From the sequence record OR620964.1: 64,000 bases of DNA; one strand, given 5' to 3'. Below the pieces are notes generated by a model that saw nothing but the letters and a program-made list of their open reading frames with translations, had not been told where the DNA came from and searched no databases. Every line of letters starts with the position of its first letter. Positions within the stretch are counted from its first letter, which is position 1. The position numbers and the translations under genes were made by a program. Positions 1-64,000 of this stretch are shown here, piece by piece.

Positions 1-8
1 CAGAAATG

Positions 9-34
9 AAAAAGGGCAGCCCGGAGGCCACCCT
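9..34 (-). terminator. Rho-independent terminator
   Basis: Minus strand GGGTGGCC-TCCG-GGCTGCCC followed by T6, just after the stop at 44. Confidence 0.85.
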
Positions 35-43
35 TTGTTTTCG

Positions 44-1186
44 TTACTTGCGACCTTTCGGTTTGATGCCATGGATATGTGCGCGCATCCCGCCGAAGTC
101 ATTAACAGAGAAATCTTTGTCCTCTTCTTCCCCAGCAGAGACTGCCCACTTACCAGTGTCACCTGTGTAGTATGGGCCATCAAAGGTAATGAACACATGC
201 GTGGATCCGACATGGCCGTCCATTTCCCACGGCTCACCTGGCTCTGACGTAAACGGTATTCCGTTATTGGAAATACCATACGTCAGAGCGTCTAAGCCAA
301 GCACTTGCATCAGTCTCTTGGTGAAAGTAACGCGCTGGGAATTGTTCATGCGACGTAGTTCAGTAATTTTATAGGTCTTAGGCATGTCAACAGCTTTGAC
401 TGCATTGAGGACTTTAGCCTTACCGATAACTGCTTTAACTTCTTTTGCTAGAGCTACCGCAGTTGGTTTACGCATGGGGCTACCAAACGCAAACTTGCCT
501 GCTTTCGTTCTGGCGCTGACTACCCAGTCCGAAGAAGATGAATACTCATTGAAGTAGAATGGGGGATCGATATAGACAGCCGTGTACTTGCTGTTTGGAT
601 TCGCAGATTCGAAATTCCAAACAGCAGACTGGCCATTGGCGTTTTCCACAGGCGTGCCAACAAACGTCATGCCAGTTGCGTCGGAGAGCTGTGCAGCAAT
701 GCTGTCGATCTGAGCTTTGCTTGCGAGGCCAATAAACTTAGGCGTGATGCTGGTAATCGTAACCTTTGGCAGAGGCGTCTGTTCATCTGTACGAGTGACG
801 GGCGCGGCTTTGACAGGAGCTTTGGTCTTAGCAGTAGGTGCAGATGCAATGCTTTGCGACATAGCTTTAGGTACTTTAATTCGACGTAGAGAATTAATCA
901 CCTGTACGATAGTTTTAGATGCAGCTAGATCGGCATATGCACTAACAATAGACGTGCCTGTCTTACTCTTAGCAAAAGTCATCACGACATCTTCTTTATT
1001 GCTACTCAAGAAATCAAACAGTGGATTAATCTTGGCTTCTGTGTTCAGCTCTTTTGCTTTGTGGAGAACTTCCAGCGTTGCAAGAATCTTAGCACCCTTT
1101 GTACCGAAGAATGCTTTTGCATTTGCCGTCTGTAACTTAGTTGCAGATTCGGAGGAAATTGTTTCTTTGAATTTTAAAATAGACAT
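44..1186 (-). CDS. Hypothetical protein, 380 aa; N-terminal ~100 aa paralogous to 61815..62624
   Basis: Long ORF with GGAG RBS; visible alignment FFGTKGAKIL...HKAKELN vs LFGKNGAAIV...NKVKEIN. Confidence 0.85.
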   Translation of the reverse strand: MSILKFKETISSESATKLQTANAKAFFGTKGAKILATLEVLHKAKELNTEAKINPLFDFLSSNKEDVVMTFAKSKTGTSIVSAYADLAASKTIVQVINSLRRIKVPKAMSQSIASAPTAKTKAPVKAAPVTRTDEQTPLPKVTITSITPKFIGLASKAQIDSIAAQLSDATGMTFVGTPVENANGQSAVWNFESANPNSKYTAVYIDPPFYFNEYSSSSDWVVSARTKAGKFAFGSPMRKPTAVALAKEVKAVIGKAKVLNAVKAVDMPKTYKITELRRMNNSQRVTFTKRLMQVLGLDALTYGISNNGIPFTSEPGEPWEMDGHVGSTHVFITFDGPYYTGDTGKWAVSAGEEEDKDFSVNDFGGMRAHIHGIKPKGRK

Positions 1187-1201
1187 TTATTGTACTCCAC
1201 C

Positions 1202-1807
1202 TTAGCGGTTCTGTTTCTTCACTTGGTTCCAGTCACGCTGCTTGCGACTGACATTTGTTGTATTTTGTTCTTGGCTTGACTGTAATACTACTTCATCTTC
1301 GTCTACATCCAAGGCAGAACCAGGTTCTCCCATAGCGCCAAGATCAGTACCGATATCACTATCGTTAGGGCCTAGCTCTACAGTTGAGGAGAATGGTTTC
1401 AGAGTAGACACTTGTTGCTGTGCATATACAGGCTCCGGTGCAATATTTAACTCAGGCTCGGGCTCTACTGCATGGATCGCCGCACACTCCTGAAAGACGT
1501 GAGCACGAACTAAACTACATGTTAAAAGTTCGCCCTTATCTTTAAGAATCTCAGCAGCTTTTTCTTCATCCCATCCAGACCAGACAATGCTAAGTCCTTT
1601 ATGTCCCCAGCTCATGCCTTTAGGCAGTTTACCGCGACCAGAGAATGGAAGACCATTAGTGGGAACCGCAGGCTCATAGGCATCAGTAGTTTCCCACAGA
1701 CGCTTTGCTTCAAAGCACTTCGGTCCCCACACACCGTCACACTTACCGTCATAGTAGCCCAATAGGGTCATTATGACTTGTTGCTGCTGGTAGAATTTGT
1801 TCAGCAT
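1202..1807 (-). CDS. Protein with N-terminal peptidoglycan-binding-like (PGBD) motif and acidic low-complexity tail
   Basis: QVIMTLLGYYDGKCDGVWGPKCFEA resembles the PG_binding_1 pattern Q..L..LGY..G..DG.FG..T..A; GAGG RBS. Confidence 0.6.
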   Translation of the reverse strand: MLNKFYQQQQVIMTLLGYYDGKCDGVWGPKCFEAKRLWETTDAYEPAVPTNGLPFSGRGKLPKGMSWGHKGLSIVWSGWDEEKAAEILKDKGELLTCSLVRAHVFQECAAIHAVEPEPELNIAPEPVYAQQQVSTLKPFSSTVELGPNDSDIGTDLGAMGEPGSALDVDEDEVVLQSSQEQNTTNVSRKQRDWNQVKKQNR

Positions 1808-1820
1808 ATAGGTTTTCCTC

Positions 1821-1846
1821 AGATAAGGGACCGAAGTCCCTTATCT
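1821..1846. terminator. Perfect 11-bp hairpin with TTCG loop on the minus strand; terminator or mRNA stabiliser
   Basis: agataagggac-cgaa-gtcccttatct between the SNF2 stop and the next RBS; no U-tract on the minus strand. Confidence 0.5.
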
Positions 1847-1857
1847 TGTTTACACTA

Positions 1858-4800
1858 TTATACGTCTTTCGACTTGGATTGAGAAACTTTGATCTTCTCT
1901 AAGCCTTTAACTACAGACTTCAGGTTGGTAACAGCATAACCTGCTTTGATGATCTTGTTGATAAGTGTCTTAGCCTTAGGCACAGATGACGTAAAGGTAA
2001 TCCACATACCAGCAGACTTCTCAAACGTACCGAACTTACGAGTGTTCGGAATTTTCTTACCTACAAAGGTACGCATTTGTGGGTTAGTGTTCAGGTCAAA
2101 CATGATACGCAGACGGTCTTCCATCACCATTGGATAAGCCTTAACGTGCTTCTTATCCATTGCTGTTTTGTGGCGAACCAAGAAGAATTGCTTCAACTGT
2201 GATTGCAACTTAACAGCCTGACGATAGTTGAAACTCATCATACCTTTATCGGAGAAGCCATCTTGGATGAACTCAAGGCGTTTCAGTGATGGGTTATCAA
2301 ACTCATACTTCTTCTCTACATAGTCTAAGAACTTGGTGAAGTCTGCATAGTAGAAGCAATCGTAATAAACGTAATCACCGAACTCCACGAAGTCAAACTC
2401 TTTCATGGCTTTCGCATCAGGGTCTGTAGCATCCGCGTACAACGCAATAAAGCCGTTGTATATAGTAGGAGTCAGATCCAATGCCATATCGGCGCCACCA
2501 GTATCTTCCGTAGCTTTAGGCTTAGTGCTACGGCGAACTGTGTTATCCAATGGAGGCAATGCTTTAGATACCTTGCGCACTTTGGCAGCGGCTTCTTTAA
2601 CACCGTCGTTCGCTGGCTTACCTTCTTTCTTATTGACAGCACGTTTAGCAGCACGGGCAGCTTCGCGTTCTGTTTGCGCCACTTTGACACGAGTATCAGC
2701 AGTGGTAGAAGTTTCGATTTCGTCTTCAATAGAGTCATCAACAGATACTTTGGTTGTCTCTGTATCGATACGCTTACGATCCTGCTCGGTTGCCCAAGGC
2801 TTACGGACTTTGAAGAACTGATCCAGATCAGCTTTACCTACTTTCCCAGCAACGTGCACCTTAGTAGCAGGGATAGAGATTAACTCTTCTGTTCCAGCCA
2901 TACGAACTCGAACTGTACTGATTGGCGCGTCTACTTTCAACTTGCCATTCACCATACGAACGTTAATGCCTACGATAATACCATTACCAAACTCAGTCAC
3001 AACAGGCATACGATGAAGTGCGTTCTTTAACATTTCACCATCAGAGAAGTTGTGATTACGTGCCCAATCCAACAGTCGAACAAGTCCCCAGCCATGACGG
3101 TCTGGAATGTGCTGGTTAGCAACAACAGGGAACTGGTCAATCGTTTTGAATGAACGCAATGGCGCCACAGGAGTCAATGGTATCATAGCAGCCACAGTAG
3201 ACTTACGCATTTCTGCGAACTCTGAGGTCTCAATGTCATTCAAGTCACGCTTGGCGAGGAAGTAGTCTTGGAAGTCTTCGATGGTATTATTATCCACCAG
3301 CAGACTCTTACTCATCTTGATTGGTTGCAGTTCGTATTCATCGAGTTTGGCATAACGATCATTGCCCTTCTCGTCGAATTGCGTCTTCTCAATTGTCTTC
3401 CACATCAGTCGTGCAACTTTACCAACTTCCAGAGTCTTGTTGGTCATGATCCAGTCGATGAATACCAGTTCACGTTTCATATCACCCGGACGACCATCTT
3501 CATCCAGTTTTGCAGCAGATACATCTGGACGGAAGATACGCGCAGTAGACTGGTCATAAACACCTGGTGACCAAGGAGTATCTACACGAATAATACGACT
3601 ACCCATCTGCATGTTATGGCCTTCACTAATTGCTTGCTCGTTTGCAATCAAGATCTGAACATTTGGGTTCGTCTTAAACGCATCAAGGTTAGCAACTTTA
3701 TCTTGGCCTAACTTACCGACTTCGCCATGGAACAGCACAGCAACTTTCTTGTACTGGTCAGGCAGGGCATTATACACGGCGTTAGCAGCACGGGTATATC
3801 GGGTGAACACAATCAGCTTACCCTGTATTTCTTCTTTCCAGTAATCAGGATCTTCTGGTGGTGGAGTCATGGACGGAGGAAGGTCAAGACGTTTATAGCC
3901 ATCTGACTGCTTACGTGCCATGTACTTGATACCGTTATACATAGCGATATCATACTCACGAGGCGTTACGCCAGGCTTCCACTGGAAAATCTGGTGGGAA
4001 CGTTCTTCGTTATCACGCTCTGACTGTACTTCGAAGTGCTTACGGATACGATCAATAACAGTCAGAACTTTAACAGAGGTGAATTCTTTTACCCCAGCCT
4101 GTTCGAATGTCTCACGCGCTACGTCATCACCCATAGGGTCAGTCAAAAGCATTTCGATACGCTGGAAATACATATTCAGGTCAGCATTGGATGCCAACAG
4201 GCTACCCAGCACATCACCTTCTTCCAACTCATCTTCATCTATATCAGACTCTGCATCATCCTTAGATGAGGAATCATCGTCATCGTCATCACCACTAGAT
4301 TTCTTCTTAGTGTCTTTGGCTGCCTGATCCAACAGTTCTAACATTTCCTTATACATAGCATCATAAACTTGCTGGTGTAGTTCGGAGTTAGGAACAGATG
4401 GATCAGAAATATCAACCGATAAGAACGTATCAATTGGGTTCGGTAACATGAATGCCCAGTTTTTACGCTTATAGCTAATGAATGCTGTATGGTTAGACAG
4501 ACGCGCATGAGCACGACGAATCATAGCCAGACGGCCATCACCCTGATCTGCGATATCCAAGTTATCACCGAAGATAGCTGGTGTTAACAGAGCGGCTTGC
4601 CCAACAACGTCAGATACCAAGTCAGTAACCAATGTACCTGTAGCAAGACGTGCATAACGAATAGACGGAGCAGTGAAGATCGATTTCGTATTGAAGTGAA
4701 CAGCAGAACCAGACTGGCCACCTTGATAGTTCTTAACCTTGTGGCTCTCATCCAGCAGTACATAGCTGAAATTGAAGCGGTTGATAAACTCAACTGCACC

Positions 4801-7800
4801 ACGAATACGAACACGCACACCACCAACGTCAATGTTCATAACAGCATTAGCCAAGAAGCTAAGGCCAGCAACAAAGATAGTGTTCAACGGGGCTTGAGTG
4901 ATAACATCGTACAGACGTTCTTCACCCCAAGTGTTCACTGTATCAGAAGTGATAGGAATAGCATTCCAACCATTCATGATCTTATGCAGGTCATCACACC
5001 AGTTAGCAACAAGGTTTGTAGGACACAGAATCAGAGGACGAATGTTCTCTTCTCCAAGCTCCTCAAGCTCTTGCATCATGGCTGCGATATCAGTCAGACC
5101 AAGGATAGTGTTGTGAGACAGATAACCTTCTGCGTGATAGGTATGCGGACCTGGAACAGAAAGGTCGTACACCCACTTCAAGCCACTTCCATTAACAACA
5201 CGGTCTACCGGTATCCATACTTTGGTCGCAGACTCTTTGATAGCTAACCAGTCACTTTCAACTTCCTGCATAACCGCTTCATACACTTCTGCTCCATAAA
5301 GAGAACAGATAGCATTAAGCATACTGTCAAGTAGCTGGACTTTGTAGTTAGTGAGAACGTTATTCTCACAGTACAGATGGTCGAATCGCTTATTCATGCC
5401 TTTGCGCAGAACATCTTTGAGCGAACACACGCCTGTTGTCTTACGGCCAGTTTCACCTAAACGTAAATACGTATGTCGTGTCAGCGCAGTTGCGATACGG
5501 TCCAGAATTTTATTCGTCAAGTCACCTAAAGGCTTCTTGTTGAAAGGTCCGTGTACAGTACGATTAGTATCCTGCAACATAGTGCTACGAGATTCAGAGT
5601 AGGCAATACCTGCATCCAGTTGACCACGTTTGTGTGCAGATACAAAGCCTACACAGTCGCGGAACATTCTCATGTTCTCTTCGTGTTCCCACAAACCAAG
5701 CACGTAAGCAGTCACTGGTCGTTTTGCTTCTGTGTTGGTAGCATGTTTAATCTTCTTGGTAATAGAGCAATAGATGCCCATATTGTCCAGCAGAGATTTA
5801 ACATCGTACACGAGTTTCTTGCTGATCGAGCAATACGACCCGCGAAGACGACTGCCATTAGAACTTTCGGACAGTCTAATAGAGCCATCACCTTCGAACA
5901 TGGTGGCTAAGAAAGCAGACTGATAAATCTTAGGTGCACGTTTGATGCACTTAGGAATAACATGATCAGCCGATTTAGGATAGCCTATTAACTGATGCAG
6001 CCAATAACCAACAACACGGTGATTACGAACAGCATTAACACGTTCGTCAGAGTAAAGTGTCTCAGGCACATAACCAAACACTTTCTCATATAGAGAAGAA
6101 ACGTTAGCCAAAACGTCAGGACAATCGTTGCTTACAGAACACATACCGTTCGGACCGCAGTTACCTTCCGATACTACGTAACCTAAGAAGGCAGCCAGTT
6201 CTACCGTCATACGTGTAGGCAACTTACCGCCTAAGGCACGGAAGTCCTCAACAGTGCGCTCAAGCATGTTATGGTCGTTCATTAGCTGACGACTATCAAA
6301 CTGAGGAACAGTTGTAGCGTAAAGGTTAGCGCCTACAGTTTTCTGCAAATACATACCAACACGCATCTCATCCATGCGCAGGAACTTCTCTTTCCCGCTA
6401 GTAGGATCGATTGTCCAGAAACGGTGTTCGTTCAACGCATCCAGAATAGTGCCATCGTGCAGCTCAACTTTAGTGCTGGTAGTTGCTTTGCGTCGATACA
6501 CATAGTCCGTAGTGCGCTTACCGTTGTCGGTCATCACTGAGACAGCAAGGGGTCGAAGTTTGCCGCGAGTCTGATCGAAATCGTGGTCTAGAATCTCGTT
6601 CGCACTATCGCCCTCAGACCACAACTCACCTAAGTTAAGAACTCCTAGGTCTGTCGAAATTCGAGTGGTTTTGGTCTGACACTTGCCGCCGCCTGGGGCT
6701 ATAAACAGAACAGCATACTTAGGACGACGACGCAACGTTTGGTGAGCACCCAACTGGTGAGGCATTAACGCAGTACCTTCTTTCAGCCCTGGGATACGAA
6801 TATCGTCAGCACTAATTGAAGTATCAGGTTTCAGTCTCTCAACTTCTTCCTCCGCAGCAGCGAAGATCTCCATGCTACGTGGGATTACGCGAGAGAACAG
6901 CGCACAGAACGGAAGAACGATTTGTTGCACACGCACAGCAGAGGGTGCAGCCGCAGATGCAGCAAGAGAACTGAATACCTTCTTACGATCTGCTTCAAGC
7001 ATAGCAGTACATGCTTGACGGAACACAGCACCACCGAAGTAGTTAGCAAGTTGTCCCATGTTAGCCAGAGTAGATGTCTTACCCATACGGAAATAATGCG
7101 TATGGTTCTCCATTGACTCAGCAGCAGCTTGAACACTACCAAGCTCACGCATAAGGCTTGCGTTCAGGTTAGATCCACGGAAGCCACCAGCATCATTCAG
7201 TGTACGAATCATCGAACGCATTAGCACTTGACTTACAGGGAGTGCTTCTGCAACTGTGAAGTCATTTTCAATAATGCCTGCATACAGATTGTTGTCATAC
7301 TCACTATCAGACAGGTTAGAATCAGGCCCATCGTATCCCATGTCTTTACGTGCATTAGACATCAGAGTTTTTACATCAGGCACAAGTTTCTGATCAAACA
7401 TGTACTGGTAGGTTGCACATACCTGAGACAAGATAGTAAGTAAGTCACCTGAGCCATCAACTTTCTCAAGCGTAACAGATCCTTTACCATCAACAGATGA
7501 GATAAGACGACCGTTACCTGCTTCACCTTTAGCGGAAGTCACATAAAGCTCATCAGCAAGTTCATAGCTTTTCTGGAACAGCCCGTTACCTGCCATCGAC
7601 GTAATAACAGTAGTAACATCACGGAAGTTAGGAGATTCACCAGGCTCTGCAAAATCATAACCTAAGATATCAGCATTATCCAGTGCGGTTGGAGCCTTAG
7701 CACCAACAGTACGTGTAGACGTTACTTTGATACCACCACCGCTTGACGTATTCACAAGCATTGCGAAGTCAGGGTCAACGCCGATGCAGATGTTACTGAA

Positions 7801-9234
7801 ACGAGATAAGGATTTAGCAGTACCTTGCATTTCCTGATCGATATCCAGATTCTCTTCACGGGCAACAAACAGACTTGAACGAAGTGTATCATGCTCGGTG
7901 GATAATGGAATACCACGGTCGAACAGAGTTTCAAGTACACCATTTAGTGTATGCTCATACTCTTTGACCATTTCAACATCAATGTCATCACGCTTAGGCA
8001 AGCAAGCCATTGTACCGTTAGGCATAATGGTAAGCTCATCTGGCCCAGCAAATGTCTCATGCACTGCATAGCCAAACTTCTCACGTAACTGCTTAAGCAT
8101 AGGCAGAACAGTTGCAGAAGTAACATAACGTGGGATGTTAGCACGACGGTTAACACCAGAGCGGGAAGAGCCGCTAACACGCATGTAGTATTCGCCCCAG
8201 GATTGGAACCAACGATAGAGACACATCAAACTAAGGTCTGTGCTACCTTGGCAGATATACTCAACGAATTCCTTTTGTAGGCTTAATACAATGCCGCCTT
8301 CCACACGGACGTCTACTGCTTTTGAAACGTCATTGATTTCAACAGGTACATCTTTACCAATCTTAAGCGCTTGGAGTTTACGATCAAGTAACTGCTTAGA
8401 GGGAACAGAACGCAGACCAAACGAGAAGAAGTCGCCTAATTGTTCAGCGCTCGCTTTATCGAAGTTCTCAAACAGGTTGATCTCAACACGATTCAGTGAT
8501 GGATGGATAGATTGCAGAACGTTATTGAGAGCCTGCCAGTTAAAGTCCAGCGGGATACGAACCATCTTAGCAGCAAACAGATTTGTTTTACCACGAGGCT
8601 GACCGAAGATTGCTTCGTGAATCTGATTGGCAGCGCGAATAGCATTCTGTGCAATATCAGCAGAGTACACAGTGACTTTCATCTTCTCAAAGTCACTACC
8701 TGCTTCCATACGTGGGCGATTGTCACCCTGATCATTCAGTATGTTAAAGTTACCGAACAATGCAGCACTGGATGCAGCACAGGGTGTGCCGGACATGATG
8801 ATATCTTTACCACCATTATACTTACCGCTATTCTCGACGATGATACCAGCAGTGTTACTCATATTGGCACCGAGTAACGCTTTAACTTCTTTCATCATCT
8901 TACCGTCTGCCAGTGTAGCTTCAATCAAGCCAACACGGGATTGCAGTAACGTTTCGAAACGACGTGCGAACTGAGGCTCATCTACTTCCAGAATATCCTC
9001 TAGCTCAGGTGTATTTGCCAGAATCCAGCAAATGATATCAAAACAAGCTGTTACACGAGCAACAGTTCGTGCTTGAAACAAGCCCATCTTTTCAAATACC
9101 CAACGGCCTTTACCTGCTGGATAGATAGATTCAAGTTTCTTCTCTAACTCAGTGGGTAGGCTGTGGATACTCAACGCAGATTGAATAGACTCAACAATCT
9201 CAGCGCTGCCAGTCTTTGAAGTGCTGATTAACAT
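1858..9234 (-). CDS. Large SNF2/SWI2-family SF2 ATPase precursor containing one intein (~1934 aa after splicing)
   Basis: Walker A APGGGK/T split by the intein; motif II LLDESHKVKN; III LATGT; IV KLIVFTRY; V-VI ISEGHNMQ...DTPWSPGVYDQSTARIFR. Confidence 0.9.
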   Translation of the reverse strand: MLISTSKTGSAEIVESIQSALSIHSLPTELEKKLESIYPAGKGRWVFEKMGLFQARTVARVTACFDIICWILANTPELEDILEVDEPQFARRFETLLQSRVGLIEATLADGKMMKEVKALLGANMSNTAGIIVENSGKYNGGKDIIMSGTPCAASSAALFGNFNILNDQGDNRPRMEAGSDFEKMKVTVYSADIAQNAIRAANQIHEAIFGQPRGKTNLFAAKMVRIPLDFNWQALNNVLQSIHPSLNRVEINLFENFDKASAEQLGDFFSFGLRSVPSKQLLDRKLQALKIGKDVPVEINDVSKAVDVRVEGGIVLSLQKEFVEYICQGSTDLSLMCLYRWFQSWGEYYMRVSGSSRSGVNRRANIPRYVTSATVLPMLKQLREKFGYAVHETFAGPDELTIMPNGTMACLPKRDDIDVEMVKEYEHTLNGVLETLFDRGIPLSTEHDTLRSSLFVAREENLDIDQEMQGTAKSLSRFSNICIGVDPDFAMLVNTSSGGGIKVTSTRTVGAKAPTALDNADILGYDFAEPGESPNFRDVTTVITSMAGNGLFQKSYELADELYVTSAKGEAGNGRLISSVDGKGSVTLEKVDGSGDLLTILSQVCATYQYMFDQKLVPDVKTLMSNARKDMGYDGPDSNLSDSEYDNNLYAGIIENDFTVAEALPVSQVLMRSMIRTLNDAGGFRGSNLNASLMRELGSVQAAAESMENHTHYFRMGKTSTLANMGQLANYFGGAVFRQACTAMLEADRKKVFSSLAASAAAPSAVRVQQIVLPFCALFSRVIPRSMEIFAAAEEEVERLKPDTSISADDIRIPGLKEGTALMPHQLGAHQTLRRRPKYAVLFIAPGGGKCQTKTTRISTDLGVLNLGELWSEGDSANEILDHDFDQTRGKLRPLAVSVMTDNGKRTTDYVYRRKATTSTKVELHDGTILDALNEHRFWTIDPTSGKEKFLRMDEMRVGMYLQKTVGANLYATTVPQFDSRQLMNDHNMLERTVEDFRALGGKLPTRMTVELAAFLGYVVSEGNCGPNGMCSVSNDCPDVLANVSSLYEKVFGYVPETLYSDERVNAVRNHRVVGYWLHQLIGYPKSADHVIPKCIKRAPKIYQSAFLATMFEGDGSIRLSESSNGSRLRGSYCSISKKLVYDVKSLLDNMGIYCSITKKIKHATNTEAKRPVTAYVLGLWEHEENMRMFRDCVGFVSAHKRGQLDAGIAYSESRSTMLQDTNRTVHGPFNKKPLGDLTNKILDRIATALTRHTYLRLGETGRKTTGVCSLKDVLRKGMNKRFDHLYCENNVLTNYKVQLLDSMLNAICSLYGAEVYEAVMQEVESDWLAIKESATKVWIPVDRVVNGSGLKWVYDLSVPGPHTYHAEGYLSHNTILGLTDIAAMMQELEELGEENIRPLILCPTNLVANWCDDLHKIMNGWNAIPITSDTVNTWGEERLYDVITQAPLNTIFVAGLSFLANAVMNIDVGGVRVRIRGAVEFINRFNFSYVLLDESHKVKNYQGGQSGSAVHFNTKSIFTAPSIRYARLATGTLVTDLVSDVVGQAALLTPAIFGDNLDIADQGDGRLAMIRRAHARLSNHTAFISYKRKNWAFMLPNPIDTFLSVDISDPSVPNSELHQQVYDAMYKEMLELLDQAAKDTKKKSSGDDDDDDSSSKDDAESDIDEDELEEGDVLGSLLASNADLNMYFQRIEMLLTDPMGDDVARETFEQAGVKEFTSVKVLTVIDRIRKHFEVQSERDNEERSHQIFQWKPGVTPREYDIAMYNGIKYMARKQSDGYKRLDLPPSMTPPPEDPDYWKEEIQGKLIVFTRYTRAANAVYNALPDQYKKVAVLFHGEVGKLGQDKVANLDAFKTNPNVQILIANEQAISEGHNMQMGSRIIRVDTPWSPGVYDQSTARIFRPDVSAAKLDEDGRPGDMKRELVFIDWIMTNKTLEVGKVARLMWKTIEKTQFDEKGNDRYAKLDEYELQPIKMSKSLLVDNNTIEDFQDYFLAKRDLNDIETSEFAEMRKSTVAAMIPLTPVAPLRSFKTIDQFPVVANQHIPDRHGWGLVRLLDWARNHNFSDGEMLKNALHRMPVVTEFGNGIIVGINVRMVNGKLKVDAPISTVRVRMAGTEELISIPATKVHVAGKVGKADLDQFFKVRKPWATEQDRKRIDTETTKVSVDDSIEDEIETSTTADTRVKVAQTEREAARAAKRAVNKKEGKPANDGVKEAAAKVRKVSKALPPLDNTVRRSTKPKATEDTGGADMALDLTPTIYNGFIALYADATDPDAKAMKEFDFVEFGDYVYYDCFYYADFTKFLDYVEKKYEFDNPSLKRLEFIQDGFSDKGMMSFNYRQAVKLQSQLKQFFLVRHKTAMDKKHVKAYPMVMEDRLRIMFDLNTNPQMRTFVGKKIPNTRKFGTFEKSAGMWITFTSSVPKAKTLINKIIKAGYAVTNLKSVVKGLEKIKVSQSKSKDV
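5110..6681 (-). mobile_element. Intein with LAGLIDADG homing endonuclease, 524 aa, in the SNF2 P-loop
   Basis: Starts Cys (CQTKTTRI), ends His-Asn (YLSHN), +1 Thr; endonuclease blocks LGYVVSEGN and FLATMFEGDGS; YDLSVPGPHTY block F. Confidence 0.93.
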
Positions 9235-9734
9235 TATTCGCCACCCAGTTTTCCGTGGTTATCAATGATTGTCTGCCACAGTGGAGGTGGAGACAGCTTG
9301 CGATCTACAGCAAGGTCAAGTAATGCTATTGCCAAACCTTGACGCTGAATAGGGTTCAGTGGAGAAAACACATCAACATTACTCAGGTCTGTGATTTCTG
9401 CGCCACTGGCAAGAGCATATTGCGAACGATACTTGGTGATATAGTCCAGCAACATTCCATCTTCTGCAATATCATCATTCTTGAGTGCAAGCGTATATCC
9501 AATTGTACGGGCAAGCACATCAATAATACGAAGTAAATCACTCTGCTCATAGGCAACAATATCAGGAACGGCAGAGGCTCCCATCAAAGCCAGAACAGAA
9601 TCAGGTAACGTGATAGCCTCACGTTCGGCACTCAAGGACTTTTGTAGTTCACCAGCGACAGCCGAGTAGCTCTTATTCGACTGCGATAGTTCAACCAAAA
9701 GTCCAGAGAGTTTGTCTGTCATTTGTTTAGACAC
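9234..9734 (-). CDS. Hypothetical protein, 166 aa
   Basis: GTG start with GGAG RBS; its TAA overlaps the SNF2 ATG (TAATG). Confidence 0.8.
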   Translation of the reverse strand: MSKQMTDKLSGLLVELSQSNKSYSAVAGELQKSLSAEREAITLPDSVLALMGASAVPDIVAYEQSDLLRIIDVLARTIGYTLALKNDDIAEDGMLLDYITKYRSQYALASGAEITDLSNVDVFSPLNPIQRQGLAIALLDLAVDRKLSPPPLWQTIIDNHGKLGGE

Positions 9735-9743
9735 TCTGATCTC

Positions 9744-10526
9744 CTAGACGTATATTTCATTTACAAGGCGGTTGAGTTTACGTTCCATTTCTGATTTCTT
9801 ATGCGTACCTAAGAACATCAGAAGACGTGGACTCTGAATATGCAGCGCGACAGCATTGCCTCTTATACGAGCACTGGCTATTCCTAGCTTTGTGTTCCAC
9901 TCGTACCATGCACGAGGTCTGTGCATCAAGTTCTGTAGCGGCTGATAGGTATCGGGCGTCACGACAGCTCCACCTTTATCTAACTTCTTGGTCAAATTAT
10001 CAGTTTTGAACAAAGCGGGTGGTTGTTTACCGGAAAACCAGTAAGGTATTTGCTCATGCAGAACCTTTCCTATCTTCGGAATCTTTCCCTTTACTGGCTT
10101 GGGTACGAATACAAGATAGATATTCATCGTGCTGGACATACAATTTGCAACCACATTATAGCTTGAATCAATTGTGGTCTTAACCTCTGCCAGTGATAGT
10201 TGTTCTGTGAAGCGAATACGAGTTAACCATAAATTCAATTCTTTACGCTGCGCATGAATAAGTGATCTCGCCAGCTTTATACTATCCGACTTAAATCCAG
10301 GCACAGCGCGTAGTAGGAATTTGGTGCTGATTGTCGAAAGGCTAGATAAGAATCCCTGAACAGCACGTATCATACCAAGAGGCTGTGGTGCGGAGTTGAA
10401 TAGGTCTTGTGCGGTCTGTGTCGTTACATACGAGGCCCATGCATCTAAAAACTCAGGGTCTACACAATCAGGAAATGATTGTACGTCAAGCACAGTGCCA
10501 GCACCATAATCAGACAATCTTCCCAT
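9744..10526 (-). CDS. Hypothetical protein, 260 aa
   Basis: Tightly packed operonic ORF with RBS-like GGGAAA. Confidence 0.8.
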   Translation of the reverse strand: MGRLSDYGAGTVLDVQSFPDCVDPEFLDAWASYVTTQTAQDLFNSAPQPLGMIRAVQGFLSSLSTISTKFLLRAVPGFKSDSIKLARSLIHAQRKELNLWLTRIRFTEQLSLAEVKTTIDSSYNVVANCMSSTMNIYLVFVPKPVKGKIPKIGKVLHEQIPYWFSGKQPPALFKTDNLTKKLDKGGAVVTPDTYQPLQNLMHRPRAWYEWNTKLGIASARIRGNAVALHIQSPRLLMFLGTHKKSEMERKLNRLVNEIYV

Positions 10527-10528
10527 GT

Positions 10529-10888
10529 TTATTTCCCATGTAACAGTCGAGCACCGCGCTTGTTTGCTGTACCCAGTTTCTTTTTATCGCATGACTCACA
10601 TACCAACATGAGATTGCGCTTTGAATTGGAGCCACCAGCGGCATGAGTCACAATGTGATCAAGAATAAGACTTTGGGTAGACTTACCACACTTCTCACAG
10701 AATGCTCCACGCTCTCGCAGGATATCGGCTTTTAGTTGTGCCCAAGATGTCCTATCCATACGTGCATTGGTACCAACACGAAGACGATCGATACCCGTGC
10801 GTCCGGCTAAGCGTTGTGCTGTGCTAGGCTTTCCCCATCCACCTGAACCAGAACGTGCAGCTATACCACCACGTGGTCTGTACGCCAT
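10529..10888 (-). CDS. HNH endonuclease, small zinc-binding type
   Basis: CEKC...LDHIVTHAAGGSNSKRNLMLVCESCD matches CxxC-DH-GG-NL-CxxC; Arg/Gly-rich N-terminus. Confidence 0.8.
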   Translation of the reverse strand: MAYRPRGGIAARSGSGGWGKPSTAQRLAGRTGIDRLRVGTNARMDRTSWAQLKADILRERGAFCEKCGKSTQSLILDHIVTHAAGGSNSKRNLMLVCESCDKKKLGTANKRGARLLHGK

Positions 10889-10917
10889 TATACTATCCTC
10901 TATTTAGCAATCAAGTG

Positions 10918-10926
10918 TATTTACAG
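10918..10926 (-). promoter_or_regulatory. Putative phage promoter motif CTGTAAATA
   Basis: Exact motif in gene orientation, 30 nt upstream of the HNH ATG. Confidence 0.6.
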
Positions 10927-10928
10927 TT

Positions 10929-11768
10929 TTAGCCAAAGACTTCTACTGTTTTCGTCAAACTATTATGATAGTTCTGCTCCATATCCTTTGCACACTTACG
11001 GACGATTATATCCGATGCCTCACGGAAGTTAGCAATTGTATGCTCAGGCATGTTAGCTTTAGCCCACGCATTGACTGCCTGATGGAATCCTATAAGGCTA
11101 GTTGCATTAGCTTGAGCAAGAGGGCCAAGGACTTCTGCGTTTAGTGTATCACCGAGTTGACCTACGTCTCGGAGTGCCCGCATGTCAGCAATGATCTCAC
11201 GCATCTGGTCATAGATTTTCATCAACGCATACACATCACGGCTCTGTTTCTTGGCGAAGTAGAGACGTTCGCATATACGTGCCATGCGTCGTAGCTTAGT
11301 AAACATCACTTGGTATTCAGTTAACTGGTCGTTCTCTTGCTTGACCGCATCTGGAATAGCAGCAAGAACATCCTGCATCTGTGCATCAAGGTCTCGGCCC
11401 TCATTCGCACTAGGCAGAGCTAATCCTGTTTTCTTCTTTTTCTTCTTCTTAATTGTTTCTTCTACAACATCCTTCTTCTTCTTCTTTTTAGTTTTTACCA
11501 TAGTCTGCTCTTTAGCAGCAGCGATATCCGCATACATGCTGGCAGCATCTAAGGCAATAGCATCTGGATCAAACTTCTCTGTCTTCTTCTTTTTAACTTT
11601 AGAGCTAGTTATTATTTTGACTTTCTTTGCCTTAGTCGGAGTAGATACTGACTTGGCTGGCTTAGCTGTGGACTTGGCCTTTATTGTTTTCTTCTTTTTC
11701 TTAGTGCTTGACTTAGATGCCGTTCTTCCAATAGCATCCAGATCATCGAGACTGATTGATGTGGCCAT
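10929..11768 (-). CDS. Hypothetical protein with Lys-rich N-terminal half and helical C-terminal domain
   Basis: Start refined to ATG 11768 (GGGG RBS); several KKKKK runs. Confidence 0.85.
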   Translation of the reverse strand: MATSISLDDLDAIGRTASKSSTKKKKKTIKAKSTAKPAKSVSTPTKAKKVKIITSSKVKKKKTEKFDPDAIALDAASMYADIAAAKEQTMVKTKKKKKKDVVEETIKKKKKKKTGLALPSANEGRDLDAQMQDVLAAIPDAVKQENDQLTEYQVMFTKLRRMARICERLYFAKKQSRDVYALMKIYDQMREIIADMRALRDVGQLGDTLNAEVLGPLAQANATSLIGFHQAVNAWAKANMPEHTIANFREASDIIVRKCAKDMEQNYHNSLTKTVEVFG

Positions 11769-11788
11769 ATTAATCCCCAAGAAACGAT

Positions 11789-11809
11789 AAAGGGAACCCG
11801 TAGGCTCCC
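11789..11809 (-). terminator. Rho-independent terminator
   Basis: GGGAGCC-TACG-GGTTCCC-TTT on the minus strand. Confidence 0.7.
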
Positions 11810-11823
11810 TTTTGGGTTTGTTG

Positions 11824-12636
11824 TTAGAAGCTATAGTTACGGATGATGCCTTCTACTTTTGCGAAATACTCAGGGCTATAGCTGAATACACGCGCATAGT
11901 AGTTAACCAACTTCTCAACATCAATACCACCAGCAGCAGAAACAGAATCCAGTGCTGGGAATTGCTTCTCATCAAGCTGGTCTGCATCGAGACGACTAAC
12001 CATGCTCTTGCTTGAGATAACTTCTTCTTGTGTTTCGCCTGAGCCAAGAACGACGAAGCCGTGTTGGTCAAGGTCTTGATACTGTGCTACTACGAAGCCT
12101 GTCTTAGCAACACCTGATGCTGATACGTATTGTACCATATCACCACCACGTGCACCTGCCAGATACAGTTCGATTGAATCAACTGCTTGAGCTACTTCTG
12201 GCGCATAGTTACGCAGAGTAGTTGCTTCCAGATTGCTTGAGCATGAGTGAATCATTTCAATCAATGCTGCATTATCATCAACGTCTGAGGTACGAACCAG
12301 TACATCACCTGATTCGGAATGGCGCATAGTCCACAAACGTTCGGTCTTATCCATGTACATGTTGGCGCTAATGCTTGACATGCCTTCACGGGCTTCGGCA
12401 GGCAATACGTCTTGTGTACGGGTCAAGATGGTACGAACGAAAGTGCTAGTTGCACCACTACCAGCATTGATAACAATAGTAGAGCCGGCAACTGGCGCCA
12501 TTTCACGGTTGCAAGACTCAGAAACAGCAGCACCAAAGTTGTCGTTGATAACTTCGCCACGCGCGTGAACGATCTGTGCAATAACAGCACATTGTGTTGG
12601 GCTGATAGATTCAACCTGTTTGATGTAAGCCTTCAT
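11824..12636 (-). CDS. Hypothetical protein, 270 aa, possibly virion structural
   Basis: GGAG RBS; the structural role is inferred from context only. Confidence 0.8.
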   Translation of the reverse strand: MKAYIKQVESISPTQCAVIAQIVHARGEVINDNFGAAVSESCNREMAPVAGSTIVINAGSGATSTFVRTILTRTQDVLPAEAREGMSSISANMYMDKTERLWTMRHSESGDVLVRTSDVDDNAALIEMIHSCSSNLEATTLRNYAPEVAQAVDSIELYLAGARGGDMVQYVSASGVAKTGFVVAQYQDLDQHGFVVLGSGETQEEVISSKSMVSRLDADQLDEKQFPALDSVSAAGGIDVEKLVNYYARVFSYSPEYFAKVEGIIRNYSF

Positions 12637-12684
12637 TGTCTTCTCCTGAATGTTTAGACTGTATGAAATTAGGATATAGAGGTT

Positions 12685-13848
12685 TTAATGCGATACTTTG
12701 TAGCGCGAGTTCACCCAAATATTACGGTTACCTGTGATAGCCCACTTAGTAGTAGGAGCATTGATAATACCTAGGCGTCCCATAGCACGAGAGCCATCAA
12801 TAGCACTTCCTCCTTGTGAACCATCACCATCATTAACTCCAGCTTTGGACAACAATCGCTTCAAGTTAGTGACAGGGCCTTGAATCTGTGTTTCAATACG
12901 TCCTAGCGCTGCTTCGATGCTTGGCGTTCTATCCATGTTCAAGTTAACTACTTGCCCTGTGAAGTCGAAAGCCAATTGTCCCTCAGCCTGTAGCTGTGCG
13001 GCTAGTGCGTAGTAACAGCTACACACAACCCACCCATCAAGGATCGTACCTTGCATATTGGTTCCATTGAAACCAGTAACACGAGGCCCGACTTGGTTGA
13101 ATAGCGCAAGCCCACGATGCAGATAGCCAATAATCTGAGACTGTGTATATTCTAGCTCAGGTATGACGTTAGCGGCACGGGCTTTATCAATGTGGTCTTC
13201 AACCATTGAGGCAGCAACAAGTATCTGAGGGGTTATCGCCCAAAGTTTATAACTATACATTCGGGCTGTCTTACGTTGGTTGCATTCATGTGTAGCGATG
13301 AATGACATTGGTTCCAACTTACGACTAGCAGCCCACAGCGGGACACGAAACGCACACGTCTTGGCCCGGTTAGCCAACATTCGAATGCCCTCTGTTCCTT
13401 GATCCACACGATCCATTAGAACTTGGTTATTCAATGCTAACTGGAAACGCAATTTATCGCCTTGAATGTTGAAGTGAAAGGGCAGCGTTATATCAAACTG
13501 TTCTTCCTCACCAATCATTGTAACGATATCAGACACACGGTTTTCGGTAGAAGGCTCAACAATAATATCTTGCTTTGCACGAACCAAGCCTTCTTCTGAA
13601 TCATAGCGCCAAGAAAGTATGAAGCGCTTATCATCAAACAGTCCGAGATTAGGGATTGCAATATCAGCAGTCCAGCCTCCGGGCGTCTCACTAACAGTTG
13701 CTACTACCTGAACGATTTGGGCATTGTCCTCTGGATCAATAAGAGTAACAATAGGTCCCATATCATCTTTTAAGGGAAATAGCGGGTCATCATGGTCATC
13801 AAGAAATATCTCATCGACCGAGATGATATTACCTTCAACAACGCGCAT
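12685..13848 (-). CDS. Hypothetical protein, 387 aa, possibly virion neck or head-completion protein
   Basis: Long ORF with beta-rich N-terminus and helical C-terminus; function tentative. Confidence 0.75.
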   Translation of the reverse strand: MRVVEGNIISVDEIFLDDHDDPLFPLKDDMGPIVTLIDPEDNAQIVQVVATVSETPGGWTADIAIPNLGLFDDKRFILSWRYDSEEGLVRAKQDIIVEPSTENRVSDIVTMIGEEEQFDITLPFHFNIQGDKLRFQLALNNQVLMDRVDQGTEGIRMLANRAKTCAFRVPLWAASRKLEPMSFIATHECNQRKTARMYSYKLWAITPQILVAASMVEDHIDKARAANVIPELEYTQSQIIGYLHRGLALFNQVGPRVTGFNGTNMQGTILDGWVVCSCYYALAAQLQAEGQLAFDFTGQVVNLNMDRTPSIEAALGRIETQIQGPVTNLKRLLSKAGVNDGDGSQGGSAIDGSRAMGRLGIINAPTTKWAITGNRNIWVNSRYKVSH

Positions 13849-13850
13849 GA

Positions 13851-14954
13851 TTAACCTACCTTAGTCAGTGCGAGATATTCAATCAGCGTTCGAAGTTGAT
13901 CGTTATACGTCCCATTGATAAGAGCGCGAGCCATCATCAATTGATTACTTGATACAAGACGCACGATTTTTGCTTGATACTCAGGGCTGGCTTGCATGTT
14001 CTGCGACAGGATATAAAAGAAACTATTACAGAACGTAGTGCGTGATACTTGGCCGCCTTCTAAATCAGACACATCCTGATGGGCTTTTAACAGGCAATAT
14101 AATGCTGCATGAAGCTCATCACTATTATCAGGCATGTTGGTTGATAGTGCGGCACTGATCTTCATGATACCAGCAGCGAGGAAATCAACAACGTTTTTAT
14201 CTACATACTTCGACGCTTCTGGTGCAAGGTCAGGCAAGTATACCCAGTCCATGAGATAGAGCGTGTAGTATAGTGGGAAAGACTTATCAATAACATCAGG
14301 CATAATGCCAACAGAGAAATCTTTCCACATAGCCAGATTGTAGTGCCACTCGGTGAATGGAACAGTACGCATCAAAGGTGATAGACCGAGTCCCCAATCT
14401 TGTGTTTTGAGACTAGACACATCGGGCAAGTTTGTAATAGGCCCGTATGAAGACTGTGTTACCAGATTTACGTAGTTACGAGTAATGGCACCAATCGTAT
14501 TGTATAGCACATTCAGGATATCTATTCCATTCCCATTCAAGCCGAACATCATGGAACGAGGGATACTGATAGTGATATACTCATTGGCTCTCTCTTGTCC
14601 CCATAATCGCCAATAGCGAGCACGTCCGTTAATGTACAAGGGCTTAGGCAGGTTCTTCCTGACTCTAGGTACCATGCTGAATGTAAACACGATACCTGTA
14701 TCTACCATGATGACAGATTTATCAGGGACGCCCGCGAATCCAATGGACATCTTGTTATCAGGCGCATATGCATTCACAAGAGTAAATGATAGCGACTTAA
14801 CAAACGGTAGTTGCGCCGCAGCAAGGTCGGATATCACTTGCTTGACGATAGGTCCAAGAGAGTATGAGTTGGAGCTACGCATCTGGTTAGGTCTATACAA
14901 ACCAGAGTGTGCTCCTTCCTTAAAGCTCCGAGATACCTTAGTGTGTTGGATCAC
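13851..14954 (-). CDS. Hypothetical protein, 367 aa
   Basis: GTG start overlapping the upstream TGA (GTGA). Confidence 0.8.
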   Translation of the reverse strand: MIQHTKVSRSFKEGAHSGLYRPNQMRSSNSYSLGPIVKQVISDLAAAQLPFVKSLSFTLVNAYAPDNKMSIGFAGVPDKSVIMVDTGIVFTFSMVPRVRKNLPKPLYINGRARYWRLWGQERANEYITISIPRSMMFGLNGNGIDILNVLYNTIGAITRNYVNLVTQSSYGPITNLPDVSSLKTQDWGLGLSPLMRTVPFTEWHYNLAMWKDFSVGIMPDVIDKSFPLYYTLYLMDWVYLPDLAPEASKYVDKNVVDFLAAGIMKISAALSTNMPDNSDELHAALYCLLKAHQDVSDLEGGQVSRTTFCNSFFYILSQNMQASPEYQAKIVRLVSSNQLMMARALINGTYNDQLRTLIEYLALTKVG

Positions 14955-16228
14955 TTCACAGATTGCTTCAAGAGTCGTTTCTGATCAGGATTCAAGCCAA
15001 ACACTTCGGCAACTTGATCAATCTTAGCAAGAGTCAATACGCCCTTAGCTGTACCACCAGATGAAGTCAGTGATACCTCTACGAACTCACGACCACCACG
15101 TCCTTTAACAAGACGATGAATCATGCTGTTCTTACCATTCTTACCAGAGCGCAATACAACGGATGCCATTGCAAGAACTTCTTGAACTGCTTGTTTCTTC
15201 TCGGCAGGAGTAAGGCCGCGAATAAGACGAACATACAGCTTATCGTTCTGCACACGGACGTTATCGAGAATCTCAACTTGACGTCCTGCAACTGTGTGGT
15301 CACGTTGACCAAGCATGGTTGTATTACGAATTGTAGAAGTATCTTTGTTGATAGGCTTACGCTCACTGTAGTTCAAGAAGCCATCTACAGCCAACAGACT
15401 GTTGATTGCTTTCTTAAGTGAAGGTGCTGTTTCAACAATACGACCCATAGGGAATGAGCCAGGTACTTTCTCATCCACAAGCGTAGTCACGTAGTTAGTA
15501 GACAGGCCGGTCGCAAGTGCAATAGACGTAGACAGAACTACTGCATAGTTCTGGTAGTGATCGCCATCTGAGTTAACAAAGTTATCAACAAAGATATAGG
15601 TCTGGAATGTAATTGGATCAACACCAGACGCGATGAATGTACGCATACGGATTTTGCTGAACTGTTCTTTATTAAGAATCTTAGTCAGGTAGTTGGCAAT
15701 TGTAGCAGCCAGCTTGGTATGCTCAGGAGGTGCATCTTTCTTAACATCAATGCTCATCAACTTAACCATCTTAGTCTGCAACTCTTGTGCCTGTTTGATA
15801 ACAGTCAGAAGGTTGGAAGCAGCCTGTGTCTGGTTTTTAAATGAAGCAAATGTCTTGCTGCTTAGAATCTGGTAAGCAACATTCAATTCTGCCAGCGCTT
15901 GATTAAGCTGACCTACTTGTCGATTATACTTGGCTTTAGATTGAACATCTGTGATATCCAGTTTAGAGATATCAATAACAGACGTAAGGTCGATTGTCTT
16001 GGACTGTTTACTTTTGATTGATTCAAGGTCAGATAGCTCTATGGCCTTAGCTGATACGGACGCAAGTTTGGTAGGAATCTTGTATCCCGATACGCTCTCA
16101 ACAATGCCATTCAGTAAGTTGGTAAACTCAGTAGCAGTGCGGGCGCCACGCAATGAATTCATGTTCTTACTACTGTAGTTAATAGAGGTGCTGATAGCAA
16201 CCTCTGTCTTTTTGGCAGTCTTAGCCAT
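14951..16228 (-). CDS. Hypothetical protein, 425 aa, possibly virion structural
   Basis: GAGG RBS; long ORF. Confidence 0.85.
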   Translation of the reverse strand: MAKTAKKTEVAISTSINYSSKNMNSLRGARTATEFTNLLNGIVESVSGYKIPTKLASVSAKAIELSDLESIKSKQSKTIDLTSVIDISKLDITDVQSKAKYNRQVGQLNQALAELNVAYQILSSKTFASFKNQTQAASNLLTVIKQAQELQTKMVKLMSIDVKKDAPPEHTKLAATIANYLTKILNKEQFSKIRMRTFIASGVDPITFQTYIFVDNFVNSDGDHYQNYAVVLSTSIALATGLSTNYVTTLVDEKVPGSFPMGRIVETAPSLKKAINSLLAVDGFLNYSERKPINKDTSTIRNTTMLGQRDHTVAGRQVEILDNVRVQNDKLYVRLIRGLTPAEKKQAVQEVLAMASVVLRSGKNGKNSMIHRLVKGRGGREFVEVSLTSSGGTAKGVLTLAKIDQVAEVFGLNPDQKRLLKQSVK

Positions 16229-16310
16229 GATCGTCCTCTGCTTGTTGGAATTCGGATTACGTTAAAAATTAGATAAAAAGGTGTCAGATGCAGATAATAT
16301 TGCGCAATTG

Positions 16311-16319
16311 TATTTACAG
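16311..16319 (-). promoter_or_regulatory. Putative phage promoter motif CTGTAAATA inside a hairpin loop
   Basis: Exact motif flanked by inverted repeat arms 16290-16304 and 16327-16341. Confidence 0.55.
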
Positions 16320-16367
16320 GAAATCACGCAGTAATATCTGCTCTGGTTGAAATTAGTCACAGAACGT

Positions 16368-16397
16368 AAAAAGGGCAACCCGAAGGCCGCCCTTTTT
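16368..16397 (-). terminator. Rho-independent terminator, possibly bidirectional
   Basis: GGGCGGCC-TTCG-GGTTGCCC with T tracts on both strands, after the histone-like gene. Confidence 0.85.
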
Positions 16398-16427
16398 GTT
16401 TTATAAACTGTGTACTGTTACCGTAGA

Positions 16428-17126
16428 TTATACAGTTACTTTACCAGTCTTTTTGGTACGTGTTGCTTTCTTAGCGCCGGCTTTCTTAGCAGCATCATGC
16501 TTAACTGGTGCTTTCTTGGCGGTAGTTTCTTTACCGTTTTTCAGACGCGGAACTGGCTTCAACGTAGGCTTAATCAGTTTGATTTTAACTGCTTTAGCTT
16601 TAGGAGTCACGATCTTGTTGCCTTTAACAACTGGCTTACGCGCCAGACGTGCTTCCATACGAGCTTTCTGACGCAGTACCAAGTTCTGTTGTGCGGCTTT
16701 CTGTTTAGCGCCCAGGTTCTGACGGACAACTTTCTGGCGTGAAGCCATCAGTTTACGAACAGTCTGTTGAGATTTCTTGGTCGCTTTGATGCCGGCTTTG
16801 TATTTAGCCATACGCTCTTTCAGGCGTTGTTCCAGAGATTTGGTTTTAGCTTTAACACGCGCACCCTTCAGGTGTTTCGCACGTTCGCTATCAAATTTCT
16901 TGTCGGACGCATCTTTCTTAGTTGCTTTAGCTTTGGTAGCTTTTGCTTTAGGAGCAGCAGCGGCTTTTGGCTTAGCAGCCTTTGGTGCTTTGGCAGCTTT
17001 AGGCTTAGCGGCCTTAGGTGCTTTTACGGCTTTTGCCTTGGCAGCTTTTGGTGCTTTAGCCTTAACTTTAGAACCGCCTTTCTTTGGATCTTTAGGGCTG
17101 GTCAACTTACGATTTACTTTAGCCAT
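16428..17126 (-). CDS. Histone H1-like Lys/Ala-rich DNA-binding protein, 232 aa
   Basis: About 64 Lys and about 10 acidic residues by hand count; KAPKAAK/KPKAAK repeats; GAGG RBS; AT-rich upstream region; own terminator. Confidence 0.8.
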   Translation of the reverse strand: MAKVNRKLTSPKDPKKGGSKVKAKAPKAAKAKAVKAPKAAKPKAAKAPKAAKPKAAAAPKAKATKAKATKKDASDKKFDSERAKHLKGARVKAKTKSLEQRLKERMAKYKAGIKATKKSQQTVRKLMASRQKVVRQNLGAKQKAAQQNLVLRQKARMEARLARKPVVKGNKIVTPKAKAVKIKLIKPTLKPVPRLKNGKETTAKKAPVKHDAAKKAGAKKATRTKKTGKVTV

Positions 17127-17269
17127 GATACATTCCTCGTTTCATTTATTGTTGCCTCTCTTTGAGGCGTAGAGAATTAAATTCGTTCTGCACAGGAAAA
17201 TTAGTATATTTATTTTGTTTTAGCAGGTATTTATTTTAAATTTATTTCAAATAGTTTCTACTATATTTC

Positions 17270-18316
17270 CTATGAAGCAGTACCTAATTCAGACCTTATT
17301 TTGGCTATTTCTTTCATGGCTCTATCACGCATATGCTTCTTAATCCCTGACTCTTTTAAGAAAGAACGTAGACCGTCAGTAGGATCTATATCCGATACTT
17401 GTTGCTCCGATACATCGATAGTATCTACATTGTTAATATCTATTTTCTTATTTGTGGCATAGAGCTGGGCAATGTTTGGTACGCGTGTTCTTATATCGCC
17501 AGGTATAGTTATACTATCCTTAACGTAGACACGATATCGTATTGCCGCATTGACATCAAGCTGAGACCATTGCTTCTGGTCTGTAATCATAACAGTCTCG
17601 AAGCGGAAGCCAGGCTTACTATCAACAAACTTGTGTTTGACCACCAGCTTCTTCTTAACGTACTCTGCCTTGAAGTGAATGAATCCTTTAGGCAATCCCT
17701 CACCAAATGTTTTCTGATAAGGACTACCATTGTACAGGAAGCGCTTGGCCTCAAGATACTGGTATAAATGGATATGACCACTAATAGTAAAATCGCGTTC
17801 ATCTACTTTGAGATCTTTCTTAGTGCGTAGTGGACGACCATTATCACCAAGTGCACCTATTGCTTCCGTATGACAGAAGTTTAGACAAGGCTTCTTATGC
17901 TTGATAGACTTACGCGCAGGGAAAGGTAGGAAGTTAACAATCACTCCATCTATCTCTACTTGCTTTGGTCTAAGGAAGATATGAAGTGATTTTAAGAAAT
18001 CCCAATCACAAAAGCGCTTGATCAGATCCATAGACGTTTGGGTATTATCCGCCCAATCATGGTTACCACCACAGTACCACGACTCGATGATACCTTCGTA
18101 CTTACGGAAGTGCTGCAACAGCAACTCTTTCGTAGTATCTGCCATAGTATACTTATCTGTGATATCGCCAGGAATGATTACATGCTTGATTCCATGCTCG
18201 ACTGCATAGTTATAGATTCTATCTATTGTCTCAAGCTGACGTTGAATATGGTCTTGGGGGAAATGATTTGCCAGCGCTTCAAAGTGCCAGTCTGAGGTTG
18301 ATATACCTTCGAACAT
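17270..18316 (-). CDS. sbcD: SbcD/Mre11/gp47-like metallophosphoesterase nuclease
   Basis: Motifs SDWH, PGDITD, GGNHD, FCHT, SGHIH. Confidence 0.9.
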   Translation of the reverse strand: MFEGISTSDWHFEALANHFPQDHIQRQLETIDRIYNYAVEHGIKHVIIPGDITDKYTMADTTKELLLQHFRKYEGIIESWYCGGNHDWADNTQTSMDLIKRFCDWDFLKSLHIFLRPKQVEIDGVIVNFLPFPARKSIKHKKPCLNFCHTEAIGALGDNGRPLRTKKDLKVDERDFTISGHIHLYQYLEAKRFLYNGSPYQKTFGEGLPKGFIHFKAEYVKKKLVVKHKFVDSKPGFRFETVMITDQKQWSQLDVNAAIRYRVYVKDSITIPGDIRTRVPNIAQLYATNKKIDINNVDTIDVSEQQVSDIDPTDGLRSFLKESGIKKHMRDRAMKEIAKIRSELGTAS

Positions 18317-18348
18317 TAGTATTGTCTCTAATTGTTTTCTATATGCCT

Positions 18349-18357
18349 TATTTACAG
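18349..18357 (-). promoter_or_regulatory. Putative phage promoter motif CTGTAAATA
   Basis: Exact motif right after a terminator, 33 nt upstream of the sbcD ATG. Confidence 0.6.
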
Positions 18358-18380
18358 AAATGGGCAGCCGAAGCCACCCA
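18358..18380 (-). terminator. Rho-independent terminator
   Basis: TGGGTGGC-TTCG-GCTGCCCA-TTT. Confidence 0.75.
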
Positions 18381-18387
18381 TTATATT

Positions 18388-18477
18388 CTACTTAACCTGC
18401 TCGCGTAGTTCTTTAATACGATTGACGCTCTTTTCCATTTCGCCAAGAAGGCGAAACACTTCACCATAGTTAATCAT
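18388..18477 (-). CDS. Small 29-aa protein MINYGEVFRLLGEMEKSVNRIKELREQVK, absent from the ORF track
   Basis: ATG overlaps the YspA TGA (ATGA); ends just before a terminator; amphipathic helix pattern. Confidence 0.6.
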   Translation of the reverse strand: MINYGEVFRLLGEMEKSVNRIKELREQVK

Positions 18478-18998
18478 CTTTTGTTCTCCGTTACGAATCT
18501 GCCAGTTTCTTTAAAACTTAACCAGTCGCGCCATAGATACAGGACTCTCTTTTGATTAGCTAGTGCGTAATCAATACAGTTCTGTGTTCCAGAGGGCGCA
18601 CCAGAAGAGAGCGCAAATATCGTATCACTCTCTTTTACTATTGCGTGGTTACGAGTATCCAACGCAATCACGGGCGTTATTAACGCAAGCATTTCTTTAT
18701 CAGTTATAATACGGACTTCAGAGCTTCTGTTTAGGATAGTATCCAAATCTAGAACGCTCGCCAAAGGCCATCGTGCATTAAATCCAAGGTAGGGAATCAT
18801 ACTGATAACCTTATGCCCTTGTTCTATTGCAGCAACAGCCATTGCTTGGTCGAAGCCTAGCGCACATCCTTGTACAATAGTAACATCTGTATCTAACCTG
18901 AGTAGGATACGATGCGCGAAGCGATATAACTTTTTCTTAGCTATCGCTCCATATCCACCTAGGCGATTAGGTCTATGTCCAGTAACACCAACGATCAT
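18474..18998 (-). CDS. YspA/DUF1273 SLOG-family protein
   Basis: IVGVTGHRP, QGCALGFDQ, RNHAIV, SGAPSGTQNCIDYA. Confidence 0.8.
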   Translation of the reverse strand: MIVGVTGHRPNRLGGYGAIAKKKLYRFAHRILLRLDTDVTIVQGCALGFDQAMAVAAIEQGHKVISMIPYLGFNARWPLASVLDLDTILNRSSEVRIITDKEMLALITPVIALDTRNHAIVKESDTIFALSSGAPSGTQNCIDYALANQKRVLYLWRDWLSFKETGRFVTENKR

Positions 18999-19020
18999 AT
19001 ATGTCTCCTTTACCTATATG

Positions 19021-19029
19021 TATTTACAG
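19021..19029 (-). promoter_or_regulatory. Putative phage promoter motif CTGTAAATA
   Basis: Exact motif 23 nt upstream of the YspA ATG. Confidence 0.6.
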
Positions 19030-19040
19030 ATAAAGGTAGT

Positions 19041-19874
19041 CTATAGTGAGGTATAGCTAGTGGTATTTAAGGCAAGCGTGGGCTTGGTTCCAGGCACAGT
19101 AGGCTGCTGATAACTGCCATTGACAAGTATCTCATGGTCGCTAAACTTAATGAGGAGATTTGCACTAGGGCTTGTCACAGCGTCCGTGAATATAGGCTGC
19201 TCATCCACGCCTGCTTGAACAGTATAGGTATTTATTGGTGCCGCTCTTTGTGAGAACCAACCGCCGGATCCCGCTGCTGTATGGTACAAATCTGACATTC
19301 CTCTAAGGACCGTACCAACATTGGACACTGGAGTATTGACTGTAGGTCGTGCGTAGGCGTAAGCATCTCTTGCTGGATGTGTTCCAGAATAGACTGATAA
19401 TGAAACCTCACTGGTAGTATAGGAATATATTGTAGCTTGGGAATCGCCTGCCCGATACGCGCCTTTCTGACCGAACTCAGGCATGACAATATCTAATGTA
19501 GCGGATGAACATAAAGACAAAGGAACAAGGAAACTAAACACTTTTGTAGACGATGGTAAATAAGGAGATACGTCTTGTCCATTAGATCCATTGGATAACT
19601 CAGTTTGTCCCATAACAGGATTATCTATAATAGATGCTAATGTTGTTCCTCCTCGGTATTTAAAATTGGTCAAATAGTATTTACCATCCATTCGGCCTGA
19701 CACACAATTCACAACACCTATACCTGCAATTCCCCGTGCGCGAAGTACGGCAGTCTTTAACGTTGTACGATCTACTATTTGATCTATATCTATCCCATCA
19801 GCACGATCAAAAAGAAAGATTTCTGGCATTGTTGCACTAACAGCTAGATGATTGGCTGTGGATATAAACTGCAT
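19041..19874 (-). CDS. Hypothetical protein, 277 aa; N-terminal domain paralogous to 19886..20779
   Basis: PEIFLFD and YYLTNFKYRG vs PEAFLFD and YRYTNLKYKA. Confidence 0.75.
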   Translation of the reverse strand: MQFISTANHLAVSATMPEIFLFDRADGIDIDQIVDRTTLKTAVLRARGIAGIGVVNCVSGRMDGKYYLTNFKYRGGTTLASIIDNPVMGQTELSNGSNGQDVSPYLPSSTKVFSFLVPLSLCSSATLDIVMPEFGQKGAYRAGDSQATIYSYTTSEVSLSVYSGTHPARDAYAYARPTVNTPVSNVGTVLRGMSDLYHTAAGSGGWFSQRAAPINTYTVQAGVDEQPIFTDAVTSPSANLLIKFSDHEILVNGSYQQPTVPGTKPTLALNTTSYTSL

Positions 19875-19885
19875 AAGATGATTCC

Positions 19886-20779
19886 TTATAATCCAATAGA
19901 AAAGGACTTAGTAGAGATCGCTTTGTATCCGTATCGCTCTCCGGGTGTAAGTGATAGGCCATCGTTAACGGTGAATCCAGATAGATCCATAGAGAATACT
20001 GTATCACCCTTTGGAACGACCAACAGATTTGGCCTAACAACATCGGTGCTTTGTACAGAGAGCCCTGACACCATCTGTGCAAATCGAGCGCCGCTTTGAT
20101 TTAATGCTGGATTAGGATCTGTTACTCCTCCAGTGCGTTCAACTTTATCGTAGGATAAGAGAATAGGAGGTGCTCTGTGGCTACTAATAAGATCTGCGTA
20201 TGCAATTCTAGAATCAACTATACCCAGTGCTACTGTTCCTACTACGGTATTCGTTTTATTAAAGGAAAGGAGCTTCGATACCTGTATAGGCGTAGACTGT
20301 ACAGATGAGGTCTGTGTTACGTAAGTTCTAGAGTCACAGTGGTTAGTATTATCTACTACCTCACCCATAAGCTGCCAACTAATTATGCCATTACTAGAGT
20401 TTTCACCATTGACGAATGGTTGCTGCCAAGAGTTTATGATAAAGATAAGTCTATTATCTTGTCCCATTGACCAGTCAGCATATGAAGCTAGTTGGCCAGA
20501 ACTTCTTGTCAGTCGCTCACGGTAGGTAAGCGACTCTTCTGTTGCTTTGTACTTTAGGTTTGTATACCTATACGCATACCCACCATTGCCCCGAACAATC
20601 GTTGTTTTACCGTCATGGCCAATGCAAGCACGAGCTAGGTGGGCAAACTGTATGAAATGATCGACAGACGTAAACACTTTAGGCACAGTAGGATCAAGCA
20701 CTGTATCAAACAGAAATGCCTCAGGCAGTTGGTCTATTGGATCATCGAAGTTAAAGTTATTCCCATTCACATACATCAT
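19886..20779 (-). CDS. Hypothetical protein, 297 aa; paralog of 19041..19874
   Basis: GGAG RBS; shared motifs with the neighbour. Confidence 0.8.
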   Translation of the reverse strand: MMYVNGNNFNFDDPIDQLPEAFLFDTVLDPTVPKVFTSVDHFIQFAHLARACIGHDGKTTIVRGNGGYAYRYTNLKYKATEESLTYRERLTRSSGQLASYADWSMGQDNRLIFIINSWQQPFVNGENSSNGIISWQLMGEVVDNTNHCDSRTYVTQTSSVQSTPIQVSKLLSFNKTNTVVGTVALGIVDSRIAYADLISSHRAPPILLSYDKVERTGGVTDPNPALNQSGARFAQMVSGLSVQSTDVVRPNLLVVPKGDTVFSMDLSGFTVNDGLSLTPGERYGYKAISTKSFSIGL

Positions 20780-20807
20780 AATGATTTACTCCTGCTTTAG
20801 AAACGAC

Positions 20808-20830
20808 AAAGGGCCGCACTAAGGCAGCCC
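20808..20830 (-). terminator. Rho-independent terminator
   Basis: GGGCTGC-CTTAGT-GCGGCCC-TTT. Confidence 0.65.
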
Positions 20831-20837
20831 TAAGGGA

Positions 20838-21203
20838 TTACGCAACTACTTCAAGCTCCCTATCACCTGAGTTCCAGATCAATTCACGAATAGTACGTGG
20901 TAAGATAATGCATCCACTAGAGGCAGTGCCTGGAGCTTTAACACTATCACCATGTATCTGGAAAGCAGATCTGCCATACATAGTATTACTCTTGGCCGGG
21001 AGTAAGTTCATTGCATACGGGCCTGTCTTAGCACTTGTATGTGGCTCACATACGGTATAGTGTCCTACTGGCAGAGGGCCTTCTCCAACCATACTTGTCG
21101 AGTCAGCACGATTCTTATACTGACCTTTGCCACTATAGCCAGTGGCAACAATCTTACCGTTCTTATCAAACATCTTACCCGATGTTATCTCATATCGCCA
21201 CAT
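20838..21203 (-). CDS. Tlde1/DUF2778-family L,D-transpeptidase-fold peptidoglycan peptidase
   Basis: GYSG, GPLPVGHY, GRSAFQIHGD...ASSGCII with the catalytic His/Cys pair. Confidence 0.8.
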   Translation of the reverse strand: MWRYEITSGKMFDKNGKIVATGYSGKGQYKNRADSTSMVGEGPLPVGHYTVCEPHTSAKTGPYAMNLLPAKSNTMYGRSAFQIHGDSVKAPGTASSGCIILPRTIRELIWNSGDRELEVVA

Positions 21204-21212
21204 GGTTATCTC

Positions 21213-21608
21213 CTATTCCGGTTCGTAGGTAGCAGCAGATTTGTACCGCATGTTCAAGCTCTCATTTTTCTTAAACATGGATACAGTTTCTGGCAGGCTA
21301 GCAGTAGGTTTAACGTAGGGTCTGAATCCCATTGCATAGAACAGACGTGTACTTTCAACACTACTTGTTTGCGCGCCAATATCTGCACGATAGCGACGAA
21401 TCACTTCTTTTATTAGTCCGGCACCTACCCCTTGCTTACGGTATTTATCCTCAACAAAGAAATCTGTGACAGAGTGCTTGGTAGGACTGTATGGGCCGTC
21501 AGTTAGAACAGCGATACGTCCGCGCTCTTGTGGATCAACAATGACAGTACCAAATCCTGATTGCTGGCGAGTGATGAATCCAGATGATAGACTGATTGTA
21601 ATAATCAT
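21213..21608 (-). CDS. GNAT-family acetyltransferase with N-terminal ISLS tag
   Basis: Acetyl-CoA motif A FFVEDKYRKQGVGAGLI and LFYAMGF; begins MIITISLS. Confidence 0.8.
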   Translation of the reverse strand: MIITISLSSGFITRQQSGFGTVIVDPQERGRIAVLTDGPYSPTKHSVTDFFVEDKYRKQGVGAGLIKEVIRRYRADIGAQTSSVESTRLFYAMGFRPYVKPTASLPETVSMFKKNESLNMRYKSAATYEPE

Positions 21609-21796
21609 ACAATGATGAACCTATGATGGTTACGATTTGTTTTTGGACAGAACCAGATTTCCCAGAATGTCTTTCCCATACCAAAGTTAATCATTCGTTC
21701 GTTATAGCGACGAACAAACACCATACCCTTTGGTTGGTTAGGATAGCCATAGCAGTAGTCCCAGAACGAATTAAATGCGTCTAAGATACTCTTCAT
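21605..21796 (-). CDS. Hypothetical protein, 63 aa
   Basis: GGAC RBS; TGA overlaps the GNAT ATG. Confidence 0.65.
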   Translation of the reverse strand: MKSILDAFNSFWDYCYGYPNQPKGMVFVRRYNERMINFGMGKTFWEIWFCPKTNRNHHRFIIV

Positions 21797-21813
21797 GGTG
21801 CTTGTCCTATCAG

Positions 21814-23487
21814 TTATTTTCGAACGCGAATCGCTGGGTCTTTAGACTTGTCATATCGATCTGGGCGAACGATGACAACTCCGGTAGGCCCTGTCTTAAT
21901 CTCAAGAAGGCCGGGGACTTCAAAACCTTTAGCTGTGTCCACCACTGTGAATTTCTTCGCCAGCTTCTCACGCATCTTAGCAAGCCCTTCATTGGACTTA
22001 GCGATCTTTCCGCCTTTAAGATTTCGAATCAGACCAGCATCACGGCCAACGTTGAATTTGAAGCCAACAGAGTTCAGAATTTCAGGTAGTGCCTTGTCAA
22101 TCTTTTCAGCCGTGTCACTACCTTGAGGCTTTTTTACAGCAGCAGCCTTTGCTTTTGTTCTATCTTGCTTCATTTCCTTTTTGGCGGCTATACGCGCTTT
22201 ATGCGTAGGACGCGCAATCTTACCTTTAGCCAGAACTTTAGATCGTGCTGTTTCTGCTTTCTCTCTTGCTGCCTTACTCGCAGGAGTCTGTACTTTAACC
22301 CCTACGGAATCAAAAGCTGATTGCTTAACAAACTTAGGCTTAAATGTACCACGTTTACCTGTAGCACCGAACTCAGTCAGCTTGATCGCACGAACAGCTT
22401 TCAAGGCTTTGACAACACCTGGGCCTGTAGCAATGTCCGTAGAGGACATAGGCATGTTCAAGCCCGACAGGCCGTGTTTCTTGGCATGAGAGTTTGCTTC
22501 TTTAAGCAGTGCTTTAGCTTGTTTGATATCCGCAGCACTTTTGGTTTTCTCAGTAACATACGTCGCACGTAAGGCTACTCTACGTGGGCCTGCTGGCACT
22601 TGTTTACTTTTAGCAAGCGTAGTATCTGCCTTAACGCGAGAAGTCATACCGCTGATAGCAGCAACTTTAGCTTTCTTTAACAGACCGAGGATGGCAGTAA
22701 GCTCTGGTTTCTTTGTATCTGGAATGATCAGGGTTCGAACACCAGATACTTTAGCAAATTTATAGCTAGGTGTCTTAGCAGACTCCGAGATAACGTCGGA
22801 GCATAGGGAGAGCGTGATTTTCATATTTGATTTCCGTACAATGTTTGGGTTCTCAGATGGATCAGACCTATCAAGATCATCTGATCGGAAGTTTTCTTGT
22901 GTCTCAATAGGTACGGTTAGACCTAACCCATAAGAAGCAAATATCTGCTTGAGTGACTTATGGACTTGTTCCTGTAACCATATCTCATTATCCCGACTTG
23001 GGTCTATCAAAGAGACTTCAATGATATTCTGCCTTGGGTCTACACAGGCATATTGAACACGCGCTATCTTCTGTGTGTTTAGCCACTCATTGAGAATCAT
23101 GTCTAGCTCTGGACTAAACTTAATCCCTAGGTCAGACAGCCAGAACTGAAAAGAAGATAGAGGAGGAGGTGCAGAGAGAGACGTAAACTCACCAGTAGGA
23201 TTCAGCTTTTCCATGGCAGAAGAAGCCTCGTACACGGACTGGAAGTTCTCGGCAATCGTAGCGATGTTCTTGAGCTTATAGCTATTTGTTGCCAGTCCCT
23301 TACGGATCAACTTGGCTACTTTAAGTTCGTAGTCACCAGTATCACCCTGAGAGTAGGCTACAAATGCATAGAGAGCAATACCATTATCTTCACGCAGGAG
23401 TCGATGGTCAAGTACACGGAACCCAACTATCTTTGTTAATGCCTGTGCGCTCATCTGGATTGCTGATAGAGAAATGGAGATTCTCAT
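21814..23487 (-). CDS. Two-part protein, 557 aa: N-terminal domain plus Lys/Ala-rich C-terminal part, with a probable internal start at 22824
   Basis: Begins MRISISLS; second tag MKITLSLC at aa 222; basic K/A-rich C-terminal part. Confidence 0.8.
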   Translation of the reverse strand: MRISISLSAIQMSAQALTKIVGFRVLDHRLLREDNGIALYAFVAYSQGDTGDYELKVAKLIRKGLATNSYKLKNIATIAENFQSVYEASSAMEKLNPTGEFTSLSAPPPLSSFQFWLSDLGIKFSPELDMILNEWLNTQKIARVQYACVDPRQNIIEVSLIDPSRDNEIWLQEQVHKSLKQIFASYGLGLTVPIETQENFRSDDLDRSDPSENPNIVRKSNMKITLSLCSDVISESAKTPSYKFAKVSGVRTLIIPDTKKPELTAILGLLKKAKVAAISGMTSRVKADTTLAKSKQVPAGPRRVALRATYVTEKTKSAADIKQAKALLKEANSHAKKHGLSGLNMPMSSTDIATGPGVVKALKAVRAIKLTEFGATGKRGTFKPKFVKQSAFDSVGVKVQTPASKAAREKAETARSKVLAKGKIARPTHKARIAAKKEMKQDRTKAKAAAVKKPQGSDTAEKIDKALPEILNSVGFKFNVGRDAGLIRNLKGGKIAKSNEGLAKMREKLAKKFTVVDTAKGFEVPGLLEIKTGPTGVVIVRPDRYDKSKDPAIRVRK

Positions 23488-23819
23488 TACTTCATCTTGC
23501 GTAATGCGTCTTTGGCTTTTGCCAGAGTCGATTGGTTATCAGAGTCACCAAACACACAACTAATCTTGATACCGACTTCAATCACGTTGAAGCCTTCATC
23601 CTCATCAGCCATGAGAACACCAAATCGGGCAGTATCACCGTTATAGTTGAGGAAACGGAAGTCCAGAATATCATTTGGGCCTGAGATATCAGAAGGCATG
23701 CCATCGGATACAAGCATGGCGTACAGAGATTTCTTATCCAATGCTTTCATAAAGAATGCAGTAGGAACACTTGATTCGGACTTAACATTCTTACCTAAGT
23801 TCAATTTAATTGCGGTCAT
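23487..23819 (-). CDS. Hypothetical protein, 110 aa
   Basis: GGAG RBS; TAATG coupling to the next gene. Confidence 0.8.
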   Translation of the reverse strand: MTAIKLNLGKNVKSESSVPTAFFMKALDKKSLYAMLVSDGMPSDISGPNDILDFRFLNYNGDTARFGVLMADEDEGFNVIEVGIKISCVFGDSDNQSTLAKAKDALRKMK

Positions 23820-23821
23820 GA

Positions 23822-24391
23822 TTATACTCCAACCTGTTTGGTGATTGTGATAACACGCTGGTACCAGCCGTAGATGTTATCTTCTTGTGTCGCGTCTGCC
23901 TTAGCGATGTTCTTTAGTTTCGCAATACGGCAGCCATTAAAAGCATATGCAAGGATTTTGATATCACGGACCTTACAGTAAGCAGCAAGAGCAGCCAACG
24001 TCTTAGGGCCAATGTTAGCAGCAGGCGCAAAGTCTGGATATAGTTTGCCACGTTGATTCAGGATGTTCAACTGGTCTTGCAGTTCAGCAATAGCAGCAGG
24101 TGGGCCTGAGTTAACAGCGTAATCGAACATCCACAGCGCAAGCTCTTGGCTGTACTTGGCAATCTCGTCACACTTGCAGAAGTCCCAGAAGTTGGCGCTG
24201 TAGATAGCATAAGCAATATCATAAGGCAGGTCTTTCATATCACCTTTATAGCCATATGCACGAGCATTACGCTCAGTAACGCCCCAACGAGTTGGACCAC
24301 CACGGTCAGCAGCGCGGTTTGTATACTTCTCACCACCTTCACGCTCTATTACTTCGGCAATGGCTTTCTTTCTGAATGTTAAGGCATCCAT
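23822..24391 (-). CDS. Endolysin, glycoside hydrolase family 108 with C-terminal PG_binding_3-like region
   Basis: EREGGEKY...DRGGPTRWGVT catalytic motif; C-terminal YGWYQRV. Confidence 0.9.
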   Translation of the reverse strand: MDALTFRKKAIAEVIEREGGEKYTNRAADRGGPTRWGVTERNARAYGYKGDMKDLPYDIAYAIYSANFWDFCKCDEIAKYSQELALWMFDYAVNSGPPAAIAELQDQLNILNQRGKLYPDFAPAANIGPKTLAALAAYCKVRDIKILAYAFNGCRIAKLKNIAKADATQEDNIYGWYQRVITITKQVGV

Positions 24392-24443
24392 AGATCATTC
24401 CTCAATATCGGGTTTACTCATCGAAATTATCATTAGAACGAAG

Positions 24444-24466
24444 AAAGGGCAGCCCGGAGGCCACCC
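24444..24466 (-). terminator. Rho-independent terminator, identical to the one at 15-34
   Basis: aaagggcagcccggaggccacccttt is identical at 12-37 and 24444-24469. Confidence 0.8.
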
Positions 24467-24471
24467 TTTAG

Positions 24472-24570
24472 TTAGTTCTTTTTCTTGTCTTTGTTCTCTC
24501 TGATTCGCTGTATCCAATAGATAACGGCGCAGATAAGTAATACGATAAGAACAATTGTATCAACACTCAT
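24472..24570 (-). CDS. 32-aa single-pass membrane peptide MSVDTIVLIVLLICAVIYWIQRIRENKDKKKN, absent from the ORF track
   Basis: GAGG RBS, ATG, 16-residue hydrophobic helix, basic tail, TAA just before a terminator. Confidence 0.75.
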   Translation of the reverse strand: MSVDTIVLIVLLICAVIYWIQRIRENKDKKKN

Positions 24571-24580
24571 ATTAAGCCTC

Positions 24581-24910
24581 TCAGATGTATTTAATACAGA
24601 GATAGGCCATTCCAGCCTGAGCCAGACCAACGTCCAGCACAAACAATTTACGCAATATCCAGCCTACAGAAGATATCACGTAAAGATAAATTAGCTGTGC
24701 TGCGGTAAATATCAACATTGAAGCAACAAGCATCCAGATCAATATATCCGTGTTAGATATAAAGAACGTGCAAACTACAGGAGCAATAATAGAACCAATT
24801 AACGAGTCCGACCATGCGAGTTGTTGTAGTTTGAACACAGGTGATATTAGCCCATATGCAGTTGTTGCACAACACACTGACCAAAAGAGAAGCATATAAT
24901 CCAATGGCAT
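24581..24910 (-). CDS. Multi-pass membrane protein, 109 aa; holin candidate
   Basis: Three to four hydrophobic segments; close to the endolysin gene; holin role is inference. Confidence 0.65.
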   Translation of the reverse strand: MPLDYMLLFWSVCCATTAYGLISPVFKLQQLAWSDSLIGSIIAPVVCTFFISNTDILIWMLVASMLIFTAAQLIYLYVISSVGWILRKLFVLDVGLAQAGMAYLCIKYI

Positions 24911-24934
24911 TTTTATACGTCCAACATTAGAAAA

Positions 24935-25651
24935 TCAAACACCTTGGTTACCAACGTATTTATCTGTGGCATTATCCACTTTCTCTACGTTACCTTTTAT
25001 GTATCCGAGTTCAAATATCTGAACACGATGCTTAACAACAGCCTGACCCATTGTCTCACACATACCAAGACGTAAGTCACGGAAGGCAGCACGTAGTCTA
25101 GAACACACAGGCTTACGTAATATGCGCAGTAAGTTCTCTCTGTGTGCGGCTGTGATACGAATAGACAGCTTATCGAAATTGGCTTCGAGTTCCATTTCCG
25201 TACCACCTTCATATATCCAATGGCAGATTATGCTTGTGATAGGTTTCTGGTGTGTCTTCGAAGGTAACTTATAGATATAAGTCATTAGCTCATGGAACAA
25301 GCTACCTTCAATAGACTGCGCAATCAAATCATCCAAGTAGCTACCAATAGGAACTGCTTTTGGTTTGATAGGTGCTACAGTTCCTAACTCGCGATCTACC
25401 TCAAGTCCATATCGCTCAAGACTTTCAGTATGACCAAATACAAATACGTTATATAGTGGCATGTTTCGTATCGCCACTACATTCCTATCAAACTCGCGAG
25501 TGCCTACAATAAATATATTCTTTCGATACTTCTTAGATGGATCAAGGAATCCACCAAGAGGCACAAAAGTTATCTGAGGATTCTTTCGCTTTGATTTAAG
25601 CCAAGCATATACTTGCTCTGGGCTGTGGCGTGTAATTGCTATTACTGGCAT
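24935..25651 (-). CDS. Hypothetical protein, 238 aa
   Basis: Long ORF overlapping the upstream stop. Confidence 0.8.
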   Translation of the reverse strand: MPVIAITRHSPEQVYAWLKSKRKNPQITFVPLGGFLDPSKKYRKNIFIVGTREFDRNVVAIRNMPLYNVFVFGHTESLERYGLEVDRELGTVAPIKPKAVPIGSYLDDLIAQSIEGSLFHELMTYIYKLPSKTHQKPITSIICHWIYEGGTEMELEANFDKLSIRITAAHRENLLRILRKPVCSRLRAAFRDLRLGMCETMGQAVVKHRVQIFELGYIKGNVEKVDNATDKYVGNQGV

Positions 25652-25941
25652 AGCTTACCCTTAATCAAATCTAGATGGTCTGAGATAAAGCTCTTAATCA
25701 ATGTATGAACCTGATCTTCTCTATCCGCACCAAACTCTCTTTCATCCAGAACGATTGGCTCACCGCCATCCATAGACGAACGCAAGCTAAGTGTAACACT
25801 ACCTGTCCACTTGCCTGCATGGGGACCTAAGATTGTATAGTGTGGAGGCCAGATACGGGAATCAACAGAAACAAGAATTGCATCTATGCTTGACTTACAT
25901 TGGCAGTCAGGTTCAACTACAATAGGATCGTCTATGCACAT
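25642..25941 (-). CDS. Hypothetical protein, 99 aa
   Basis: TAATG coupling with the upstream ORF. Confidence 0.7.
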   Translation of the reverse strand: MCIDDPIVVEPDCQCKSSIDAILVSVDSRIWPPHYTILGPHAGKWTGSVTLSLRSSMDGGEPIVLDEREFGADREDQVHTLIKSFISDHLDLIKGKLCQ

Positions 25942-26321
25942 TAGGTAGCATCCTCTTTTCTGCCTTTCGGTATACTTTTAATTGCAGCCAGTGTAAGTAC
26001 AGTTTGTAGTGTTGAGACAAACTCTGGATGGCAATAGATTGTATCATAGCCGATGTTCACCGATGTTGATGGTCGGGTTAGCGTGACCATGCGAGTTCGT
26101 TTTTTACCAAACAGCCGTTCGAGGATAGTTGGCGTTACAGGAACTTCCACATCAACTTCCTGAACCATATGCGGGCAGGAATGAACGTTGTAGCAACAAA
26201 ACATATGCGCGTGCTCAATAATAACATTGAGTTCTACGTCAGTTTGGTGATCAATCTTGTGCTCACATATGGCATTGACATGCTTACGGATACGATGCTT
26301 ACTCTTTCTCATTATAATCAC
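25941..26321 (-). CDS. Hypothetical protein, 126 aa
   Basis: Abuts the sbcC stop. Confidence 0.7.
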   Translation of the reverse strand: MIIMRKSKHRIRKHVNAICEHKIDHQTDVELNVIIEHAHMFCCYNVHSCPHMVQEVDVEVPVTPTILERLFGKKRTRMVTLTRPSTSVNIGYDTIYCHPEFVSTLQTVLTLAAIKSIPKGRKEDAT

Positions 26322-28634
26322 CTATATGGTTTTGACACTAAGCGTAGACACGCCATTCTGTTTTGTTACTAACCACTGCTTATCAGAGAAGTGCTCAACA
26401 GCTAATGGTGTAATCCAGTATATGTTGGGTACAGTCTGCTTTAACAATGGTAGATAGTTTTCTATCAGATGATCTTTCATTGCATCACTACACCCTTGAT
26501 CAGGCTCATCAAGGATGATGAAGTCTGTTCTGCGATCAGCTGGGATAAATGGTATTATAGCAAACGCATACAACAAGCGGAAACAACTGGATTCAGATCC
26601 ACTCATGATACTAATGTCAGTTGTTGACTTAGACGTCAGGCGGGTTATTGTGGCTGTAACACCTTGTGCGCTAGTGCCAAGAGTAAAATGCATAGGCTCG
26701 GCAAACACACGACCACTATTCTCATTCAGCCTGTTCTCAATTAACTTGAGGCGTGATTCAAGTGCCTTAAGTTTTAACGCATTGTTACTATACGCCTTGT
26801 AAAGAATCTCAAATATTTGACGACTCTCAATCAGCGGAGCTAGCTTACTAAGTTTTGCATCTAGCTCTGATATGGTTGAAGCATAGTGATCAAACTCTTG
26901 GCAACGGGACTGTAACTTCTGTGCCTTAGTATCAGTATCAGATATTTCAATAGCAAGGTCTTTAATCTCTTTATCAAGATCCTTATACTTTTTGTTTAGT
27001 TGCTTGTGCGACATCGAAGGCTTTTTAAACGCTTTCAATGTTTGATTCAGTTCTTGCAGTTCCTCCAACTCACCTATTCTGGCTTTAGTCTTCTTACGAC
27101 TACGCTTAGGCTGTTCAACCTTCTTAGGCTTCTTAAGGGATTCAAGTTTTGCACTTAGCTTATCATACTTCTTAGCTTGCTCGAACTCTTTAGTCAGGCG
27201 ATCAATTTTCTTACCCAAGGCAGAAAGTTCTGTCTTTAGTTCCTTACGACTACGCTTAGGCTGCTTAACAGGTGACTTAAGCAAATCATTAAGGTACTTG
27301 TTAGACGTAAGCCATTCAATATCCTTTGTCGCCTGATCAATCGTAGCAGAAGCACCTTGCGCCGCACGTTTCATACTCTTCATATCAACGTCTTGGCTGC
27401 AAGTAGGGCACGTAGTTCCATCAACATGCTTTACGAGTTTTTCGTAGGCACTAACAATGGCTTTAGATTGCGCTCTGATGTCGGCAGCTTCCTCAATAGT
27501 TCGTTTAGGACTTTTTGACTTAGATAGCTTTGATTTGAGGTGTTTGATTTGTTCTTGGTATTCGGCATATAGGTCTTCCTGTTCTTCCAGCGCTTCTAAT
27601 TCTGCCTCAAGTTCCTCTTCTTCTTTGACGAGCTTTGAGTGCCGCTTGACAAGTTTCTTTGTATCAACATCACCAGACGATGATAACTCAGCCAGTTCTT
27701 TTTCCCAGCGTTTCTTTTGCTCGGAATACTCTTGGCTATCAGCTTCATACTCAGCAAAGTCTGCATGTTGCTGTAGCTCTTTACGCAGAGTCTTTAACTC
27801 GGACTTGATATCTTTTGATACAACACCAAGCTCGGCAATCAACTGCAATGTTTGCTCATACTGCTTGGCTTCGTTACGCAATGTGCTTACAGTAACAAAC
27901 TGCTCATACAATTCATTACGCAATGCCTTACGTGTATCAGATAGCTCGATCAGTTTCTTTAGATTCTTTCTGTCTCCCTTGGTTACACCTAATGCTTTTT
28001 GTTTACGCTGTGTAACATCAAGAATATCAGCCAGTCCCTTAGATTCTGTTTCAGCATCTTTGGCTGCATCAAGGTTCTGTTTCACCTTGGCTCTGATCAA
28101 ATCAAACTCATCCAACTTAAAGAAGTCAGACATATACTTTAAGCGTTCCGCAGGTCGAGCACGTTGGAACGGATGAGGTATCTGGCTCTGTAGGTAGCAG
28201 TAGCTATAGAACTCATCGGCAGATAGTGGAAAGTGTTTCTTGATCCAGCTTCGAGCAACGTCTTGACGCTCTATCTTTTGATCTTCTCCGTTATAGGACA
28301 CTTTATACTTGCTAGCCGTTTGCTGTACTTTTATGATCCCACCTTGAGGCGATCGCCACTCAAGTGATATCTCACTTCCCTTAGCAAGCATATTAGTCTT
28401 TGCTTTCTTGGCAAGTGCGAGAGGATCTGCTTCAAACAATAAGTTTGGGATAGTACCGAACATCATACTCTTGCCAGCGCCGTTGCTGTTCTTCTTAACA
28501 TCGAGGCTGTCATTATTAAGACCGCTTACCGTTACAAATCCCTGCTCATCAAGGTCGGTAAGTTCAAGGTCTTTATATACTCCAACATTTTTCAATTGGA
28601 TTGATTTGAGGCTGATGCCTGAATGTTCTGTCAC
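26322..28634 (-). CDS. sbcC: SbcC/Rad50/gp46-like SMC-type ATPase
   Basis: Walker A NGAGKS, coiled coil with CPTC zinc hook, signature MSGSE, Walker B FIILDEPD. Confidence 0.92.
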   Translation of the reverse strand: MTEHSGISLKSIQLKNVGVYKDLELTDLDEQGFVTVSGLNNDSLDVKKNSNGAGKSMMFGTIPNLLFEADPLALAKKAKTNMLAKGSEISLEWRSPQGGIIKVQQTASKYKVSYNGEDQKIERQDVARSWIKKHFPLSADEFYSYCYLQSQIPHPFQRARPAERLKYMSDFFKLDEFDLIRAKVKQNLDAAKDAETESKGLADILDVTQRKQKALGVTKGDRKNLKKLIELSDTRKALRNELYEQFVTVSTLRNEAKQYEQTLQLIAELGVVSKDIKSELKTLRKELQQHADFAEYEADSQEYSEQKKRWEKELAELSSSGDVDTKKLVKRHSKLVKEEEELEAELEALEEQEDLYAEYQEQIKHLKSKLSKSKSPKRTIEEAADIRAQSKAIVSAYEKLVKHVDGTTCPTCSQDVDMKSMKRAAQGASATIDQATKDIEWLTSNKYLNDLLKSPVKQPKRSRKELKTELSALGKKIDRLTKEFEQAKKYDKLSAKLESLKKPKKVEQPKRSRKKTKARIGELEELQELNQTLKAFKKPSMSHKQLNKKYKDLDKEIKDLAIEISDTDTKAQKLQSRCQEFDHYASTISELDAKLSKLAPLIESRQIFEILYKAYSNNALKLKALESRLKLIENRLNENSGRVFAEPMHFTLGTSAQGVTATITRLTSKSTTDISIMSGSESSCFRLLYAFAIIPFIPADRRTDFIILDEPDQGCSDAMKDHLIENYLPLLKQTVPNIYWITPLAVEHFSDKQWLVTKQNGVSTLSVKTI

Positions 28635-28840
28635 ATCAACTCCATGAATTCTTCTTGCCGGATAGTCTGATCGTTGTATTTGAGTTTCAACGCTTCCATT
28701 TCTTCTTCTGTGTATTCAGAAAAAGACTGCTCTAACACTTCATGCTCATTTTCAAAATCACGGCTTATATCAGACCAGTATTCAATTGATTTGATTACTC
28801 GCCAAACAGGTATCTGCTGATAATCAATTTTGATTGTCAT
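28631..28840 (-). CDS. Hypothetical protein, 69 aa
   Basis: ATGA overlap with sbcC. Confidence 0.7.
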   Translation of the reverse strand: MTIKIDYQQIPVWRVIKSIEYWSDISRDFENEHEVLEQSFSEYTEEEMEALKLKYNDQTIRQEEFMELM

Positions 28841-28845
28841 GGCTA

Positions 28846-29061
28846 TTACATCCAGATGGTTGACTCACGTACCCAAATACCAGGGTCATTATATTGTTTT
28901 TGAAAACTGCCCAATTGCTTGTCGTCAACTGGTGACATTACTTGCTGGATAACTTCCATATATACCTCAGGTTCAGATGTATATGGATTGATATCACTTG
29001 TCATACGGCATATTTCAAAACAGGGAACTGATTTCATTCGGTACTGTGCTAGCATAGCCAT
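28846..29061 (-). CDS. Hypothetical protein, 71 aa
   Basis: First ORF after a promoter motif; tightly packed. Confidence 0.65.
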   Translation of the reverse strand: MAMLAQYRMKSVPCFEICRMTSDINPYTSEPEVYMEVIQQVMSPVDDKQLGSFQKQYNDPGIWVRESTIWM

Positions 29062-29098
29062 GATTTATACTCTAAGATTAATGGTAGATTATAGTCTA

Positions 29099-29107
29099 TA
29101 TTTACAG
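29099..29107 (-). promoter_or_regulatory. Putative phage promoter motif CTGTAAATA
   Basis: Exact motif after a terminator, heading the sbcC operon. Confidence 0.6.
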
Positions 29108-29125
29108 ATTTGGTACCAGAATAGG

Positions 29126-29147
29126 AAAAGGGCAGCCTAAGCCACCC
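29126..29147 (-). terminator. Rho-independent terminator
   Basis: GGGTGGC-TTAG-GCTGCCC-TTTT. Confidence 0.8.
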
Positions 29148-29152
29148 TTTGG

Positions 29153-29584
29153 TTATTTCTTCTTGGAGTTCTGTACGGTAGATTTAGGGCGCTTGATTTT
29201 ACGCAAGGCTACTCTTGCCTCAACTATCTTCTTACCTAGTTCTGCACGACGTGTCTTGGTCTGCTCTGTGTCCTGATCAGTACCTTTGAGTTTATCAAGT
29301 CTATTCCACTCAGTGACAAGACGATCAACAACCTGAGCGCGACCAACACGCTGTTGTTGCATACGAACAATATCCTGATTGGTCTTCCTACTTACCTGAG
29401 CACCTTTAAGTTTCTCTCTGGCTGTTTTAACACCGCTCTCATTTTGAGTTGCTTTGGTAAGCAGACTTCTGCGGGTCTGCTCATTGCGTACGGCTTTCTT
29501 GAGATTGTCTTTTGAGTTATCAAGTACAGTCTGTGCTTCCTGTAGTGGGCTATTACGCATACTCAGGCTGATTACAATTTCCAT
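29153..29584 (-). CDS. Basic coiled-coil protein with N-terminal MEIVISLS tag, 143 aa
   Basis: Start refined to ATG 29584 (GGAG RBS); the ORF-track start 29611 lies inside a terminator. Confidence 0.8.
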   Translation of the reverse strand: MEIVISLSMRNSPLQEAQTVLDNSKDNLKKAVRNEQTRRSLLTKATQNESGVKTAREKLKGAQVSRKTNQDIVRMQQQRVGRAQVVDRLVTEWNRLDKLKGTDQDTEQTKTRRAELGKKIVEARVALRKIKRPKSTVQNSKKK

Positions 29585-29600
29585 ACTCACTCCAGAAATG

Positions 29601-29629
29601 AAAAAGGGCACACCGATTAAGGCACGCCC
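29601..29629 (-). terminator. Rho-independent terminator
   Basis: GGGCGTGCC-TTAATC-GGTGTGCCC-TTTTT. Confidence 0.8.
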
Positions 29630-29734
29630 TTTTGTTTAAGCGCACTATGCACTCGGCCTAATGTAGCACCTACCACAATCTTTTAGCACTCCCGTGGTCA
29701 GGAGTGAGATTTAGGATCACCTCACGTGGGACTA

Positions 29735-30253
29735 CTACTCTTCGTCTAATTCTTCTTCTTCCTCTACATCTGATGTAGAACGCAGTATTGATGGCCCTCG
29801 GTAGCCCTTACTTAAGATTTTATAAGCAGGACGTACGGGCGTATTTTCATAGTATTCTTTCAGTTCTTCAATATTACGGAACCATTGCAGGTCTTGACTT
29901 TTAAACGGAATAATCAAGAATTGTTGCTCACCGTAGACATTGATAGCTAAGAATACGTCACCGCTGAATGTAGGAGTTGCAAGTGGTAGTGGTTTCATAA
30001 GATTCTTAAAGTCATTAGTATCCTTTAAAACCTTATCACCTACAATCCACGACGCGCCGTCGGTTCCACTTTTAACAATGCGAACAGTTTTGCTACCAGA
30101 AGTGAACTGGCCAAATTCGTCAGCATGAAAGCGCCCTGCACCAAACATATAACGTGCAAGTCCTTTCAGGTCGATCGTAGAGTACGGATGCGTTACAGTG
30201 CAGCGGTCTTTGTTTTGAACAGTTAGACCGGACATAGAGACGAAAATCCTCAT
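29735..30253 (-). CDS. Hypothetical protein, 172 aa, with MRIFVSMS tag and acidic tail
   Basis: Clean ORF between terminators. Confidence 0.75.
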   Translation of the reverse strand: MRIFVSMSGLTVQNKDRCTVTHPYSTIDLKGLARYMFGAGRFHADEFGQFTSGSKTVRIVKSGTDGASWIVGDKVLKDTNDFKNLMKPLPLATPTFSGDVFLAINVYGEQQFLIIPFKSQDLQWFRNIEELKEYYENTPVRPAYKILSKGYRGPSILRSTSDVEEEEELDEE

Positions 30254-30331
30254 TTGTGAAATCTCGCATTGTTATCATTAATTGTCGTGTATTGAAATTA
30301 GAAAGAAAGTTCAAATTATGCCATAAATAAG

Positions 30332-30352
30332 AAAGGGAACCCGAAGGCTCCC
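30332..30352 (-). terminator. Rho-independent terminator
   Basis: GGGAGCC-TTCG-GGTTCCC-TTT. Confidence 0.8.
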
Positions 30353-30359
30353 TTTTACG

Positions 30360-31649
30360 TTATTTCTTCTTTTTCTTCTTAGGTGTATCGCTCTCAATAG
30401 GTGATACTGAAATATCAATCTTGCCTGCATAGATATCAGCCATCAGTTTACAGATGGAAGTTTCCAACATGATATCAGGCGGCACACTTGAACTGTTGAA
30501 CGCTACTTCACAATCATTCAATACCGACTGCAAGTTGATTAGCTTAGGCAGGTTAACATCAACATCTTTATTCAGACGTGCCAGATTCAGGAACATCTTA
30601 AGGCCAGCAGACTGCCACTTATTGGTCTGAGTAAGGTGGCCAATGATACTATGGATAGTCCAACGTGCTTTCTGCATGATGCCTCTTGGGTCACCAGCTT
30701 CACGCAAGAACTGAATGACTGATAACAGATCCATTGAGAGAAACGCGCCAATCATTTGCACTGCCTTCTCTTCTAATTGAACTTCTGGATCAGCGGCAGC
30801 AATCGTCATAATAAGAGAAGAGTCGAATGTCTCACCTCCTAGTACCGCACTATACACGTTCTGCAATGTACCGATTGCACCACGCATCTGGCCACCAGCA
30901 AGATTAGCAATTTGTTTGATTGCTTTCTCTGAGGCATTACGTGCTTTCTCTTTCTTCACAGAAGGTAGGATTGATTCTGCTTCTGCTATCTGAGTCAAGC
31001 GTTTAGCAATCACATCTGCCTCAATCGGCATGATGTTAAGTCTGGTACAACGTCCAACCAGAGGTGATTTCAATTTCTCTGGGTTAGTCGTTATGAGAAT
31101 CCATACAACATGCGCAGGTGGCTCTTCCGTAGTTACCAGTAACTTGGATTCGGCTGCACTTGACATAAGATGCACTTCGTCCAATAGATAAACACGGCGC
31201 TTGAACATAGGACTAAGTAAGGAGCTATCAATGATGGCTTGTGTTCCATCAACCTTACCATGAACGTCTCCCATATCACGCTGCATAATATCTGGATGTG
31301 CATCCGGGCCTGAATCAGCCATCTGACAGGAGCGACATTTCCCACAAGCACTGAACGTATCGCAGTTGATATACTTTGCCAGCATACGTGCGAACGTCGT
31401 CTTACCTGCACCTGTGTGACCGCTAATCAGAATAGTGGAAGGGACGATTCCACTCTTTTGCCAGCCTTTAAATATCTTCGCAATGTGATCTTGACCAACA
31501 TAGTCTTCGATACGACGCGGTCTATACTTTGCAGGAAAGTTAACAGTCTGTAGTTCTACGTAGTCACTACCTTTCTTAGACTTCTTTGTACTTGGTTCAG
31601 AAGAATCGGTAAACGCACGTTTCTTCTTTTTCTTCTTCTCATCTGCCAT
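30360..31649 (-). CDS. dnaX: Clamp-loader AAA+ subunit, DNA polymerase III gamma/tau (DnaX) type
   Basis: KYRP...YVGQ, Walker A GHTGAGKTT, zinc module C..CGKCRSC, Walker B LLDEVH, GRC arginine finger; start refined to 31649 (GGAG RBS). Confidence 0.92.
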   Translation of the reverse strand: MADEKKKKKKRAFTDSSEPSTKKSKKGSDYVELQTVNFPAKYRPRRIEDYVGQDHIAKIFKGWQKSGIVPSTILISGHTGAGKTTFARMLAKYINCDTFSACGKCRSCQMADSGPDAHPDIMQRDMGDVHGKVDGTQAIIDSSLLSPMFKRRVYLLDEVHLMSSAAESKLLVTTEEPPAHVVWILITTNPEKLKSPLVGRCTRLNIMPIEADVIAKRLTQIAEAESILPSVKKEKARNASEKAIKQIANLAGGQMRGAIGTLQNVYSAVLGGETFDSSLIMTIAAADPEVQLEEKAVQMIGAFLSMDLLSVIQFLREAGDPRGIMQKARWTIHSIIGHLTQTNKWQSAGLKMFLNLARLNKDVDVNLPKLINLQSVLNDCEVAFNSSSVPPDIMLETSICKLMADIYAGKIDISVSPIESDTPKKKKKK

Positions 31650-31688
31650 GTTAACTCCAAACAATATTTATCGTGTGTTCCTATTGCT

Positions 31689-31697
31689 TATTTACAG
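31689..31697 (-). promoter_or_regulatory. Putative phage promoter motif CTGTAAATA
   Basis: Exact motif between a terminator and the dnaX start. Confidence 0.6.
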
Positions 31698-31714
31698 TTT
31701 TGCTGTATTTAAAC

Positions 31715-31749
31715 AAAAAAAAGGGACGCCCAGATCCGTGGGCAGTCCC
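31715..31749 (-). terminator. Rho-independent terminator
   Basis: GGGACTGCCCA-CGGATC-TGGGCGTCCC followed by T8. Confidence 0.85.
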
Positions 31750-31817
31750 GTATATTGCGAAAGGATGATAAGATATTATTTTTGGGTAATATCCGCAGTG
31801 GCAAATTGCGAATCTGG

Positions 31818-32015
31818 TTATAAGGAAAATCCGACTTCAAAGCGAGGACTTACCTTAAGAAAACGTTCATACTCTTTTGGTGGGTTAGTGCGTATGCGGG
31901 CAATCTCTTTTTCAACTTCCCTATACGCTTTAATATCCGTGCGAACGACGTGCGTTACACAGGAGCCATCGGCACCGAACAAGTCGGCGACTACACGAAA
32001 GCTGCTCTTTAACAT
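31818..32015 (-). CDS. Hypothetical protein, 65 aa
   Basis: GGAG RBS; preceded by the motif variant CTGTAAAG at 32046-32053. Confidence 0.7.
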   Translation of the reverse strand: MLKSSFRVVADLFGADGSCVTHVVRTDIKAYREVEKEIARIRTNPPKEYERFLKVSPRFEVGFSL

Positions 32016-32057
32016 AAATGCTCCGAGGTATAATATCTAATATCTCTTTACAGTTTA

Positions 32058-32340
32058 GGCATACTCCAATGGCTGCATGGTTAACAATCATTGGAGTATG
32101 CCCAGATGGCTGCGCATCGGCTGCTCGGTGGCATACTCCCCGCCTCTCTTTTATAAAGCGCTAGAGGTGGTTGGCGCTTACGTGAGGCTGACACACGCAC
32201 AAATGACGACTGGGTAGCAAGCAGCCGGGTTTGTTTCAATCGTGCATGACGCTCACATGTCCCACGGCGGGATTCTGATCGACCCACTAATTAGCCCTCA
32301 ACACATACTGACGTGAGCCACGGATTATCTGTATGCTGGC
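32058..32340. ncRNA. Candidate structured non-coding RNA or cis-regulatory element
   Basis: No credible ORF; perfect 14-bp stem 32058-32071/32089-32102, an alternative partner at 32130-32139 and several further complementary pairs. Confidence 0.3.
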
Positions 32341-32350
32341 ACTGGCGTTT

Positions 32351-32392
32351 AAAAAGCTCTAGTGCCAAGAGGGATTAGTTCTGGCACTAGAG
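32351..32392 (-). terminator. Rho-independent terminator
   Basis: Perfect 11-bp stem CTCTAGTGCCA/TGGCACTAGAG followed by CTTTTT on the minus strand. Confidence 0.75.
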
Positions 32393-32448
32393 AAAAACGC
32401 GAAGTACAACTCCTTTGCACTCTCAATGTCTCTATAATATTATCATTT

Positions 32449-33057
32449 TTATGGCTTTTTAGGAATATTCCTAAGAGTCATTTTATCAATGGTATCATAA
32501 AATTGATCTGTATCAAATCCAGTAAATCGGTTAGGTGCTTCAAAATGTTTGTTCCATGGCTTATCACAGATAAGAACATTTTTGAAACATTCGATCTTAC
32601 TATTGAACGCTGGCTTATCATCCAGAATGATATACTCATCCCGTGAGCCAAATATCATATCTAGGTATTCCATTTTATTAGGAGTGACAGTTGGATCAAT
32701 CACATGAATACTTGTAAGCATATTCATCATGCACAGGCCAGTGTTCGGAATAGGCTTGGACAGTAGCTTGCGCGTAAACGCCTCACCTAACTTTGTGTAT
32801 CCACGGTGTGTACAGATATGGAGTTTATATCCCATATCAAACAGGCGGATCGCAGCACGGTAGAATAAATGAGCAGGCTCAACATTATACATGAATGTCG
32901 CGTCTTCGAGCATATCAATAAATGCCTGCCCACCATTCTTCGGCGTGATGTACTCATTCTTAACATCGATATTCTTTTCAGCAAGAGCACGAACAAAGAA
33001 TGGGTAGGTATCATAGCCTGTGTCATCGATGTCGATAACAATGTTTTTAATAGTCAT
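32449..33057 (-). CDS. HAD-superfamily 5'(3')-deoxyribonucleotidase-like phosphatase
   Basis: IVIDIDDT (DxD), ICTHRG, IILDDKP, ICDKPWN. Confidence 0.8.
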   Translation of the reverse strand: MTIKNIVIDIDDTGYDTYPFFVRALAEKNIDVKNEYITPKNGGQAFIDMLEDATFMYNVEPAHLFYRAAIRLFDMGYKLHICTHRGYTKLGEAFTRKLLSKPIPNTGLCMMNMLTSIHVIDPTVTPNKMEYLDMIFGSRDEYIILDDKPAFNSKIECFKNVLICDKPWNKHFEAPNRFTGFDTDQFYDTIDKMTLRNIPKKP

Positions 33058-33473
33058 TAGTGCTCCACATTACTACAAGGAATTGGTATCCCGCTGACTG
33101 TTGCCAATCCTAGCGTGAGTTTTGGGAAAGTACGGAATAGGTCATCTTGATTATGAATTGGATATGAGACTAAGCCATCAAGAATAAAATTGGTTTCGAT
33201 AGACGTTAAGATTCTTTCGCCTGTATCTTTGCTGTAGGTCAACACATGCGGGTTGAACATCCAATCAGCTCCGTTAAAGCGGACGACATATCCTAAGTAG
33301 GTATAGCCTTGGAGATCTACGCTTCTGATCTCAGGGCCGATAGACTCATGGGTATAATCATCTTGGTAATCTTCTTCGTCCTCTTCCTCACCATCATATT
33401 CTACTTCTGGCTGATTCTCTGCAACCTCATCATCGTCATTGAACTCAAGATCAAAGTCTAAGGGTTCGCGCAT
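33057..33473 (-). CDS. Hypothetical protein with acidic N-terminus, 138 aa
   Basis: TAATG coupling on both sides. Confidence 0.8.
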   Translation of the reverse strand: MREPLDFDLEFNDDDEVAENQPEVEYDGEEEDEEDYQDDYTHESIGPEIRSVDLQGYTYLGYVVRFNGADWMFNPHVLTYSKDTGERILTSIETNFILDGLVSYPIHNQDDLFRTFPKLTLGLATVSGIPIPCSNVEH

Positions 33474-34054
33474 TACGATGCTCCTTGTAACGCTCGTATT
33501 ACATCGGGACCAATAGCATTCAGCATCAGTCTTCCCATACGAGTGTACATACGTTGGCTCATTGCGATTTGCGTAAGGCTGGATATCGTATCATCACGAG
33601 TCCGTCCTGTTCTTTTCTGCGCGTAATCAACAATGACTGAGGCAGGCTGCTGCAAGAATGTTAAGACTTCCGCATCATGCAGCGTCATGCCTGGATTTGA
33701 TAGTGGTGCGAAGTTTGTTTCCTGATCTGCCATGTACGATATTACTTTGGCCGGATTCAATCGAACTGTATGTGCGCCTAGAAAAACGTTGGCGCTAGAC
33801 AGTGCTTGCTTTATCTGATAGTCATTTACATTACATACCATACGCAAGAACAATGCAGATACAAGTAGGTCATTTGAGATTACCTTACTCGCTGTAAGTA
33901 ATGAGATATCATGGACAAGACTGACAATATTCAGCGAATAATTTCGCGTATAAAGAGGGTGCTGCCTGTTGAAGCGCTCAAAGTGATCTAGGGCAGAAGT
34001 TAACCCAGCATTATTCAACAGGTGTTCCGCCCTAACGACATTGATATTACTCAT
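33473..34054 (-). CDS. Hypothetical protein, 193 aa, possibly a degenerate HD-domain fold
   Basis: LVHDI and LHDAEVL segments; weak. Confidence 0.75.
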   Translation of the reverse strand: MSNINVVRAEHLLNNAGLTSALDHFERFNRQHPLYTRNYSLNIVSLVHDISLLTASKVISNDLLVSALFLRMVCNVNDYQIKQALSSANVFLGAHTVRLNPAKVISYMADQETNFAPLSNPGMTLHDAEVLTFLQQPASVIVDYAQKRTGRTRDDTISSLTQIAMSQRMYTRMGRLMLNAIGPDVIRALQGAS

Positions 34055-34060
34055 CGCGTT

Positions 34061-35023
34061 TTAGGCAATCTCTTTCAAACTATTCTTCATGGCCTTACGC
34101 AGAGTCTTACCTACGTCTACACCATTTACATGTCGAGCAAACGTATGAGCAAATAAAGTCTGTGGAGATTTTAATACAGCCTTATCCATGTCTGGTCGGC
34201 CCTCAACAACTTCAATCTCGCCTGGCCACATATCTGCGACTGCTTCTGGTTTAGCTTCGGCCAGTAGCTCAAGCTCTCGTACACTTACCTGACGCTGACG
34301 TGCAATCGTTCGGAAGATAAGATCGACAAAAGGAAGCATGTCTTCCGATACTACGTTCTTAACATCTTTGGCATCACCAGACCGTAGAAAGTCTTGAAGG
34401 AGATCTGCCAGAGTAGCTTTATCCAGACGATGCACATTACGCAGTTTATTAAATAGTACAATCCACTTAGCCTTACGACTGGTAGCAACCAAGTGAGTAT
34501 AAACCGATTCGCCAAGTGCAATCAGAAGACGTTGATATACGTCCTCGATAACATTGTCTTGGTCTAAGAAGATATTGATCTCATCTGCCCATTCTTCTTT
34601 ACGGAACTTAGAACGGAACGTATGTGTCTTTGTGCCAGACTGCTGAACAAAACTGATTCTGGTGCAGCGACGGACAGCTTCTTTAAGTCGGTACTTATCG
34701 ATAATCTTGGGCAGTCGCTTAAGCGCTTTACGGCTTGTCTTTTTAATATCTTCTGGCCGTCCTAGGCATACGAGTTTTGGCATGCCTGAGATTTCACCCA
34801 TGTCATGTACTGGACGAACAGTGCATCCGAAAGCAGAACTACCAGGCTCAGGGTCAGGGCCGAGAACACAAAGCAAGTCAGTATCTGGACTGAACTTAAT
34901 TGTCTCAACTTCTTTGTTCATCATGGTATTTACCAAGATGCCGACAGTCTTACCTGTAGCGAGAACAAGCATATTTTTATTGCCTACACGGACAATAAGA
35001 TAATCACTCTCAATATGTTTCAT
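34061..35023 (-). CDS. Hypothetical protein, 320 aa
   Basis: GAGG RBS; long ORF. Confidence 0.85.
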   Translation of the reverse strand: MKHIESDYLIVRVGNKNMLVLATGKTVGILVNTMMNKEVETIKFSPDTDLLCVLGPDPEPGSSAFGCTVRPVHDMGEISGMPKLVCLGRPEDIKKTSRKALKRLPKIIDKYRLKEAVRRCTRISFVQQSGTKTHTFRSKFRKEEWADEINIFLDQDNVIEDVYQRLLIALGESVYTHLVATSRKAKWIVLFNKLRNVHRLDKATLADLLQDFLRSGDAKDVKNVVSEDMLPFVDLIFRTIARQRQVSVRELELLAEAKPEAVADMWPGEIEVVEGRPDMDKAVLKSPQTLFAHTFARHVNGVDVGKTLRKAMKNSLKEIA

Positions 35024-35031
35024 AATCGCCT

Positions 35032-35292
35032 CTAGCTTTGCTTATCATCAAGATTGCCATTAACAGGTGTGTTGGATTGTGTGCGAGCACATTCCATAGC
35101 CCGACGAACCACATCTTGTATTTCGGCATCACCAGACTTCAAATCACTGCCTGTCATAACAAGCTCAACACGAAGAATATTGTCTTCGATATCCTGCGGA
35201 CCGTTTGGCGCAAGGTGATGATGGGCTGCTTTCATTTGTTCTGCAATTGAATCTTGGCACTTGCATTGAGCGCATTTATTCGTACACGTCAT
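35032..35292 (-). CDS. Hypothetical protein, 86 aa, with N-terminal Cys cluster
   Basis: AAGGA RBS; CTNKCAQCKC. Confidence 0.75.
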   Translation of the reverse strand: MTCTNKCAQCKCQDSIAEQMKAAHHHLAPNGPQDIEDNILRVELVMTGSDLKSGDAEIQDVVRRAMECARTQSNTPVNGNLDDKQS

Positions 35293-35355
35293 TTTATTTC
35301 CTTAATGATCGGTATGACAATCTATTGTTTAAGCAACGTAGCTATGTCATAAAAA

Positions 35356-35658
35356 TTACAGTGATCCGTTTGGCAACATACCTAACCTAACAAGACGTTG
35401 CTCCAACTTAACATAGTCGGCATTGGCCAGTGGGAAATGTGGTACAGCATCCTTGTATATTTCTCTAGACTCATGCGTAGATGCGGTGCTTGTATTAACA
35501 TCGGCGATGCTCATTAAATACTGAGCCATGCGTCTATCTAAATCACGGCCAGTAGGAGAAGTAACCTTAGCTACTTTAGGCTTTGCTGGAACGGTTAGAT
35601 CTTTTGCAGATTGTTTGAATCGACGTTTCTTTTCTGCTAGGCTTAATTTCTTTTTCAT
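35356..35658 (-). CDS. Basic hypothetical protein, 100 aa
   Basis: Starts MKKKLSLAEKKRRFK; operonic packing. Confidence 0.7.
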   Translation of the reverse strand: MKKKLSLAEKKRRFKQSAKDLTVPAKPKVAKVTSPTGRDLDRRMAQYLMSIADVNTSTASTHESREIYKDAVPHFPLANADYVKLEQRLVRLGMLPNGSL

Positions 35659-35664
35659 ATATGT

Positions 35665-36141
35665 TTATGACCCATTAGATTCGATTGACTCTCTGCATCC
35701 AATTTTATTGAGTATAATGATTCCCTGATCAAGCCACATGTCTTCATCAACAATAGAAGATATCAGATTACTTAGGCGATCTCGATTATTCGCGCCTACA
35801 AGGAATTCACCATCAAGTAAAACATACTGAGGTCCTGTGCCAAGGTTGATCTCATTCAACTCATAGTGAAAATGAGTATGATTGTTTTCTACCTTGTGGT
35901 AATCAACATCTGCGTTGTCTTTCTGATCCTGCGTAGAAAGCACAGTTACAACCTCAGGTGGGATACCCATAAGGGAACAGAATAATGCAGGGAAGCCTAC
36001 GTAGTTACTTGGCGTAATATCCATCTGAATAACAGATACCTGATTAGTTTCAAGCATTGTTTTAAAGCTGGAAGCAGTAAGGTGACTCAGACTATCAATG
36101 ATATTCTTGGTGAAGTCTTTGTTCATGATCGGGGATTCCAA
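35665..36141 (-). CDS. Hypothetical protein, about 153-158 aa
   Basis: Start may be ATG 36126; preceded by the motif variant CTGTAAATG at 36159-36167. Confidence 0.75.
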   Translation of the reverse strand: MESPIMNKDFTKNIIDSLSHLTASSFKTMLETNQVSVIQMDITPSNYVGFPALFCSLMGIPPEVVTVLSTQDQKDNADVDYHKVENNHTHFHYELNEINLGTGPQYVLLDGEFLVGANNRDRLSNLISSIVDEDMWLDQGIIILNKIGCRESIESNGS

Positions 36142-36183
36142 TAAGTAGGTATATCTAGCATTTACAGATATACATACAAATAC

Positions 36184-36208
36184 AAAAAGGAGCAGCCTAA
36201 GCCACTCC
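36184..36208 (-). terminator. Rho-independent terminator
   Basis: GGAGTGGC-TTAG-GCTGCTCC-TTTTT. Confidence 0.85.
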
Positions 36209-36219
36209 TTTCATTCCTA

Positions 36220-36837
36220 CTAGGATATGCGCACAATATGCTGCAATGGTCGCAGGGTTGGATCTGACATTGCCTTGATAAGGCTTTCCATATGGATATC
36301 GTTACCAATAATCCAGTTAGCAGGATCGACAACGACAAGACTAGGCTTGTGTGCAACTTGTTTTGCTATGGTACCGCAAACACGTCCATAGGTTGCGGCA
36401 TCACGGACTTGGTAAGTTGTGATATGTTTTAACACATCTTGTTCCCCAAGTGATTCGCCAATACTATCAATTGTCTGCCGATCGATATCTGACGCCAGAA
36501 GAGTAACGTTAATAACGCTATGCGCAATCTTACCCTGGATCATCATCAGCTTCATTGCTTTGATGTACTCAATACACATCGCTATAGACAGAATTGTATT
36601 ACCACTACGCTGGGGTAATTGCAGTCCGATAACTCGGTAATCGCGTAGCCAAAGCCAATCGTATTTAATACTGTCACTACACTTGATTTGTTTTATAAGC
36701 TCAGGCAATTCTGATTTATTGTCTGTCATATCCCCTGCGATTCGCGCGGCGGCTTCATCAAATTCGTTATACGACAAAGAAAGAAATTCTTTAAACAAAG
36801 TGATGGAGGCGGCTTGCAGTGCGTTTGGAACAAACAT
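36220..36837 (-). CDS. Hypothetical protein, 205 aa, with degenerate P-loop-like motifs
   Basis: LPQRSGNT and LVVVDP resemble Walker A and B. Confidence 0.75.
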   Translation of the reverse strand: MFVPNALQAASITLFKEFLSLSYNEFDEAAARIAGDMTDNKSELPELIKQIKCSDSIKYDWLWLRDYRVIGLQLPQRSGNTILSIAMCIEYIKAMKLMMIQGKIAHSVINVTLLASDIDRQTIDSIGESLGEQDVLKHITTYQVRDAATYGRVCGTIAKQVAHKPSLVVVDPANWIIGNDIHMESLIKAMSDPTLRPLQHIVRIS

Positions 36838-36848
36838 ATTTATACCTC

Positions 36849-37052
36849 TTAGTCTATTGGTTTATCGGTATCTACTCTATCTTTAGGATAATAGTAGGGT
36901 ACTGTTTTATACAGGAAGGTACTATCATGATTCTTTTTATCTTGCTTCTTCTTTTCTAATCTAGATCTTTGATCAATAGCATCAAAGATACCTACACATC
37001 GGCAGTAACGAAACTTTGGATGTACAGAAATATGTTTTACAATTGCCGTCAT
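36849..37052 (-). CDS. Hypothetical protein, 67 aa
   Basis: GGAG RBS. Confidence 0.65.
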   Translation of the reverse strand: MTAIVKHISVHPKFRYCRCVGIFDAIDQRSRLEKKKQDKKNHDSTFLYKTVPYYYPKDRVDTDKPID

Positions 37053-37067
37053 ACATTCTCCTTACGG

Positions 37068-37592
37068 TCAATCATCCGTGCTGCTGATTCGCTCAAGTTC
37101 ATATGCCAAGTAATCCTCCCAAGAATAAAATCCATCTTGAGCCAGAACAGGATCGTACTGACGATTTATCTTAGACCCTTTAGGAAAGCGAATACGATTA
37201 GATATTCGTTGGATCTTATCGTACATATATGTCGCATGCCGAACAACAAGGTGAGACATAGGCAAATGTTTCTGCAAAAACTTACAACTGAACATTAGTG
37301 GGAAGTCTGGCAGTAGTGTAACTGACGCTCTCTGTTTCTCTACTCTTGGTATATAGTTATCAACTTTGATCTTACCCTCTGGCTTAGTGTAGTACCACTC
37401 ATCCAGTGACTCCAATCCATAGGTTTCCTCATAGACCATAGCTTCATACATGACCATGAGAACGGGCTTCTCTTCCTTTTTATTCTTATAGGCCAGTAGT
37501 ATCTCGGCATACGTGCCAAACTTCTCTTCCATGACTGCTTCTAGAATTGAGGCGTAGCGCAGAATTTCAAATTCAGCAAGAACATTACTCAT
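37068..37592 (-). CDS. Hypothetical protein, 174 aa
   Basis: GGAG RBS. Confidence 0.8.
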   Translation of the reverse strand: MSNVLAEFEILRYASILEAVMEEKFGTYAEILLAYKNKKEEKPVLMVMYEAMVYEETYGLESLDEWYYTKPEGKIKVDNYIPRVEKQRASVTLLPDFPLMFSCKFLQKHLPMSHLVVRHATYMYDKIQRISNRIRFPKGSKINRQYDPVLAQDGFYSWEDYLAYELERISSTDD

Positions 37593-37597
37593 ACGTT

Positions 37598-39193
37598 TTA
37601 CTCCGGGAATATTTCTTTTTCAGAAAACTTCTTAGCAACGAACACAGCATCTGGGCTATGTAACTCGTCACCGTCTAATAACAATAGTGCTCCATCATGC
37701 TCAAGGGAATAAACACCCTTAACATTCGGGCAGTTTAAAATCGCATCGAATAAAAACTTACTCTCCCAACCTGCTAGCATATGGTTGAGTATTCGCCTAC
37801 TGATCTTTTTACGCTTCTCACTAAGATTAGGATCGTAGCTAGAACCAGTGGCACACGTTAGCACACCATACTCGGCACGATTAGAATTTATGTTCTTGCG
37901 GAACTTAGAATGGTATACGCGCAGCAATTCGTTAATGCCGTAGAACAAAGGTGTTACGCGTGTATTCCAATCAATAATTCTATTTTTAATCGTGTGCTTT
38001 GGATAGTGCTTTAGGAATTCCTTATAGGCATTTCCATACGGGCTTGCTTCTAGTTGTCCAGCCGAGAAGATCGTTGAATATAAAAGTACCTTAGCAGATG
38101 ATTTAGGTAATTCAAATATTCGAGCAACGTCCTCAACAGAGGCAAACGTATCAAAGAATTTAAGATCAATATTGTTTAGTTCAAACTCTTTTCGCAATAC
38201 GTTGAACTGGCTTGACTGCATATCCCAATTCGTACCTACCGTATAGCAAACTTGCTTTAATGCTGAGGGTAGGTTCTGGAATCCACCGCCTATCTCAAAC
38301 AATCTACCACCAAGTCTGGACAATCTATATCTAGGCCAGTATCTTATGACCAGAGGACTTGTGCTAACAATTTGTACAGGGCCAGCGACTAACGTATCAA
38401 GTAGCGTCTTGACCTGCAGGTATTGTTTCTTAGCACGATGATTGGCAATCAACGACCTATCTTCCAAGTAAGCAAGTATAGGTTCTATGTTCACTTCATT
38501 TGGTAATAGCTTATTAAGGATTTTTGTGTAGTTTCGTCTAGCCTCCCTATCCCTACTTCGATGCAGTGATTTTAAATCATGCGTAGGTCGGTTAAAAGGT
38601 AGTTTAGAATTCTTTTCAATTTGAGACCACACCGTTATACCATAATCGTCTCTTAATATCTTTAACGGACTATAGAATCGTATACGGTGTAGAATATCCT
38701 CCGACGTGTGAGGTTTAATATGACCATACATGCCGTCTAAGACTTCTTGCCTGAGCCTAAACTCACGACTCTTTCCCTTAGCCTTATTGTATGGCTTGGT
38801 TTCTATTATATTGTCTTTCAGCCACTCTAGAGACCGACTAAATGTTCCCTCACTCTTAGAATATTTACCTACGGCAGTTGATTTACGTGCACCTAGATGC
38901 CCAAACACCATAGGAAGTTTATCGTGACCCAATTCACTAGAAAAAGGTACCCAAACACGTCCAAACTTCTTTTTCTTATCTTTTCTTGCAGGATAAAGAC
39001 TGCATTGTAGAATATGCCAGAAGAACAGGTTGAGTTGTGCGCGGAATTCACGTAGATCCGACGCTGACCCATTGTACGGACACGCATTTATAACATTATC
39101 GCGCACCCAAATAACGACCTCTTTCTCCTGGTAGGATGGGCTAGTGATTAATACAGCCCCTTGCCCGGAAACGATTCGTTTTTTCATATACAC
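37598..39193 (-). CDS. PolA-superfamily polymerase-like protein (TV-Pol-like), no exonuclease domain
   Basis: GGRLF..GGGFQNLP, motif A NWDMQSSQ, motif B AKVLLYSTIF, GWES, motif C LEHDG in the correct order. Confidence 0.6.
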   Translation of the reverse strand: MYMKKRIVSGQGAVLITSPSYQEKEVVIWVRDNVINACPYNGSASDLREFRAQLNLFFWHILQCSLYPARKDKKKKFGRVWVPFSSELGHDKLPMVFGHLGARKSTAVGKYSKSEGTFSRSLEWLKDNIIETKPYNKAKGKSREFRLRQEVLDGMYGHIKPHTSEDILHRIRFYSPLKILRDDYGITVWSQIEKNSKLPFNRPTHDLKSLHRSRDREARRNYTKILNKLLPNEVNIEPILAYLEDRSLIANHRAKKQYLQVKTLLDTLVAGPVQIVSTSPLVIRYWPRYRLSRLGGRLFEIGGGFQNLPSALKQVCYTVGTNWDMQSSQFNVLRKEFELNNIDLKFFDTFASVEDVARIFELPKSSAKVLLYSTIFSAGQLEASPYGNAYKEFLKHYPKHTIKNRIIDWNTRVTPLFYGINELLRVYHSKFRKNINSNRAEYGVLTCATGSSYDPNLSEKRKKISRRILNHMLAGWESKFLFDAILNCPNVKGVYSLEHDGALLLLDGDELHSPDAVFVAKKFSEKEIFPE

Positions 39194-39220
39194 ATCATGT
39201 TTACCTGAATTCCTATCGTA

Positions 39221-39229
39221 TCTTTACAG
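39221..39229 (-). promoter_or_regulatory. Putative phage promoter motif variant CTGTAAAGA
   Basis: 28 nt upstream of the polymerase-like ORF. Confidence 0.5.
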
Positions 39230-39672
39230 AATTTTAGACAAAACTTAGATCCGGCTGATCTTTTGACTCAAACAGCTTTTTTCTTCTTTCGATCCAAAAA
39301 TACATAGCTACACATCTTAAACAACATAGCTTGATCATAGCTACATAGAGATATACAGCTACGGCATACAACGCTACATACATGCTCATTGAACGCTGGC
39401 ATTGATATAACGCAGGTACATCTTTAGGCATTAAATAAATTTTAAGGGAGAATCGCGGGATTAGGGTACCTAGGCAGCCTATAGCAGCCAATACATAGCT
39501 CATGGCGCAAAACAGCCGGAAAATTTAGGTCGACTAAACCGTGCAAATAATTTTTTAAAAACACCCTTTTTTCCGAAATCCACCTGATTTTTAGGATTGA
39601 AAAACGCTGAATTCTCTAAAACCATGAAAAAACAGCGGTTTAACGCACTTTTACGAGGGTATAATTTTTGTG

Positions 39673-40272
39673 TTATTTTTTCCTTTTCACACGATTCGCC
39701 AATTTCTTTCCAATTTGTCTAAAAATACGCTCTACAGTTTCGCTATCATGCGATTGCATTGCATTCATTAGCTGTTCACCTTGGGCAGAACTTAGCTCAG
39801 GCATCACCATTTTAAGCATTTGTGACCGTGCTTTAGCAGCTGGGCTCTTAGAACGTGAAACAGAGCACTGTTCACCATGATTCTGTCGTTCTACTAACAG
39901 AACCCGTCGCTTATCTCCGAATATCTCATTGAATATGTCGCCAAATATATCTTTTAGATGGTTTTGGTGCTCAGGACTGCATTTTACGAATTTGCTGACG
40001 CTATCATGAGTGAAAGGATCTGACCCCTCTGCGGAGCCGTCTACGGCCTGTGTGGCTGTCTCCCTGACCAGATCCTCCGGCAAGGATTTGAACCCTTTCT
40101 TCGCAGGACGCTTCGCCGGAACATACGATCCGTTGTCCTCAAACGGAACCTTACCTGTTAACTCATTGGGCTTTGTTTCATCCAAAGGTGGCATATCTTG
40201 ACGGGCATCATCCGTTGTCCGTGTGAAGCGCCGCGTAATAAGGCCGTCATTTAAGCTGATTGATATCTTCAT
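39673..40272 (-). CDS. Hypothetical protein, 199 aa, with MKISISLN tag
   Basis: GGGG RBS; charged low-complexity sequence. Confidence 0.8.
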   Translation of the reverse strand: MKISISLNDGLITRRFTRTTDDARQDMPPLDETKPNELTGKVPFEDNGSYVPAKRPAKKGFKSLPEDLVRETATQAVDGSAEGSDPFTHDSVSKFVKCSPEHQNHLKDIFGDIFNEIFGDKRRVLLVERQNHGEQCSVSRSKSPAAKARSQMLKMVMPELSSAQGEQLMNAMQSHDSETVERIFRQIGKKLANRVKRKK

Positions 40273-40280
40273 TAAAACCC

Positions 40281-41384
40281 CTATTTGATTGCATAGCCTT
40301 TGCCAATATTGTACTGTGGCTCTTTACGTTGAACAGCACGGGTAGTAACAACCCATTCCCAACTTTGATTCTTAGCAGTACGCTTTTTAGGCGCCTCTGT
40401 TACTTTAAGCACATACTTCTTAAACGGAATGATCAACAAGTCTTCTGGCTCTATCATTCCGGTACGCGCAGGTAGAACAACTGTGATATTACCGACAGTA
40501 AGTTCCTGATCGTAGTTTAATGTATTGGCCTCTTCACTTATGTTGCCGTTTGTGATAGCCACACCTAAATCGAATACCATTACGCAGTGGGTGAATTGCT
40601 CAATATCCTTAATACGAATAGTAATATGCTTACCGCGATGCTGATCCAATAATTCTTTTGTCAGTTCTGTCTCAGTTCCATTGATGACAGCAATTGGCTT
40701 TGGATAGGCTGGCATTATATTCTCATTCAGGCGAATACTATATTCAGCCTTTTGGAAATATTTAGGAATCAACTGATCGAAATCAACATAGCCACCTTTA
40801 TCCTGCTGTTCAAATAGCAGTGGTGCGGCTGCACGATTCATGTGGTATCCCACCAGCGCCTTAACGTGATGGTGTGTCATGACGTTATAGATAAAGCCTG
40901 TTGCTTGGAACCCAGGTTGAATGCCCTGACGATAACAGATACCACAGTTAACTACGTTACCACCATCATAGCGAACATCCGTATTTTCACCATCTGTCAT
41001 CAAGTCTGCTGCATCAAGCAAGACACGCTCACCCTCTGTCATATCATCAAGAGATATGATTTGGTGCGCACCACCAAACATTGTACGACCAGATGTATTA
41101 AGAGTTACACCTGCTGATTGTGGATCGTGGTCTGTGCTTAAACTTTTACCTGCACCTGTTTCAATATCAAGTGCATCGTTGGCAACTACGTTACAGCTAC
41201 ATGTCAGACCAAACTTGGCTTTCTTGTATATGATAACCTGAGTGCTGTCTACGGCAAGTGCCTGTTCCACCTTAGACTGCACGACTTCAATAACACTATC
41301 CAATCTTTTTTGGACACGGTCATGTTCATATGTTTTATGACGACTATAGGTGTTACGGGGTTTCCCGTTATTAAGCCAGCTCAT
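40281..41384 (-). CDS. Hypothetical protein, 367 aa, probably virion structural, with CxC and CxxC motifs
   Basis: GGAG RBS; LTCSC and CGICY; a head-closure role is speculative. Confidence 0.8.
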   Translation of the reverse strand: MSWLNNGKPRNTYSRHKTYEHDRVQKRLDSVIEVVQSKVEQALAVDSTQVIIYKKAKFGLTCSCNVVANDALDIETGAGKSLSTDHDPQSAGVTLNTSGRTMFGGAHQIISLDDMTEGERVLLDAADLMTDGENTDVRYDGGNVVNCGICYRQGIQPGFQATGFIYNVMTHHHVKALVGYHMNRAAAPLLFEQQDKGGYVDFDQLIPKYFQKAEYSIRLNENIMPAYPKPIAVINGTETELTKELLDQHRGKHITIRIKDIEQFTHCVMVFDLGVAITNGNISEEANTLNYDQELTVGNITVVLPARTGMIEPEDLLIIPFKKYVLKVTEAPKKRTAKNQSWEWVVTTRAVQRKEPQYNIGKGYAIK

Positions 41385-41486
41385 AGATAGATCTCCTTTG
41401 TCTGCTCAAAATTACTAAATAGCACAATTCTCACCTTTTGCCCTTAAAATGATTATTTATAAGCAGACAATAAAAGGATAATTAAA

Positions 41487-42035
41487 ATGCGCATTCTAGC
41501 GGGCGACCCAGGTAAGGTAAACTTCGCGCTATCGATTATCGAAGTAAACGGAACAAAGATAGAGTTCCTTGGTACTCGCATGTTTAACCGACCTATACAA
41601 AATCTTACTGGCGATATGCGTCAAGTAACAAAAGAGTTTTTGGATGAGATACGCAAAATCGATAAGCAATACGGACCGTTTGACGGCATGTGCTTTGAGC
41701 GTTTCCAATCTCGTGGCTTAGGCGGTAACACCATAGAAGCAATCAGTTTGATGCTTGGTGTACTGTGCTCTTATGCATTGACTAAGAAAATACCAATAGA
41801 TATCATTACCGCCAGCCAGTGGAAGAACGCATTCAATAGGACTATGGATTTAAAAGGTCTTTATGAAGAGTTTAAACTCACTTCGAAGAAAAGCCCGAAA
41901 GCTATTCATGAGTTTGATGCATCGCTTATTGGTGTGTATAAGTTTTATAAACAATCGAACATAAAGCCGTTTGTTGGTATGAATAAAGTAATATACCCTA
42001 TGATTGAAAAGTTCTTAACGTGCCCAACGCTCTAA
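41487..42035 (+). CDS. ruvC: RuvC-like Holliday junction resolvase
   Basis: ILAGDPG, MCFERFQ, HEFDASLIG acidic triad pattern. Confidence 0.8.
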   Translation: MRILAGDPGKVNFALSIIEVNGTKIEFLGTRMFNRPIQNLTGDMRQVTKEFLDEIRKIDKQYGPFDGMCFERFQSRGLGGNTIEAISLMLGVLCSYALTKKIPIDIITASQWKNAFNRTMDLKGLYEEFKLTSKKSPKAIHEFDASLIGVYKFYKQSNIKPFVGMNKVIYPMIEKFLTCPTL

Positions 42036-42075
42036 TAGTTTTATTTAGGTAGTGCCTAATATCAGGCCATACAAT

Positions 42076-42084
42076 CTGTAAATA
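42076..42084 (+). promoter_or_regulatory. Putative phage promoter motif CTGTAAATA
   Basis: Exact motif on the plus strand, 35 nt upstream of ATG 42119. Confidence 0.6.
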
Positions 42085-42118
42085 CCAGATAAGTGTAAAT
42101 GAATAGGTTCTAACTAAA

Positions 42119-42754
42119 ATGGTCGCTAAGAAAAAGAAACTCATTCCTATAAAAACAGTCACGGTCCTAGAGGCAGATAAAGGGCCAGTGGCTACATGTC
42201 CTGAAATGGAAGAACAGAACTTCCAATTTCATTTTCGTGGTAAGTGTCCTATGGTACGCTGCCAATATTGTACTACTGTTACACCTAATGGTTGCATGGC
42301 ACTAGACAGAAAAGAAAGTGCCGAGCGTACAATCAGCAACAAGGAGATTTATCATTACAAGAAAGGCTTGTTCCCTGAACTCGAAGACAGCGACCAAAAG
42401 CAACTGGACGCTCTCGTCCGTAAGTCACAAACTCGTGCCCGTGTTGCTATCTGCCTTGATATGTTTATCCATTCCCTTGATGGTTCTAATGTTGATAAGT
42501 CATTTCAATATATTCCCCATCGGCATACAACGGTAGACCATGTTCATGAGTACCTGATACAGACATTCCCTGCGTACTTACCTTGGATGCTTGTTCACTT
42601 ATCTGATGTTGATAAGTTCAATGAGGTTGTAAGTCAAGTAACGCAATCAGAACTTAACCTAGGTACAGCACTTAAATTAACGCCTAAGAAGTATCAGACG
42701 TTTTGCCAAGCGCTGCGCCAGATGAAAGACTCTTCTGGAGAAACCAATGAGTGA
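42119..42754 (+). CDS. Hypothetical protein, 211 aa, with Lys run and Cys cluster
   Basis: MVAKKKK; CP...CPMVRCQYC...GC. Confidence 0.8.
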   Translation: MVAKKKKLIPIKTVTVLEADKGPVATCPEMEEQNFQFHFRGKCPMVRCQYCTTVTPNGCMALDRKESAERTISNKEIYHYKKGLFPELEDSDQKQLDALVRKSQTRARVAICLDMFIHSLDGSNVDKSFQYIPHRHTTVDHVHEYLIQTFPAYLPWMLVHLSDVDKFNEVVSQVTQSELNLGTALKLTPKKYQTFCQALRQMKDSSGETNE

Positions 42755-44486
42755 ACTTACATTCGAACAGTACAAGATGCTGCTCACGCGTAACGTTCTG
42801 ACTGACGCATCTTTAATGGTGCGTAATAGTAGTCAGCCACGCGGTGACCTAGCATTTGAAGTGCTGGGCGACAACTTTAAAATGAAGCAGATCATTCTGC
42901 CTGGTCAACCTGCTATTCATGACTTGACCTATTTTGCTCCACTGCAAAACCTGCTAGCATCAAGCGCATTGAAAAAGCTGGTCGATACACACCAGCTTGT
43001 TATTCTCAATCCAGATGATCTGCCTGATGTAACTATACCTCTGCCAGAAACAACAATCACAGCCGCTCATGCAGGTGATGTTGTTATTGCTGGTCGTACT
43101 GCTCCTAACGCTACTGTAGTTATCATGCAGGGTGAAAATTCATGGACTGGTGTGTCTGGCGTTGGTGGTACATTCAGTATCCCTGTGTCAGGTTTGGTCG
43201 AAGGACAAGTAACACTGTTTGTGTCTGCTACTGGTTACGTTAGTGAGACATTCCAGTTTACTATTGCTGCTAAAATTGATTCTGATTATCCAGTACCTAC
43301 TGTTACCAAGGCCGAATATCTTGGTACAGAGATCACAGGCCAAACTGTTCCGAATGCTACTATTGCACTTGGTCAAGATACTACTGATGCAAATGAAGAT
43401 GGTGAGTTTACTCTTGCCTTGTCTACGCCTCTGGGTCTGACAGAAGTCAATCTGACTTTCTCTGCTGCTGGCTACAAGCCTTACGGTATGTTGATTACTC
43501 CATCAACAATTCCAATGAATGTTAGTCTGGATGAAGTTGCGTTCTTTGCAACTACTGTATCTGGTACTGCCGTCGCTGGTGCTGTGGTTAATATTCAGAT
43601 CACAGGGCAGACCGATGTTGCTGCCGAAGTAGATGTCACTGGTAACTATACTGCTACTGTTCTTCCTATTAAGGGAACTGTTACAGTCACTGCTACTGCC
43701 GCCGGTTATCAGAATGATAGCGCAGTCGGTACTCCTGCCAAGTTAGTTCTTGGCGCAATCACAGTTAATCCAGTTACACAGGGCAATACTTCTGTTTCTG
43801 GATCTGTTGCAGGCGTCAATGCTAATGCCGATGATTTGACTGTTCAAGTTATCACCCCGAGCAATGAAGTTACTGGTAACGTTGTTACTGGCAACTTTAA
43901 CGTTAGTGGTGTTAATACTTCCGTCGCTGGCTCAGCTAGTGTCACAGTCAAATCGGCATACTATGCAGATAAGACTCAGGCTTTCACCATTGTAGCGCTT
44001 CAAGAAATCCCTGATCCTACAGTAGAACCATTAGTTGAAGGTGCTGTATTAGTTTCGGGAACCACTATTGCGAATGCTAATATTACGTTAACGCAGAATG
44101 TTACTACTGCGACTGGCCTGTCAAATGGCGTAGGTGCTTTTGATATTGATATTGCTGCACTCTCTGCTGGTGAGTTAGAGATTGAAATCGCAGCACCTGG
44201 TTATATCACAGAAGTGTTTGCGGTTAATGTTTCTCAATTACCTACTGTGCCTGCACCAACTATCACACAAGTGACAGCGGGTGACGAGTCCGTCAGTGGT
44301 ACTACGGTAGCTAATGCTACAGTGACTGTAGAACAGGGCGCTATTACTGGATCTGTTGTTGCTGGGCCAGACGGCTTGTTCACAGTACCTATTAGTGGCC
44401 CGATTGCCTTAGGTGATTATACAGTTAGTTTGACTGCACCTAACTATCGTCCAGCTACACATACATTCCAAGCAATCCCTGCTTAA
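42747..44486 (+). CDS. Virion-associated protein: N-terminal module plus six tandem Ig-like repeats
   Basis: Six ~80-aa beta-rich repeats with G-T-x-x-N-A-T-V and A-x-G-Y motifs; GGAG RBS. Confidence 0.8.
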   Translation: MSELTFEQYKMLLTRNVLTDASLMVRNSSQPRGDLAFEVLGDNFKMKQIILPGQPAIHDLTYFAPLQNLLASSALKKLVDTHQLVILNPDDLPDVTIPLPETTITAAHAGDVVIAGRTAPNATVVIMQGENSWTGVSGVGGTFSIPVSGLVEGQVTLFVSATGYVSETFQFTIAAKIDSDYPVPTVTKAEYLGTEITGQTVPNATIALGQDTTDANEDGEFTLALSTPLGLTEVNLTFSAAGYKPYGMLITPSTIPMNVSLDEVAFFATTVSGTAVAGAVVNIQITGQTDVAAEVDVTGNYTATVLPIKGTVTVTATAAGYQNDSAVGTPAKLVLGAITVNPVTQGNTSVSGSVAGVNANADDLTVQVITPSNEVTGNVVTGNFNVSGVNTSVAGSASVTVKSAYYADKTQAFTIVALQEIPDPTVEPLVEGAVLVSGTTIANANITLTQNVTTATGLSNGVGAFDIDIAALSAGELEIEIAAPGYITEVFAVNVSQLPTVPAPTITQVTAGDESVSGTTVANATVTVEQGAITGSVVAGPDGLFTVPISGPIALGDYTVSLTAPNYRPATHTFQAIPA

Positions 44487-44544
44487 TCTGATCTTAAAAA
44501 CGGGCATCTTTTAGGTGCCCTAAAACAATCTATGGAGCCTTATC

Positions 44545-45177
44545 ATGAGTAGCGCATCTTTTAAAGTTACCCCAATCACACTGACAGAATACAACACACA
44601 GTACGGAGCAGATCCAGTAGCACCGTTATACGTTCTAAACCGTACTGTTCCTCGCGGTGATATCGCTTTTAACTGCCAGAACGATATGGGCCAGACTGTT
44701 CCTGTTATCATTCCTGCTACCTTTATTCCAATCGATTTGACTACTCTGGTACCTCGTGAAAACTTGATCAAGTCAAGTTTCTTCCGCGGTATCTTGCAGA
44801 AGAACTCTCTGGTGATCATTGATAATAAAGCGGCCGAGAATTTCTTGAGCACTAACAGCAATGCTCGTCGTGAGTACGGCCGTTTAAATAAAATGACCGA
44901 AGAGCAATTGAAAGCTGCATACGTTGATCTGGGCGAAGAGTCTGCTGCGCGTAGCAGTGCACCACGTCTGGAAAATGAATCTCTGTCTACCAATAACTTT
45001 GTCAATGCGTTGATTGAACGTGCTGCTGGCGGCGAAGATTCAGATGATAACTTAGAGCGTGAATTCCTGTCTAAGTACGATACACTTAGCCGTGCAGATC
45101 TCGAAGTATTACGTGCAAACATAAGTCATCCTGCGCTGGTCAGCCTGATCATTGATGCTATCGAAGACCTCGCATAA
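44545..45177 (+). CDS. Hypothetical protein, 210 aa, sharing the N-terminal module of the Ig-repeat protein
   Basis: PRGDIAF...IIP...DLT...NLIKSS vs PRGDLAF...ILP...DLT...NLLASS. Confidence 0.85.
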   Translation: MSSASFKVTPITLTEYNTQYGADPVAPLYVLNRTVPRGDIAFNCQNDMGQTVPVIIPATFIPIDLTTLVPRENLIKSSFFRGILQKNSLVIIDNKAAENFLSTNSNARREYGRLNKMTEEQLKAAYVDLGEESAARSSAPRLENESLSTNNFVNALIERAAGGEDSDDNLEREFLSKYDTLSRADLEVLRANISHPALVSLIIDAIEDLA

Positions 45178-45193
45178 GTACAAGATTTAAACC

Positions 45194-45234
45194 AAAAAAA
45201 AGGGGAGACGCCAATTAAGGTGCCTCCCCTTTTT
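45194..45234. terminator. Bidirectional Rho-independent terminator between convergent genes
   Basis: A8-GGGGAGACGCC-AATTAA-GGTGCCTCCCC-T5. Confidence 0.88.
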
Positions 45235-45248
45235 CATATCTATGCGAG

Positions 45249-46313
45249 TTATTTTCTCTTCTGTTGCGTTACCTTTTCTATACGATTCCATCCTAACTTC
45301 TTTGCAGGAATAAGACATTTACTTCCGTGCTTATCCTTTAGTGCCAGACGTACTTCTTTAATTATTTCTTTAGGTGCGTTATCCGGGTCCATCTTTACTA
45401 ACTTGCCTCTATCATCTTTCTCTCTAGGCAGTTTAAAATGTAGAACGCGAATATGACCATTAGATGCACCAAACGAAGCAGTGATATTATTACGAAGTAG
45501 TTTACCACCACCATCATTGTCTGTCATTGTATAGACTGTATGCACACCTAGAAGCTCTATCGATCGTCGCTTAACATCACCGAACTGCTCGGCTCCCAGG
45601 ACAGCAAGTGCTGGTATTCCTTGCGAGATAAGAGCGAGTGCATCACGCGGACCTTCAACAATAACAACATAGTTGAGTGCATACTTTCGAAGTAAGTCTT
45701 TTACTAGCTGTAGTGGAAACAGACCTTTCTCTTTGGCCCAATCACCTTGTGAGTTAACATAACTCGTACCAGTAAACTGTTTTGATAAGTATGCAGCAAT
45801 ACCACCTACATACTTTGTACCACTCTTGCAAGGGAAGAAGCAAATGTTTGTGCCTGTTCGCTGTGCGTTTAGAAGACCACCGGCCGCACGAACAAGAGAG
45901 CCAGGATAACCACGCCAGTCAACATCATCAGGCCATTCCATATAGCTTGGTCTACCTAGTGCTTTCATCAATGATACTAACGATGGATATGTACCAATCT
46001 TTGTACCCATCTTATCATAGATGGTGCGCAATGCTGATAGTGAGTTCTCACCAGCATCTTTCAAGCGCCACTCTTTGATTTCTGCTAGCCCTACTTTTCT
46101 GGCCAACACATTCCAATGGCCTTTCTCTCCGCAGCCGAAGCAATGGAAGCTGCCAAGAGGTATTTCCATACCTACCGCAGTATAGATACCACAGCTAGGA
46201 CTTCCATCTGCATGGAAAGGACAACACACCATAACAGAGTCACCCGCAAACTTCTTATCGCCTTCTATCTTTCCTATCTCATCCATTATGAGTTGGTGAA
46301 CATCTTCTGCCAT
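45249..46313 (-). CDS. dnaG: DnaG-type DNA primase (zinc finger plus TOPRIM)
   Basis: CCPFH...FHCFGC zinc finger; VVIVEGPRDALAL; MTDNDGGG. Confidence 0.9.
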   Translation of the reverse strand: MAEDVHQLIMDEIGKIEGDKKFAGDSVMVCCPFHADGSPSCGIYTAVGMEIPLGSFHCFGCGEKGHWNVLARKVGLAEIKEWRLKDAGENSLSALRTIYDKMGTKIGTYPSLVSLMKALGRPSYMEWPDDVDWRGYPGSLVRAAGGLLNAQRTGTNICFFPCKSGTKYVGGIAAYLSKQFTGTSYVNSQGDWAKEKGLFPLQLVKDLLRKYALNYVVIVEGPRDALALISQGIPALAVLGAEQFGDVKRRSIELLGVHTVYTMTDNDGGGKLLRNNITASFGASNGHIRVLHFKLPREKDDRGKLVKMDPDNAPKEIIKEVRLALKDKHGSKCLIPAKKLGWNRIEKVTQQKRK

Positions 46314-46352
46314 ACCCTATCTCCACACTAATTTCATCATGTATATAGCTAG

Positions 46353-46361
46353 TATTTACAG
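46353..46361 (-). promoter_or_regulatory. Putative phage promoter motif CTGTAAATA
   Basis: Exact motif oriented toward the lone minus-strand primase gene, 40 nt upstream. Confidence 0.65.
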
Positions 46362-46384
46362 TAAAACAAGCGGCGGAGCCCACT

Positions 46385-46705
46385 ATGAAACAGCGCTATG
46401 TAGAAAAAGCTATTCGTCAATTCTATGCACCCCATTGGTTGCGACTGAGTGATGAATTAGGCGTAGACCCAAGAACCTGTGGCCACTTCAATCGTCAAGG
46501 CGATATGATTGGTCTGAATATAACGACAAGCACAGAACTACCTGTGGTATTAAAGCTCGCCCATCTGGAGCTTATTAGGACTGTAAATGAAGGAGAGGAA
46601 GGTGAGATTCCCGTAGTTCGTACTACTTATAAATTTGGTGCTCACTTTTATGAATTCATTTACTTCGCGAACAATATTGCGATAGGCGAGAAGACCAGTG
46701 AGTAG
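46385..46705 (+). CDS. Hypothetical protein, 106 aa
   Basis: GGAG RBS. Confidence 0.75.
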   Translation: MKQRYVEKAIRQFYAPHWLRLSDELGVDPRTCGHFNRQGDMIGLNITTSTELPVVLKLAHLELIRTVNEGEEGEIPVVRTTYKFGAHFYEFIYFANNIAIGEKTSE

Positions 46706-47774
46706 ATCCTTTGATTCAATACCGCCGGCGTTCAAACGAGACTTATCGCGTATTGGGCGTCTGATAGATGCGGCTCTTGATGTATCAGTTCAAGAAAAGC
46801 GTTATCCAAAGAAGCGTGTTAGCCCGTCTATGTTTCCTATCTGTAGTGTGCAAGAGTACGCCAAGCAGATATACCAGAAGCATCGTGGTTACATGACAGG
46901 CTCGGCAGGTACCATGCTGAATATATTTGCTAAAGCAGGTACTGGTATGCATGAGTCTGTGCAGAACGCGCTAGGTCATAGTGGTCAGATGGTTGGCCAC
47001 TGGAAGTGTACCAATCGTGATTGTCCTAAACACGCTTTAACTAAAGATGTTTGGGCTAACGGTAAGCGCGTAAAGAGAGGAAAGTTCACACGGACGTTCA
47101 GCACAGACAACATGTGCCCAAGCTGCAAGAAGCCTATGGCGTATAGTGAGCTTAAGGTTCTATACAAAACGTTAAAGGGATATGTCGATGGATTGATAGA
47201 TAACCTTGATGGCACCTATAGCCTGATAGATTTAAAATCAACAACTATCACTAAGGGCGAAGACGGTACCTTCTTTGTTAAGTATCACCGTTTCCAGATT
47301 GCTACGTATGCGTACCTGTTGAAGAAACGATATGGGTTTAACATTGTAGATTATACTCTTGTCTATGTACCTAGAGACAACCCGAAGAAGTTTGTTGAAA
47401 AGTCTTTTCGTTTTGATGATCAAGAATCAAAGGCAGCATTTGACTTTATGAAAGTTCAGATCGATGCTTGGGATGCAGTTCTTGATGCGACTAAAAAGAA
47501 AGACCCGCACATCGCTATGGCGAAAAAGCCGTGCAAGAACGAGGACTATTACTGGAATGAGTTTCATGGCTACGATACGTGCCCGTTTGTCGATCATTGT
47601 TTTATTGATACACGGCTCACTGAATTTCTTGAACAAATGGAACAGCGGATACTTGCTAATCCTGAGTTCACGTATGCCGAAGTAGTTAAGCCTGTTAGGG
47701 AAAAGAAACAACAAGGCTTAATGCCCAGTAAGAAACCTCAGAAGCACAAGTCAGTCAAACAATTCCAGCTTTGA
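46698..47774 (+). CDS. Cas4/AddB-like PD-(D/E)XK exonuclease with Fe-S cysteines and an inserted zinc ribbon
   Basis: SPSMFPIC, GTGMH, KGYVDGL...IDLKS, QIATYAY, C-terminal PC...TCPFVDHC; insert CTNRDC...CPSC. Confidence 0.8.
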   Translation: MSRSFDSIPPAFKRDLSRIGRLIDAALDVSVQEKRYPKKRVSPSMFPICSVQEYAKQIYQKHRGYMTGSAGTMLNIFAKAGTGMHESVQNALGHSGQMVGHWKCTNRDCPKHALTKDVWANGKRVKRGKFTRTFSTDNMCPSCKKPMAYSELKVLYKTLKGYVDGLIDNLDGTYSLIDLKSTTITKGEDGTFFVKYHRFQIATYAYLLKKRYGFNIVDYTLVYVPRDNPKKFVEKSFRFDDQESKAAFDFMKVQIDAWDAVLDATKKKDPHIAMAKKPCKNEDYYWNEFHGYDTCPFVDHCFIDTRLTEFLEQMEQRILANPEFTYAEVVKPVREKKQQGLMPSKKPQKHKSVKQFQL

Positions 47775-47781
47775 GGCAACT

Positions 47782-48195
47782 ATGCTGCGAGACTACCGAC
47801 GTTCTGTCTACCGCATACAAGAAGCAATAAGTTTGATGCTATGTGCTGGGCAGGACACCACTGAAATGGAAAACCTGATGCTGGCGCTAAAGAAACCACA
47901 TCAGGTAGAAGATAAATCATATTGCGTTACTGTTATGTTGTGCTCTCATACATGCTTGTCACTAGCTAGGTATTATGATGGCCAGAGAGCACTGCGTAAT
48001 AAGCAGCGTGTTCTGATCGATAAGTTCAAGACACCTGAGATAACGCTGAAAATAAAAGATCTAGAGCATTCTGATCTTGCAGTTGCGTCCAATATTGAAA
48101 ACTACTCACGTCTGCTTAGTTATCGGATAGGTATTATTGATGCTATCGTCCAAAACAAGCAGACAAATAATAGATACTATCGTCAGGAGCCCTAA
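47782..48195 (+). CDS. Hypothetical protein, 137 aa
   Basis: GAGG RBS; TAATG coupling. Confidence 0.75.
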   Translation: MLRDYRRSVYRIQEAISLMLCAGQDTTEMENLMLALKKPHQVEDKSYCVTVMLCSHTCLSLARYYDGQRALRNKQRVLIDKFKTPEITLKIKDLEHSDLAVASNIENYSRLLSYRIGIIDAIVQNKQTNNRYYRQEP

Positions 48196-48602
48196 TGGAA
48201 ATCGTAATCAGCCTGAGTGCTACCACTGCGGATAAGAGCCGCACTAAGTTGAATAGTCAGGAGTCAAACACTGGCCATGCAGATTTGAGTGAGTATACAA
48301 ATCTAGAGAAGAAACTGCGCCTGCTCAAAGAAGATAAAGAGCGGGAGAAGATGACAAAAGAAGCTAATCCGGGTGATACTGTAAAGGATAAGAAGAAAGC
48401 TAAACCCGAAAAACCAGCGGCAGATGATACAGGAGATTCGGAAGATGATGATACCTCAACAGATGACGCTGGATCTAGTGATAAGGATGGATCAGGTGGA
48501 AAACCTAAGCCCAAAAAATCAGGAGCAGATGATGAGGCAGACGGGGATGAATTTGGAGACGAGGACTTTGGCGACGAAGACTTCGGAGACGAGGACGCCT
48601 AA
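48195..48602 (+). CDS. Acidic, disordered protein with MEIVISLS tag, 135 aa
   Basis: GGAG RBS; D/E/G-rich tail ending in DFGDE repeats. Confidence 0.8.
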   Translation: MEIVISLSATTADKSRTKLNSQESNTGHADLSEYTNLEKKLRLLKEDKEREKMTKEANPGDTVKDKKKAKPEKPAADDTGDSEDDDTSTDDAGSSDKDGSGGKPKPKKSGADDEADGDEFGDEDFGDEDFGDEDA

Positions 48603-48630
48603 CCGTGAGCCTTGCTTTACCTGTAAGGGT

Positions 48631-49059
48631 ATGGAATGTTATGAGCCTCTAATGCACGACATGATTGCTCTTTGGCGCGAGATCAAAGACTATCACAGAT
48701 GCATAAATGTACCTAAGATAACAAGGATGAATGACTATCTTGTTCTCGACGGTATCTGGCTGCCAGGCAATGCCCAACAGCAATTAGTCAAAGCTGGGTA
48801 TCCAGATACTCAACGGTCATTGATTTGGCTATATACCAAGTTCCGTGCTATGGCACTACGCTATGATCTCAAGCCTGTGATTATCGGACGCTACTTCTTC
48901 AATGCTCTTATTGGAGATCGGCTTTCACAGATGCGTAGTGTTAGTTCACACGAACATGAATTCTATCGAGCACGTCATCCTGATCTAATAAATAAGCTAT
49001 CCATACTGCCCATCACTAAGTCTGATGCGCTGTATGTGATTTCGGGAGTACGATACTGA
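48631..49059 (+). CDS. Hypothetical protein, about 142 aa
   Basis: Start refined to ATG 48631, after the upstream stop; TGATG coupling downstream. Confidence 0.7.
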   Translation: MECYEPLMHDMIALWREIKDYHRCINVPKITRMNDYLVLDGIWLPGNAQQQLVKAGYPDTQRSLIWLYTKFRAMALRYDLKPVIIGRYFFNALIGDRLSQMRSVSSHEHEFYRARHPDLINKLSILPITKSDALYVISGVRY

Positions 49060-49712
49060 TGGCATATAAATCCCTAGCCAAGGCGCCTAAGAAAAGTCCT
49101 GCTGCTAAGAGAGCAGAGATTCGCGCTAAGGTATCACGGCAGATAAAAGCCGGAAAATATGGAGCTGCAATTAAAACAATGAGCGCTGCAAATAAGTCAC
49201 GGCGTATGACAAAAGGTGAAAAGCGCGCAGTCTTAATAGTTCCATTTACTGCTAAGATTGTTCCTCAGCCACCACGCACACCGAAGATGGATGCTGGTGT
49301 TAGCTTAACAAAGTTGATGCGTAATACACCAAGACTGATGCATGAGAATGCCTCAGAGTGTTATGTGTCTGGAGTTAAGAAAGCTAAGACGAAGAAAGGT
49401 CTGCCTATAATTAAGGCCGATGTTCGTCACAAAGATCCTCTGCGTCCTAACAAAACAGTTCGCATTCATGAATGTATGTTTGTTGGGCTGGATGATCCAA
49501 ATAAGCCTATCAGCAAACAGAAGCGCGTTATGGCAACTTGTGCTTGCGAAAACTGGGTGTTCATGTGGGAGTATGCTTGTGCAGAGCATGGCGCTGCCCG
49601 TATCATCTACGGTAACGGTGAACCTCCCACTATGACTAACCCATCGAAGACGCCTGGTCTATGCAAACATTTAATGGCACTTGCTGTTAAGATAAAGGCC
49701 AATGGTGATTAG
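49059..49712 (+). CDS. SWIM zinc-finger protein with basic N-terminus
   Basis: TCACENW...NPSKTPGLCKHL (CxC...CxH). Confidence 0.75.
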   Translation: MAYKSLAKAPKKSPAAKRAEIRAKVSRQIKAGKYGAAIKTMSAANKSRRMTKGEKRAVLIVPFTAKIVPQPPRTPKMDAGVSLTKLMRNTPRLMHENASECYVSGVKKAKTKKGLPIIKADVRHKDPLRPNKTVRIHECMFVGLDDPNKPISKQKRVMATCACENWVFMWEYACAEHGAARIIYGNGEPPTMTNPSKTPGLCKHLMALAVKIKANGD

Positions 49713-49777
49713 TATTTCCTCTATTTGAAAAATATGTAAAGTAGTGTTATACATTCTCTACAATAGGAATCGCAATA

Positions 49778-50002
49778 ATGAAGAATACCTGCATCGTAAC
49801 AATTGGTGTTGCTATGAATCAGACTGTTCAGGCTAACATTGACCGTGCGCTAAAAGCTGGCGCAACTGTGACTGCGGTTCAAGACTCTTACCAAGTAGAA
49901 CTCCCACAGGGAACTGACGTGACCTATGGATCTGATGGTTCAATGTCTTTCCACAAACATATCGGCCCTGAGTTCGATGCAGGCTATTCCTTACCTATGT
50001 AG
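49778..50002 (+). CDS. Hypothetical protein, 74 aa
   Basis: AGGA RBS. Confidence 0.65.
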   Translation: MKNTCIVTIGVAMNQTVQANIDRALKAGATVTAVQDSYQVELPQGTDVTYGSDGSMSFHKHIGPEFDAGYSLPM

Positions 50003-50011
50003 GTATTGATT

Positions 50012-50458
50012 ATGGATCGCGTAATCTTTAACAAAGACTTATTGAAACCTGTTACGACTGTTGATGATATATTAAGAGAGCGTGAGGCTGCTGAGATACA
50101 GAAACACCTCATGGAAATACAAGCGCAGTCTTTCTACGGTGCTGTTACCAATTGTATTTCCAAGCCCACATCATTTAGCATGGAGGATATGCTTAAGGCT
50201 GTAGAGTCAGTAACGAACGCTATTGCTGAATCACATTCAATCCTACTTGATTCAGGACTTGATCTTGATATCGAATATCCATTAACACGGAATGATCTGC
50301 ATCTGGCTATGCGTCGAAACAATATGCCAGAAGACCAGATAGAAAGATCATTTCCAATATCCAAGAAGATAAGCATTGAAGGTTGTGAGAAATTTATCAC
50401 ATACAAATATGTTATTTTCTCTGACCTAGCAAATGTAGGAACTAAGTATGGGATGTAG
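50012..50458 (+). CDS. Hypothetical protein, about 148 aa
   Basis: Start refined to ATG 50012; operonic. Confidence 0.75.
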   Translation: MDRVIFNKDLLKPVTTVDDILREREAAEIQKHLMEIQAQSFYGAVTNCISKPTSFSMEDMLKAVESVTNAIAESHSILLDSGLDLDIEYPLTRNDLHLAMRRNNMPEDQIERSFPISKKISIEGCEKFITYKYVIFSDLANVGTKYGM

Positions 50459-50660
50459 CTCATGTGGACGACGAGTACAGAGAATAACGTATGGTGGTCA
50501 ACGGGAAGTAATGCCTGATCCTACACCAACTGATTCGCTATCTGCCGCTCGACTTACTCCTATGGGATGGGTTAGTACCTGCACCAAGTGTGGTACACAA
50601 TCATTGCCTCAACCCTTCCCTGATTCTATCACTCCTGCCTGTATGTGTAAACGGGATTAA
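50448..50660 (+). CDS. Small Cys-rich protein, 70 aa
   Basis: MGCSSCG...CTKCG...CMC; AGGA RBS. Confidence 0.7.
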   Translation: MGCSSCGRRVQRITYGGQREVMPDPTPTDSLSAARLTPMGWVSTCTKCGTQSLPQPFPDSITPACMCKRD

Positions 50661-50663
50661 GCA

Positions 50664-51443
50664 ATGAAAAGAACGTATGTGAGTTATAACCAGCACAATC
50701 ATGTGCAACAACTACGGTATATCGCTTTTTATCTGGATTGTTTAAAGGCGATTAAGTCTGGTCTCTTGTTACCAGAATGCCCTGACTACTATCTGAGTAG
50801 CGAATCTGAGGACACAGAAGAGTACATGATCCGATTGCATGTGCTTGCTGATAACTATAACAAAGTTGTGCGCCAACATAAAACAAGCGGTGCATTTGGT
50901 GTAGAGTATCAAAACATCTTCAAGTTATATGCCTATATCTCGGGTAGCTTCGATACTCTCTATACTGGCCAGCAGTTAGAATATGTTACGCAGATTGCGG
51001 CACTACGCGAACAAATGCCAGAACTTGATAGTATTGTCGTTCCTGAAATCTATGCACGGGCAGAAGACCAAAGTGCTTATGATTACGCACTACAGGTTAT
51101 GGCGATACTCTCTAAGCAAGAACATTCTCTTGCATACTTTGCATGCCTGACTAGCTACATCATGGAGGATAGCGATTGTTGGATGCCACAGCCTCCTCCA
51201 CCAGTAATCAGTTCCTTCCGTGATATGCCTTACACATTAGCTCAATGGTATGATGCTGTCGTAGCATCAATCACACGCACCGTAAGTAATCTATACCGAG
51301 ATATGGATACTCGTTTTGATGAATTTCGCTATTACGGTACTCATAACATTCAAGCCAAGGCACATGCACTAAATTCTCAACTTGAGCAAGCCTTGTTAGA
51401 TAATAATGGAACACTCCCTTACATGAACGAGGACAAGGCATAA
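50664..51443 (+). CDS. Hypothetical protein, 259 aa
   Basis: Long operonic ORF; TAATG coupling. Confidence 0.8.
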   Translation: MKRTYVSYNQHNHVQQLRYIAFYLDCLKAIKSGLLLPECPDYYLSSESEDTEEYMIRLHVLADNYNKVVRQHKTSGAFGVEYQNIFKLYAYISGSFDTLYTGQQLEYVTQIAALREQMPELDSIVVPEIYARAEDQSAYDYALQVMAILSKQEHSLAYFACLTSYIMEDSDCWMPQPPPPVISSFRDMPYTLAQWYDAVVASITRTVSNLYRDMDTRFDEFRYYGTHNIQAKAHALNSQLEQALLDNNGTLPYMNEDKA

Positions 51444-52363
51444 TGTCTATCGCACGTTTTATCGAAGAGAAACAACTACAAGCACTGTCTGATAAGATTC
51501 AGAAAGAGACTGGTCTCCTTATTCAGTGGCAGGTACTTCGTGGTACTACTATCCCTACCAAAGTAGATTCCGTGAAAGCCAATGTTGAAGAACTCCTTGG
51601 CAGGAAAGTACCTGTGACTGCAAATAACTCAAGGCCTACGGTTACGTACTCTAACTTGCTTGGGGATACTGTTCTTCGTAAGGCACCAAACGTGTTGGAT
51701 ATTCACATTGCTAAACTCCATGGCATCCAATACACGCAGTCGGCATTTGATGATGCTCGTAATTCAATACGAGATCTTATTATTAGTGATCCTAACTATC
51801 ACGGCCAATCTGTCATAAGCAGCAACGAGGACGCAGTGCTATATCGTGTGTTCTATTCGAGTGAATGGTCATGCAAGGAACATCCAGAACTTAACGTTGG
51901 GCGTCCAGTCGGTATGTATCATTGCCAACTTTGTAACAAGCTGCAGGTAGCTGGAATTCTACATAGCAATGCTATCAAAGACCCTATCACGCCATTTGAA
52001 AAAATAACCGAAAATGCCTGGGCTGCTCTTTCTGGATGGGAATATATTAATTATTCCGTATCAGATTCCTGTTTATCTAAGTACCCAACTGCTTTGGTGT
52101 TAGCCGAAGATGGTTTAAACTTCTACATCACATATGAGGATCAGATTCATCCAGAAGTACCGTGTATCGATCTTGAGATCCACTATGATGCTAGACGAGC
52201 ATATGGAAAGACTATCAGACAGCATGTAGAATCTGTGGTGACAGGCTGCCTTACTGACCTTGGTGCTAAGTATACGAACAGTATAATCTCATACGTACCT
52301 GGCCCAATTGACTGTGTTATGATTCGTTTCTTTGAGAAGGCAGCAAATGAAGCCAAACAATAA
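51443..52363 (+). CDS. Hypothetical protein, 306 aa, with a small Cys/His metal-binding motif
   Basis: CKEHP...GRPVGMYHCQLC...AGILH. Confidence 0.8.
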   Translation: MSIARFIEEKQLQALSDKIQKETGLLIQWQVLRGTTIPTKVDSVKANVEELLGRKVPVTANNSRPTVTYSNLLGDTVLRKAPNVLDIHIAKLHGIQYTQSAFDDARNSIRDLIISDPNYHGQSVISSNEDAVLYRVFYSSEWSCKEHPELNVGRPVGMYHCQLCNKLQVAGILHSNAIKDPITPFEKITENAWAALSGWEYINYSVSDSCLSKYPTALVLAEDGLNFYITYEDQIHPEVPCIDLEIHYDARRAYGKTIRQHVESVVTGCLTDLGAKYTNSIISYVPGPIDCVMIRFFEKAANEAKQ

Positions 52364-52994
52364 TCAATTCCTAATCGTTCGGCAGCATCTTATGGCGCTA
52401 CTGTTTTATGTACGTTGCTATACATACGCGCCAAGCAATACCTTATTACCTGTTCCCTATGTGAAAGATTTGCCTACGCTGGAACCAACTGCTATTCGAA
52501 ATATGGCGCAGCGGGCATACTGTGATCTTATCTCATATGGAGCGCCTGAGTTCGTATTGCATCAAGCATTTAGTCTTTTGTTGCTTATCAATCCACAGGC
52601 AGATAAGCAACAATTAAGCGGTATATACGGACTGCGTGGTGCTGTTGGTGAATACTTTATTCAATCACCTTTGTCTGGAAATAATCACGTATGTGATAGC
52701 ACTGTTAGACTTCGGCTTGTTGAGACAGCAACAGCTATCGCCTCTGCGCATTATCTTGTGCAACTACATGCCCAGATTATAAAGTTGCATTCGTATATTC
52801 CCCTGCCTGCTGAGGCATTACCTTTCGATTCTATGACATTCCAAGATATACAATCTTGGTCTTCATCTGAACTTGTCCGAATCAACCAAGAAGCTATTGC
52901 TGTAGGCATGAAATTCCCACAACTTGCTGTGTTAGACTCGCACTATGCCCATGCTGATAGATACTTCGCTACTTATGGATATGAAAATGAATAA
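52347..52994 (+). CDS. Hypothetical protein, about 215 aa
   Basis: Start refined to ATG 52347 (AAGG RBS). Confidence 0.75.
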   Translation: MKPNNNQFLIVRQHLMALLFYVRCYTYAPSNTLLPVPYVKDLPTLEPTAIRNMAQRAYCDLISYGAPEFVLHQAFSLLLLINPQADKQQLSGIYGLRGAVGEYFIQSPLSGNNHVCDSTVRLRLVETATAIASAHYLVQLHAQIIKLHSYIPLPAEALPFDSMTFQDIQSWSSSELVRINQEAIAVGMKFPQLAVLDSHYAHADRYFATYGYENE

Positions 52995-53433
52995 AGCTCG
53001 TGGTGGATACTGGTATTGCGTACCTGATGAGAAATCCTTGTCAATGCTTCGTGGACTGGCCTCAGCGGTTTCTGAACCAGATGACATGGAAGGACTACAT
53101 GTAACTCTGGCCTATGATAATCGAAATCCTTTATCTTCTGTTCAGGTTAATGAAGAAGGTAGCTGGGATGCACGAATTGTAGGAACGGCAATGTTTGGGC
53201 AGGATAAGGACACACTGGTGCTTCTTCTTGAATCGGATGAACTTCAGGCAGAGCATAAGCGTATACACTCTGATGGTGCAAAGTTTGACTTTACTCCGTA
53301 TGCACCACACATTACCCTTGTTACGAATGCACGGGAACTTGAGCGTGAGTGTATTCAAGATATTCTGGATCATCCGAAATGCCCACCATTGATTATTCGT
53401 CTTATTGATCAATGCCGAGAGCTGATCGACTAA
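52987..53433 (+). CDS. acb1: 2H phosphoesterase, Acb1 (T4 57B)-like anti-CBASS nuclease
   Basis: Two HxT motifs, LHVTLAY and PHITL; LVLLLES...GAKFDFTPYAPHITL closely resembles the Acb1 C-terminus as I recall it; start 52987 or 52981. Confidence 0.7.
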   Translation: MNKARGGYWYCVPDEKSLSMLRGLASAVSEPDDMEGLHVTLAYDNRNPLSSVQVNEEGSWDARIVGTAMFGQDKDTLVLLLESDELQAEHKRIHSDGAKFDFTPYAPHITLVTNARELERECIQDILDHPKCPPLIIRLIDQCRELID

Positions 53434-53441
53434 ACATATAA

Positions 53442-53464
53442 GGGAGCCTTAGCGTTCCCTTTTT
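53442..53464 (+). terminator. Rho-independent terminator
   Basis: GGGAGC-CTTAGC-GTTCCC-TTTTT. Confidence 0.75.
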
Positions 53465-53483
53465 CCAATTCTAGGAGCAAACA

Positions 53484-53765
53484 ATGCATATCTTAATCAG
53501 TTTGTCTAAAGACCAAACGCTTGCAGAGAAAGCAGAAGAAGCTGCTTCCCGTAAGGCTACTATGTTGATTCAAGGCCCGGATGACCTTGAGAATATGCAG
53601 GAAACGGAGAGCACCAAAGAAAGTGCTAAAAAGACAGAGCAAGAGAAGAAGTTAGAAGATCAGGAAAAACGGTTGTCTGGACTAGGTAAGCCTGACCCGG
53701 AGAAAGATCCAACGCACAGCGGCTCCGATATTCAAGATGAGCATGACCAAAGAATTCAACTATAA
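53484..53765 (+). CDS. Acidic, charged protein with MHILISLS tag, 93 aa
   Basis: GGAG RBS; lies between a terminator and a promoter motif. Confidence 0.8.
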   Translation: MHILISLSKDQTLAEKAEEAASRKATMLIQGPDDLENMQETESTKESAKKTEQEKKLEDQEKRLSGLGKPDPEKDPTHSGSDIQDEHDQRIQL

Positions 53766-53766
53766 T

Positions 53767-53775
53767 CTGTAAATA
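53767..53775 (+). promoter_or_regulatory. Putative phage promoter motif CTGTAAATA
   Basis: Exact motif 33 nt upstream of the sigma gene. Confidence 0.6.
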
Positions 53776-53807
53776 GAGAGTACGAGCTACCAGAGGTCTT
53801 TATCTCT

Positions 53808-54848
53808 ATGAAGAACAAGTCTAACCTTACTGGCGGCCAGATAGAATATGTGATGGATACATTGCTCTACGATTGCTTGCGTGAGGTCGTTGAGAATACT
53901 GATGTATTTGATGTCCAACTCACGTACCTTCTTGGCCTTATTACTTCAAACAAAAAGCGAAAGCCATACAACGCTGAATCCCGCGAACGTGCGATCAGTC
54001 TTTTGATAAAAGCGCTTACAGTTCCGCGTGATCAAAAGATGCAATACGTGATGGAAATAAAAATGGAGCGCAATTTTATCTATGTGTTCCTGACAAATGT
54101 AATTGACCGATACTACGCGACATATGTCGGTCTGTATAGAACATTCATCGGCACTAACGATGACCTTGTTCGTAAAACAAAAGCCAAGCAACTTGATGCT
54201 ATCGTCAGGTCACTTGGTGGTTCGTCTCGGTCTAGCTTGTTTGTTGCACTTAATCGCCTGCATGATATGCTTCCTCAGTTTCAGGAATACTTCCAGACTG
54301 TTGTTGAAGACTTCTATCGCCTGTGTACGCAACAAGCAAAGTTCTATGTTGATACGAACAAGAGTAAGCAGTATGATACATCTGATGTTAAGCAGAACTT
54401 CTTGCGTAACGTCTTAGTTGCAATAAACAAGTATGACGCCTCACGCGGAGCAATCGTCTCATATGTGAAGTGGTGGATCTTGAATGCTCAAACATGCAGT
54501 AGCAGTGAGCATGAATATGGCATTGCCTACACCATACCTCAGACGCAACGTAAGCGACTGGCTACAGGTGAAGATCCGACGACAATAAATTTCTCAATAA
54601 GTCTTGATGCGCCGTCTTCTGAATCCGATGAAGGTTCGGACGCGAGTCTCCATCATAAGGTGAGTGAGTCTGGTCATCTAGAGGATTCGGTTGATAGCGA
54701 AAGACGTGCTGAGAAACTGGGGCTATTGGTTAAACGTATCGACCCATATGGCATCGCAAGGCTCACGTTGGATATTAAAGAGTCGTTCGAGCCGGAAGAG
54801 TTGAAGTTTATGAAAACATATATGCGCCAGCAGGGCCTGATAAACTAA
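53808..54848 (+). CDS. Phage sigma70-family RNA polymerase sigma factor, region 4 apparently absent
   Basis: Region 2 DVKQNFL...AINKYDASRG...SYVKWWILNA; region 3.2 ISLDAP; short C-terminus with no clear HTH. Confidence 0.8.
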   Translation: MKNKSNLTGGQIEYVMDTLLYDCLREVVENTDVFDVQLTYLLGLITSNKKRKPYNAESRERAISLLIKALTVPRDQKMQYVMEIKMERNFIYVFLTNVIDRYYATYVGLYRTFIGTNDDLVRKTKAKQLDAIVRSLGGSSRSSLFVALNRLHDMLPQFQEYFQTVVEDFYRLCTQQAKFYVDTNKSKQYDTSDVKQNFLRNVLVAINKYDASRGAIVSYVKWWILNAQTCSSSEHEYGIAYTIPQTQRKRLATGEDPTTINFSISLDAPSSESDEGSDASLHHKVSESGHLEDSVDSERRAEKLGLLVKRIDPYGIARLTLDIKESFEPEELKFMKTYMRQQGLIN

Positions 54849-54855
54849 CTGGAAA

Positions 54856-54864
54856 CTGTAAACA
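54856..54864 (+). promoter_or_regulatory. Putative phage promoter motif variant CTGTAAACA
   Basis: 41 nt upstream of the SSB gene. Confidence 0.55.
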
Positions 54865-54904
54865 AGAAGTATACAGCAACCTACTCAATATTGAGGATTT
54901 ATAA

Positions 54905-56137
54905 ATGGGACGTGGTTTCGATTCCGTTCAAGATAAGCAGCAACGTGATAATCTACGTGAGACTGATATCTTTGAAATTTTATCGCTTTCTCAGAAAGCA
55001 AATAACCAGTGGGTTTCACTGCGTTTCCTTCCCGGTGATTTGCTTCCTATTAAAAAGCACTGGATTAAAATTATGGGTGGTAAGGATAAGGATAAACCAA
55101 TCACTATCCCCCGCATGTGTGTTAGCTTTGACCCTGATAACCAAGAGAAGCCTCTTGAGGGACGTGATTGTCCTTACTGTGGTATTCAACATGGTAATGA
55201 TGAGACAGGCGCTCCTGCCCGTGTAGACTTCAAATACTTAGCTCAGGCGATTAGCCGTGATGCTCAGGAATCTAAGCCACGTAAACTCAAGCCAATGACT
55301 AAGAAAGAAAAGTCAACTGGCAAGAAAGAAATGACTTCTGATTCATGGACTCCTGTAGTAGTCGTGCCTTTAACACCAGGCGTAGCGCGTAAGATCAAAG
55401 AATACAGTGAACGTAACTTCCACGAAGTCAAAGATAAAAAGACTAAGAAGAAAACTAAAACTGCATTCCCACTGTCTCACGCGAAATATGGCCTTGATGT
55501 TGATATCAAGTACAACCCAAAAGCTGCTGGTGCGGAGAAGTATTCTGTCGATAAAGGTGCGCATACGCCTCTGACAGAAGAAGAGTTAGAATATCTGACT
55601 TGGGACTTCGAAGACTGGAATGAGATCTACGACCTGTTAGGCCGTCTGGATACTCAGGGTGCATTGAAAGACTTTAAATCAATGGACGTTCAGGGCCAAG
55701 ACTCTGAATCCGATGATGAAGATGATGACGATGACGATGGCATGTCTCTTGGCAAGAAAAAGAAAGGCGCTAAGGCAGATAAAAAGAAACGTCGTTCAAT
55801 GAAAGATGATGATGATGATGATGACGACGAAGACGAAGATGATGAGCCTAAGAAAAAGGCCAAGAAAACTAAGTCTCGCCGCATGATTGCAGATGACGAT
55901 GAAGAAGACGATGAACCTAAGAAGAAAAAGAAATCTTCAAAGGTGAAGTCTAAGAAATCTTCTAAGTCAGACGACGATGATGAAGACGAAGACGATGAAC
56001 CTAAGAAGAAAAAGAAATCTTCAAAGGTGAAGTCTAAGAAGTCAAAGTCTGATGATGACGAAGACGACGATGCGCCTAAGAAGAAGAAGAAAAAGAAATC
56101 TTCTGACGATGCACCGAAGAAAAAGAAAAAGAAGTAA
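54905..56137 (+). CDS. gp32-like single-stranded DNA-binding protein with long Asp/Lys block tail
   Basis: LRFLPG...HWI...CVSF...CPYC core; directly upstream of recA; ~130-aa charged tail. Confidence 0.7.
   Translation: MGRGFDSVQDKQQRDNLRETDIFEILSLSQKANNQWVSLRFLPGDLLPIKKHWIKIMGGKDKDKPITIPRMCVSFDPDNQEKPLEGRDCPYCGIQHGNDETGAPARVDFKYLAQAISRDAQESKPRKLKPMTKKEKSTGKKEMTSDSWTPVVVVPLTPGVARKIKEYSERNFHEVKDKKTKKKTKTAFPLSHAKYGLDVDIKYNPKAAGAEKYSVDKGAHTPLTEEELEYLTWDFEDWNEIYDLLGRLDTQGALKDFKSMDVQGQDSESDDEDDDDDDGMSLGKKKKGAKADKKKRRSMKDDDDDDDDEDEDDEPKKKAKKTKSRRMIADDDEEDDEPKKKKKSSKVKSKKSSKSDDDDEDEDDEPKKKKKSSKVKSKKSKSDDDEDDDAPKKKKKKKSSDDAPKKKKKK
55904..56040 (+). repeat. Perfect 53-bp direct repeat, two copies, 84-bp period, in the SSB tail
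   Basis: 55904-55956 and 55988-56040 are identical and encode EDDEPKKKKKSSKVKSKK. Confidence 0.85.
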
Positions 56138-56153
56138 TCTGAAATAATACACG

Positions 56154-56181
56154 GGGTGGCAATCGCCGCCCTTTGTTTTTT
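56154..56181 (+). terminator. Rho-independent terminator
   Basis: GGGTGGC-AATC-GCCGCCC-TTTGTTTTTT. Confidence 0.8.
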
Positions 56182-56204
56182 CTCAAGCGGATTATACCAA
56201 ACAA

Positions 56205-59200
56205 ATGGCAAAAGCAAAGAAAGAAAAGAAAAGCAAAGCTACAGAGCTTGCTGACGTTGGTATTGTTGCAGCCCTAGCATTCGATATGAGTGCTATGATG
56301 GATGAACAACTTGACCAGATCGAAAAGAAAACAAAAATCAGTAGCCAGAGCATGATGCGTCATGCTGAGCGTGTGTCTACTGGTGCCCTTGCTCTTGATA
56401 TGTATTTGGATGGCGGTATTGTACCAGGCGGCTGGTATACTTTCAGCGGCGGTGAGCAATCTTGTAAGTCAACCATGACAATGAGTATCATGGCTACGCT
56501 TATCAAACTTGCATACTCTGGTATTGCCGCTGTGTTTGACTTTGAAGGCTCGACTGATGCCGATTACGTAGCTGGCCAGTTGAAGACTCACGGCGTAACT
56601 GTTGATCCTAAGACCATATTTGGTGTTAAGGATGATGAGACAGGTGAATGGCTAATCAAGCCTCGTATTCGTTACTACTCTCCAGATAACGGTGAGAAAT
56701 TCTTTGACTACATGAGCATGTTGCGTATCCGCCTGCCTGAGAAAGTTGTAGAGAAAGACGGTTCCGCTTATCTGCTATTTGAGAACACTAACGATAACCG
56801 CAAGAAAGTTGGCGATAAGTACGATAAGAAATGGTTCAGCAAGCACAACCAGTTTAAGGTTCCTGCTGCTGATGGTCATATGCAAGCAATTGCTCTTGTC
56901 GATTCCTATCCAGCAATGTTGCCCGATGCTCTGGATGATGACGATGCTTCTAAAGCAATGGCGATTCAAGCTCGTATGTTCTCTGATGGTATCAAGCGTA
57001 TTCGTGGTGGCATGCGTCGTAAGATGATTACGATTGTTGGTGTTAACCAATTACGCCAGAAGCCTGCTACTATGTTCGGCTGCTTGCATGGATCTACGCA
57101 GGTACAGTTCGTTGACGGTCGTGTCCATACCATGAAAGACATAGTTGATCAACGCATTGAAGGTCAAGTGTGGTCTATCAATGAAGAGACACGCGCTATT
57201 GAAGCACGTTCAATCATTGATTGGCATTACAATGGTGATGTTGAGCATAAAGACCATTGGATGAAGATCGTTACTCGCTGCCCTGAGACAGGCAACGGTC
57301 AAGCCTTCGTTATCTGTACTCCTAACCATGAAGTCCTGACAGACAGTGGTTGGAAACGCGCAGACGAGGTTACGTTAACTGATCGCATGGTATCTAAGTT
57401 CACTTCTGTTCGTCGTGGTACTGTTTCGCAATTCCTAAATGCCATGGCTGTTGGTGATAGTTCGATTGTATCGGATAGCCCGAATAGCGGTCTGATGAAA
57501 TTGCAGGATAACCTAAACCCTGACTACGTGCAGTGGAAGATGGATAAGCTCGAACCATTCTTTACGTTTGATTCTTACTCTGCTTCGCATAACGGTGAGT
57601 GTTATATTGCTCGTGGCAGCGACTTCGTTGCGTACTCTAAACATGTGCCTGAACGTGAGCCATGGAAAGTTAAGTTTGATGATATGTCGTTTGCTGTGTT
57701 CTACATGGACGACGGTACATTACACGCAGGCTCTTCGGCCAGATTTAGTGTTAAGCGATTCAAGGGTAACGCCAAAGCACTAGCTAAAATAGCTCAGATG
57801 TGGCAGGAACATGGATTTACCGTGAATCATAGCCACGACGATGGTTGTTTCTGGCTGACGAAAGAAGATAGTATTGAGTTCTTCGAGCGCATTCGCAAGT
57901 ACGTGCCTGACTGTATGCAGTATAAACTACCTACTGAGCATCAAGGCTTCTACAAAGAGTTTGAACTGACAGGCGAAGAACACCAACGTCCTGTATATGT
58001 CGAAGTGATTCGTACTGAAAATGGTAGCGACCGTGCTTTCCGAATGAAAGGTAAGTATGATATCTCGGTTGAGCATAATCATAACTACATGGTTGGCAAT
58101 AGTAAGAACGGAATCGTGGTACATAACAGTCCCGAATACGAGCCATGTGGGGACGCCTTGAAGTTCTACTGTTTTGCGGAAGATACTCTCATTCGCACAG
58201 ACTGTGGCCTGATGACTGCGCCTCAGATGATGAACGTAATCGATCAAGGTGGTAGTTTTGAGATCGAGACGTTGAATGGATTCAGCCCTGCTGCCAAAGT
58301 CTGGCGTGTTGAAGATGCACCGTATCCAATTCTTATTGATGCATCTGGTCATACATATACAGGCAGTGCGCAACATCGCCAGCTTGTGTTTGTTGCAGAT
58401 ACAACGGATAAGAATGAAAGCGTAATGCGCACAGAGTGGCTAACGCTTGAGAAAATGGCTACAGAAGATCGTCCGTACTTCGCTGCAATGCGTTTCGCTT
58501 CTCTGGAAGAACTGCAACAAAATTGCCCAGATGATTATGATGAAGCCCGTGCTCTGATCCTTTCACTGCTTCTGAGTGTTGCACAAATATCGACTCGGTC
58601 TATCTCTATCGGAACAACTCTTGATGGGCGTGTTCTGGAAGAGAAAGGTACTGTTGTTTCTTTCCGTGACGTTAGCACAAACCTTGTTGTACGTGCATTC
58701 TCTAACATCGGCATCATCGCACTGGCACAAGAAGAGAGTGTATTAATTCCTGCGCTAGACGCGACTGAGTTAGGTACGATTGTATCAAACGGTATCACTC
58801 CTGAACAAAGTTCAATGCAGCGTAGTCTAATGATGCAATTGGCTATTATGGATTCTATGCCTGAGTTGGCTCGATTCATTACTGACTTCAATCAGAACAT
58901 ATTCCCTAATGCGCCTGTGTATCTTGATGATAACGAGCGTCTGGCATTTGTGCTTGATGAAATTCGTATGCATGAATATGTGTTTAACGAATATGCAGCG
59001 GCGTATGATGCGATCCAGTTCCAGTTGGCTTATGTAGAAGATTTCTATCAGTTCTGTGGTAACATGGTTCCTGTATCGTGCTCTCTGCGTGTACTGGAGA
59101 AACCTACTGTCTTCTATGATGTGAACGTACCAGAGACAAGTGTTGTTATCACTAATGGCTTTGTTTCGCATAACAGTGATGTTCGTGTTCGTCTGGCTTC

Positions 59201-59708
59201 ACGCGCTGTGCCTGAGGGCTGGACTAAACTGAAAGACGCGCCTGGTATTGTTGGTGAAGATTCAGTAACCGTTGAAGGTGGTACAGACCGTTACCGTTTC
59301 ATCGCAGGCAAGACTATCAAGAACAAGATGGGTGGTATTCCTAACCAACAGACTTGGTTCCGTCTGTGGGAATCTGATGGTGATGGTGTAGCGCGTGGGT
59401 TCGACCCAGTGTTTGACACATGGCACTACATGAAAACTATCGGTCTTGTTGCAGGTCCGCGTAAGAAGATCAAGTTCCTCAAGCCGTGCCCATTAGCTTC
59501 TGAGAAAGCAGTTGATTGGCAGGAATTCAGAACGTTGATTAACGGTGATAAGAAACAGATCACTGATATCTGTAAGAAACTAGGTGTTAAGCCACAAGGC
59601 TTGCGTCTATGGTGCTTCAAGTTCTTGCGCTCCGCTCAAGGTAAAGAACGACTTAAGGCAAGTATTAGCCGTAGTGCCAAGAAAGCACAACATGAAGACG
59701 ACGAGTAA
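56205..59708 (+). CDS. recA: RecA/UvsX recombinase precursor with two inteins (~483 aa after splicing)
   Basis: STGALALD, Walker A GGEQSCKS, FDFEG, Walker B LVDS, QAR, VNQLRQK..MFG/SPEYEPCGDALKFY/SDVRV. Confidence 0.93.
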   Translation: MAKAKKEKKSKATELADVGIVAALAFDMSAMMDEQLDQIEKKTKISSQSMMRHAERVSTGALALDMYLDGGIVPGGWYTFSGGEQSCKSTMTMSIMATLIKLAYSGIAAVFDFEGSTDADYVAGQLKTHGVTVDPKTIFGVKDDETGEWLIKPRIRYYSPDNGEKFFDYMSMLRIRLPEKVVEKDGSAYLLFENTNDNRKKVGDKYDKKWFSKHNQFKVPAADGHMQAIALVDSYPAMLPDALDDDDASKAMAIQARMFSDGIKRIRGGMRRKMITIVGVNQLRQKPATMFGCLHGSTQVQFVDGRVHTMKDIVDQRIEGQVWSINEETRAIEARSIIDWHYNGDVEHKDHWMKIVTRCPETGNGQAFVICTPNHEVLTDSGWKRADEVTLTDRMVSKFTSVRRGTVSQFLNAMAVGDSSIVSDSPNSGLMKLQDNLNPDYVQWKMDKLEPFFTFDSYSASHNGECYIARGSDFVAYSKHVPEREPWKVKFDDMSFAVFYMDDGTLHAGSSARFSVKRFKGNAKALAKIAQMWQEHGFTVNHSHDDGCFWLTKEDSIEFFERIRKYVPDCMQYKLPTEHQGFYKEFELTGEEHQRPVYVEVIRTENGSDRAFRMKGKYDISVEHNHNYMVGNSKNGIVVHNSPEYEPCGDALKFYCFAEDTLIRTDCGLMTAPQMMNVIDQGGSFEIETLNGFSPAAKVWRVEDAPYPILIDASGHTYTGSAQHRQLVFVADTTDKNESVMRTEWLTLEKMATEDRPYFAAMRFASLEELQQNCPDDYDEARALILSLLLSVAQISTRSISIGTTLDGRVLEEKGTVVSFRDVSTNLVVRAFSNIGIIALAQEESVLIPALDATELGTIVSNGITPEQSSMQRSLMMQLAIMDSMPELARFITDFNQNIFPNAPVYLDDNERLAFVLDEIRMHEYVFNEYAAAYDAIQFQLAYVEDFYQFCGNMVPVSCSLRVLEKPTVFYDVNVPETSVVITNGFVSHNSDVRVRLASRAVPEGWTKLKDAPGIVGEDSVTVEGGTDRYRFIAGKTIKNKMGGIPNQQTWFRLWESDGDGVARGFDPVFDTWHYMKTIGLVAGPRKKIKFLKPCPLASEKAVDWQEFRTLINGDKKQITDICKKLGVKPQGLRLWCFKFLRSAQGKERLKASISRSAKKAQHEDDE
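57081..58127 (+). mobile_element. RecA intein 1, 349 aa, with LAGLIDADG endonuclease
   Basis: CLHGSTQV...VVHN, +1 Ser; CTPNH block B; NAMAVGDSS and AVFYMDDG endonuclease blocks. Confidence 0.92.
58170..59174 (+). mobile_element. RecA intein 2, 335 aa, endonuclease motifs apparently degenerate
   Basis: CFAEDTLI...FYDVNV...FVSHN, +1 Ser; GSAQH block B; no clear LAGLIDADG motif. Confidence 0.9.
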
Positions 59709-59745
59709 CAGTCAATTGGGCAAGGATGCCCTATATTTAACTAAT

Positions 59746-59754
59746 CTGTAAACA
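59746..59754 (+). promoter_or_regulatory. Putative phage promoter motif variant CTGTAAACA
   Basis: Follows a small hairpin at 59718-59731, upstream of ATG 59821. Confidence 0.5.
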
Positions 59755-59820
59755 TAACATAGAGTGAGAGATTTACTCTCACTCATCCCACTCGATAGAC
59801 CATAAGGTCAGGAGTATTAA

Positions 59821-60537
59821 ATGATGAAGAAAATTCACGTACAGACGCTACCACTAGAAGCACTCAATGGACTTGTTCATGGTTTCCATCACCACGAACG
59901 TCACAACGATCCTGCTCAATGTTCTTTGTATTACATTGACGTGACCGCCCAAGCAGCGCAGCACTCCTTGTACGCTATTCTGAAAAAAGAAAAACACAAC
60001 ATCAAACCTGCTGGTTACGATAGTATTAGTTCTATCCGAGGTACAACTCTGCCCGAAATATCTGGTGCTGTATTATCGACGAACCTTCTACACGTTGACC
60101 GTGCATCTATCGCATCTAATCTAAACGAAATGTTTGGCAGTATGATCCGTTCAGGAATCACTAAACAAAGTACCATAACAATTTATGGTGAGCCTGGGAT
60201 TGAGAAGCTCATACGCATGGCGAACGATATTGCATACGAATCATATAAGCATGATGGGCCTGCTTATCTTAAATCAGGTCACTCTGAGCTTACATCAAAT
60301 ATGCCGATCGAGAATCTGACGAAATTGTATCTCGATACAGAGAAAAACATCTGCGATACTCTACGCAACTCTCATACTAACGTATACACATTCGGCCCTG
60401 AGATTGGACTCTTGGACATTACGTGGCTGGCTAAGTTTCTTTCGTGTGTTAGGCGAACAGGTAAGAGTGTAATGCTTCACCCAGAACTTCATCGTAAGTT
60501 CTACGAAGCTGAAATTTCAATCTACGAATCCTTATAA
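59821..60537 (+). CDS. Hypothetical protein, 238 aa
   Basis: GGAG RBS. Confidence 0.8.
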   Translation: MMKKIHVQTLPLEALNGLVHGFHHHERHNDPAQCSLYYIDVTAQAAQHSLYAILKKEKHNIKPAGYDSISSIRGTTLPEISGAVLSTNLLHVDRASIASNLNEMFGSMIRSGITKQSTITIYGEPGIEKLIRMANDIAYESYKHDGPAYLKSGHSELTSNMPIENLTKLYLDTEKNICDTLRNSHTNVYTFGPEIGLLDITWLAKFLSCVRRTGKSVMLHPELHRKFYEAEISIYESL

Positions 60538-60583
60538 CCTAACACCACGCAGTGTGTAGTTATCCACTGTGCGAGAGAGTATT

Positions 60584-61291
60584 ATGAAAATACATGCCTA
60601 CCGTAGCGATCAGGACGTACCCTACTACGAACCTGGTTTCCATGTTATGTCACACACTGCGACACCTGAATCAGTTAAGCAGATGCTACACGCATGGACG
60701 TGGAACTCGGCCCTTGCTTTTACTCTAGCAGCACTGCCAAATGACCAACTATTTCTCATATCACCAGATAGCGAGAGCCGCTTTGTTACACAGGCCCAAC
60801 GTGACGACCTGTTATTTCGATCTAAGTTGGATCAGTACAATGTTATCGAGAATATATCATCCAGAGATTCCCGATATCGATTCCTATCAGTACCTCAGTA
60901 TCGTGTACCAGTAGATGCAGAGTATATGATGGAATCTCTGCCTCTGCACATGGCAGCATATCTGGCAGCCGCTTTGACAGTCGGTAAGCTGCGAGAAAAA
61001 CTGAATGCCATATTCAGTGATGTGCTGTATTCAAATGACCAACGTGATACTAGGGCACATGCCATATGTATGGATACGTTAACGTCTATGATGCAGGCAG
61101 AGTCAAACACGCGATTAGGACTTGGCATAGAGCTTACCACACAGCTTGACGAGCTTCTAATTGGTACAAAAGGTACAGACCTACAGTTCGCCATCTGTTT
61201 GTCAAGGCCACGAGAAGTACACCTGCTAAATGGAAAGTTACGAAACGTGGTTGACGAGAATTACCTGATTAATGATCTAGGCTTGAAATAG
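60584..61291 (+). CDS. Hypothetical protein, about 235 aa
   Basis: Start refined to ATG 60584. Confidence 0.8.
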   Translation: MKIHAYRSDQDVPYYEPGFHVMSHTATPESVKQMLHAWTWNSALAFTLAALPNDQLFLISPDSESRFVTQAQRDDLLFRSKLDQYNVIENISSRDSRYRFLSVPQYRVPVDAEYMMESLPLHMAAYLAAALTVGKLREKLNAIFSDVLYSNDQRDTRAHAICMDTLTSMMQAESNTRLGLGIELTTQLDELLIGTKGTDLQFAICLSRPREVHLLNGKLRNVVDENYLINDLGLK

Positions 61292-61295
61292 TAAT

Positions 61296-61335
61296 ATAAG
61301 GGAACAGAGAGATCAAACGTCTCCTGTTCCCTTAT
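61296..61335 (+). terminator. Long hairpin, probable terminator
   Basis: ATAAGGGAACAG...CTGTTCCCTTAT arms after the stop at 61291. Confidence 0.65.
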
Positions 61336-61432
61336 TGCGTTTATGGCAGGAAAGAGTAGCAGAAACGTTCCTTGTGACTAATTTTAAACGTCGGCAAGAA
61401 GTGCTGACTTACAATTAATCTTTGGGACAATA

Positions 61433-61687
61433 ATGATGTGTATACGCAGCCGGATACGATTGCAGTATGGTGAAAGAACTAGGGCGCTCTGCTCTACTCT
61501 GACTGACACGCAGGCTATCGCGCTTCATGCTGAGGTAGTAGATTGCTCAACATTTACTTCTGTTACAAAACATTGCCGAACGGTTCAGCACTCGCCCAAT
61601 CTTGTCTCATTCTTTATGGATGATATGCTTATTGGTCAGACTGTCTGGAACGAGGAAGACCTACACTTCCGACTTATGGCATCTTGA
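61433..61687 (+). CDS. Hypothetical protein, 84 aa
   Basis: GGGA RBS; bounded by two terminators. Confidence 0.55.
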   Translation: MMCIRSRIRLQYGERTRALCSTLTDTQAIALHAEVVDCSTFTSVTKHCRTVQHSPNLVSFFMDDMLIGQTVWNEEDLHFRLMAS

Positions 61688-61693
61688 CTAAAT

Positions 61694-61724
61694 GGGACAT
61701 TCCTTAACAGGGTGTCCCTTTCTT
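61694..61724 (+). terminator. Rho-independent terminator
   Basis: GGGACATTCCT-TAAC-AGGGTGTCCC-TTTCTT. Confidence 0.75.
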
Positions 61725-61814
61725 CGTAGATTGTAACCAAGTATTGATTCTACTGGCATGATTGTGGAAGAGATTGCCGATCGGATATTAAACCAAGAAC
61801 AAAGAGGACTACTA

Positions 61815-62624
61815 ATGAAAACTGTCTCAATCTCTGCCGCAACTGCTGCACAAAAGGATGCGGGTAATTATCTATTCGGTAAGAATGGTGCTGCTATCGT
61901 TATTGCACTGGATAAGCTGAATAAAGTAAAAGAAATCAATATGCCGCATCTTGATGGTTTCTTAAACATGATCAAGAATGCACCAGATGAGGATATCATC
62001 AAGTTTAGAGGATCGCCATCGGGTAAGAAGTCTATTGCTGCATTGCGCACCTTTGCCACAGCGAAGACATTGATCACTGCCTTGACTGCAATTAAAAGCA
62101 TTCGTGTTCCTGCACAATGGATTAATACACATGAGGCAACTGTGGTTGTTGCTGAAACTACAGCGATACGCGCAAGCAAAACATCAGGTAAGAAACCTGC
62201 TAAGCCTGACGAGCAAGCTAATCCCCATGCACCTGATGCTGTTACAGTAGTTGAAGATACGCCTAACGCCAAGCCTAAGACCGATGTTGCTTTGGTAGAT
62301 GAGATGGCTGATATCAATGTATCGAAGTTCGGTCGTATGGACGTCACCAAACGTTGTAATTACTTTGAAGCATTCGCCAGAGTCTTAGGCAAAGCGCTTG
62401 TTACTTCCGTAAGTGATGGCATATATACAACTGCCGTCCTTGCACAAAAGCCTCTGATTCGTGCATCTGAAAATGGCCTGGCATTTGAGATTACCTACGA
62501 AGGTAAAGCCTGGCAGTTACGCAAGATGCTTAGTAAGAAAGCTCTTGTTGTATTCGGCGAAACACTGGATGTATCTGTTGTCTTTGAAGAACTTGTAAAA
62601 CGTTTCAACAAGGCTCGCAAATAA
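61815..62624 (+). CDS. Hypothetical protein, 269 aa; N-terminal domain paralogous to 44..1186
   Basis: Start refined to ATG 61815 (GAGG RBS). Confidence 0.85.
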   Translation: MKTVSISAATAAQKDAGNYLFGKNGAAIVIALDKLNKVKEINMPHLDGFLNMIKNAPDEDIIKFRGSPSGKKSIAALRTFATAKTLITALTAIKSIRVPAQWINTHEATVVVAETTAIRASKTSGKKPAKPDEQANPHAPDAVTVVEDTPNAKPKTDVALVDEMADINVSKFGRMDVTKRCNYFEAFARVLGKALVTSVSDGIYTTAVLAQKPLIRASENGLAFEITYEGKAWQLRKMLSKKALVVFGETLDVSVVFEELVKRFNKARK

Positions 62625-62637
62625 ATATAGTACCTAA

Positions 62638-62661
62638 GGGTGGCCTAATGGCTGCCCTTTT
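62638..62661 (+). terminator. Rho-independent terminator
   Basis: GGGTGGCC-TAAT-GGCTGCCC-TTTT. Confidence 0.85.
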
Positions 62662-62816
62662 CTGATCTTGTGGTGGAATTGCTACGGATGCCAGACCTAA
62701 ACAAAATAGCGGCTAAAATAGATTGTCGAAATGCCTTGCATTATATCACTAGGTATGATATTCGCGCATACGTGCGTTTCTTTTCACACAACATATAAAA
62801 ATAAATGAGAAAAACG

Positions 62817-62844
62817 TTGCATTGTATTTGATATCTGTTAAGCT
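62817..62844 (+). promoter_or_regulatory. Host sigma70-type (early) promoter
   Basis: -35 TTGCAT, 16-nt spacer with TG extension, -10 TAAGCT, A-rich UP-like element upstream. Confidence 0.5.
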
Positions 62845-62921
62845 GATTGTGTTGTCTAGCAACGCAGACAACAACGCTCTTTAAAAACTTAAATTCTAAA
62901 CTCAATATAAGAGAGATCAAT

Positions 62922-63179
62922 ATGTCTAAATTTAATTCTGTAGCTGTAGAACTTGATATCGTCGCTGACAATGCAAAAACTGTGCCTAATGATATTGTAG
63001 AATATTGTGAAGCAAACAACATCGGCTTTTTCGTAGCAACGCGCCCTGATGTTGATAATCTGCCTGTGCTTTTCACAGCGGCAAAAGCAGAAGATCTGAA
63101 AGAAATGATCAACGCAGTTTACGAGACGCAAGATAAAGAACAGCAAGAATTCTATGCTAGTATGATCGCTGAAATCTAA
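62922..63179 (+). CDS. Small acidic protein, 85 aa
   Basis: Start refined to ATG 62922 (AGAGAG RBS); own terminator. Confidence 0.8.
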   Translation: MSKFNSVAVELDIVADNAKTVPNDIVEYCEANNIGFFVATRPDVDNLPVLFTAAKAEDLKEMINAVYETQDKEQQEFYASMIAEI

Positions 63180-63189
63180 ATCACTCCAA

Positions 63190-63216
63190 GGGCCGCTCGC
63201 AAGAGTTGGCCCTTTT
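63190..63216 (+). terminator. Rho-independent terminator
   Basis: GGGCCGCTC-GCAA-GAGTTGGCCC-TTTT. Confidence 0.8.
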
Positions 63217-63342
63217 CATTTGTGCTGTGGCATGTATCTCAGCAAATACGTGGTCAAAATAGCCGTGTGATCGTTAGTAGATATATGTTAATATGAAGAG
63301 GCAGCACTATCGCTGTTTTGACTACAACATTGAGAGTTCAAA

Positions 63343-63654
63343 ATGACTGCATCTACGCAAGAATCACAAGCACGCTTGAAAGCTGAATTAGAGGCATACG
63401 CAGCCCGTATCAATCCACTATTGCCCGATGATCGCCGTATCGTTGTGTATGACGATATAGAAAACGAATCAGCGTACATGATGATCATCGAGTTAAAGGA
63501 TGGCGAGTGTTCTGGTGAAATAGGTTATTTTATTTCGAATCTCCGTACAGGCACTTTTTGTTCGTATGCAGGCGCAGGCGATTATCCTAATATCGCACTG
63601 TTTGGCGAAACTGATGAAGAAGTTGCTTCCAAGATCGCAACGTTGGAGTTTTGA
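63343..63654 (+). CDS. Small acidic protein, 103 aa
   Basis: GAGAG RBS. Confidence 0.75.
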   Translation: MTASTQESQARLKAELEAYAARINPLLPDDRRIVVYDDIENESAYMMIIELKDGECSGEIGYFISNLRTGTFCSYAGAGDYPNIALFGETDEEVASKIATLEF

Positions 63655-63661
63655 GGACCAT

Positions 63662-63922
63662 ATGACAATTTTAAAACTTTCTACAGAAGATCGCCAAACA
63701 CTTAAATCTCTTTCTTCTGGCATGGTATCAGTCACTGAGGCTGTTATCAGTTTGGCAGAACGTGGCATTCATATTCGTGCTATCACAACGATGAACCTTC
63801 ACAATGAACCTATTGAAGTCTTATCGAAGAATGGTAAAATGTTTTATGACCTGACGTATGATGCAGGTGCTGTTGATGAGAGCAACTGGCCGATCTTAGA
63901 ATCAATCATCGTACAACTGTAA
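63662..63922 (+). CDS. Hypothetical protein, 86 aa
   Basis: Start refined to ATG 63662 (GAGG RBS). Confidence 0.75.
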   Translation: MTILKLSTEDRQTLKSLSSGMVSVTEAVISLAERGIHIRAITTMNLHNEPIEVLSKNGKMFYDLTYDAGAVDESNWPILESIIVQL

Positions 63923-63938
63923 ATCAAAACTAACCAAC

Positions 63939-63961
63939 AGCCCTGCATGTGTGGGGTTTTT
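63939..63961 (+). terminator. Rho-independent terminator
   Basis: AGCCCTGC-ATGT-GTGGGGTT-TTT. Confidence 0.6.
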
Positions 63962-63978
63962 CTGATCTGGAGAATGCT

Positions 63979-64000
63979 ATGATCTATGAACGTGAAGATC
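63979..64000 (+). CDS. 5' fragment of a gene running off the window
   Basis: GGAG RBS then ATG ATC TAT GAA CGT GAA GAT. Confidence 0.5.

What the first reader, a model, noticed from the sequence alone, without database searches (positions are those of the whole stretch)
37598..39193. Unrecognised PolA-superfamily polymerase (TV-Pol-like)
Seen, in order: GGRLF..GGGFQNLP (compare PolA TGRLSS..NLQNIP), motif A Asp in NWDMQSSQ, O-helix K-x3-Y in AKVLLYSTIF, GWES, and motif C HDG. The N-terminal part is basic and wHTH-like, and no proofreading domain is evident. Established: Iyer, Abhiman and Aravind described TV-Pols, a divergent family related to PolA and T7 RNAP in phages and mobile elements, with an HD-type motif C and a proposed primase-like role; I know of no biochemical characterisation. 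Because a DnaG primase is also present, the role is open. Inference: origin-specific primer synthesis, a dedicated RNA polymerase or a repair polymerase.
Basis: partly seen in the sequence, partly recalled or inferred. Interest (0 to 1): 0.75.

Follow-up and report, generated by a model that had tools for sequence, protein, structure and literature searches.

The report
Divergent TV-Pol polymerase in jumbo phage
A gene annotated only as "hypothetical" in a 249-kb Yersinia phage encodes a second, very divergent DNA-polymerase-I-like enzyme of the little-studied TV-Pol family, with no proofreading domain; it probably helps start or restart phage DNA synthesis, but no close relative has been tested at the bench.

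Summary
The key residues R297, D324, K368, E477, D500 and G501 are invariant across 35 relatives sharing as little as 18% identity.

No Pfam, NCBIfam or PDB sequence search recognises the protein. A confident AlphaFold model does: its Foldseek matches are family A DNA polymerases first (Klenow, E=3.7e-6) and T7-like or mitochondrial RNA polymerases second.

A profile of the family matches Microcystis phage Ma-LMM01 gp030 (hhalign probability 98.9-99.3%, E=4e-17 to 2e-19), including the N-terminal domain. Ma-LMM01 is a TV-Pol carrier named by Iyer et al. 2008. The protein is therefore a TV-PolN + TV-Pol enzyme.

The phage also encodes a canonical proofreading PolA, a DnaG primase, a clamp loader and a sigma factor, so this is an accessory polymerase. 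Its locus is syntenic in 17 related jumbo-phage genomes. Relatives sit in integrase/AlpA islands of Enterobacterales chromosomes.

Verdict: a new member of a known but uncurated kind. The most likely role is an exonuclease-free DNA primase-polymerase. That role is inferred, not shown.

The parts
37598..39193 (-). Whole gene fHeYen902_117c: 531 aa from GTG 39193; alternative ATG start at 39187; stop at 37598-37600.
   Evidence: Hits PHROG 30690 at E=2e-217. 24 orthologues are aligned.
38654..39163 (-). N-terminal TV-PolN-like domain (about residues 11-180). It is basic (pI 9.8) and mostly helical, with a helix/beta-hairpin/helix element at residues 119-155. Invariant residues include P39, H60, P83, G89, F97 and R120.
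   Evidence: The domain is shared with Enterobacterales island proteins and with Ma-LMM01 gp030. A separate model has pLDDT 79. Foldseek gives no significant match; the top of the list is winged-helix proteins at E>1. pI.
38384..38653 (-). Helical region between the N-terminal domain and the palm (residues 181-270); presumed thumb.
   Evidence: Helices 183-196, 216-227, 237-247 and 252-269 in the model. The assignment as thumb is inferred from its position before the beta-hairpin; it was not checked by superposition.
38267..38311 (-). Beta-hairpin motif GGRLFEIGGGFQNLP with invariant R297. It is the counterpart of Klenow TGRLSSTDPNLQNIP (R668).
38201..38230 (-). Motif A, NWDMQSSQFN. D324 is the catalytic Asp (Klenow D705). 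Q329 occupies the sugar 'steric gate' position (Klenow E710, T7 RNAP G542).
   Evidence: D324 is invariant in 35 diverse relatives. Alignment. It lies in strand 321-325, followed by helix 328-339.
38060..38104 (-). Motif B / O-helix, KSSAKVLLYSTIFSA. K364-x3-K368 stands in for RxxxK. K368 = Klenow K758, Y372 = F762, F376 = Y766 (T7 RNAP Y639).
   Evidence: K368 is invariant. Aligned to T7 DNAP K522/Y526/Y530 and to Klenow.
37748..37798 (-). RRILNHMLAGWESKFLF, the counterpart of PolA R-x3-N-x-P-x-Q-G-x-A-A-D (Klenow N845...Q849-G850). H471, G475 and E477 are invariant among the orthologues.
37682..37708 (-). Motif C, SLEHDGALL. H499-D500 correspond to Klenow H881-D882. D500 sits at the turn of a beta-hairpin (strands 491-497 and 501-506).
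   Evidence: D500 and G501 are invariant. Topology. Ma-LMM01 gp030 has the same HDGAL.
39673..41384 (-). Two upstream genes of the same leftward gene string: 367 aa (40281-41384, PHROG 21298) and 199 aa (39673-40272, PHROG 31583). Both are syntenic with the polymerase in all 17 related phage loci. Function unknown.
   Evidence: A functional link to the polymerase is not shown.

Best explanation
The gene encodes an active, exonuclease-free nucleic-acid polymerase of the TV-Pol family, with architecture TV-PolN + TV-Pol. TV-Pols are the most divergent branch of the DNA polymerase I / T7 RNA polymerase superfamily.

Proposed mechanism:
- D324 (motif A) and D500 (motif C) hold the two catalytic metal ions on an RRM-like palm.
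- R297, on the preceding beta-hairpin, contacts the primer-template.
- K368 and Y372, on the O-helix, bind the incoming nucleotide.
- The basic N-terminal domain supplies extra DNA binding.

The phage already has a proofreading replicative PolA, a DnaG primase and a clamp loader, so this is an accessory enzyme. The most likely job is primase-polymerase work: starting short DNA strands de novo, or extending them, at replication origins or restart sites. This would be the job its relatives are inferred to do in the replication modules of integrative islands.

What is shown: the fold, the family, the conservation, the synteny and the absence of an exonuclease.
What is inferred: catalytic activity, dNTP preference, priming and the biological role.

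Sub-confidences: TV-Pol family 0.9; active template-dependent polymerase 0.8; dNTP rather than NTP 0.6; primase role 0.4.
For: Fold:
- The AlphaFold2 model has pLDDT 83.
- The 49 best Foldseek PDB matches are all family A DNA polymerases or T7/mitochondrial RNA polymerases. Klenow is first at E=3.7e-6; apicoplast Pol, Pol theta, Pol nu and Bst follow.
- In BFVD, after its own family, the matches are phage PolAs and polymerase-helicase proteins of a virophage (Zamilon 'DNA replication protein') and of algal/giant viruses.

Catalytic residues:
- R297, D324, K368, E477, D500 and G501 are the only invariant columns across 35 relatives. They align with Klenow R668, D705, K758 and D882.

TV-Pol membership:
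- hhalign to Ma-LMM01 gp030 gives probability 98.85%, E=4e-17 from the N-terminal domain to motif B.
- The global comparison gives 99.3%, E=2e-19, including motif C.
- gp030 lies next to an IS605 OrfB transposase, as described in PMC2579912.

Accessory status:
- gp066 is a 1059-aa PolA with a 3'-5' exonuclease domain.
- DnaG primase and clamp loader are present. Sigma factor and SSB are annotated.

Stable function in the phage:
- The locus is the same in 17 jumbo-phage loci, and the phage clade is monophyletic.

Replication context of relatives:
- Enterobacterales islands carry integrase-AlpA-(about 370-aa basic protein)-Pol-cargo.
- Vibrio jumbo phage GR7B carries ligase-Rep helicase-Pol-RNase HI.

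Sugar choice:
- A bulky Gln sits at the steric-gate position, and Phe (not Tyr) sits at the T7 RNAP Y639 position.

Precedent: CcPol-MP is a PolA-fold DNA primase (PMC7581432).
Against: - No activity has been measured for any TV-PolN-bearing protein.
- The phage already has a DnaG primase, so a second primase is not obviously needed.
- None of the genes examined around the phage copy is a recognisable helicase or SSB-like partner. The neighbours have no detectable domains.
- CcPol needs MP to prime. CcPol is also closer to canonical PolAs than this protein is (PMC10201439).
- The steric-gate residue is Gln, not the Glu of DNA-synthesising PolAs, so sugar selectivity is open.
- Profile-profile support for PolA itself is weak at sequence level: E of about 1e-4 to 1e-3 and low probability.
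- No iterons or origin-like repeats were found next to the gene.
- The polymerase evolves faster (34-77% identity) than its neighbours.
Confidence: 0.55

Rival explanations
1. It is a primer-dependent gap-filling, lesion-bypass or recombination-associated DNA polymerase, working like Pol theta/nu or a Pol I pol domain without proofreading. It does no priming. It would extend 3' ends made by the phage recombination machinery (RecA/UvsX, SbcCD, Holliday-junction resolvase, Cas4-like nuclease) encoded around it.
For: - There is no exonuclease domain.
- Pol theta and Pol nu are among the best structural matches.
- The gene lies in a recombination/repair-rich region: HJ resolvase is divergent from the operon; SbcC is at 26322-28634; a PD-(D/E)XK nuclease is at 46698-47774; RecA is at 56205-59708.
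- DnaG already covers priming.
- CcPol alone only extends primers (PMC7581432).
Against: - Relatives in islands sit where a replication-initiation module is expected, after integrase-AlpA. That is not a repair context.
- The conserved N-terminal DNA-binding-type domain has no counterpart in repair PolAs.
- Iyer et al. argue for primase-polymerase from repeated displacement of prim-pol domains (PMC2579912).
Confidence: 0.25
2. It uses ribonucleotides. It would be either an RNA primase or a small T7-like single-subunit RNA polymerase that transcribes a subset of phage genes from its own promoters, with the N-terminal winged-helix-like domain acting as the promoter reader.
For: - T7 RNAP and mitochondrial RNAP are significant structural matches (E=5.5e-4 and below).
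- The steric-gate Glu of DNA-synthesising PolAs is replaced by Gln.
- Iyer et al. propose an ancestral primase (RNA polymerase) activity for TV-Pols (PMC2579912).
- In the Vibrio phage, an RNase HI gene lies next to the homologue.
Against: - DNA polymerases outrank RNA polymerases in every structural list.
- Gln is as bulky as Glu, whereas T7 RNAP has Gly at this position.
- The residue at the T7 RNAP Y639 position is Phe (F376), which lacks the hydroxyl that selects ribose.
- hhalign against T7 RNAP finds nothing.
- The protein is 531 aa; T7 RNAP is 883 aa. No counterpart of T7 RNAP's specificity loop or N-terminal promoter-binding domain was identified.
- The phage encodes a sigma factor, so it is expected to use the host RNA polymerase (PMC7412058).
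Confidence: 0.12
3. It is a passenger: the remnant of a TV-Pol mobile element or satellite captured by an ancestor of this phage clade, with no role in phage growth. Alternatively, it has a role only in conflict with related islands in the host.
For: - TV-Pols are typically carried by transposons and integrative elements (PMC2579912).
- Related genes sit in islands of the very bacteria these phages infect, such as Erwinia amylovora and Pectobacterium.
- The gene evolves faster than its neighbours.
Against: - No integrase, resolvase or transposase lies next to the phage copy, and the locus is the same in 17 genomes.
- The phage clade is monophyletic and separate from the island clade.
- All catalytic residues are invariant over sequences only 35% identical. 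That indicates selection for activity.
Confidence: 0.06

Closest known systems
TV-Pol family with N-terminal TV-PolN domain (Iyer, Abhiman & Aravind 2008); example Microcystis phage Ma-LMM01 gp030
   Same: - The profile match covers both the N-terminal domain and the polymerase domain: probability 98.9-99.3%.
- It has the same minimal architecture: a beta-hairpin Arg, two catalytic Asp, a Lys-bearing O-helix and an HDG(A/L) motif C.
- It has no nuclease domain.
- It is unrecognised by Pfam.
   Different: - The Ma-LMM01 copy and most described TV-Pols ride in transposons or integrative elements, or are linked to D5-like helicases. This copy is a fixed, syntenic gene of a jumbo-phage clade with neither.
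- In the tree it falls in a 'GGR...EHDG' group, separate from the 'TGR...NEHDG' group that holds gp030.
- RxxxK is KxxxK here.
CcPol-MP primase-polymerase of staphylococcal SCCmec (Bebel et al. 2020; Rice 2023)
   Same: - It has a PolA-fold catalytic domain without a working proofreading exonuclease.
- It is encoded by a mobile genetic element.
- Iyer et al. listed it among the TV-Pols.
- It shows that a PolA fold can prime DNA synthesis de novo.
   Different: - CcPol is recognisably a canonical PolA, nearest the CHEAP subfamily (PMC10201439).
- It keeps part of the exonuclease domain and lacks TV-PolN.
- It keeps the steric-gate Glu.
- It needs the OB-fold partner MP, and it is followed by a helicase gene.
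- None of these features was found here.
Klenow-type family A DNA polymerases, including this phage's own replicative PolA gp066
   Same: - It has the same right-hand fold.
- The motifs are colinear: TGRLSS...NLQNIP, motif A Asp, motif B K-x3-[FY]-x3-[YF], Q-G motif and motif C HD.
   Different: - There is no Pfam DNA_pol_A hit even at E<=10, whereas gp066 scores 1.4e-52.
- It has no 3'-5' exonuclease.
- It has Gln rather than Glu at the steric gate, and Gly rather than Glu after the motif C Asp.
- It has an extra N-terminal domain of about 180 aa.
T7-like single-subunit RNA polymerases
   Same: - It belongs to the same superfamily.
- The structural match is significant.
- Motif C is of the 'HD' + small-residue type (T7: HDS).
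   Different: - It is much smaller.
- It has Phe where T7 RNAP has Y639, and bulky Gln where T7 RNAP has G542.
- There is no profile match.
- RNAP-specific promoter-recognition elements were not identified.

Membership tests
TV-Pol (Iyer et al. 2008) | Significant profile similarity to an accepted member, stronger than to classical PolA | tested here: met
   The family profile against Ma-LMM01 gp030 gives probability 98.85%, E=4e-17, and 99.3%, E=2.2e-19 in the global comparison. Against a 23-sequence PolA alignment it gives E=4e-4 to 4e-3. Caveat: that gp030 is the Ma-LMM01 TV-Pol of the paper is inferred from its motifs and the IS605 neighbour. The paper's gene list was not readable.
TV-Pol (Iyer et al. 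2008) | Beta-hairpin before the palm with an absolutely conserved Arg | tested here: met
   R297 is invariant in 35 relatives. Strands 289-291 and 298-300 flank it in the model.
TV-Pol (Iyer et al. 2008) | RRM-like palm with two conserved metal-binding Asp | tested here: met
   D324 and D500 are invariant. D324 lies in a strand that is followed by a helix, and D500 lies at a hairpin turn. The palm is matched by Foldseek. The Asp-Asp distance itself was not measurable, because no coordinates are returned.
TV-Pol (Iyer et al. 2008) | Fingers with an RxxxK motif | tested here: met
   K368 is invariant. Position -4 is K364 here and R or K in many relatives.
TV-Pol (Iyer et al. 2008) | Bi-helical coiled-coil thumb | tested here: inconclusive
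   Helices 216-269 precede the hairpin, but no superposition could be inspected.
TV-Pol (Iyer et al. 2008) | No fused or linked nuclease domain | tested here: met
   There is no exonuclease Pfam hit. The N-terminal domain has no nuclease fold match. The immediate neighbours examined have no nuclease hit.
TV-Pol (Iyer et al. 2008) | N-terminal TV-PolN domain (defines a subset of the family) | tested here: met
   The hhalign match to gp030 starts at residue 20 of the query and residue 24 of gp030. The domain also aligns with the island proteins.
TV-Pol (Iyer et al. 2008) | Neighbourhood with a D5-like helicase, or with an integrase, resolvase or transposase | tested here: not met
   It is not met for the phage copy. 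It is met for relatives: integrase and AlpA, resolvase, IS605 transposase. This is a contextual feature, not a structural one.
Classical family A DNA polymerase (Pfam PF00476) | Match to the curated DNA_pol_A model | tested here: not met
   There is no hit at E<=10 for this protein. None of 48 relatives hits at E<=0.01. The phage's gp066 scores 1.4e-52.
Classical family A DNA polymerase (Pfam PF00476) | Right-hand PolA fold with colinear motifs A, B and C | tested here: met
Classical family A DNA polymerase (Pfam PF00476) | Glu steric gate five residues after the motif A Asp | tested here: not met
   The residue is Q329, invariant in 24 orthologues.
T7-like single-subunit RNA polymerase | Tyr at the Y639 position; RNAP-specific N-terminal domain and specificity loop | tested here: not met
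   F376 is at the Y639/Y766 position. hhalign to T7 RNAP gives E=0.35. The structural match is weaker than to DNA polymerases. Absence of the specificity loop was not examined residue by residue.
PolA-SSB (CcPol-MP) primases | Adjacent small OB-fold partner and a helicase in the same operon | tested here: inconclusive
   The neighbours (89, 174, 199 and 367 aa) have no Pfam, PHROG-function or PDB sequence match. No Walker A motif was found.

The most novel reading that the evidence does not exclude
TV-PolN + TV-Pol is a self-contained, sequence-directed primase-polymerase. In this reading the N-terminal winged-helix-like domain replaces the SSB partner of CcPol, letting a minimal PolA fold start chains de novo at specific sites. 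The Gln steric gate may also let it use either sugar. Jumbo phages of this clade would use it to fire their origin independently of host RNA polymerase and DnaG. Satellite-like islands in the same hosts would carry a sister enzyme to replicate themselves. This would be the first biochemical look at the proposed ancestor-like state of both DNA polymerase I and T7 RNA polymerase.
Probability: 0.3. Interest if true: 0.75.

Novelty: new member of a known kind. Interest (0 to 1): 0.5.

Why it matters
TV-Pols were proposed in 2008, by computation alone, as the minimal, ancestor-like form of the DNA polymerase I / T7 RNA polymerase superfamily, with dual primase and polymerase activity. The one protein from that list that has been tested (CcPol) turned out to be close to ordinary PolAs and lacks the N-terminal domain.

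The protein here and its relatives are missed by Pfam and NCBIfam, carry no function in PHROGs, and did not surface in the 2023 PolA reclassification. They are labelled 'hypothetical' in nearly all of the 43 phage genomes (a divergent copy in pEa_SNUABM_5 is annotated 'putative helicase').

This copy comes from a cultured phage of an enterobacterial host, so the original primase-polymerase hypothesis is directly testable with it. The result would also say what a second polymerase does in jumbo-phage replication. It would improve the annotation of a recurrent gene in Enterobacterales islands that carry defence cargo.

Tried and rejected
Searches that found nothing:
- Pfam, NCBIfam and PDB sequence or profile searches of the protein and its relatives. 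One apparent set of Pfam hits (PriX, LEM and others) came from P0050, a repetitive false relative; it was discarded.
- hhalign of the family profile against single sequences. T7 DNAP matched only motif B (E=0.014). T7 RNAP matched nothing.
- A second word-index search with a diverse alignment reached no further than the first.
- The paper's supplement listing TV-Pol gene ids is not held as text.

A narrower island subfamily worked.

Inconclusive:
- The N-terminal domain was modelled alone and searched by fold. The best E was 1.1. The winged-helix proteins at the top are only a hint.

Ideas tested and rejected:
- The upstream 367-aa phage protein is not the counterpart of the roughly 380-aa island partner.
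- There are no origin-like iterons in 39150-39720, only short two-copy repeats. The stretch 39234-39625 is mostly two small annotated ORFs.
- The promoter and terminator scan gave fewer sites than shuffled sequence.
- The gene is not the phage's replicative polymerase. gp066 is a full PolA with an exonuclease domain.
Full report
**Where the window comes from.** The region is 100% identical to Yersinia phage fHe-Yen9-02 (OR620964.1, 248,678 bp). This is a jumbo myovirus isolated on Y. enterocolitica O:9; window position 1 is about record position 62,001. Its relatives are Erwinia phages Y3 and Alexandra and the pEa_SNUABM series, and Dickeya phages AD1 and JA11. The literature places these relatives in the 'Lupandier' group. 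That group has a UDG-exo-PolA replicase, a beta clamp, a clamp loader and its own sigma factor (PMC7412058).

**The observation.** On the plus strand the interval is full of stops. On the minus strand it is one ORF of 531 codons, 37598-39193, annotated as hypothetical protein fHeYen902_117c.
- GGRLFEIGGGFQNLP, residues 295-309
- NWDMQSSQFN, residues 322-331
- AKVLLYSTIF, residues 367-376
- GWES, residues 475-478
- HDG, residues 499-501

The gene is real and under selection. It matches PHROG 30690 ('unknown function') at E=2e-217. It has full-length homologues in 43 phage records. In 24 orthologues down to 35% identity the motif residues are invariant.

**Curated resources do not recognise it.**
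- Pfam gives nothing, even at E<=10.
- NCBIfam gives nothing for 35 relatives.
- PDB sequences give nothing by phmmer or by two family profiles.
- A scan of 1.84 billion cluster representatives found only 47 related clusters. None of them has a genuine Pfam domain.

Across 35 of these relatives, at 18-43% identity, the only invariant columns are R297, D324, K368, E477, D500 and G501. This is the pattern expected for a polymerase active site.

**The fold.** AlphaFold2 on the 24-sequence alignment gave mean pLDDT 83. In Foldseek against the PDB, the 49 best matches are all family A DNA polymerases or T7/mitochondrial RNA polymerases:
- Klenow, E=3.7e-6, probability 1.00
- apicoplast Pol, Pol theta, Bst, KlenTaq, Pol nu, DpoZ and T7 DNAP
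- T7 RNAP from E=5.5e-4, then mitochondrial RNAP

Against viral models, the matches after its own family are phage PolAs and polymerase-helicase proteins of Zamilon virophage, Pyramimonas orientalis virus and Catovirus.

In the model, D324 lies in a strand that is followed by a helix. D500 sits at the turn of a beta-hairpin.

**Residue correspondences.** I ran profile-profile alignment of the polymerase half against two PolA alignments. One held E. coli Klenow, T7 DNAP and the phage's own PolA. The other added 20 further jumbo-phage-type PolAs. The statistics are only marginal (E=1.8e-4 to 4e-3). The alignment is nevertheless colinear through every motif:

| This protein | Klenow | Other |
|---|---|---|
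| GGRLFE..GGGFQNLP | TGRLSSTDPNLQNIP | |
| D324 | D705 | |
| Q329 | E710 (steric gate) | T7 RNAP G542 |
| K368 / Y372 / F376 | K758 / F762 / Y766 | T7 DNAP K522 / Y526 / Y530 |
| RRILNHMLAGWES | R..INAPMQGTAAD | |
| EHDG | VHDE | |

**TV-Pol membership.**
- P0054, a relative found at E=1e-5, hits Microcystis phage Ma-LMM01 by tblastn.
- The ORF it hits, gp030 (506 aa), lies next to an IS605 OrfB/TnpB-type transposase.
- Iyer et al. 2008 name Ma-LMM01 as carrying a TV-Pol in an integrated element. They describe IS605-type transposases as typical neighbours, and they name an N-terminal domain, TV-PolN (PMC2579912).
- The family profile matches gp030 at probability 98.85%, E=4e-17, from the N-terminal domain through motif B.
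- The global comparison gives 99.3%, E=2.2e-19, and includes an identical HDGAL motif C.

I therefore file the protein as TV-PolN + TV-Pol. The caveat is that the paper's gene list could not be read to confirm the gp030 identifier.

**The N-terminal domain.** Residues about 11-180 are basic (pI 9.8). They are homologous between the phage and island versions; invariant residues include P39, H60, P83, G89, F97 and R120. A separate model (pLDDT 79) has no significant structural neighbour: the best E is 1.1. The list is dominated by winged-helix proteins such as MarR, PadR, BLM RQC and ORC/MCM WH. 'wHTH-like' is therefore a hint, not a finding. No nuclease fold appears.

**What else the phage has.**
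- A canonical replicative PolA, gp066: 1059 aa, DNA_pol_A at 1.4e-52 plus a 3'-5' exonuclease domain. It lies just left of the window.
- A DnaG primase (45249-46313, minus strand) and a clamp loader (30360-31664, minus strand).
- A sigma factor, an SSB and an intein-bearing RecA/UvsX.
- A 2458-aa SNF2-type helicase with an intein and LAGLIDADG domain.

The TV-Pol is thus an accessory polymerase. The phage is expected to transcribe with host RNA polymerase plus its own sigma factor.

**Genomic context.** In 17 related jumbo-phage loci the order is conserved: HJ resolvase (divergent), then 367-aa protein, 199-aa protein, Pol, and further on a peptidase. The polymerase is less conserved (34-77% identity) than the 367-aa protein (59-66%) or the resolvase (67-71%). 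No integrase or transposase flanks it. The neighbours have no recognisable domains. There are no iteron-like repeats upstream.

**Relatives elsewhere.**
- One subfamily sits in chromosomes of Klebsiella, Proteus, Morganella, Providencia, Erwinia amylovora, Pectobacterium, Budvicia and Gilliamella.
- There it forms a conserved module: DUF2787, RadC, integrase, a 232-aa protein, AlpA, a basic protein of about 370 aa, the Pol, and then cargo such as a type I restriction-modification system. This placement, after integrase and AlpA, is where I would expect the replication module of a satellite-like island (my inference).
- The partner of about 370 aa has no conserved Walker A motif. It is unrelated to the phage's 367-aa protein.
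- Another relative lies next to a resolvase, ArdC and RadC.
- Vibrio jumbo phage GR7B has a homologue between a Rep helicase gene and an RNase HI gene.
- In a maximum-likelihood tree the jumbo-phage clade is monophyletic (97-99% support). The island clade is separate (100%). Ma-LMM01 gp030 falls in a more distant group.

**Mechanism and role.**
- Shown: the fold, the family, invariant active-site residues, the lack of an exonuclease, accessory status and stable synteny.
- Inferred: two-metal catalysis by D324 and D500; template contact by R297; nucleotide binding by K368 and Y372; extra DNA binding by the N-terminal domain.
- Sugar choice is open. Gln329 is as bulky as the Glu that excludes ribose in PolAs, and F376 lacks the hydroxyl of T7 RNAP Y639. 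Both point to dNTPs, but neither is proof.
- The primase-polymerase role rests on three things: the island context, the argument of Iyer et al., and the precedent of CcPol-MP. CcPol-MP is a PolA-fold enzyme that primes with dNTPs when bound to an SSB-like partner (PMC7581432, PMC10061031).
- That precedent is loose. CcPol lacks TV-PolN and keeps the steric-gate Glu. It also sits next to canonical PolAs in the 2023 reclassification, where term searches found no mention of jumbo phages, Erwinia phages or Sputnik (PMC10201439).

**Rivals.** These are a primer-dependent repair or recombination polymerase, an NTP-using primase or RNA polymerase, and a passenger gene. They are weighed in their own sections.

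**Verdict.** This is a new, unannotated member of a known but experimentally almost untouched family. Its biological role is unproven.

Noticed in passing
window 56205-59708 (+): The 1167-aa RecA/UvsX-like recombinase is interrupted by an intein (Pfam RecA plus Intein_splicing). The record annotates it simply as 'UvsX-like recombinase'.
   Followed up: partly
window 1858-9234 (-): A 2458-aa ORF annotated 'DNA helicase' carries SNF2-related and Helicase_C domains, plus an intein splicing domain and a LAGLIDADG homing-endonuclease domain. About 1000 N-terminal residues have no match.
   Followed up: partly
L005 4802-11500; L014-L024 (Enterobacterales chromosomes): There is a recurrent island module: DUF2787, RadC, tyrosine integrase, AlpA, a basic protein of about 370 aa and unknown fold, and the TV-Pol, followed by variable cargo (type I RM, AAA_15 ATPase). 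It occurs in Erwinia amylovora and Pectobacterium, among others. E. amylovora is the host of most jumbo phages that carry the phage version.
   Followed up: partly
L045 4341-6197 (Vibrio phage vB_VcorM_GR7B, 208 kb): A 618-aa homologue of the same family sits between a Rep-type helicase gene and an RNase HI gene, close to ligase. The family is therefore not confined to the Erwinia/Dickeya/Yersinia jumbo-phage clade.
   Followed up: no
window 39187-39193 (-): The annotated start is GTG 39193, with AGGT nine bases upstream. Most orthologues begin at the Met two codons later (ATG 39187). The true start is uncertain by two residues.
   Followed up: yes
window 42747-44486 (+): A 579-aa protein with a bacterial Ig-like (Big_6) domain and a CarboxypepD_reg-like domain lies among replication and recombination genes. 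Its locus is conserved, but it is only 30-47% identical across the clade.
   Followed up: no
window 26322-28634 (-) and record 79270-80316: The phage carries an SbcC-like (PHROG 77) and an SbcD-like nuclease pair, but the two genes lie about 8 kb apart rather than adjacent. The SbcC-like gene is annotated 'hypothetical'.
   Followed up: no
P0136, P0139 (relatives of the phage's replicative PolA gp066): Some metagenomic relatives of the replicative PolA carry intein and LAGLIDADG domains inside the polymerase. This phage's own gp066 does not.
   Followed up: no
CP088398.1 25706-26422 (E. coli 377-kb 'plasmid') and Proteus mirabilis records NZ_OL790811/12: There are weak to moderate tblastn hits of the island-type TV-Pol in a very large E. 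coli plasmid record, and in 4-Mb Proteus records filed as plasmids. In the Proteus records the matching stretch has no listed gene.
   Followed up: no

Follow-up and report, generated by a model that had tools for sequence, protein, structure and literature searches.

A 14-residue extein between two unrelated inteins in the UvsX/RecA-like recombinase gene of a jumbo Yersinia phage

Background

The RecA intein of the Mycobacterium leprae type, at site b, reportedly goes back to Davis et al. 1994. In M. leprae RecA the site-b intein occupies residues 206–570 (Topilina et al. 2015, PMC4513877, Table 1). The same table lists inteins at sites b and c2 for the RecA of Thermobifida fusca and a mini-intein at site d (residues 216–370) for that of Acinetobacter baumannii. 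Two inteins, DnaBi1 and DnaBi2, are given for M. smegmatis DnaB (PMC6195587). Novikova et al. (2016, PMC4760082) describe intein sites a and c of DnaB helicase that are just two residues apart.

The locus described here lies in a stretch of 64,000 nucleotides (the window) of sequence record OR620964.1, from the jumbo Yersinia phage fHe-Yen9-02. Like T. fusca RecA and M. smegmatis DnaB, it joins two unrelated inteins, both needing to splice, in one recombination or replication ATPase. However, the inteins of these two proteins sit in different motifs, and in the RecA cases far more than 100 extein residues lie between them, whereas in the window only 14 residues (42 bp) of one and the same DNA-binding element separate the two. 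DnaB sites a and c are likewise insertion points crowded tightly into the DNA-binding motif of an ATPase with the RecA fold, but the co-occupancy reported there concerns sites b and a and not the adjacent pair (PMC4760082); here the two close sites are both filled. The P. horikoshii RadA intein likewise resides in a RecA-family recombinase and must be removed for activity, but it is a P-loop mini-intein for which temperature control via the exteins has been demonstrated experimentally (PMC4513877). A shorter natural spacing between inteins was not found in the literature searched, which yielded no minimum spacing for co-resident inteins. The arrangement is unusual, its elements ordinary. Inteins as such, those at RecA site b and proteins with several inteins have all been described before. 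Our preferred reading, to which we assign a probability of about 0.8, is that two unrelated selfish inteins were acquired independently at adjacent conserved sites of a phage recombinase gene.

Results and discussion

The recombinase gene

The reading frame of the precursor (Table 1) is a 100% match to fHeYen902_143, a CDS of OR620964.1. A two-intein allele of 98.6% identity is present in an independent run, which we counted as stability. The precursor matches PHROG 97 (UvsX-like recombinase) at E 1e-60 and Pfam RecA at E 1e-15. The natural intein-free gene of Dickeya phage JA13 served as proxy for the mature protein, and the window exteins were searched separately; the E values of this intein-free homologue against the RecA chains of E. 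coli were 1e-18 to 1e-21. A RecA-fold ATPase core with Walker A and the L2/ALKFY region is present. The host protein is a jumbo-phage UvsX/RecA-like recombinase and not a cellular RecA. A first-pass annotation, made from the sequence alone, had simply named it RecA and is corrected on this point. Database records list the 1167-aa product without any intein annotation, under the names "UvsX-like recombinase", "RecA protein" or "hypothetical protein".

Table 1. Features of the recombinase locus (window positions).
Feature	Position	Strand	Residues and remarks
Recombinase precursor ORF	56205..59708	+	1167 aa plus stop; from ORF list and translation
N-extein	56205..57080	+	aa 1-292; C-terminal end ...QKPATMFG
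Intein 1	57081..58127	+	349 aa (aa 293-641), CLHGST to VVHN; class-1 type
Intein 1 Cys1	57081-57083	+	C293
Intein 1 block B TPNH	57318-57329	+	T372-H375
Intein 1 LAGLIDADG motif 1	57432-57467	+	
Intein 1 LAGLIDADG motif 2	57690-57722	+	
Intein 1 terminal HN	58122-58127	+	H640-N641; +1 residue Ser642
Internal extein SPEYEPCGDALKFY	58128..58169	+	14 residues, aa 642-655, 42 bp
Intein 2	58170..59174	+	335 aa (aa 656-990), CFAEDT to VSHN; class-1 type
Intein 2 Cys1	58170-58172	+	C656
Intein 2 block B GSAQH	58362-58376	+	S721-H724
Intein 2 middle domain	58494-59057	+	no recognisable endonuclease motif
Intein 2 block F/G, ending VSHN	59109-59174	+	H989-N990; +1 Ser991
C-extein	59175..59705	+	177 aa; start SDVRVRL; PHROG 97 E 1.6e-15

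The layout proposed in the first-pass annotation, two inteins 42 bp apart at 57081-59174, is exact to the base and no accidental resemblance. Its boundaries coincide with the intein-free homologues of JA13 (501 aa) and phage NCTB (503 aa), in which MFG-SPEYEPCGDALKFY-SDVR runs uninterrupted, and the extein sum of 292 + 14 + 177 = 483 aa matches these homologues. E. coli RecA aligns gap-free to the extein segment (...MFG/NPETTTGGNALKFY/ASVR), which places site 1 after G204 in loop L2 and site 2 after Y218 and bears out the earlier assignment of the segment to the L2 region. In this alignment Gly292, the –1 residue of the N-extein, corresponds to G204 and the spacer to N205–Y218, that is, to the C-terminal part of loop L2 and the next helix. 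The 14-aa spacer peptide is identical in the intein-free phage JA13. Extein identities and difference lists were computed after removing intein columns or concatenating the extein segments. The N-extein is 70–78% identical to those of Erwinia and Dickeya jumbo phages and the C-extein 71–76% identical to those of relatives. Purifying selection on the exteins is strong in the intein-bearing lineages (dN/dS 0.01–0.15).

Both inteins carry the full class-1 set of Cys1, a block-B (T/S)xxH, a terminal His-Asn and a +1 Ser, so that both are expected to be excised from the precursor. The 1167-aa chain would then release the two inteins and ligate the three exteins into a 483-aa recombinase, restoring the DNA-binding element of loop L2 and the next helix, which the inteins split. 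From the intact motifs and the purifying selection on the exteins we infer that both inteins splice.

Intein 1, a member of the RecA site-b family

Intein 1 matches the Pfam profile Intein_splicing (PF14890) at E 1.7e-13, scoring 51 bits (cut-off 35.8). It is a precise in-frame insertion: the MFG/SPE junction is unbroken in JA13, NCTB and E. coli RecA. The class-1 residues of the intein (C293, T372-H375, H640-N641, S642) are kept in 87 homologues. Altogether 293 homologues were found; every host among those listed is a RecA-family protein, and the insertion site is identical in all 87 that could be parsed. Two LAGLIDADG helices, each terminated by a conserved acidic residue, are present, and the corresponding motifs, ...AVGDSS (GD) and ...YMDDG (MDDG), are conserved to at least 90% across the family (87 members). 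PHROG 11023 (LAGLIDADG endonuclease) matches at E 2e-5; the match of Pfam LAGLIDADG_2 to the window copy is weak (E 0.023, below cut-off), and PF03161 is precomputed for most of the homologues among those listed. Judged by these motifs, both of which appear undamaged, the endonuclease of intein 1 should be active.

Intein 1 resembles the known RecA site-b inteins in its location within loop L2 behind the Gly of MFG, in the +1 Ser of SPE..., in its length of ~350 aa and in its double-motif LAGLIDADG endonuclease, but its host is a jumbo-phage UvsX-like recombinase and not a bacterial RecA. Its identity to the inteins that bacterial RecAs of ~690 aa carry at this site is 36–42%; those homologues follow the pattern MFG/C...HN/SPETT, and their inteins begin around residue 204–206. 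The suggestion that the first site is that of the M. leprae RecA intein agrees with these homologues and with site b in PMC4513877, the M. leprae position being taken from the published table. By sequence, intein 1 belongs to the widespread site-b family of RecA, at the M. leprae position, and is of the LAGLIDADG kind. Within the phage subgroup of this family identity is 54–99%, and its members pass from one phage lineage to another.

Intein 2, a clade-restricted intein

At the second site the insertion is also precise and in frame: JA13, NCTB and alleles holding intein 1 only are continuous at KFY/SDVR. All 15 members share the catalytic residues C656, S721-H724, H989-N990 and S991 without variation. 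Since neither Pfam nor PHROG profiles matched any of these 15, membership among the inteins rests on structure and motifs. An AlphaFold model (pLDDT 85.8) shows the Hint fold and superposes on the solved NpuDnaB, VidaL and TliVMA inteins with Z 16.6 and an rmsd of 2.0 Å over 129 residues; the best Foldseek match is PI-PfuI (E 2e-7). A comparison of the two inteins by hhalign gave a probability of 0.7%, and no homology was detected beyond the short C-terminal block F/G. An origin of intein 2 by duplication of intein 1 was rejected, because the homology detected is confined to that block.

Two LAGLIDADG half-domains with catalytic acidic residues were not recognized in intein 2, and the family profiles were blank in all 15 members. 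LAGLIDADG-like structures match the middle domain only weakly (Z 4.6–6.2), one alpha/beta half-domain being weakly similar to WhiA (Z 6.2) and I-DmoI (Z 4.6). The residue at the candidate helix end is Q in the window and D, K, G, A or R in relatives. Motifs and fold suggest a dead endonuclease in intein 2, whose insert domain resembles a decayed and probably inactive LAGLIDADG remnant.

The intein 2 family is tiny and confined to one phage clade, within which it has been kept across several phage genera. It is under purifying selection, including the insert domain (dN/dS 0.07–0.26). Such constraint on the insert is not to be expected of a decaying selfish endonuclease and counts against the preferred reading.

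The mini-intein at site d of A. baumannii RecA, compared by residue number alone, lies a few residues from site 2 in the ALKFY/ASVR region, but it has only 155 aa and a bacterial RecA as host. A pattern scan of contigs for an intein directly after KFY returned at least 120 matches; among the matches listed no cellular RecA had such an intein; 117 were simple replacements of Ala by Cys in cellular RecA, 2 were fortuitous and lay outside recA, and 1 was a mis-binned phage contig. Among these matches, this weakly suggests that cellular RecA is free of inteins at the KFY site.

Occupancy of the two sites in related phages

A survey of relatives for alleles with no, one or two inteins revealed all four states: none, intein 1 only, intein 2 only and both. 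Among 44 IMG/VR loci, 26 are intein-free, 16 hold intein 2 only, one holds both and one has a different intein at site 2. The culturable Erwinia, Dickeya and Yersinia jumbo phages display three states (none, intein 2 only, both); alleles with intein 1 only (P0010, P0011, P0012, P0022) were seen in metagenomes exclusively. Both inteins occur in the window, in phage SNUABM_17 and in alleles P0002 to P0006, P0008, P0009, P0013 and P0019. In two instances nearly identical hosts differ by a single intein. SNUABM_17 has both, and its sisters SNUABM_32 and SNUABM_1 are without intein 1, at 98–100% identity of the exteins and 94–96% of intein 2; the exteins of P0006 and P0011 are 99–100% identical and these alleles differ by the intein at site 2.

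It is plausible that recombinase activity would be gated by two splicing events. One could go further and assume conditional splicing of either intein or of both, with ssDNA, redox state or temperature as possible triggers. The recombinase would then gain its activity at one fixed stage of infection alone, with the intein 2 domain acting as a domesticated sensor. The constraint on the middle domain despite absent endonuclease motifs, the persistence of intein 2 across genera and the splitting of the L2 and helix element by both inteins would fit such a control, and precedents for conditional splicing exist in the P. horikoshii RadA intein (PMC4513877) and in mycobacterial DnaB inteins (PMC6195587). 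However, single-intein and intein-free alleles all persist in close relatives, hence neither intein is required, and the constraint on the insert may merely reflect the need of the precursor to fold and splice. The redox role which had been suggested for the Cys in the spacer finds no support either: this residue is present in intein-free alleles and replaced by Gly in other two-intein alleles. It is an ancestral extein residue, not tied to the inteins by any of the alleles compared. We regard conditional control by one or both inteins as unlikely. A related scenario, in which intein 2 is a domesticated, clade-fixed insert whose non-endonuclease domain senses, for example, DNA and forms with the mobile intein 1 a two-step post-translational switch at L2, appears improbable as well; if true, this switch would time recombination-dependent replication.

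Separate inheritance of the two inteins

In the preferred reading the two inteins are independent, selfish acquisitions. The first-pass annotation had supposed a linked unit in which each insertion may alter the homing site of the other and co-conversion should move both. Indeed, only 42 bp lie between them, and some ten metagenomic alleles as well as SNUABM_17 and the window hold both. The four allele states and the near-identical hosts differing by one intein alone refute linkage and co-conversion, and the inteins assort independently among the relatives. Occupancy of one site varies while the other stays filled, in SNUABM_17 against its sisters as well as in P0006 against P0011; the supposed effect on the homing site is not borne out. 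Furthermore, SNUABM_17 differs from its sisters at four synonymous sites tight around site 1, all four of which match the flank in the window; on the 3' side these changes extend from +3 to +21 and thus stop short of site 2 at +42.

The phylogenetic behaviour of the two elements is opposite. In 26 of 45 pairs the copies of intein 1 resemble each other more closely than the host exteins do. For intein 2 this is true of none of the 45, and its distances follow those of the exteins (Mantel r 0.89). Copies of intein 1 with 71–75% identity are accompanied by intein 2 alleles of only 35–41%. Judged from these comparisons, intein 1 crosses host lineages and intein 2 follows the host tree; the two were gained and inherited separately. 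A linked unit is accordingly very improbable. Intein 1 would be a mobile site-b intein that spreads laterally among phage recombinase alleles irrespective of whether site 2 is filled or empty, and intein 2 a long-standing, vertically inherited resident of the jumbo-phage clade. Between the window phage and SNUABM_17 there is no sign of recent transfer, since the exteins show a synonymous divergence close to that of intein 1 (dS 1.7).

Contig L106 was considered as proof of homing and dropped. Its intein 1 shares 99.2% nucleotide identity with that of SNUABM_17, compared with 78.5% for spacer, intein 2 and C-extein. High identity breaks off within the last 12 nt of intein 1, and the contig does not reach the upstream boundary; thus, recombination between the two inteins is shown and homing is not proven.

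That the gene does not splice at all and is an inactivated recombinase or a fusion with permanently inserted domains, as might be read from the single 1167-aa product without intein annotation in the GenBank record, is hardly credible in view of the intact catalytic residues of both inteins, the exteins kept by strong purifying selection, the spacer identical to that of intein-free JA13 and a frame that is open over 3.5 kb in the window and in all relatives examined.

Significance

The locus offers a naturally occurring precursor whose 14-residue extein lies between two unrelated inteins within one DNA-binding element, a substrate for questions of splicing order and interference. With four occupancy states in related phages, some of whose hosts are nearly identical but for one intein, homing, the length of co-conversion tracts and the homing cycle become accessible to direct crosses. 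Intein 2, an unannotated, clade-restricted family whose insert is constrained and without endonuclease motifs, provides a concrete case for the debate on selfish versus domesticated inteins. Metagenomic bacterial RecAs with inteins both in the P-loop and at site b were also seen.

Two inteins in a jumbo-phage recombinase

Yersinia phage fHe-Yen9-02 (OR620964.1, genome size 248.7 kb), to which the window DNA is 100% identical, originates from sewage in Finland. Its recombinase CDS, preceded by genes for an SSB and a sigma factor, is annotated there as "UvsX-like recombinase" only. String searches of the ORF translation placed two inteins at exactly the positions proposed in the first-pass annotation, and 483 aa of recombinase are left after their removal. 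The host had been called RecA. In the exteins, PHROG 97 "UvsX-like recombinase" is matched at E 1e-60 and Pfam RecA at E 1e-15; together with the phage record, this keeps the family assignment but identifies the host as a jumbo-phage recombinase and not a cellular RecA. In the adjoining SSB-annotated gene, the C-terminal third (~130 aa) consists of poly-Asp/Glu runs alternating with poly-Lys runs.

Recombinase gene, its parts and two further genes (window coordinates; record coordinate = window coordinate + 62000)
Feature	Position	Strand	Description
Recombinase ORF	56205-59708	+	1167 aa, from translation
N-extein	ends at 57080	+	...ATMFG, string search of translation
Intein 1	57081-58127	+	349 aa, CLHGST...VVHN
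Spacer extein	58128-58169	+	14 residues, SPEYEPCGDALKFY
Intein 2	58170-59174	+	335 aa, CFAEDT...VSHN
C-extein	starts at 59175	+	SDVRV
SSB-annotated gene	54905-56137	+	adjoins recombinase upstream
SNF2-type helicase ORF	1858-9234	-	2458 aa, also intein-bearing

Dickeya phage JA13 encodes an intein-free homologue of 501 aa and phage NCTB one of 503 aa; in both, MFG-SPEYEPCGDALKFY-SDVR is uninterrupted. For intein 1, Pfam gave Intein_splicing (E 1.7e-13) and PHROG a group of LAGLIDADG endonucleases. In its family alignment (n=87), Cys1, block B TPNH, the terminal HN and both endonuclease motifs (...VGDS..., ...YMDDG...) are conserved. Intein 2 matched no family in Pfam or PHROG. In 15 homologues, however, there is no variation in Cys1, block B (GSAQH), block F/G or the terminal HN, and the AlphaFold model built from their alignment is confident (pLDDT 85.8, pTM 0.86). 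This model superimposes on the NpuDnaB and VidaL inteins (Z 16.6, rmsd 1.9–2.0 Å, 128–129 residues) and on the endonuclease-bearing TliVMA intein (Z 16.6 across 221 residues), with PI-PfuI as best Foldseek match (E 2e-7). The +1 residue is Ser for both inteins. An origin of intein 2 by duplication of intein 1 was rejected: profile-profile comparison (probability 0.7%) found no homology except in the last ~50 residues, so the two represent unrelated lineages.

Position of the insertion sites

For structural mapping, the intein-free JA13 protein stood in for the mature recombinase, while the exteins were searched separately. The alignment of the JA13 protein to E. coli RecA chains is gap-free, with ...INQLRQKPATMFG/SPEYEPCGDALKFY/SDVRLRM opposite ...INQIRMKIGVMFG/NPETTTGGNALKFY/ASVRLDIR (slashes mark the insertion points). 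In standard E. coli numbering, site 1 lies after G204, within loop L2, and site 2 after Y218, so that the spacer comprises the C-terminal part of L2 and the following helix. The search with intein 1 gave 293 homologues. All matches listed were RecA-family proteins, many of them ~690-aa bacterial RecAs of the form ...MFG/C...HN/SPETTTGG..., in which the intein starts near residue 204–206. The M. leprae RecA intein occupies site b (residues 206–570) and that of M. tuberculosis site a (residues 252–691; Topilina et al. 2015, PMC4513877, Table 1). Alignment, published table and bacterial homologues thus uphold both the location in L2 and the equivalence of site 1 to the M. leprae position.

The A. 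baumannii RecA mini-intein (site d, 216–370; PMC4513877, Table 1) lies, by residue number, within a few residues of site 2. Bacterial genomes scanned for the pattern KFY plus Cys gave at least 120 matches; of those listed, 117 were plain Ala-to-Cys substitutions, two were chance matches outside recA and one was a phage contig. The cellular RecA genes with this substitution, at least 117 and drawn from diverse phyla, have Cys for Ala at E. coli A219 (KFYCSVR), exactly at phage site 2.

Two-intein RecAs are known from T. fusca (sites b and c2; PMC4513877, Table 1), and in DnaB the insertion sites a and c are two residues apart (Novikova et al. 2016, PMC4760082). Site-b RecA inteins, two-intein RecAs and adjacent insertion points are already known. 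In the literature searched, inteins in this jumbo-phage recombinase, the intein 2 family with its site 2, and the joint filling of two sites just 14 residues apart appear to be unreported. Four metagenomic bacterial RecAs (P0043, P0107, P0082, P0118; 957–1146 aa) carry inteins in the P-loop and at site b; P0082 and P0118 also match Pfam HNH_3 (PF13392).

Intein occupancy among relatives

This recombinase occurs in 95 GenBank phage records, whose occupancy was taken from the distance between N- and C-extein matches and from parsed CDSs. By these measures the Dickeya JA phages, NCTB, PaBG, Lu11, BcepSauron, Motura and others are intein-free. Homologues of intein 2 were found in 53 records. Among those parsed or listed with extein coordinates it occurs alone (for instance in Alexandravirus, Sasquatchvirus Y3, Yoloswag, SNUABM_5, AD1, Sen-NF and Afa-NA1), except in fHe-Yen9-02 and Erwinia phage pEa_SNUABM_17, the only two-intein phages among these records. 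The records of Sen-NF (PV359490.1) and Alcaligenes phage Afa-NA1 (PV550095.1) give identical recombinase and intein 2 scores, yet differ in stated host and length (108 kb vs 78 kb). In Sen-NF no gaps separate the abutting CDSs, among which are 'asparagine synthase' and 'transposase IS605'; this suggests a shared or chimeric assembly or annotation.

Among 44 IMG/VR loci, 26 have no intein and 16 intein 2 only; the remaining two are SNUABM_17 itself, with both inteins, and a locus whose site 2 holds a different intein of 289 aa. Metagenomic proteins added alleles with intein 1 only (P0010, P0011, P0012, P0022 and P0016, the last with a 206-aa mini version) and nine more two-intein clusters (P0002-6, P0008, P0009, P0013, P0019), among which P0006 and P0019 hold at site 2 a different intein of 457–469 aa with a LAGLIDADG_3 domain. 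The two-intein gene of the window recurs as a 98.6% identical copy in an independent run. In two related metagenomic phage recombinases (P0007, P0018), an intein occupies a third site near the N-terminus (FEG/S), upstream of sites 1 and 2, with junctions ...HN/SSDQDY and ...HN/STDIAY; as read from the sequences it corresponds to FEG/STDADY at about aa 114–116 of the window protein.

Separate histories of the two inteins

The first-pass annotation had expected co-conversion to move both inteins together. Sister pairs and phylogeny show instead that they assort independently among relatives. SNUABM_17 and its sister phages SNUABM_32 and SNUABM_1 have 98–100% identical exteins and 94–96% identical intein 2, but intein 1 is present in SNUABM_17 only. 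Around site 1, its DNA departs from both sisters at 0, +3, +6, +9 and +21; through the first four, GGT/AGCCCTGAG becomes GGC/AGTCCCGAA, the exact flank of the window. P0006 and P0011 also carry the 3' flank AGTCCCGAATA, which is absent from the ten intein-1-free alleles compared; a fifth intein-1 allele, on contig L106, shares CCCGAATA only. The changes in SNUABM_17 look like a short co-conversion tract ending well before site 2. Conversely, P0006 and P0011 (exteins 99–100%, intein 1 97% identical) differ in whether site 2 holds an intein, and their nucleotide differences cluster about this site (-3, 0, +1, +2).

With intein columns removed and exteins concatenated for identity counts, intein 1 exceeded its host exteins in similarity in 26 of the 45 pairs, by as much as 20 points, and intein 2 did so in none of 45; divergence of intein 2 follows that of the exteins (Mantel r 0.89, p 0.0005).

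Contig L106 (JAVWLC010000071.1, 9.2 kb), labelled as a 'Raoultibacter sp.' MAG, codes for a two-intein recombinase that is Alexandravirus-like; almost certainly, the contig is a jumbo-phage fragment binned in error. At the nucleotide level its intein 1 shares 99.2% identity with that of SNUABM_17, vs 78.5% for the adjacent 1.6 kb of spacer, intein 2 and C-extein, and the break lies at most 12 nt from the end of intein 1. Read from this identity profile, the contig shows recombination between the two inteins. It was rejected as proof of homing because the tract ends just inside intein 1 and the upstream side lies beyond the contig.

Mutual alteration of the homing sites, also proposed earlier, does not agree with these data, as either site is seen filled in one host and empty in a near-identical one, with the other site occupied in both. 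LAGLIDADG targets span ~14–40 bp about the insertion point, so a site 42 bp away would fall outside the recognition region. Nor did a redox role of the spacer Cys find support. This residue, equivalent to E. coli G211, belongs to an EPCG motif found in nearly all intein-free relatives and is Gly in Alexandravirus alleles, including two-intein SNUABM_17; by this distribution it is an ancestral extein residue and no adaptation to the inteins.

State of the endonucleases

In intein 1, both LAGLIDADG motifs retain their acidic residues and dN/dS is 0.12 (window vs SNUABM_17), which, together with its lateral distribution, points to an endonuclease that is active or was so until recently.

The intein 2 family is tiny (four representative clusters in 1.84 billion proteins). 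Modelled separately (pLDDT 82.7), its insert domain (intein residues ~109–296) forms a single alpha/beta unit followed by a helical bundle. Its structural matches are weak and all under the reliability level (WhiA, Z 6.2; ArgR C-domain, Z 5.3; TliVMA endonuclease region, Z 4.9; I-DmoI, Z 4.6), and at the end of a candidate LAGLIDADG-like helix the window has Q, where relatives vary. From these features the insert is likely to be a decayed, inactive endonuclease remnant. Unexpectedly, it is not evolving neutrally (dN/dS 0.07–0.26, vs 0.03–0.17 in the N-terminal Hint part); needs of folding and splicing, or some retained function, may account for this constraint.

Consequences for the recombinase and further inteins

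Exteins of intein-bearing lineages are under strong purifying selection (dN/dS 0.01–0.15) and the window spacer does not differ from the one in intein-free JA13. Judged from this conservation, the functional product is evidently the ligated protein, and both inteins would have to splice. Given the positions of the sites, the L2 and helix element would be interrupted in the precursor and in both half-spliced forms, which are probably inactive. The gene is of value chiefly as a natural, tractable system in which to study splicing order and intein homing.

In the SNF2-type helicase ORF of the window, LAGLIDADG_3 is matched at aa 1105–1167 (E 1e-7), and Intein_splicing weakly at aa 914–1375. Further candidate inteins lie outside the window, at record positions 199860-200837 and 177170-177706.
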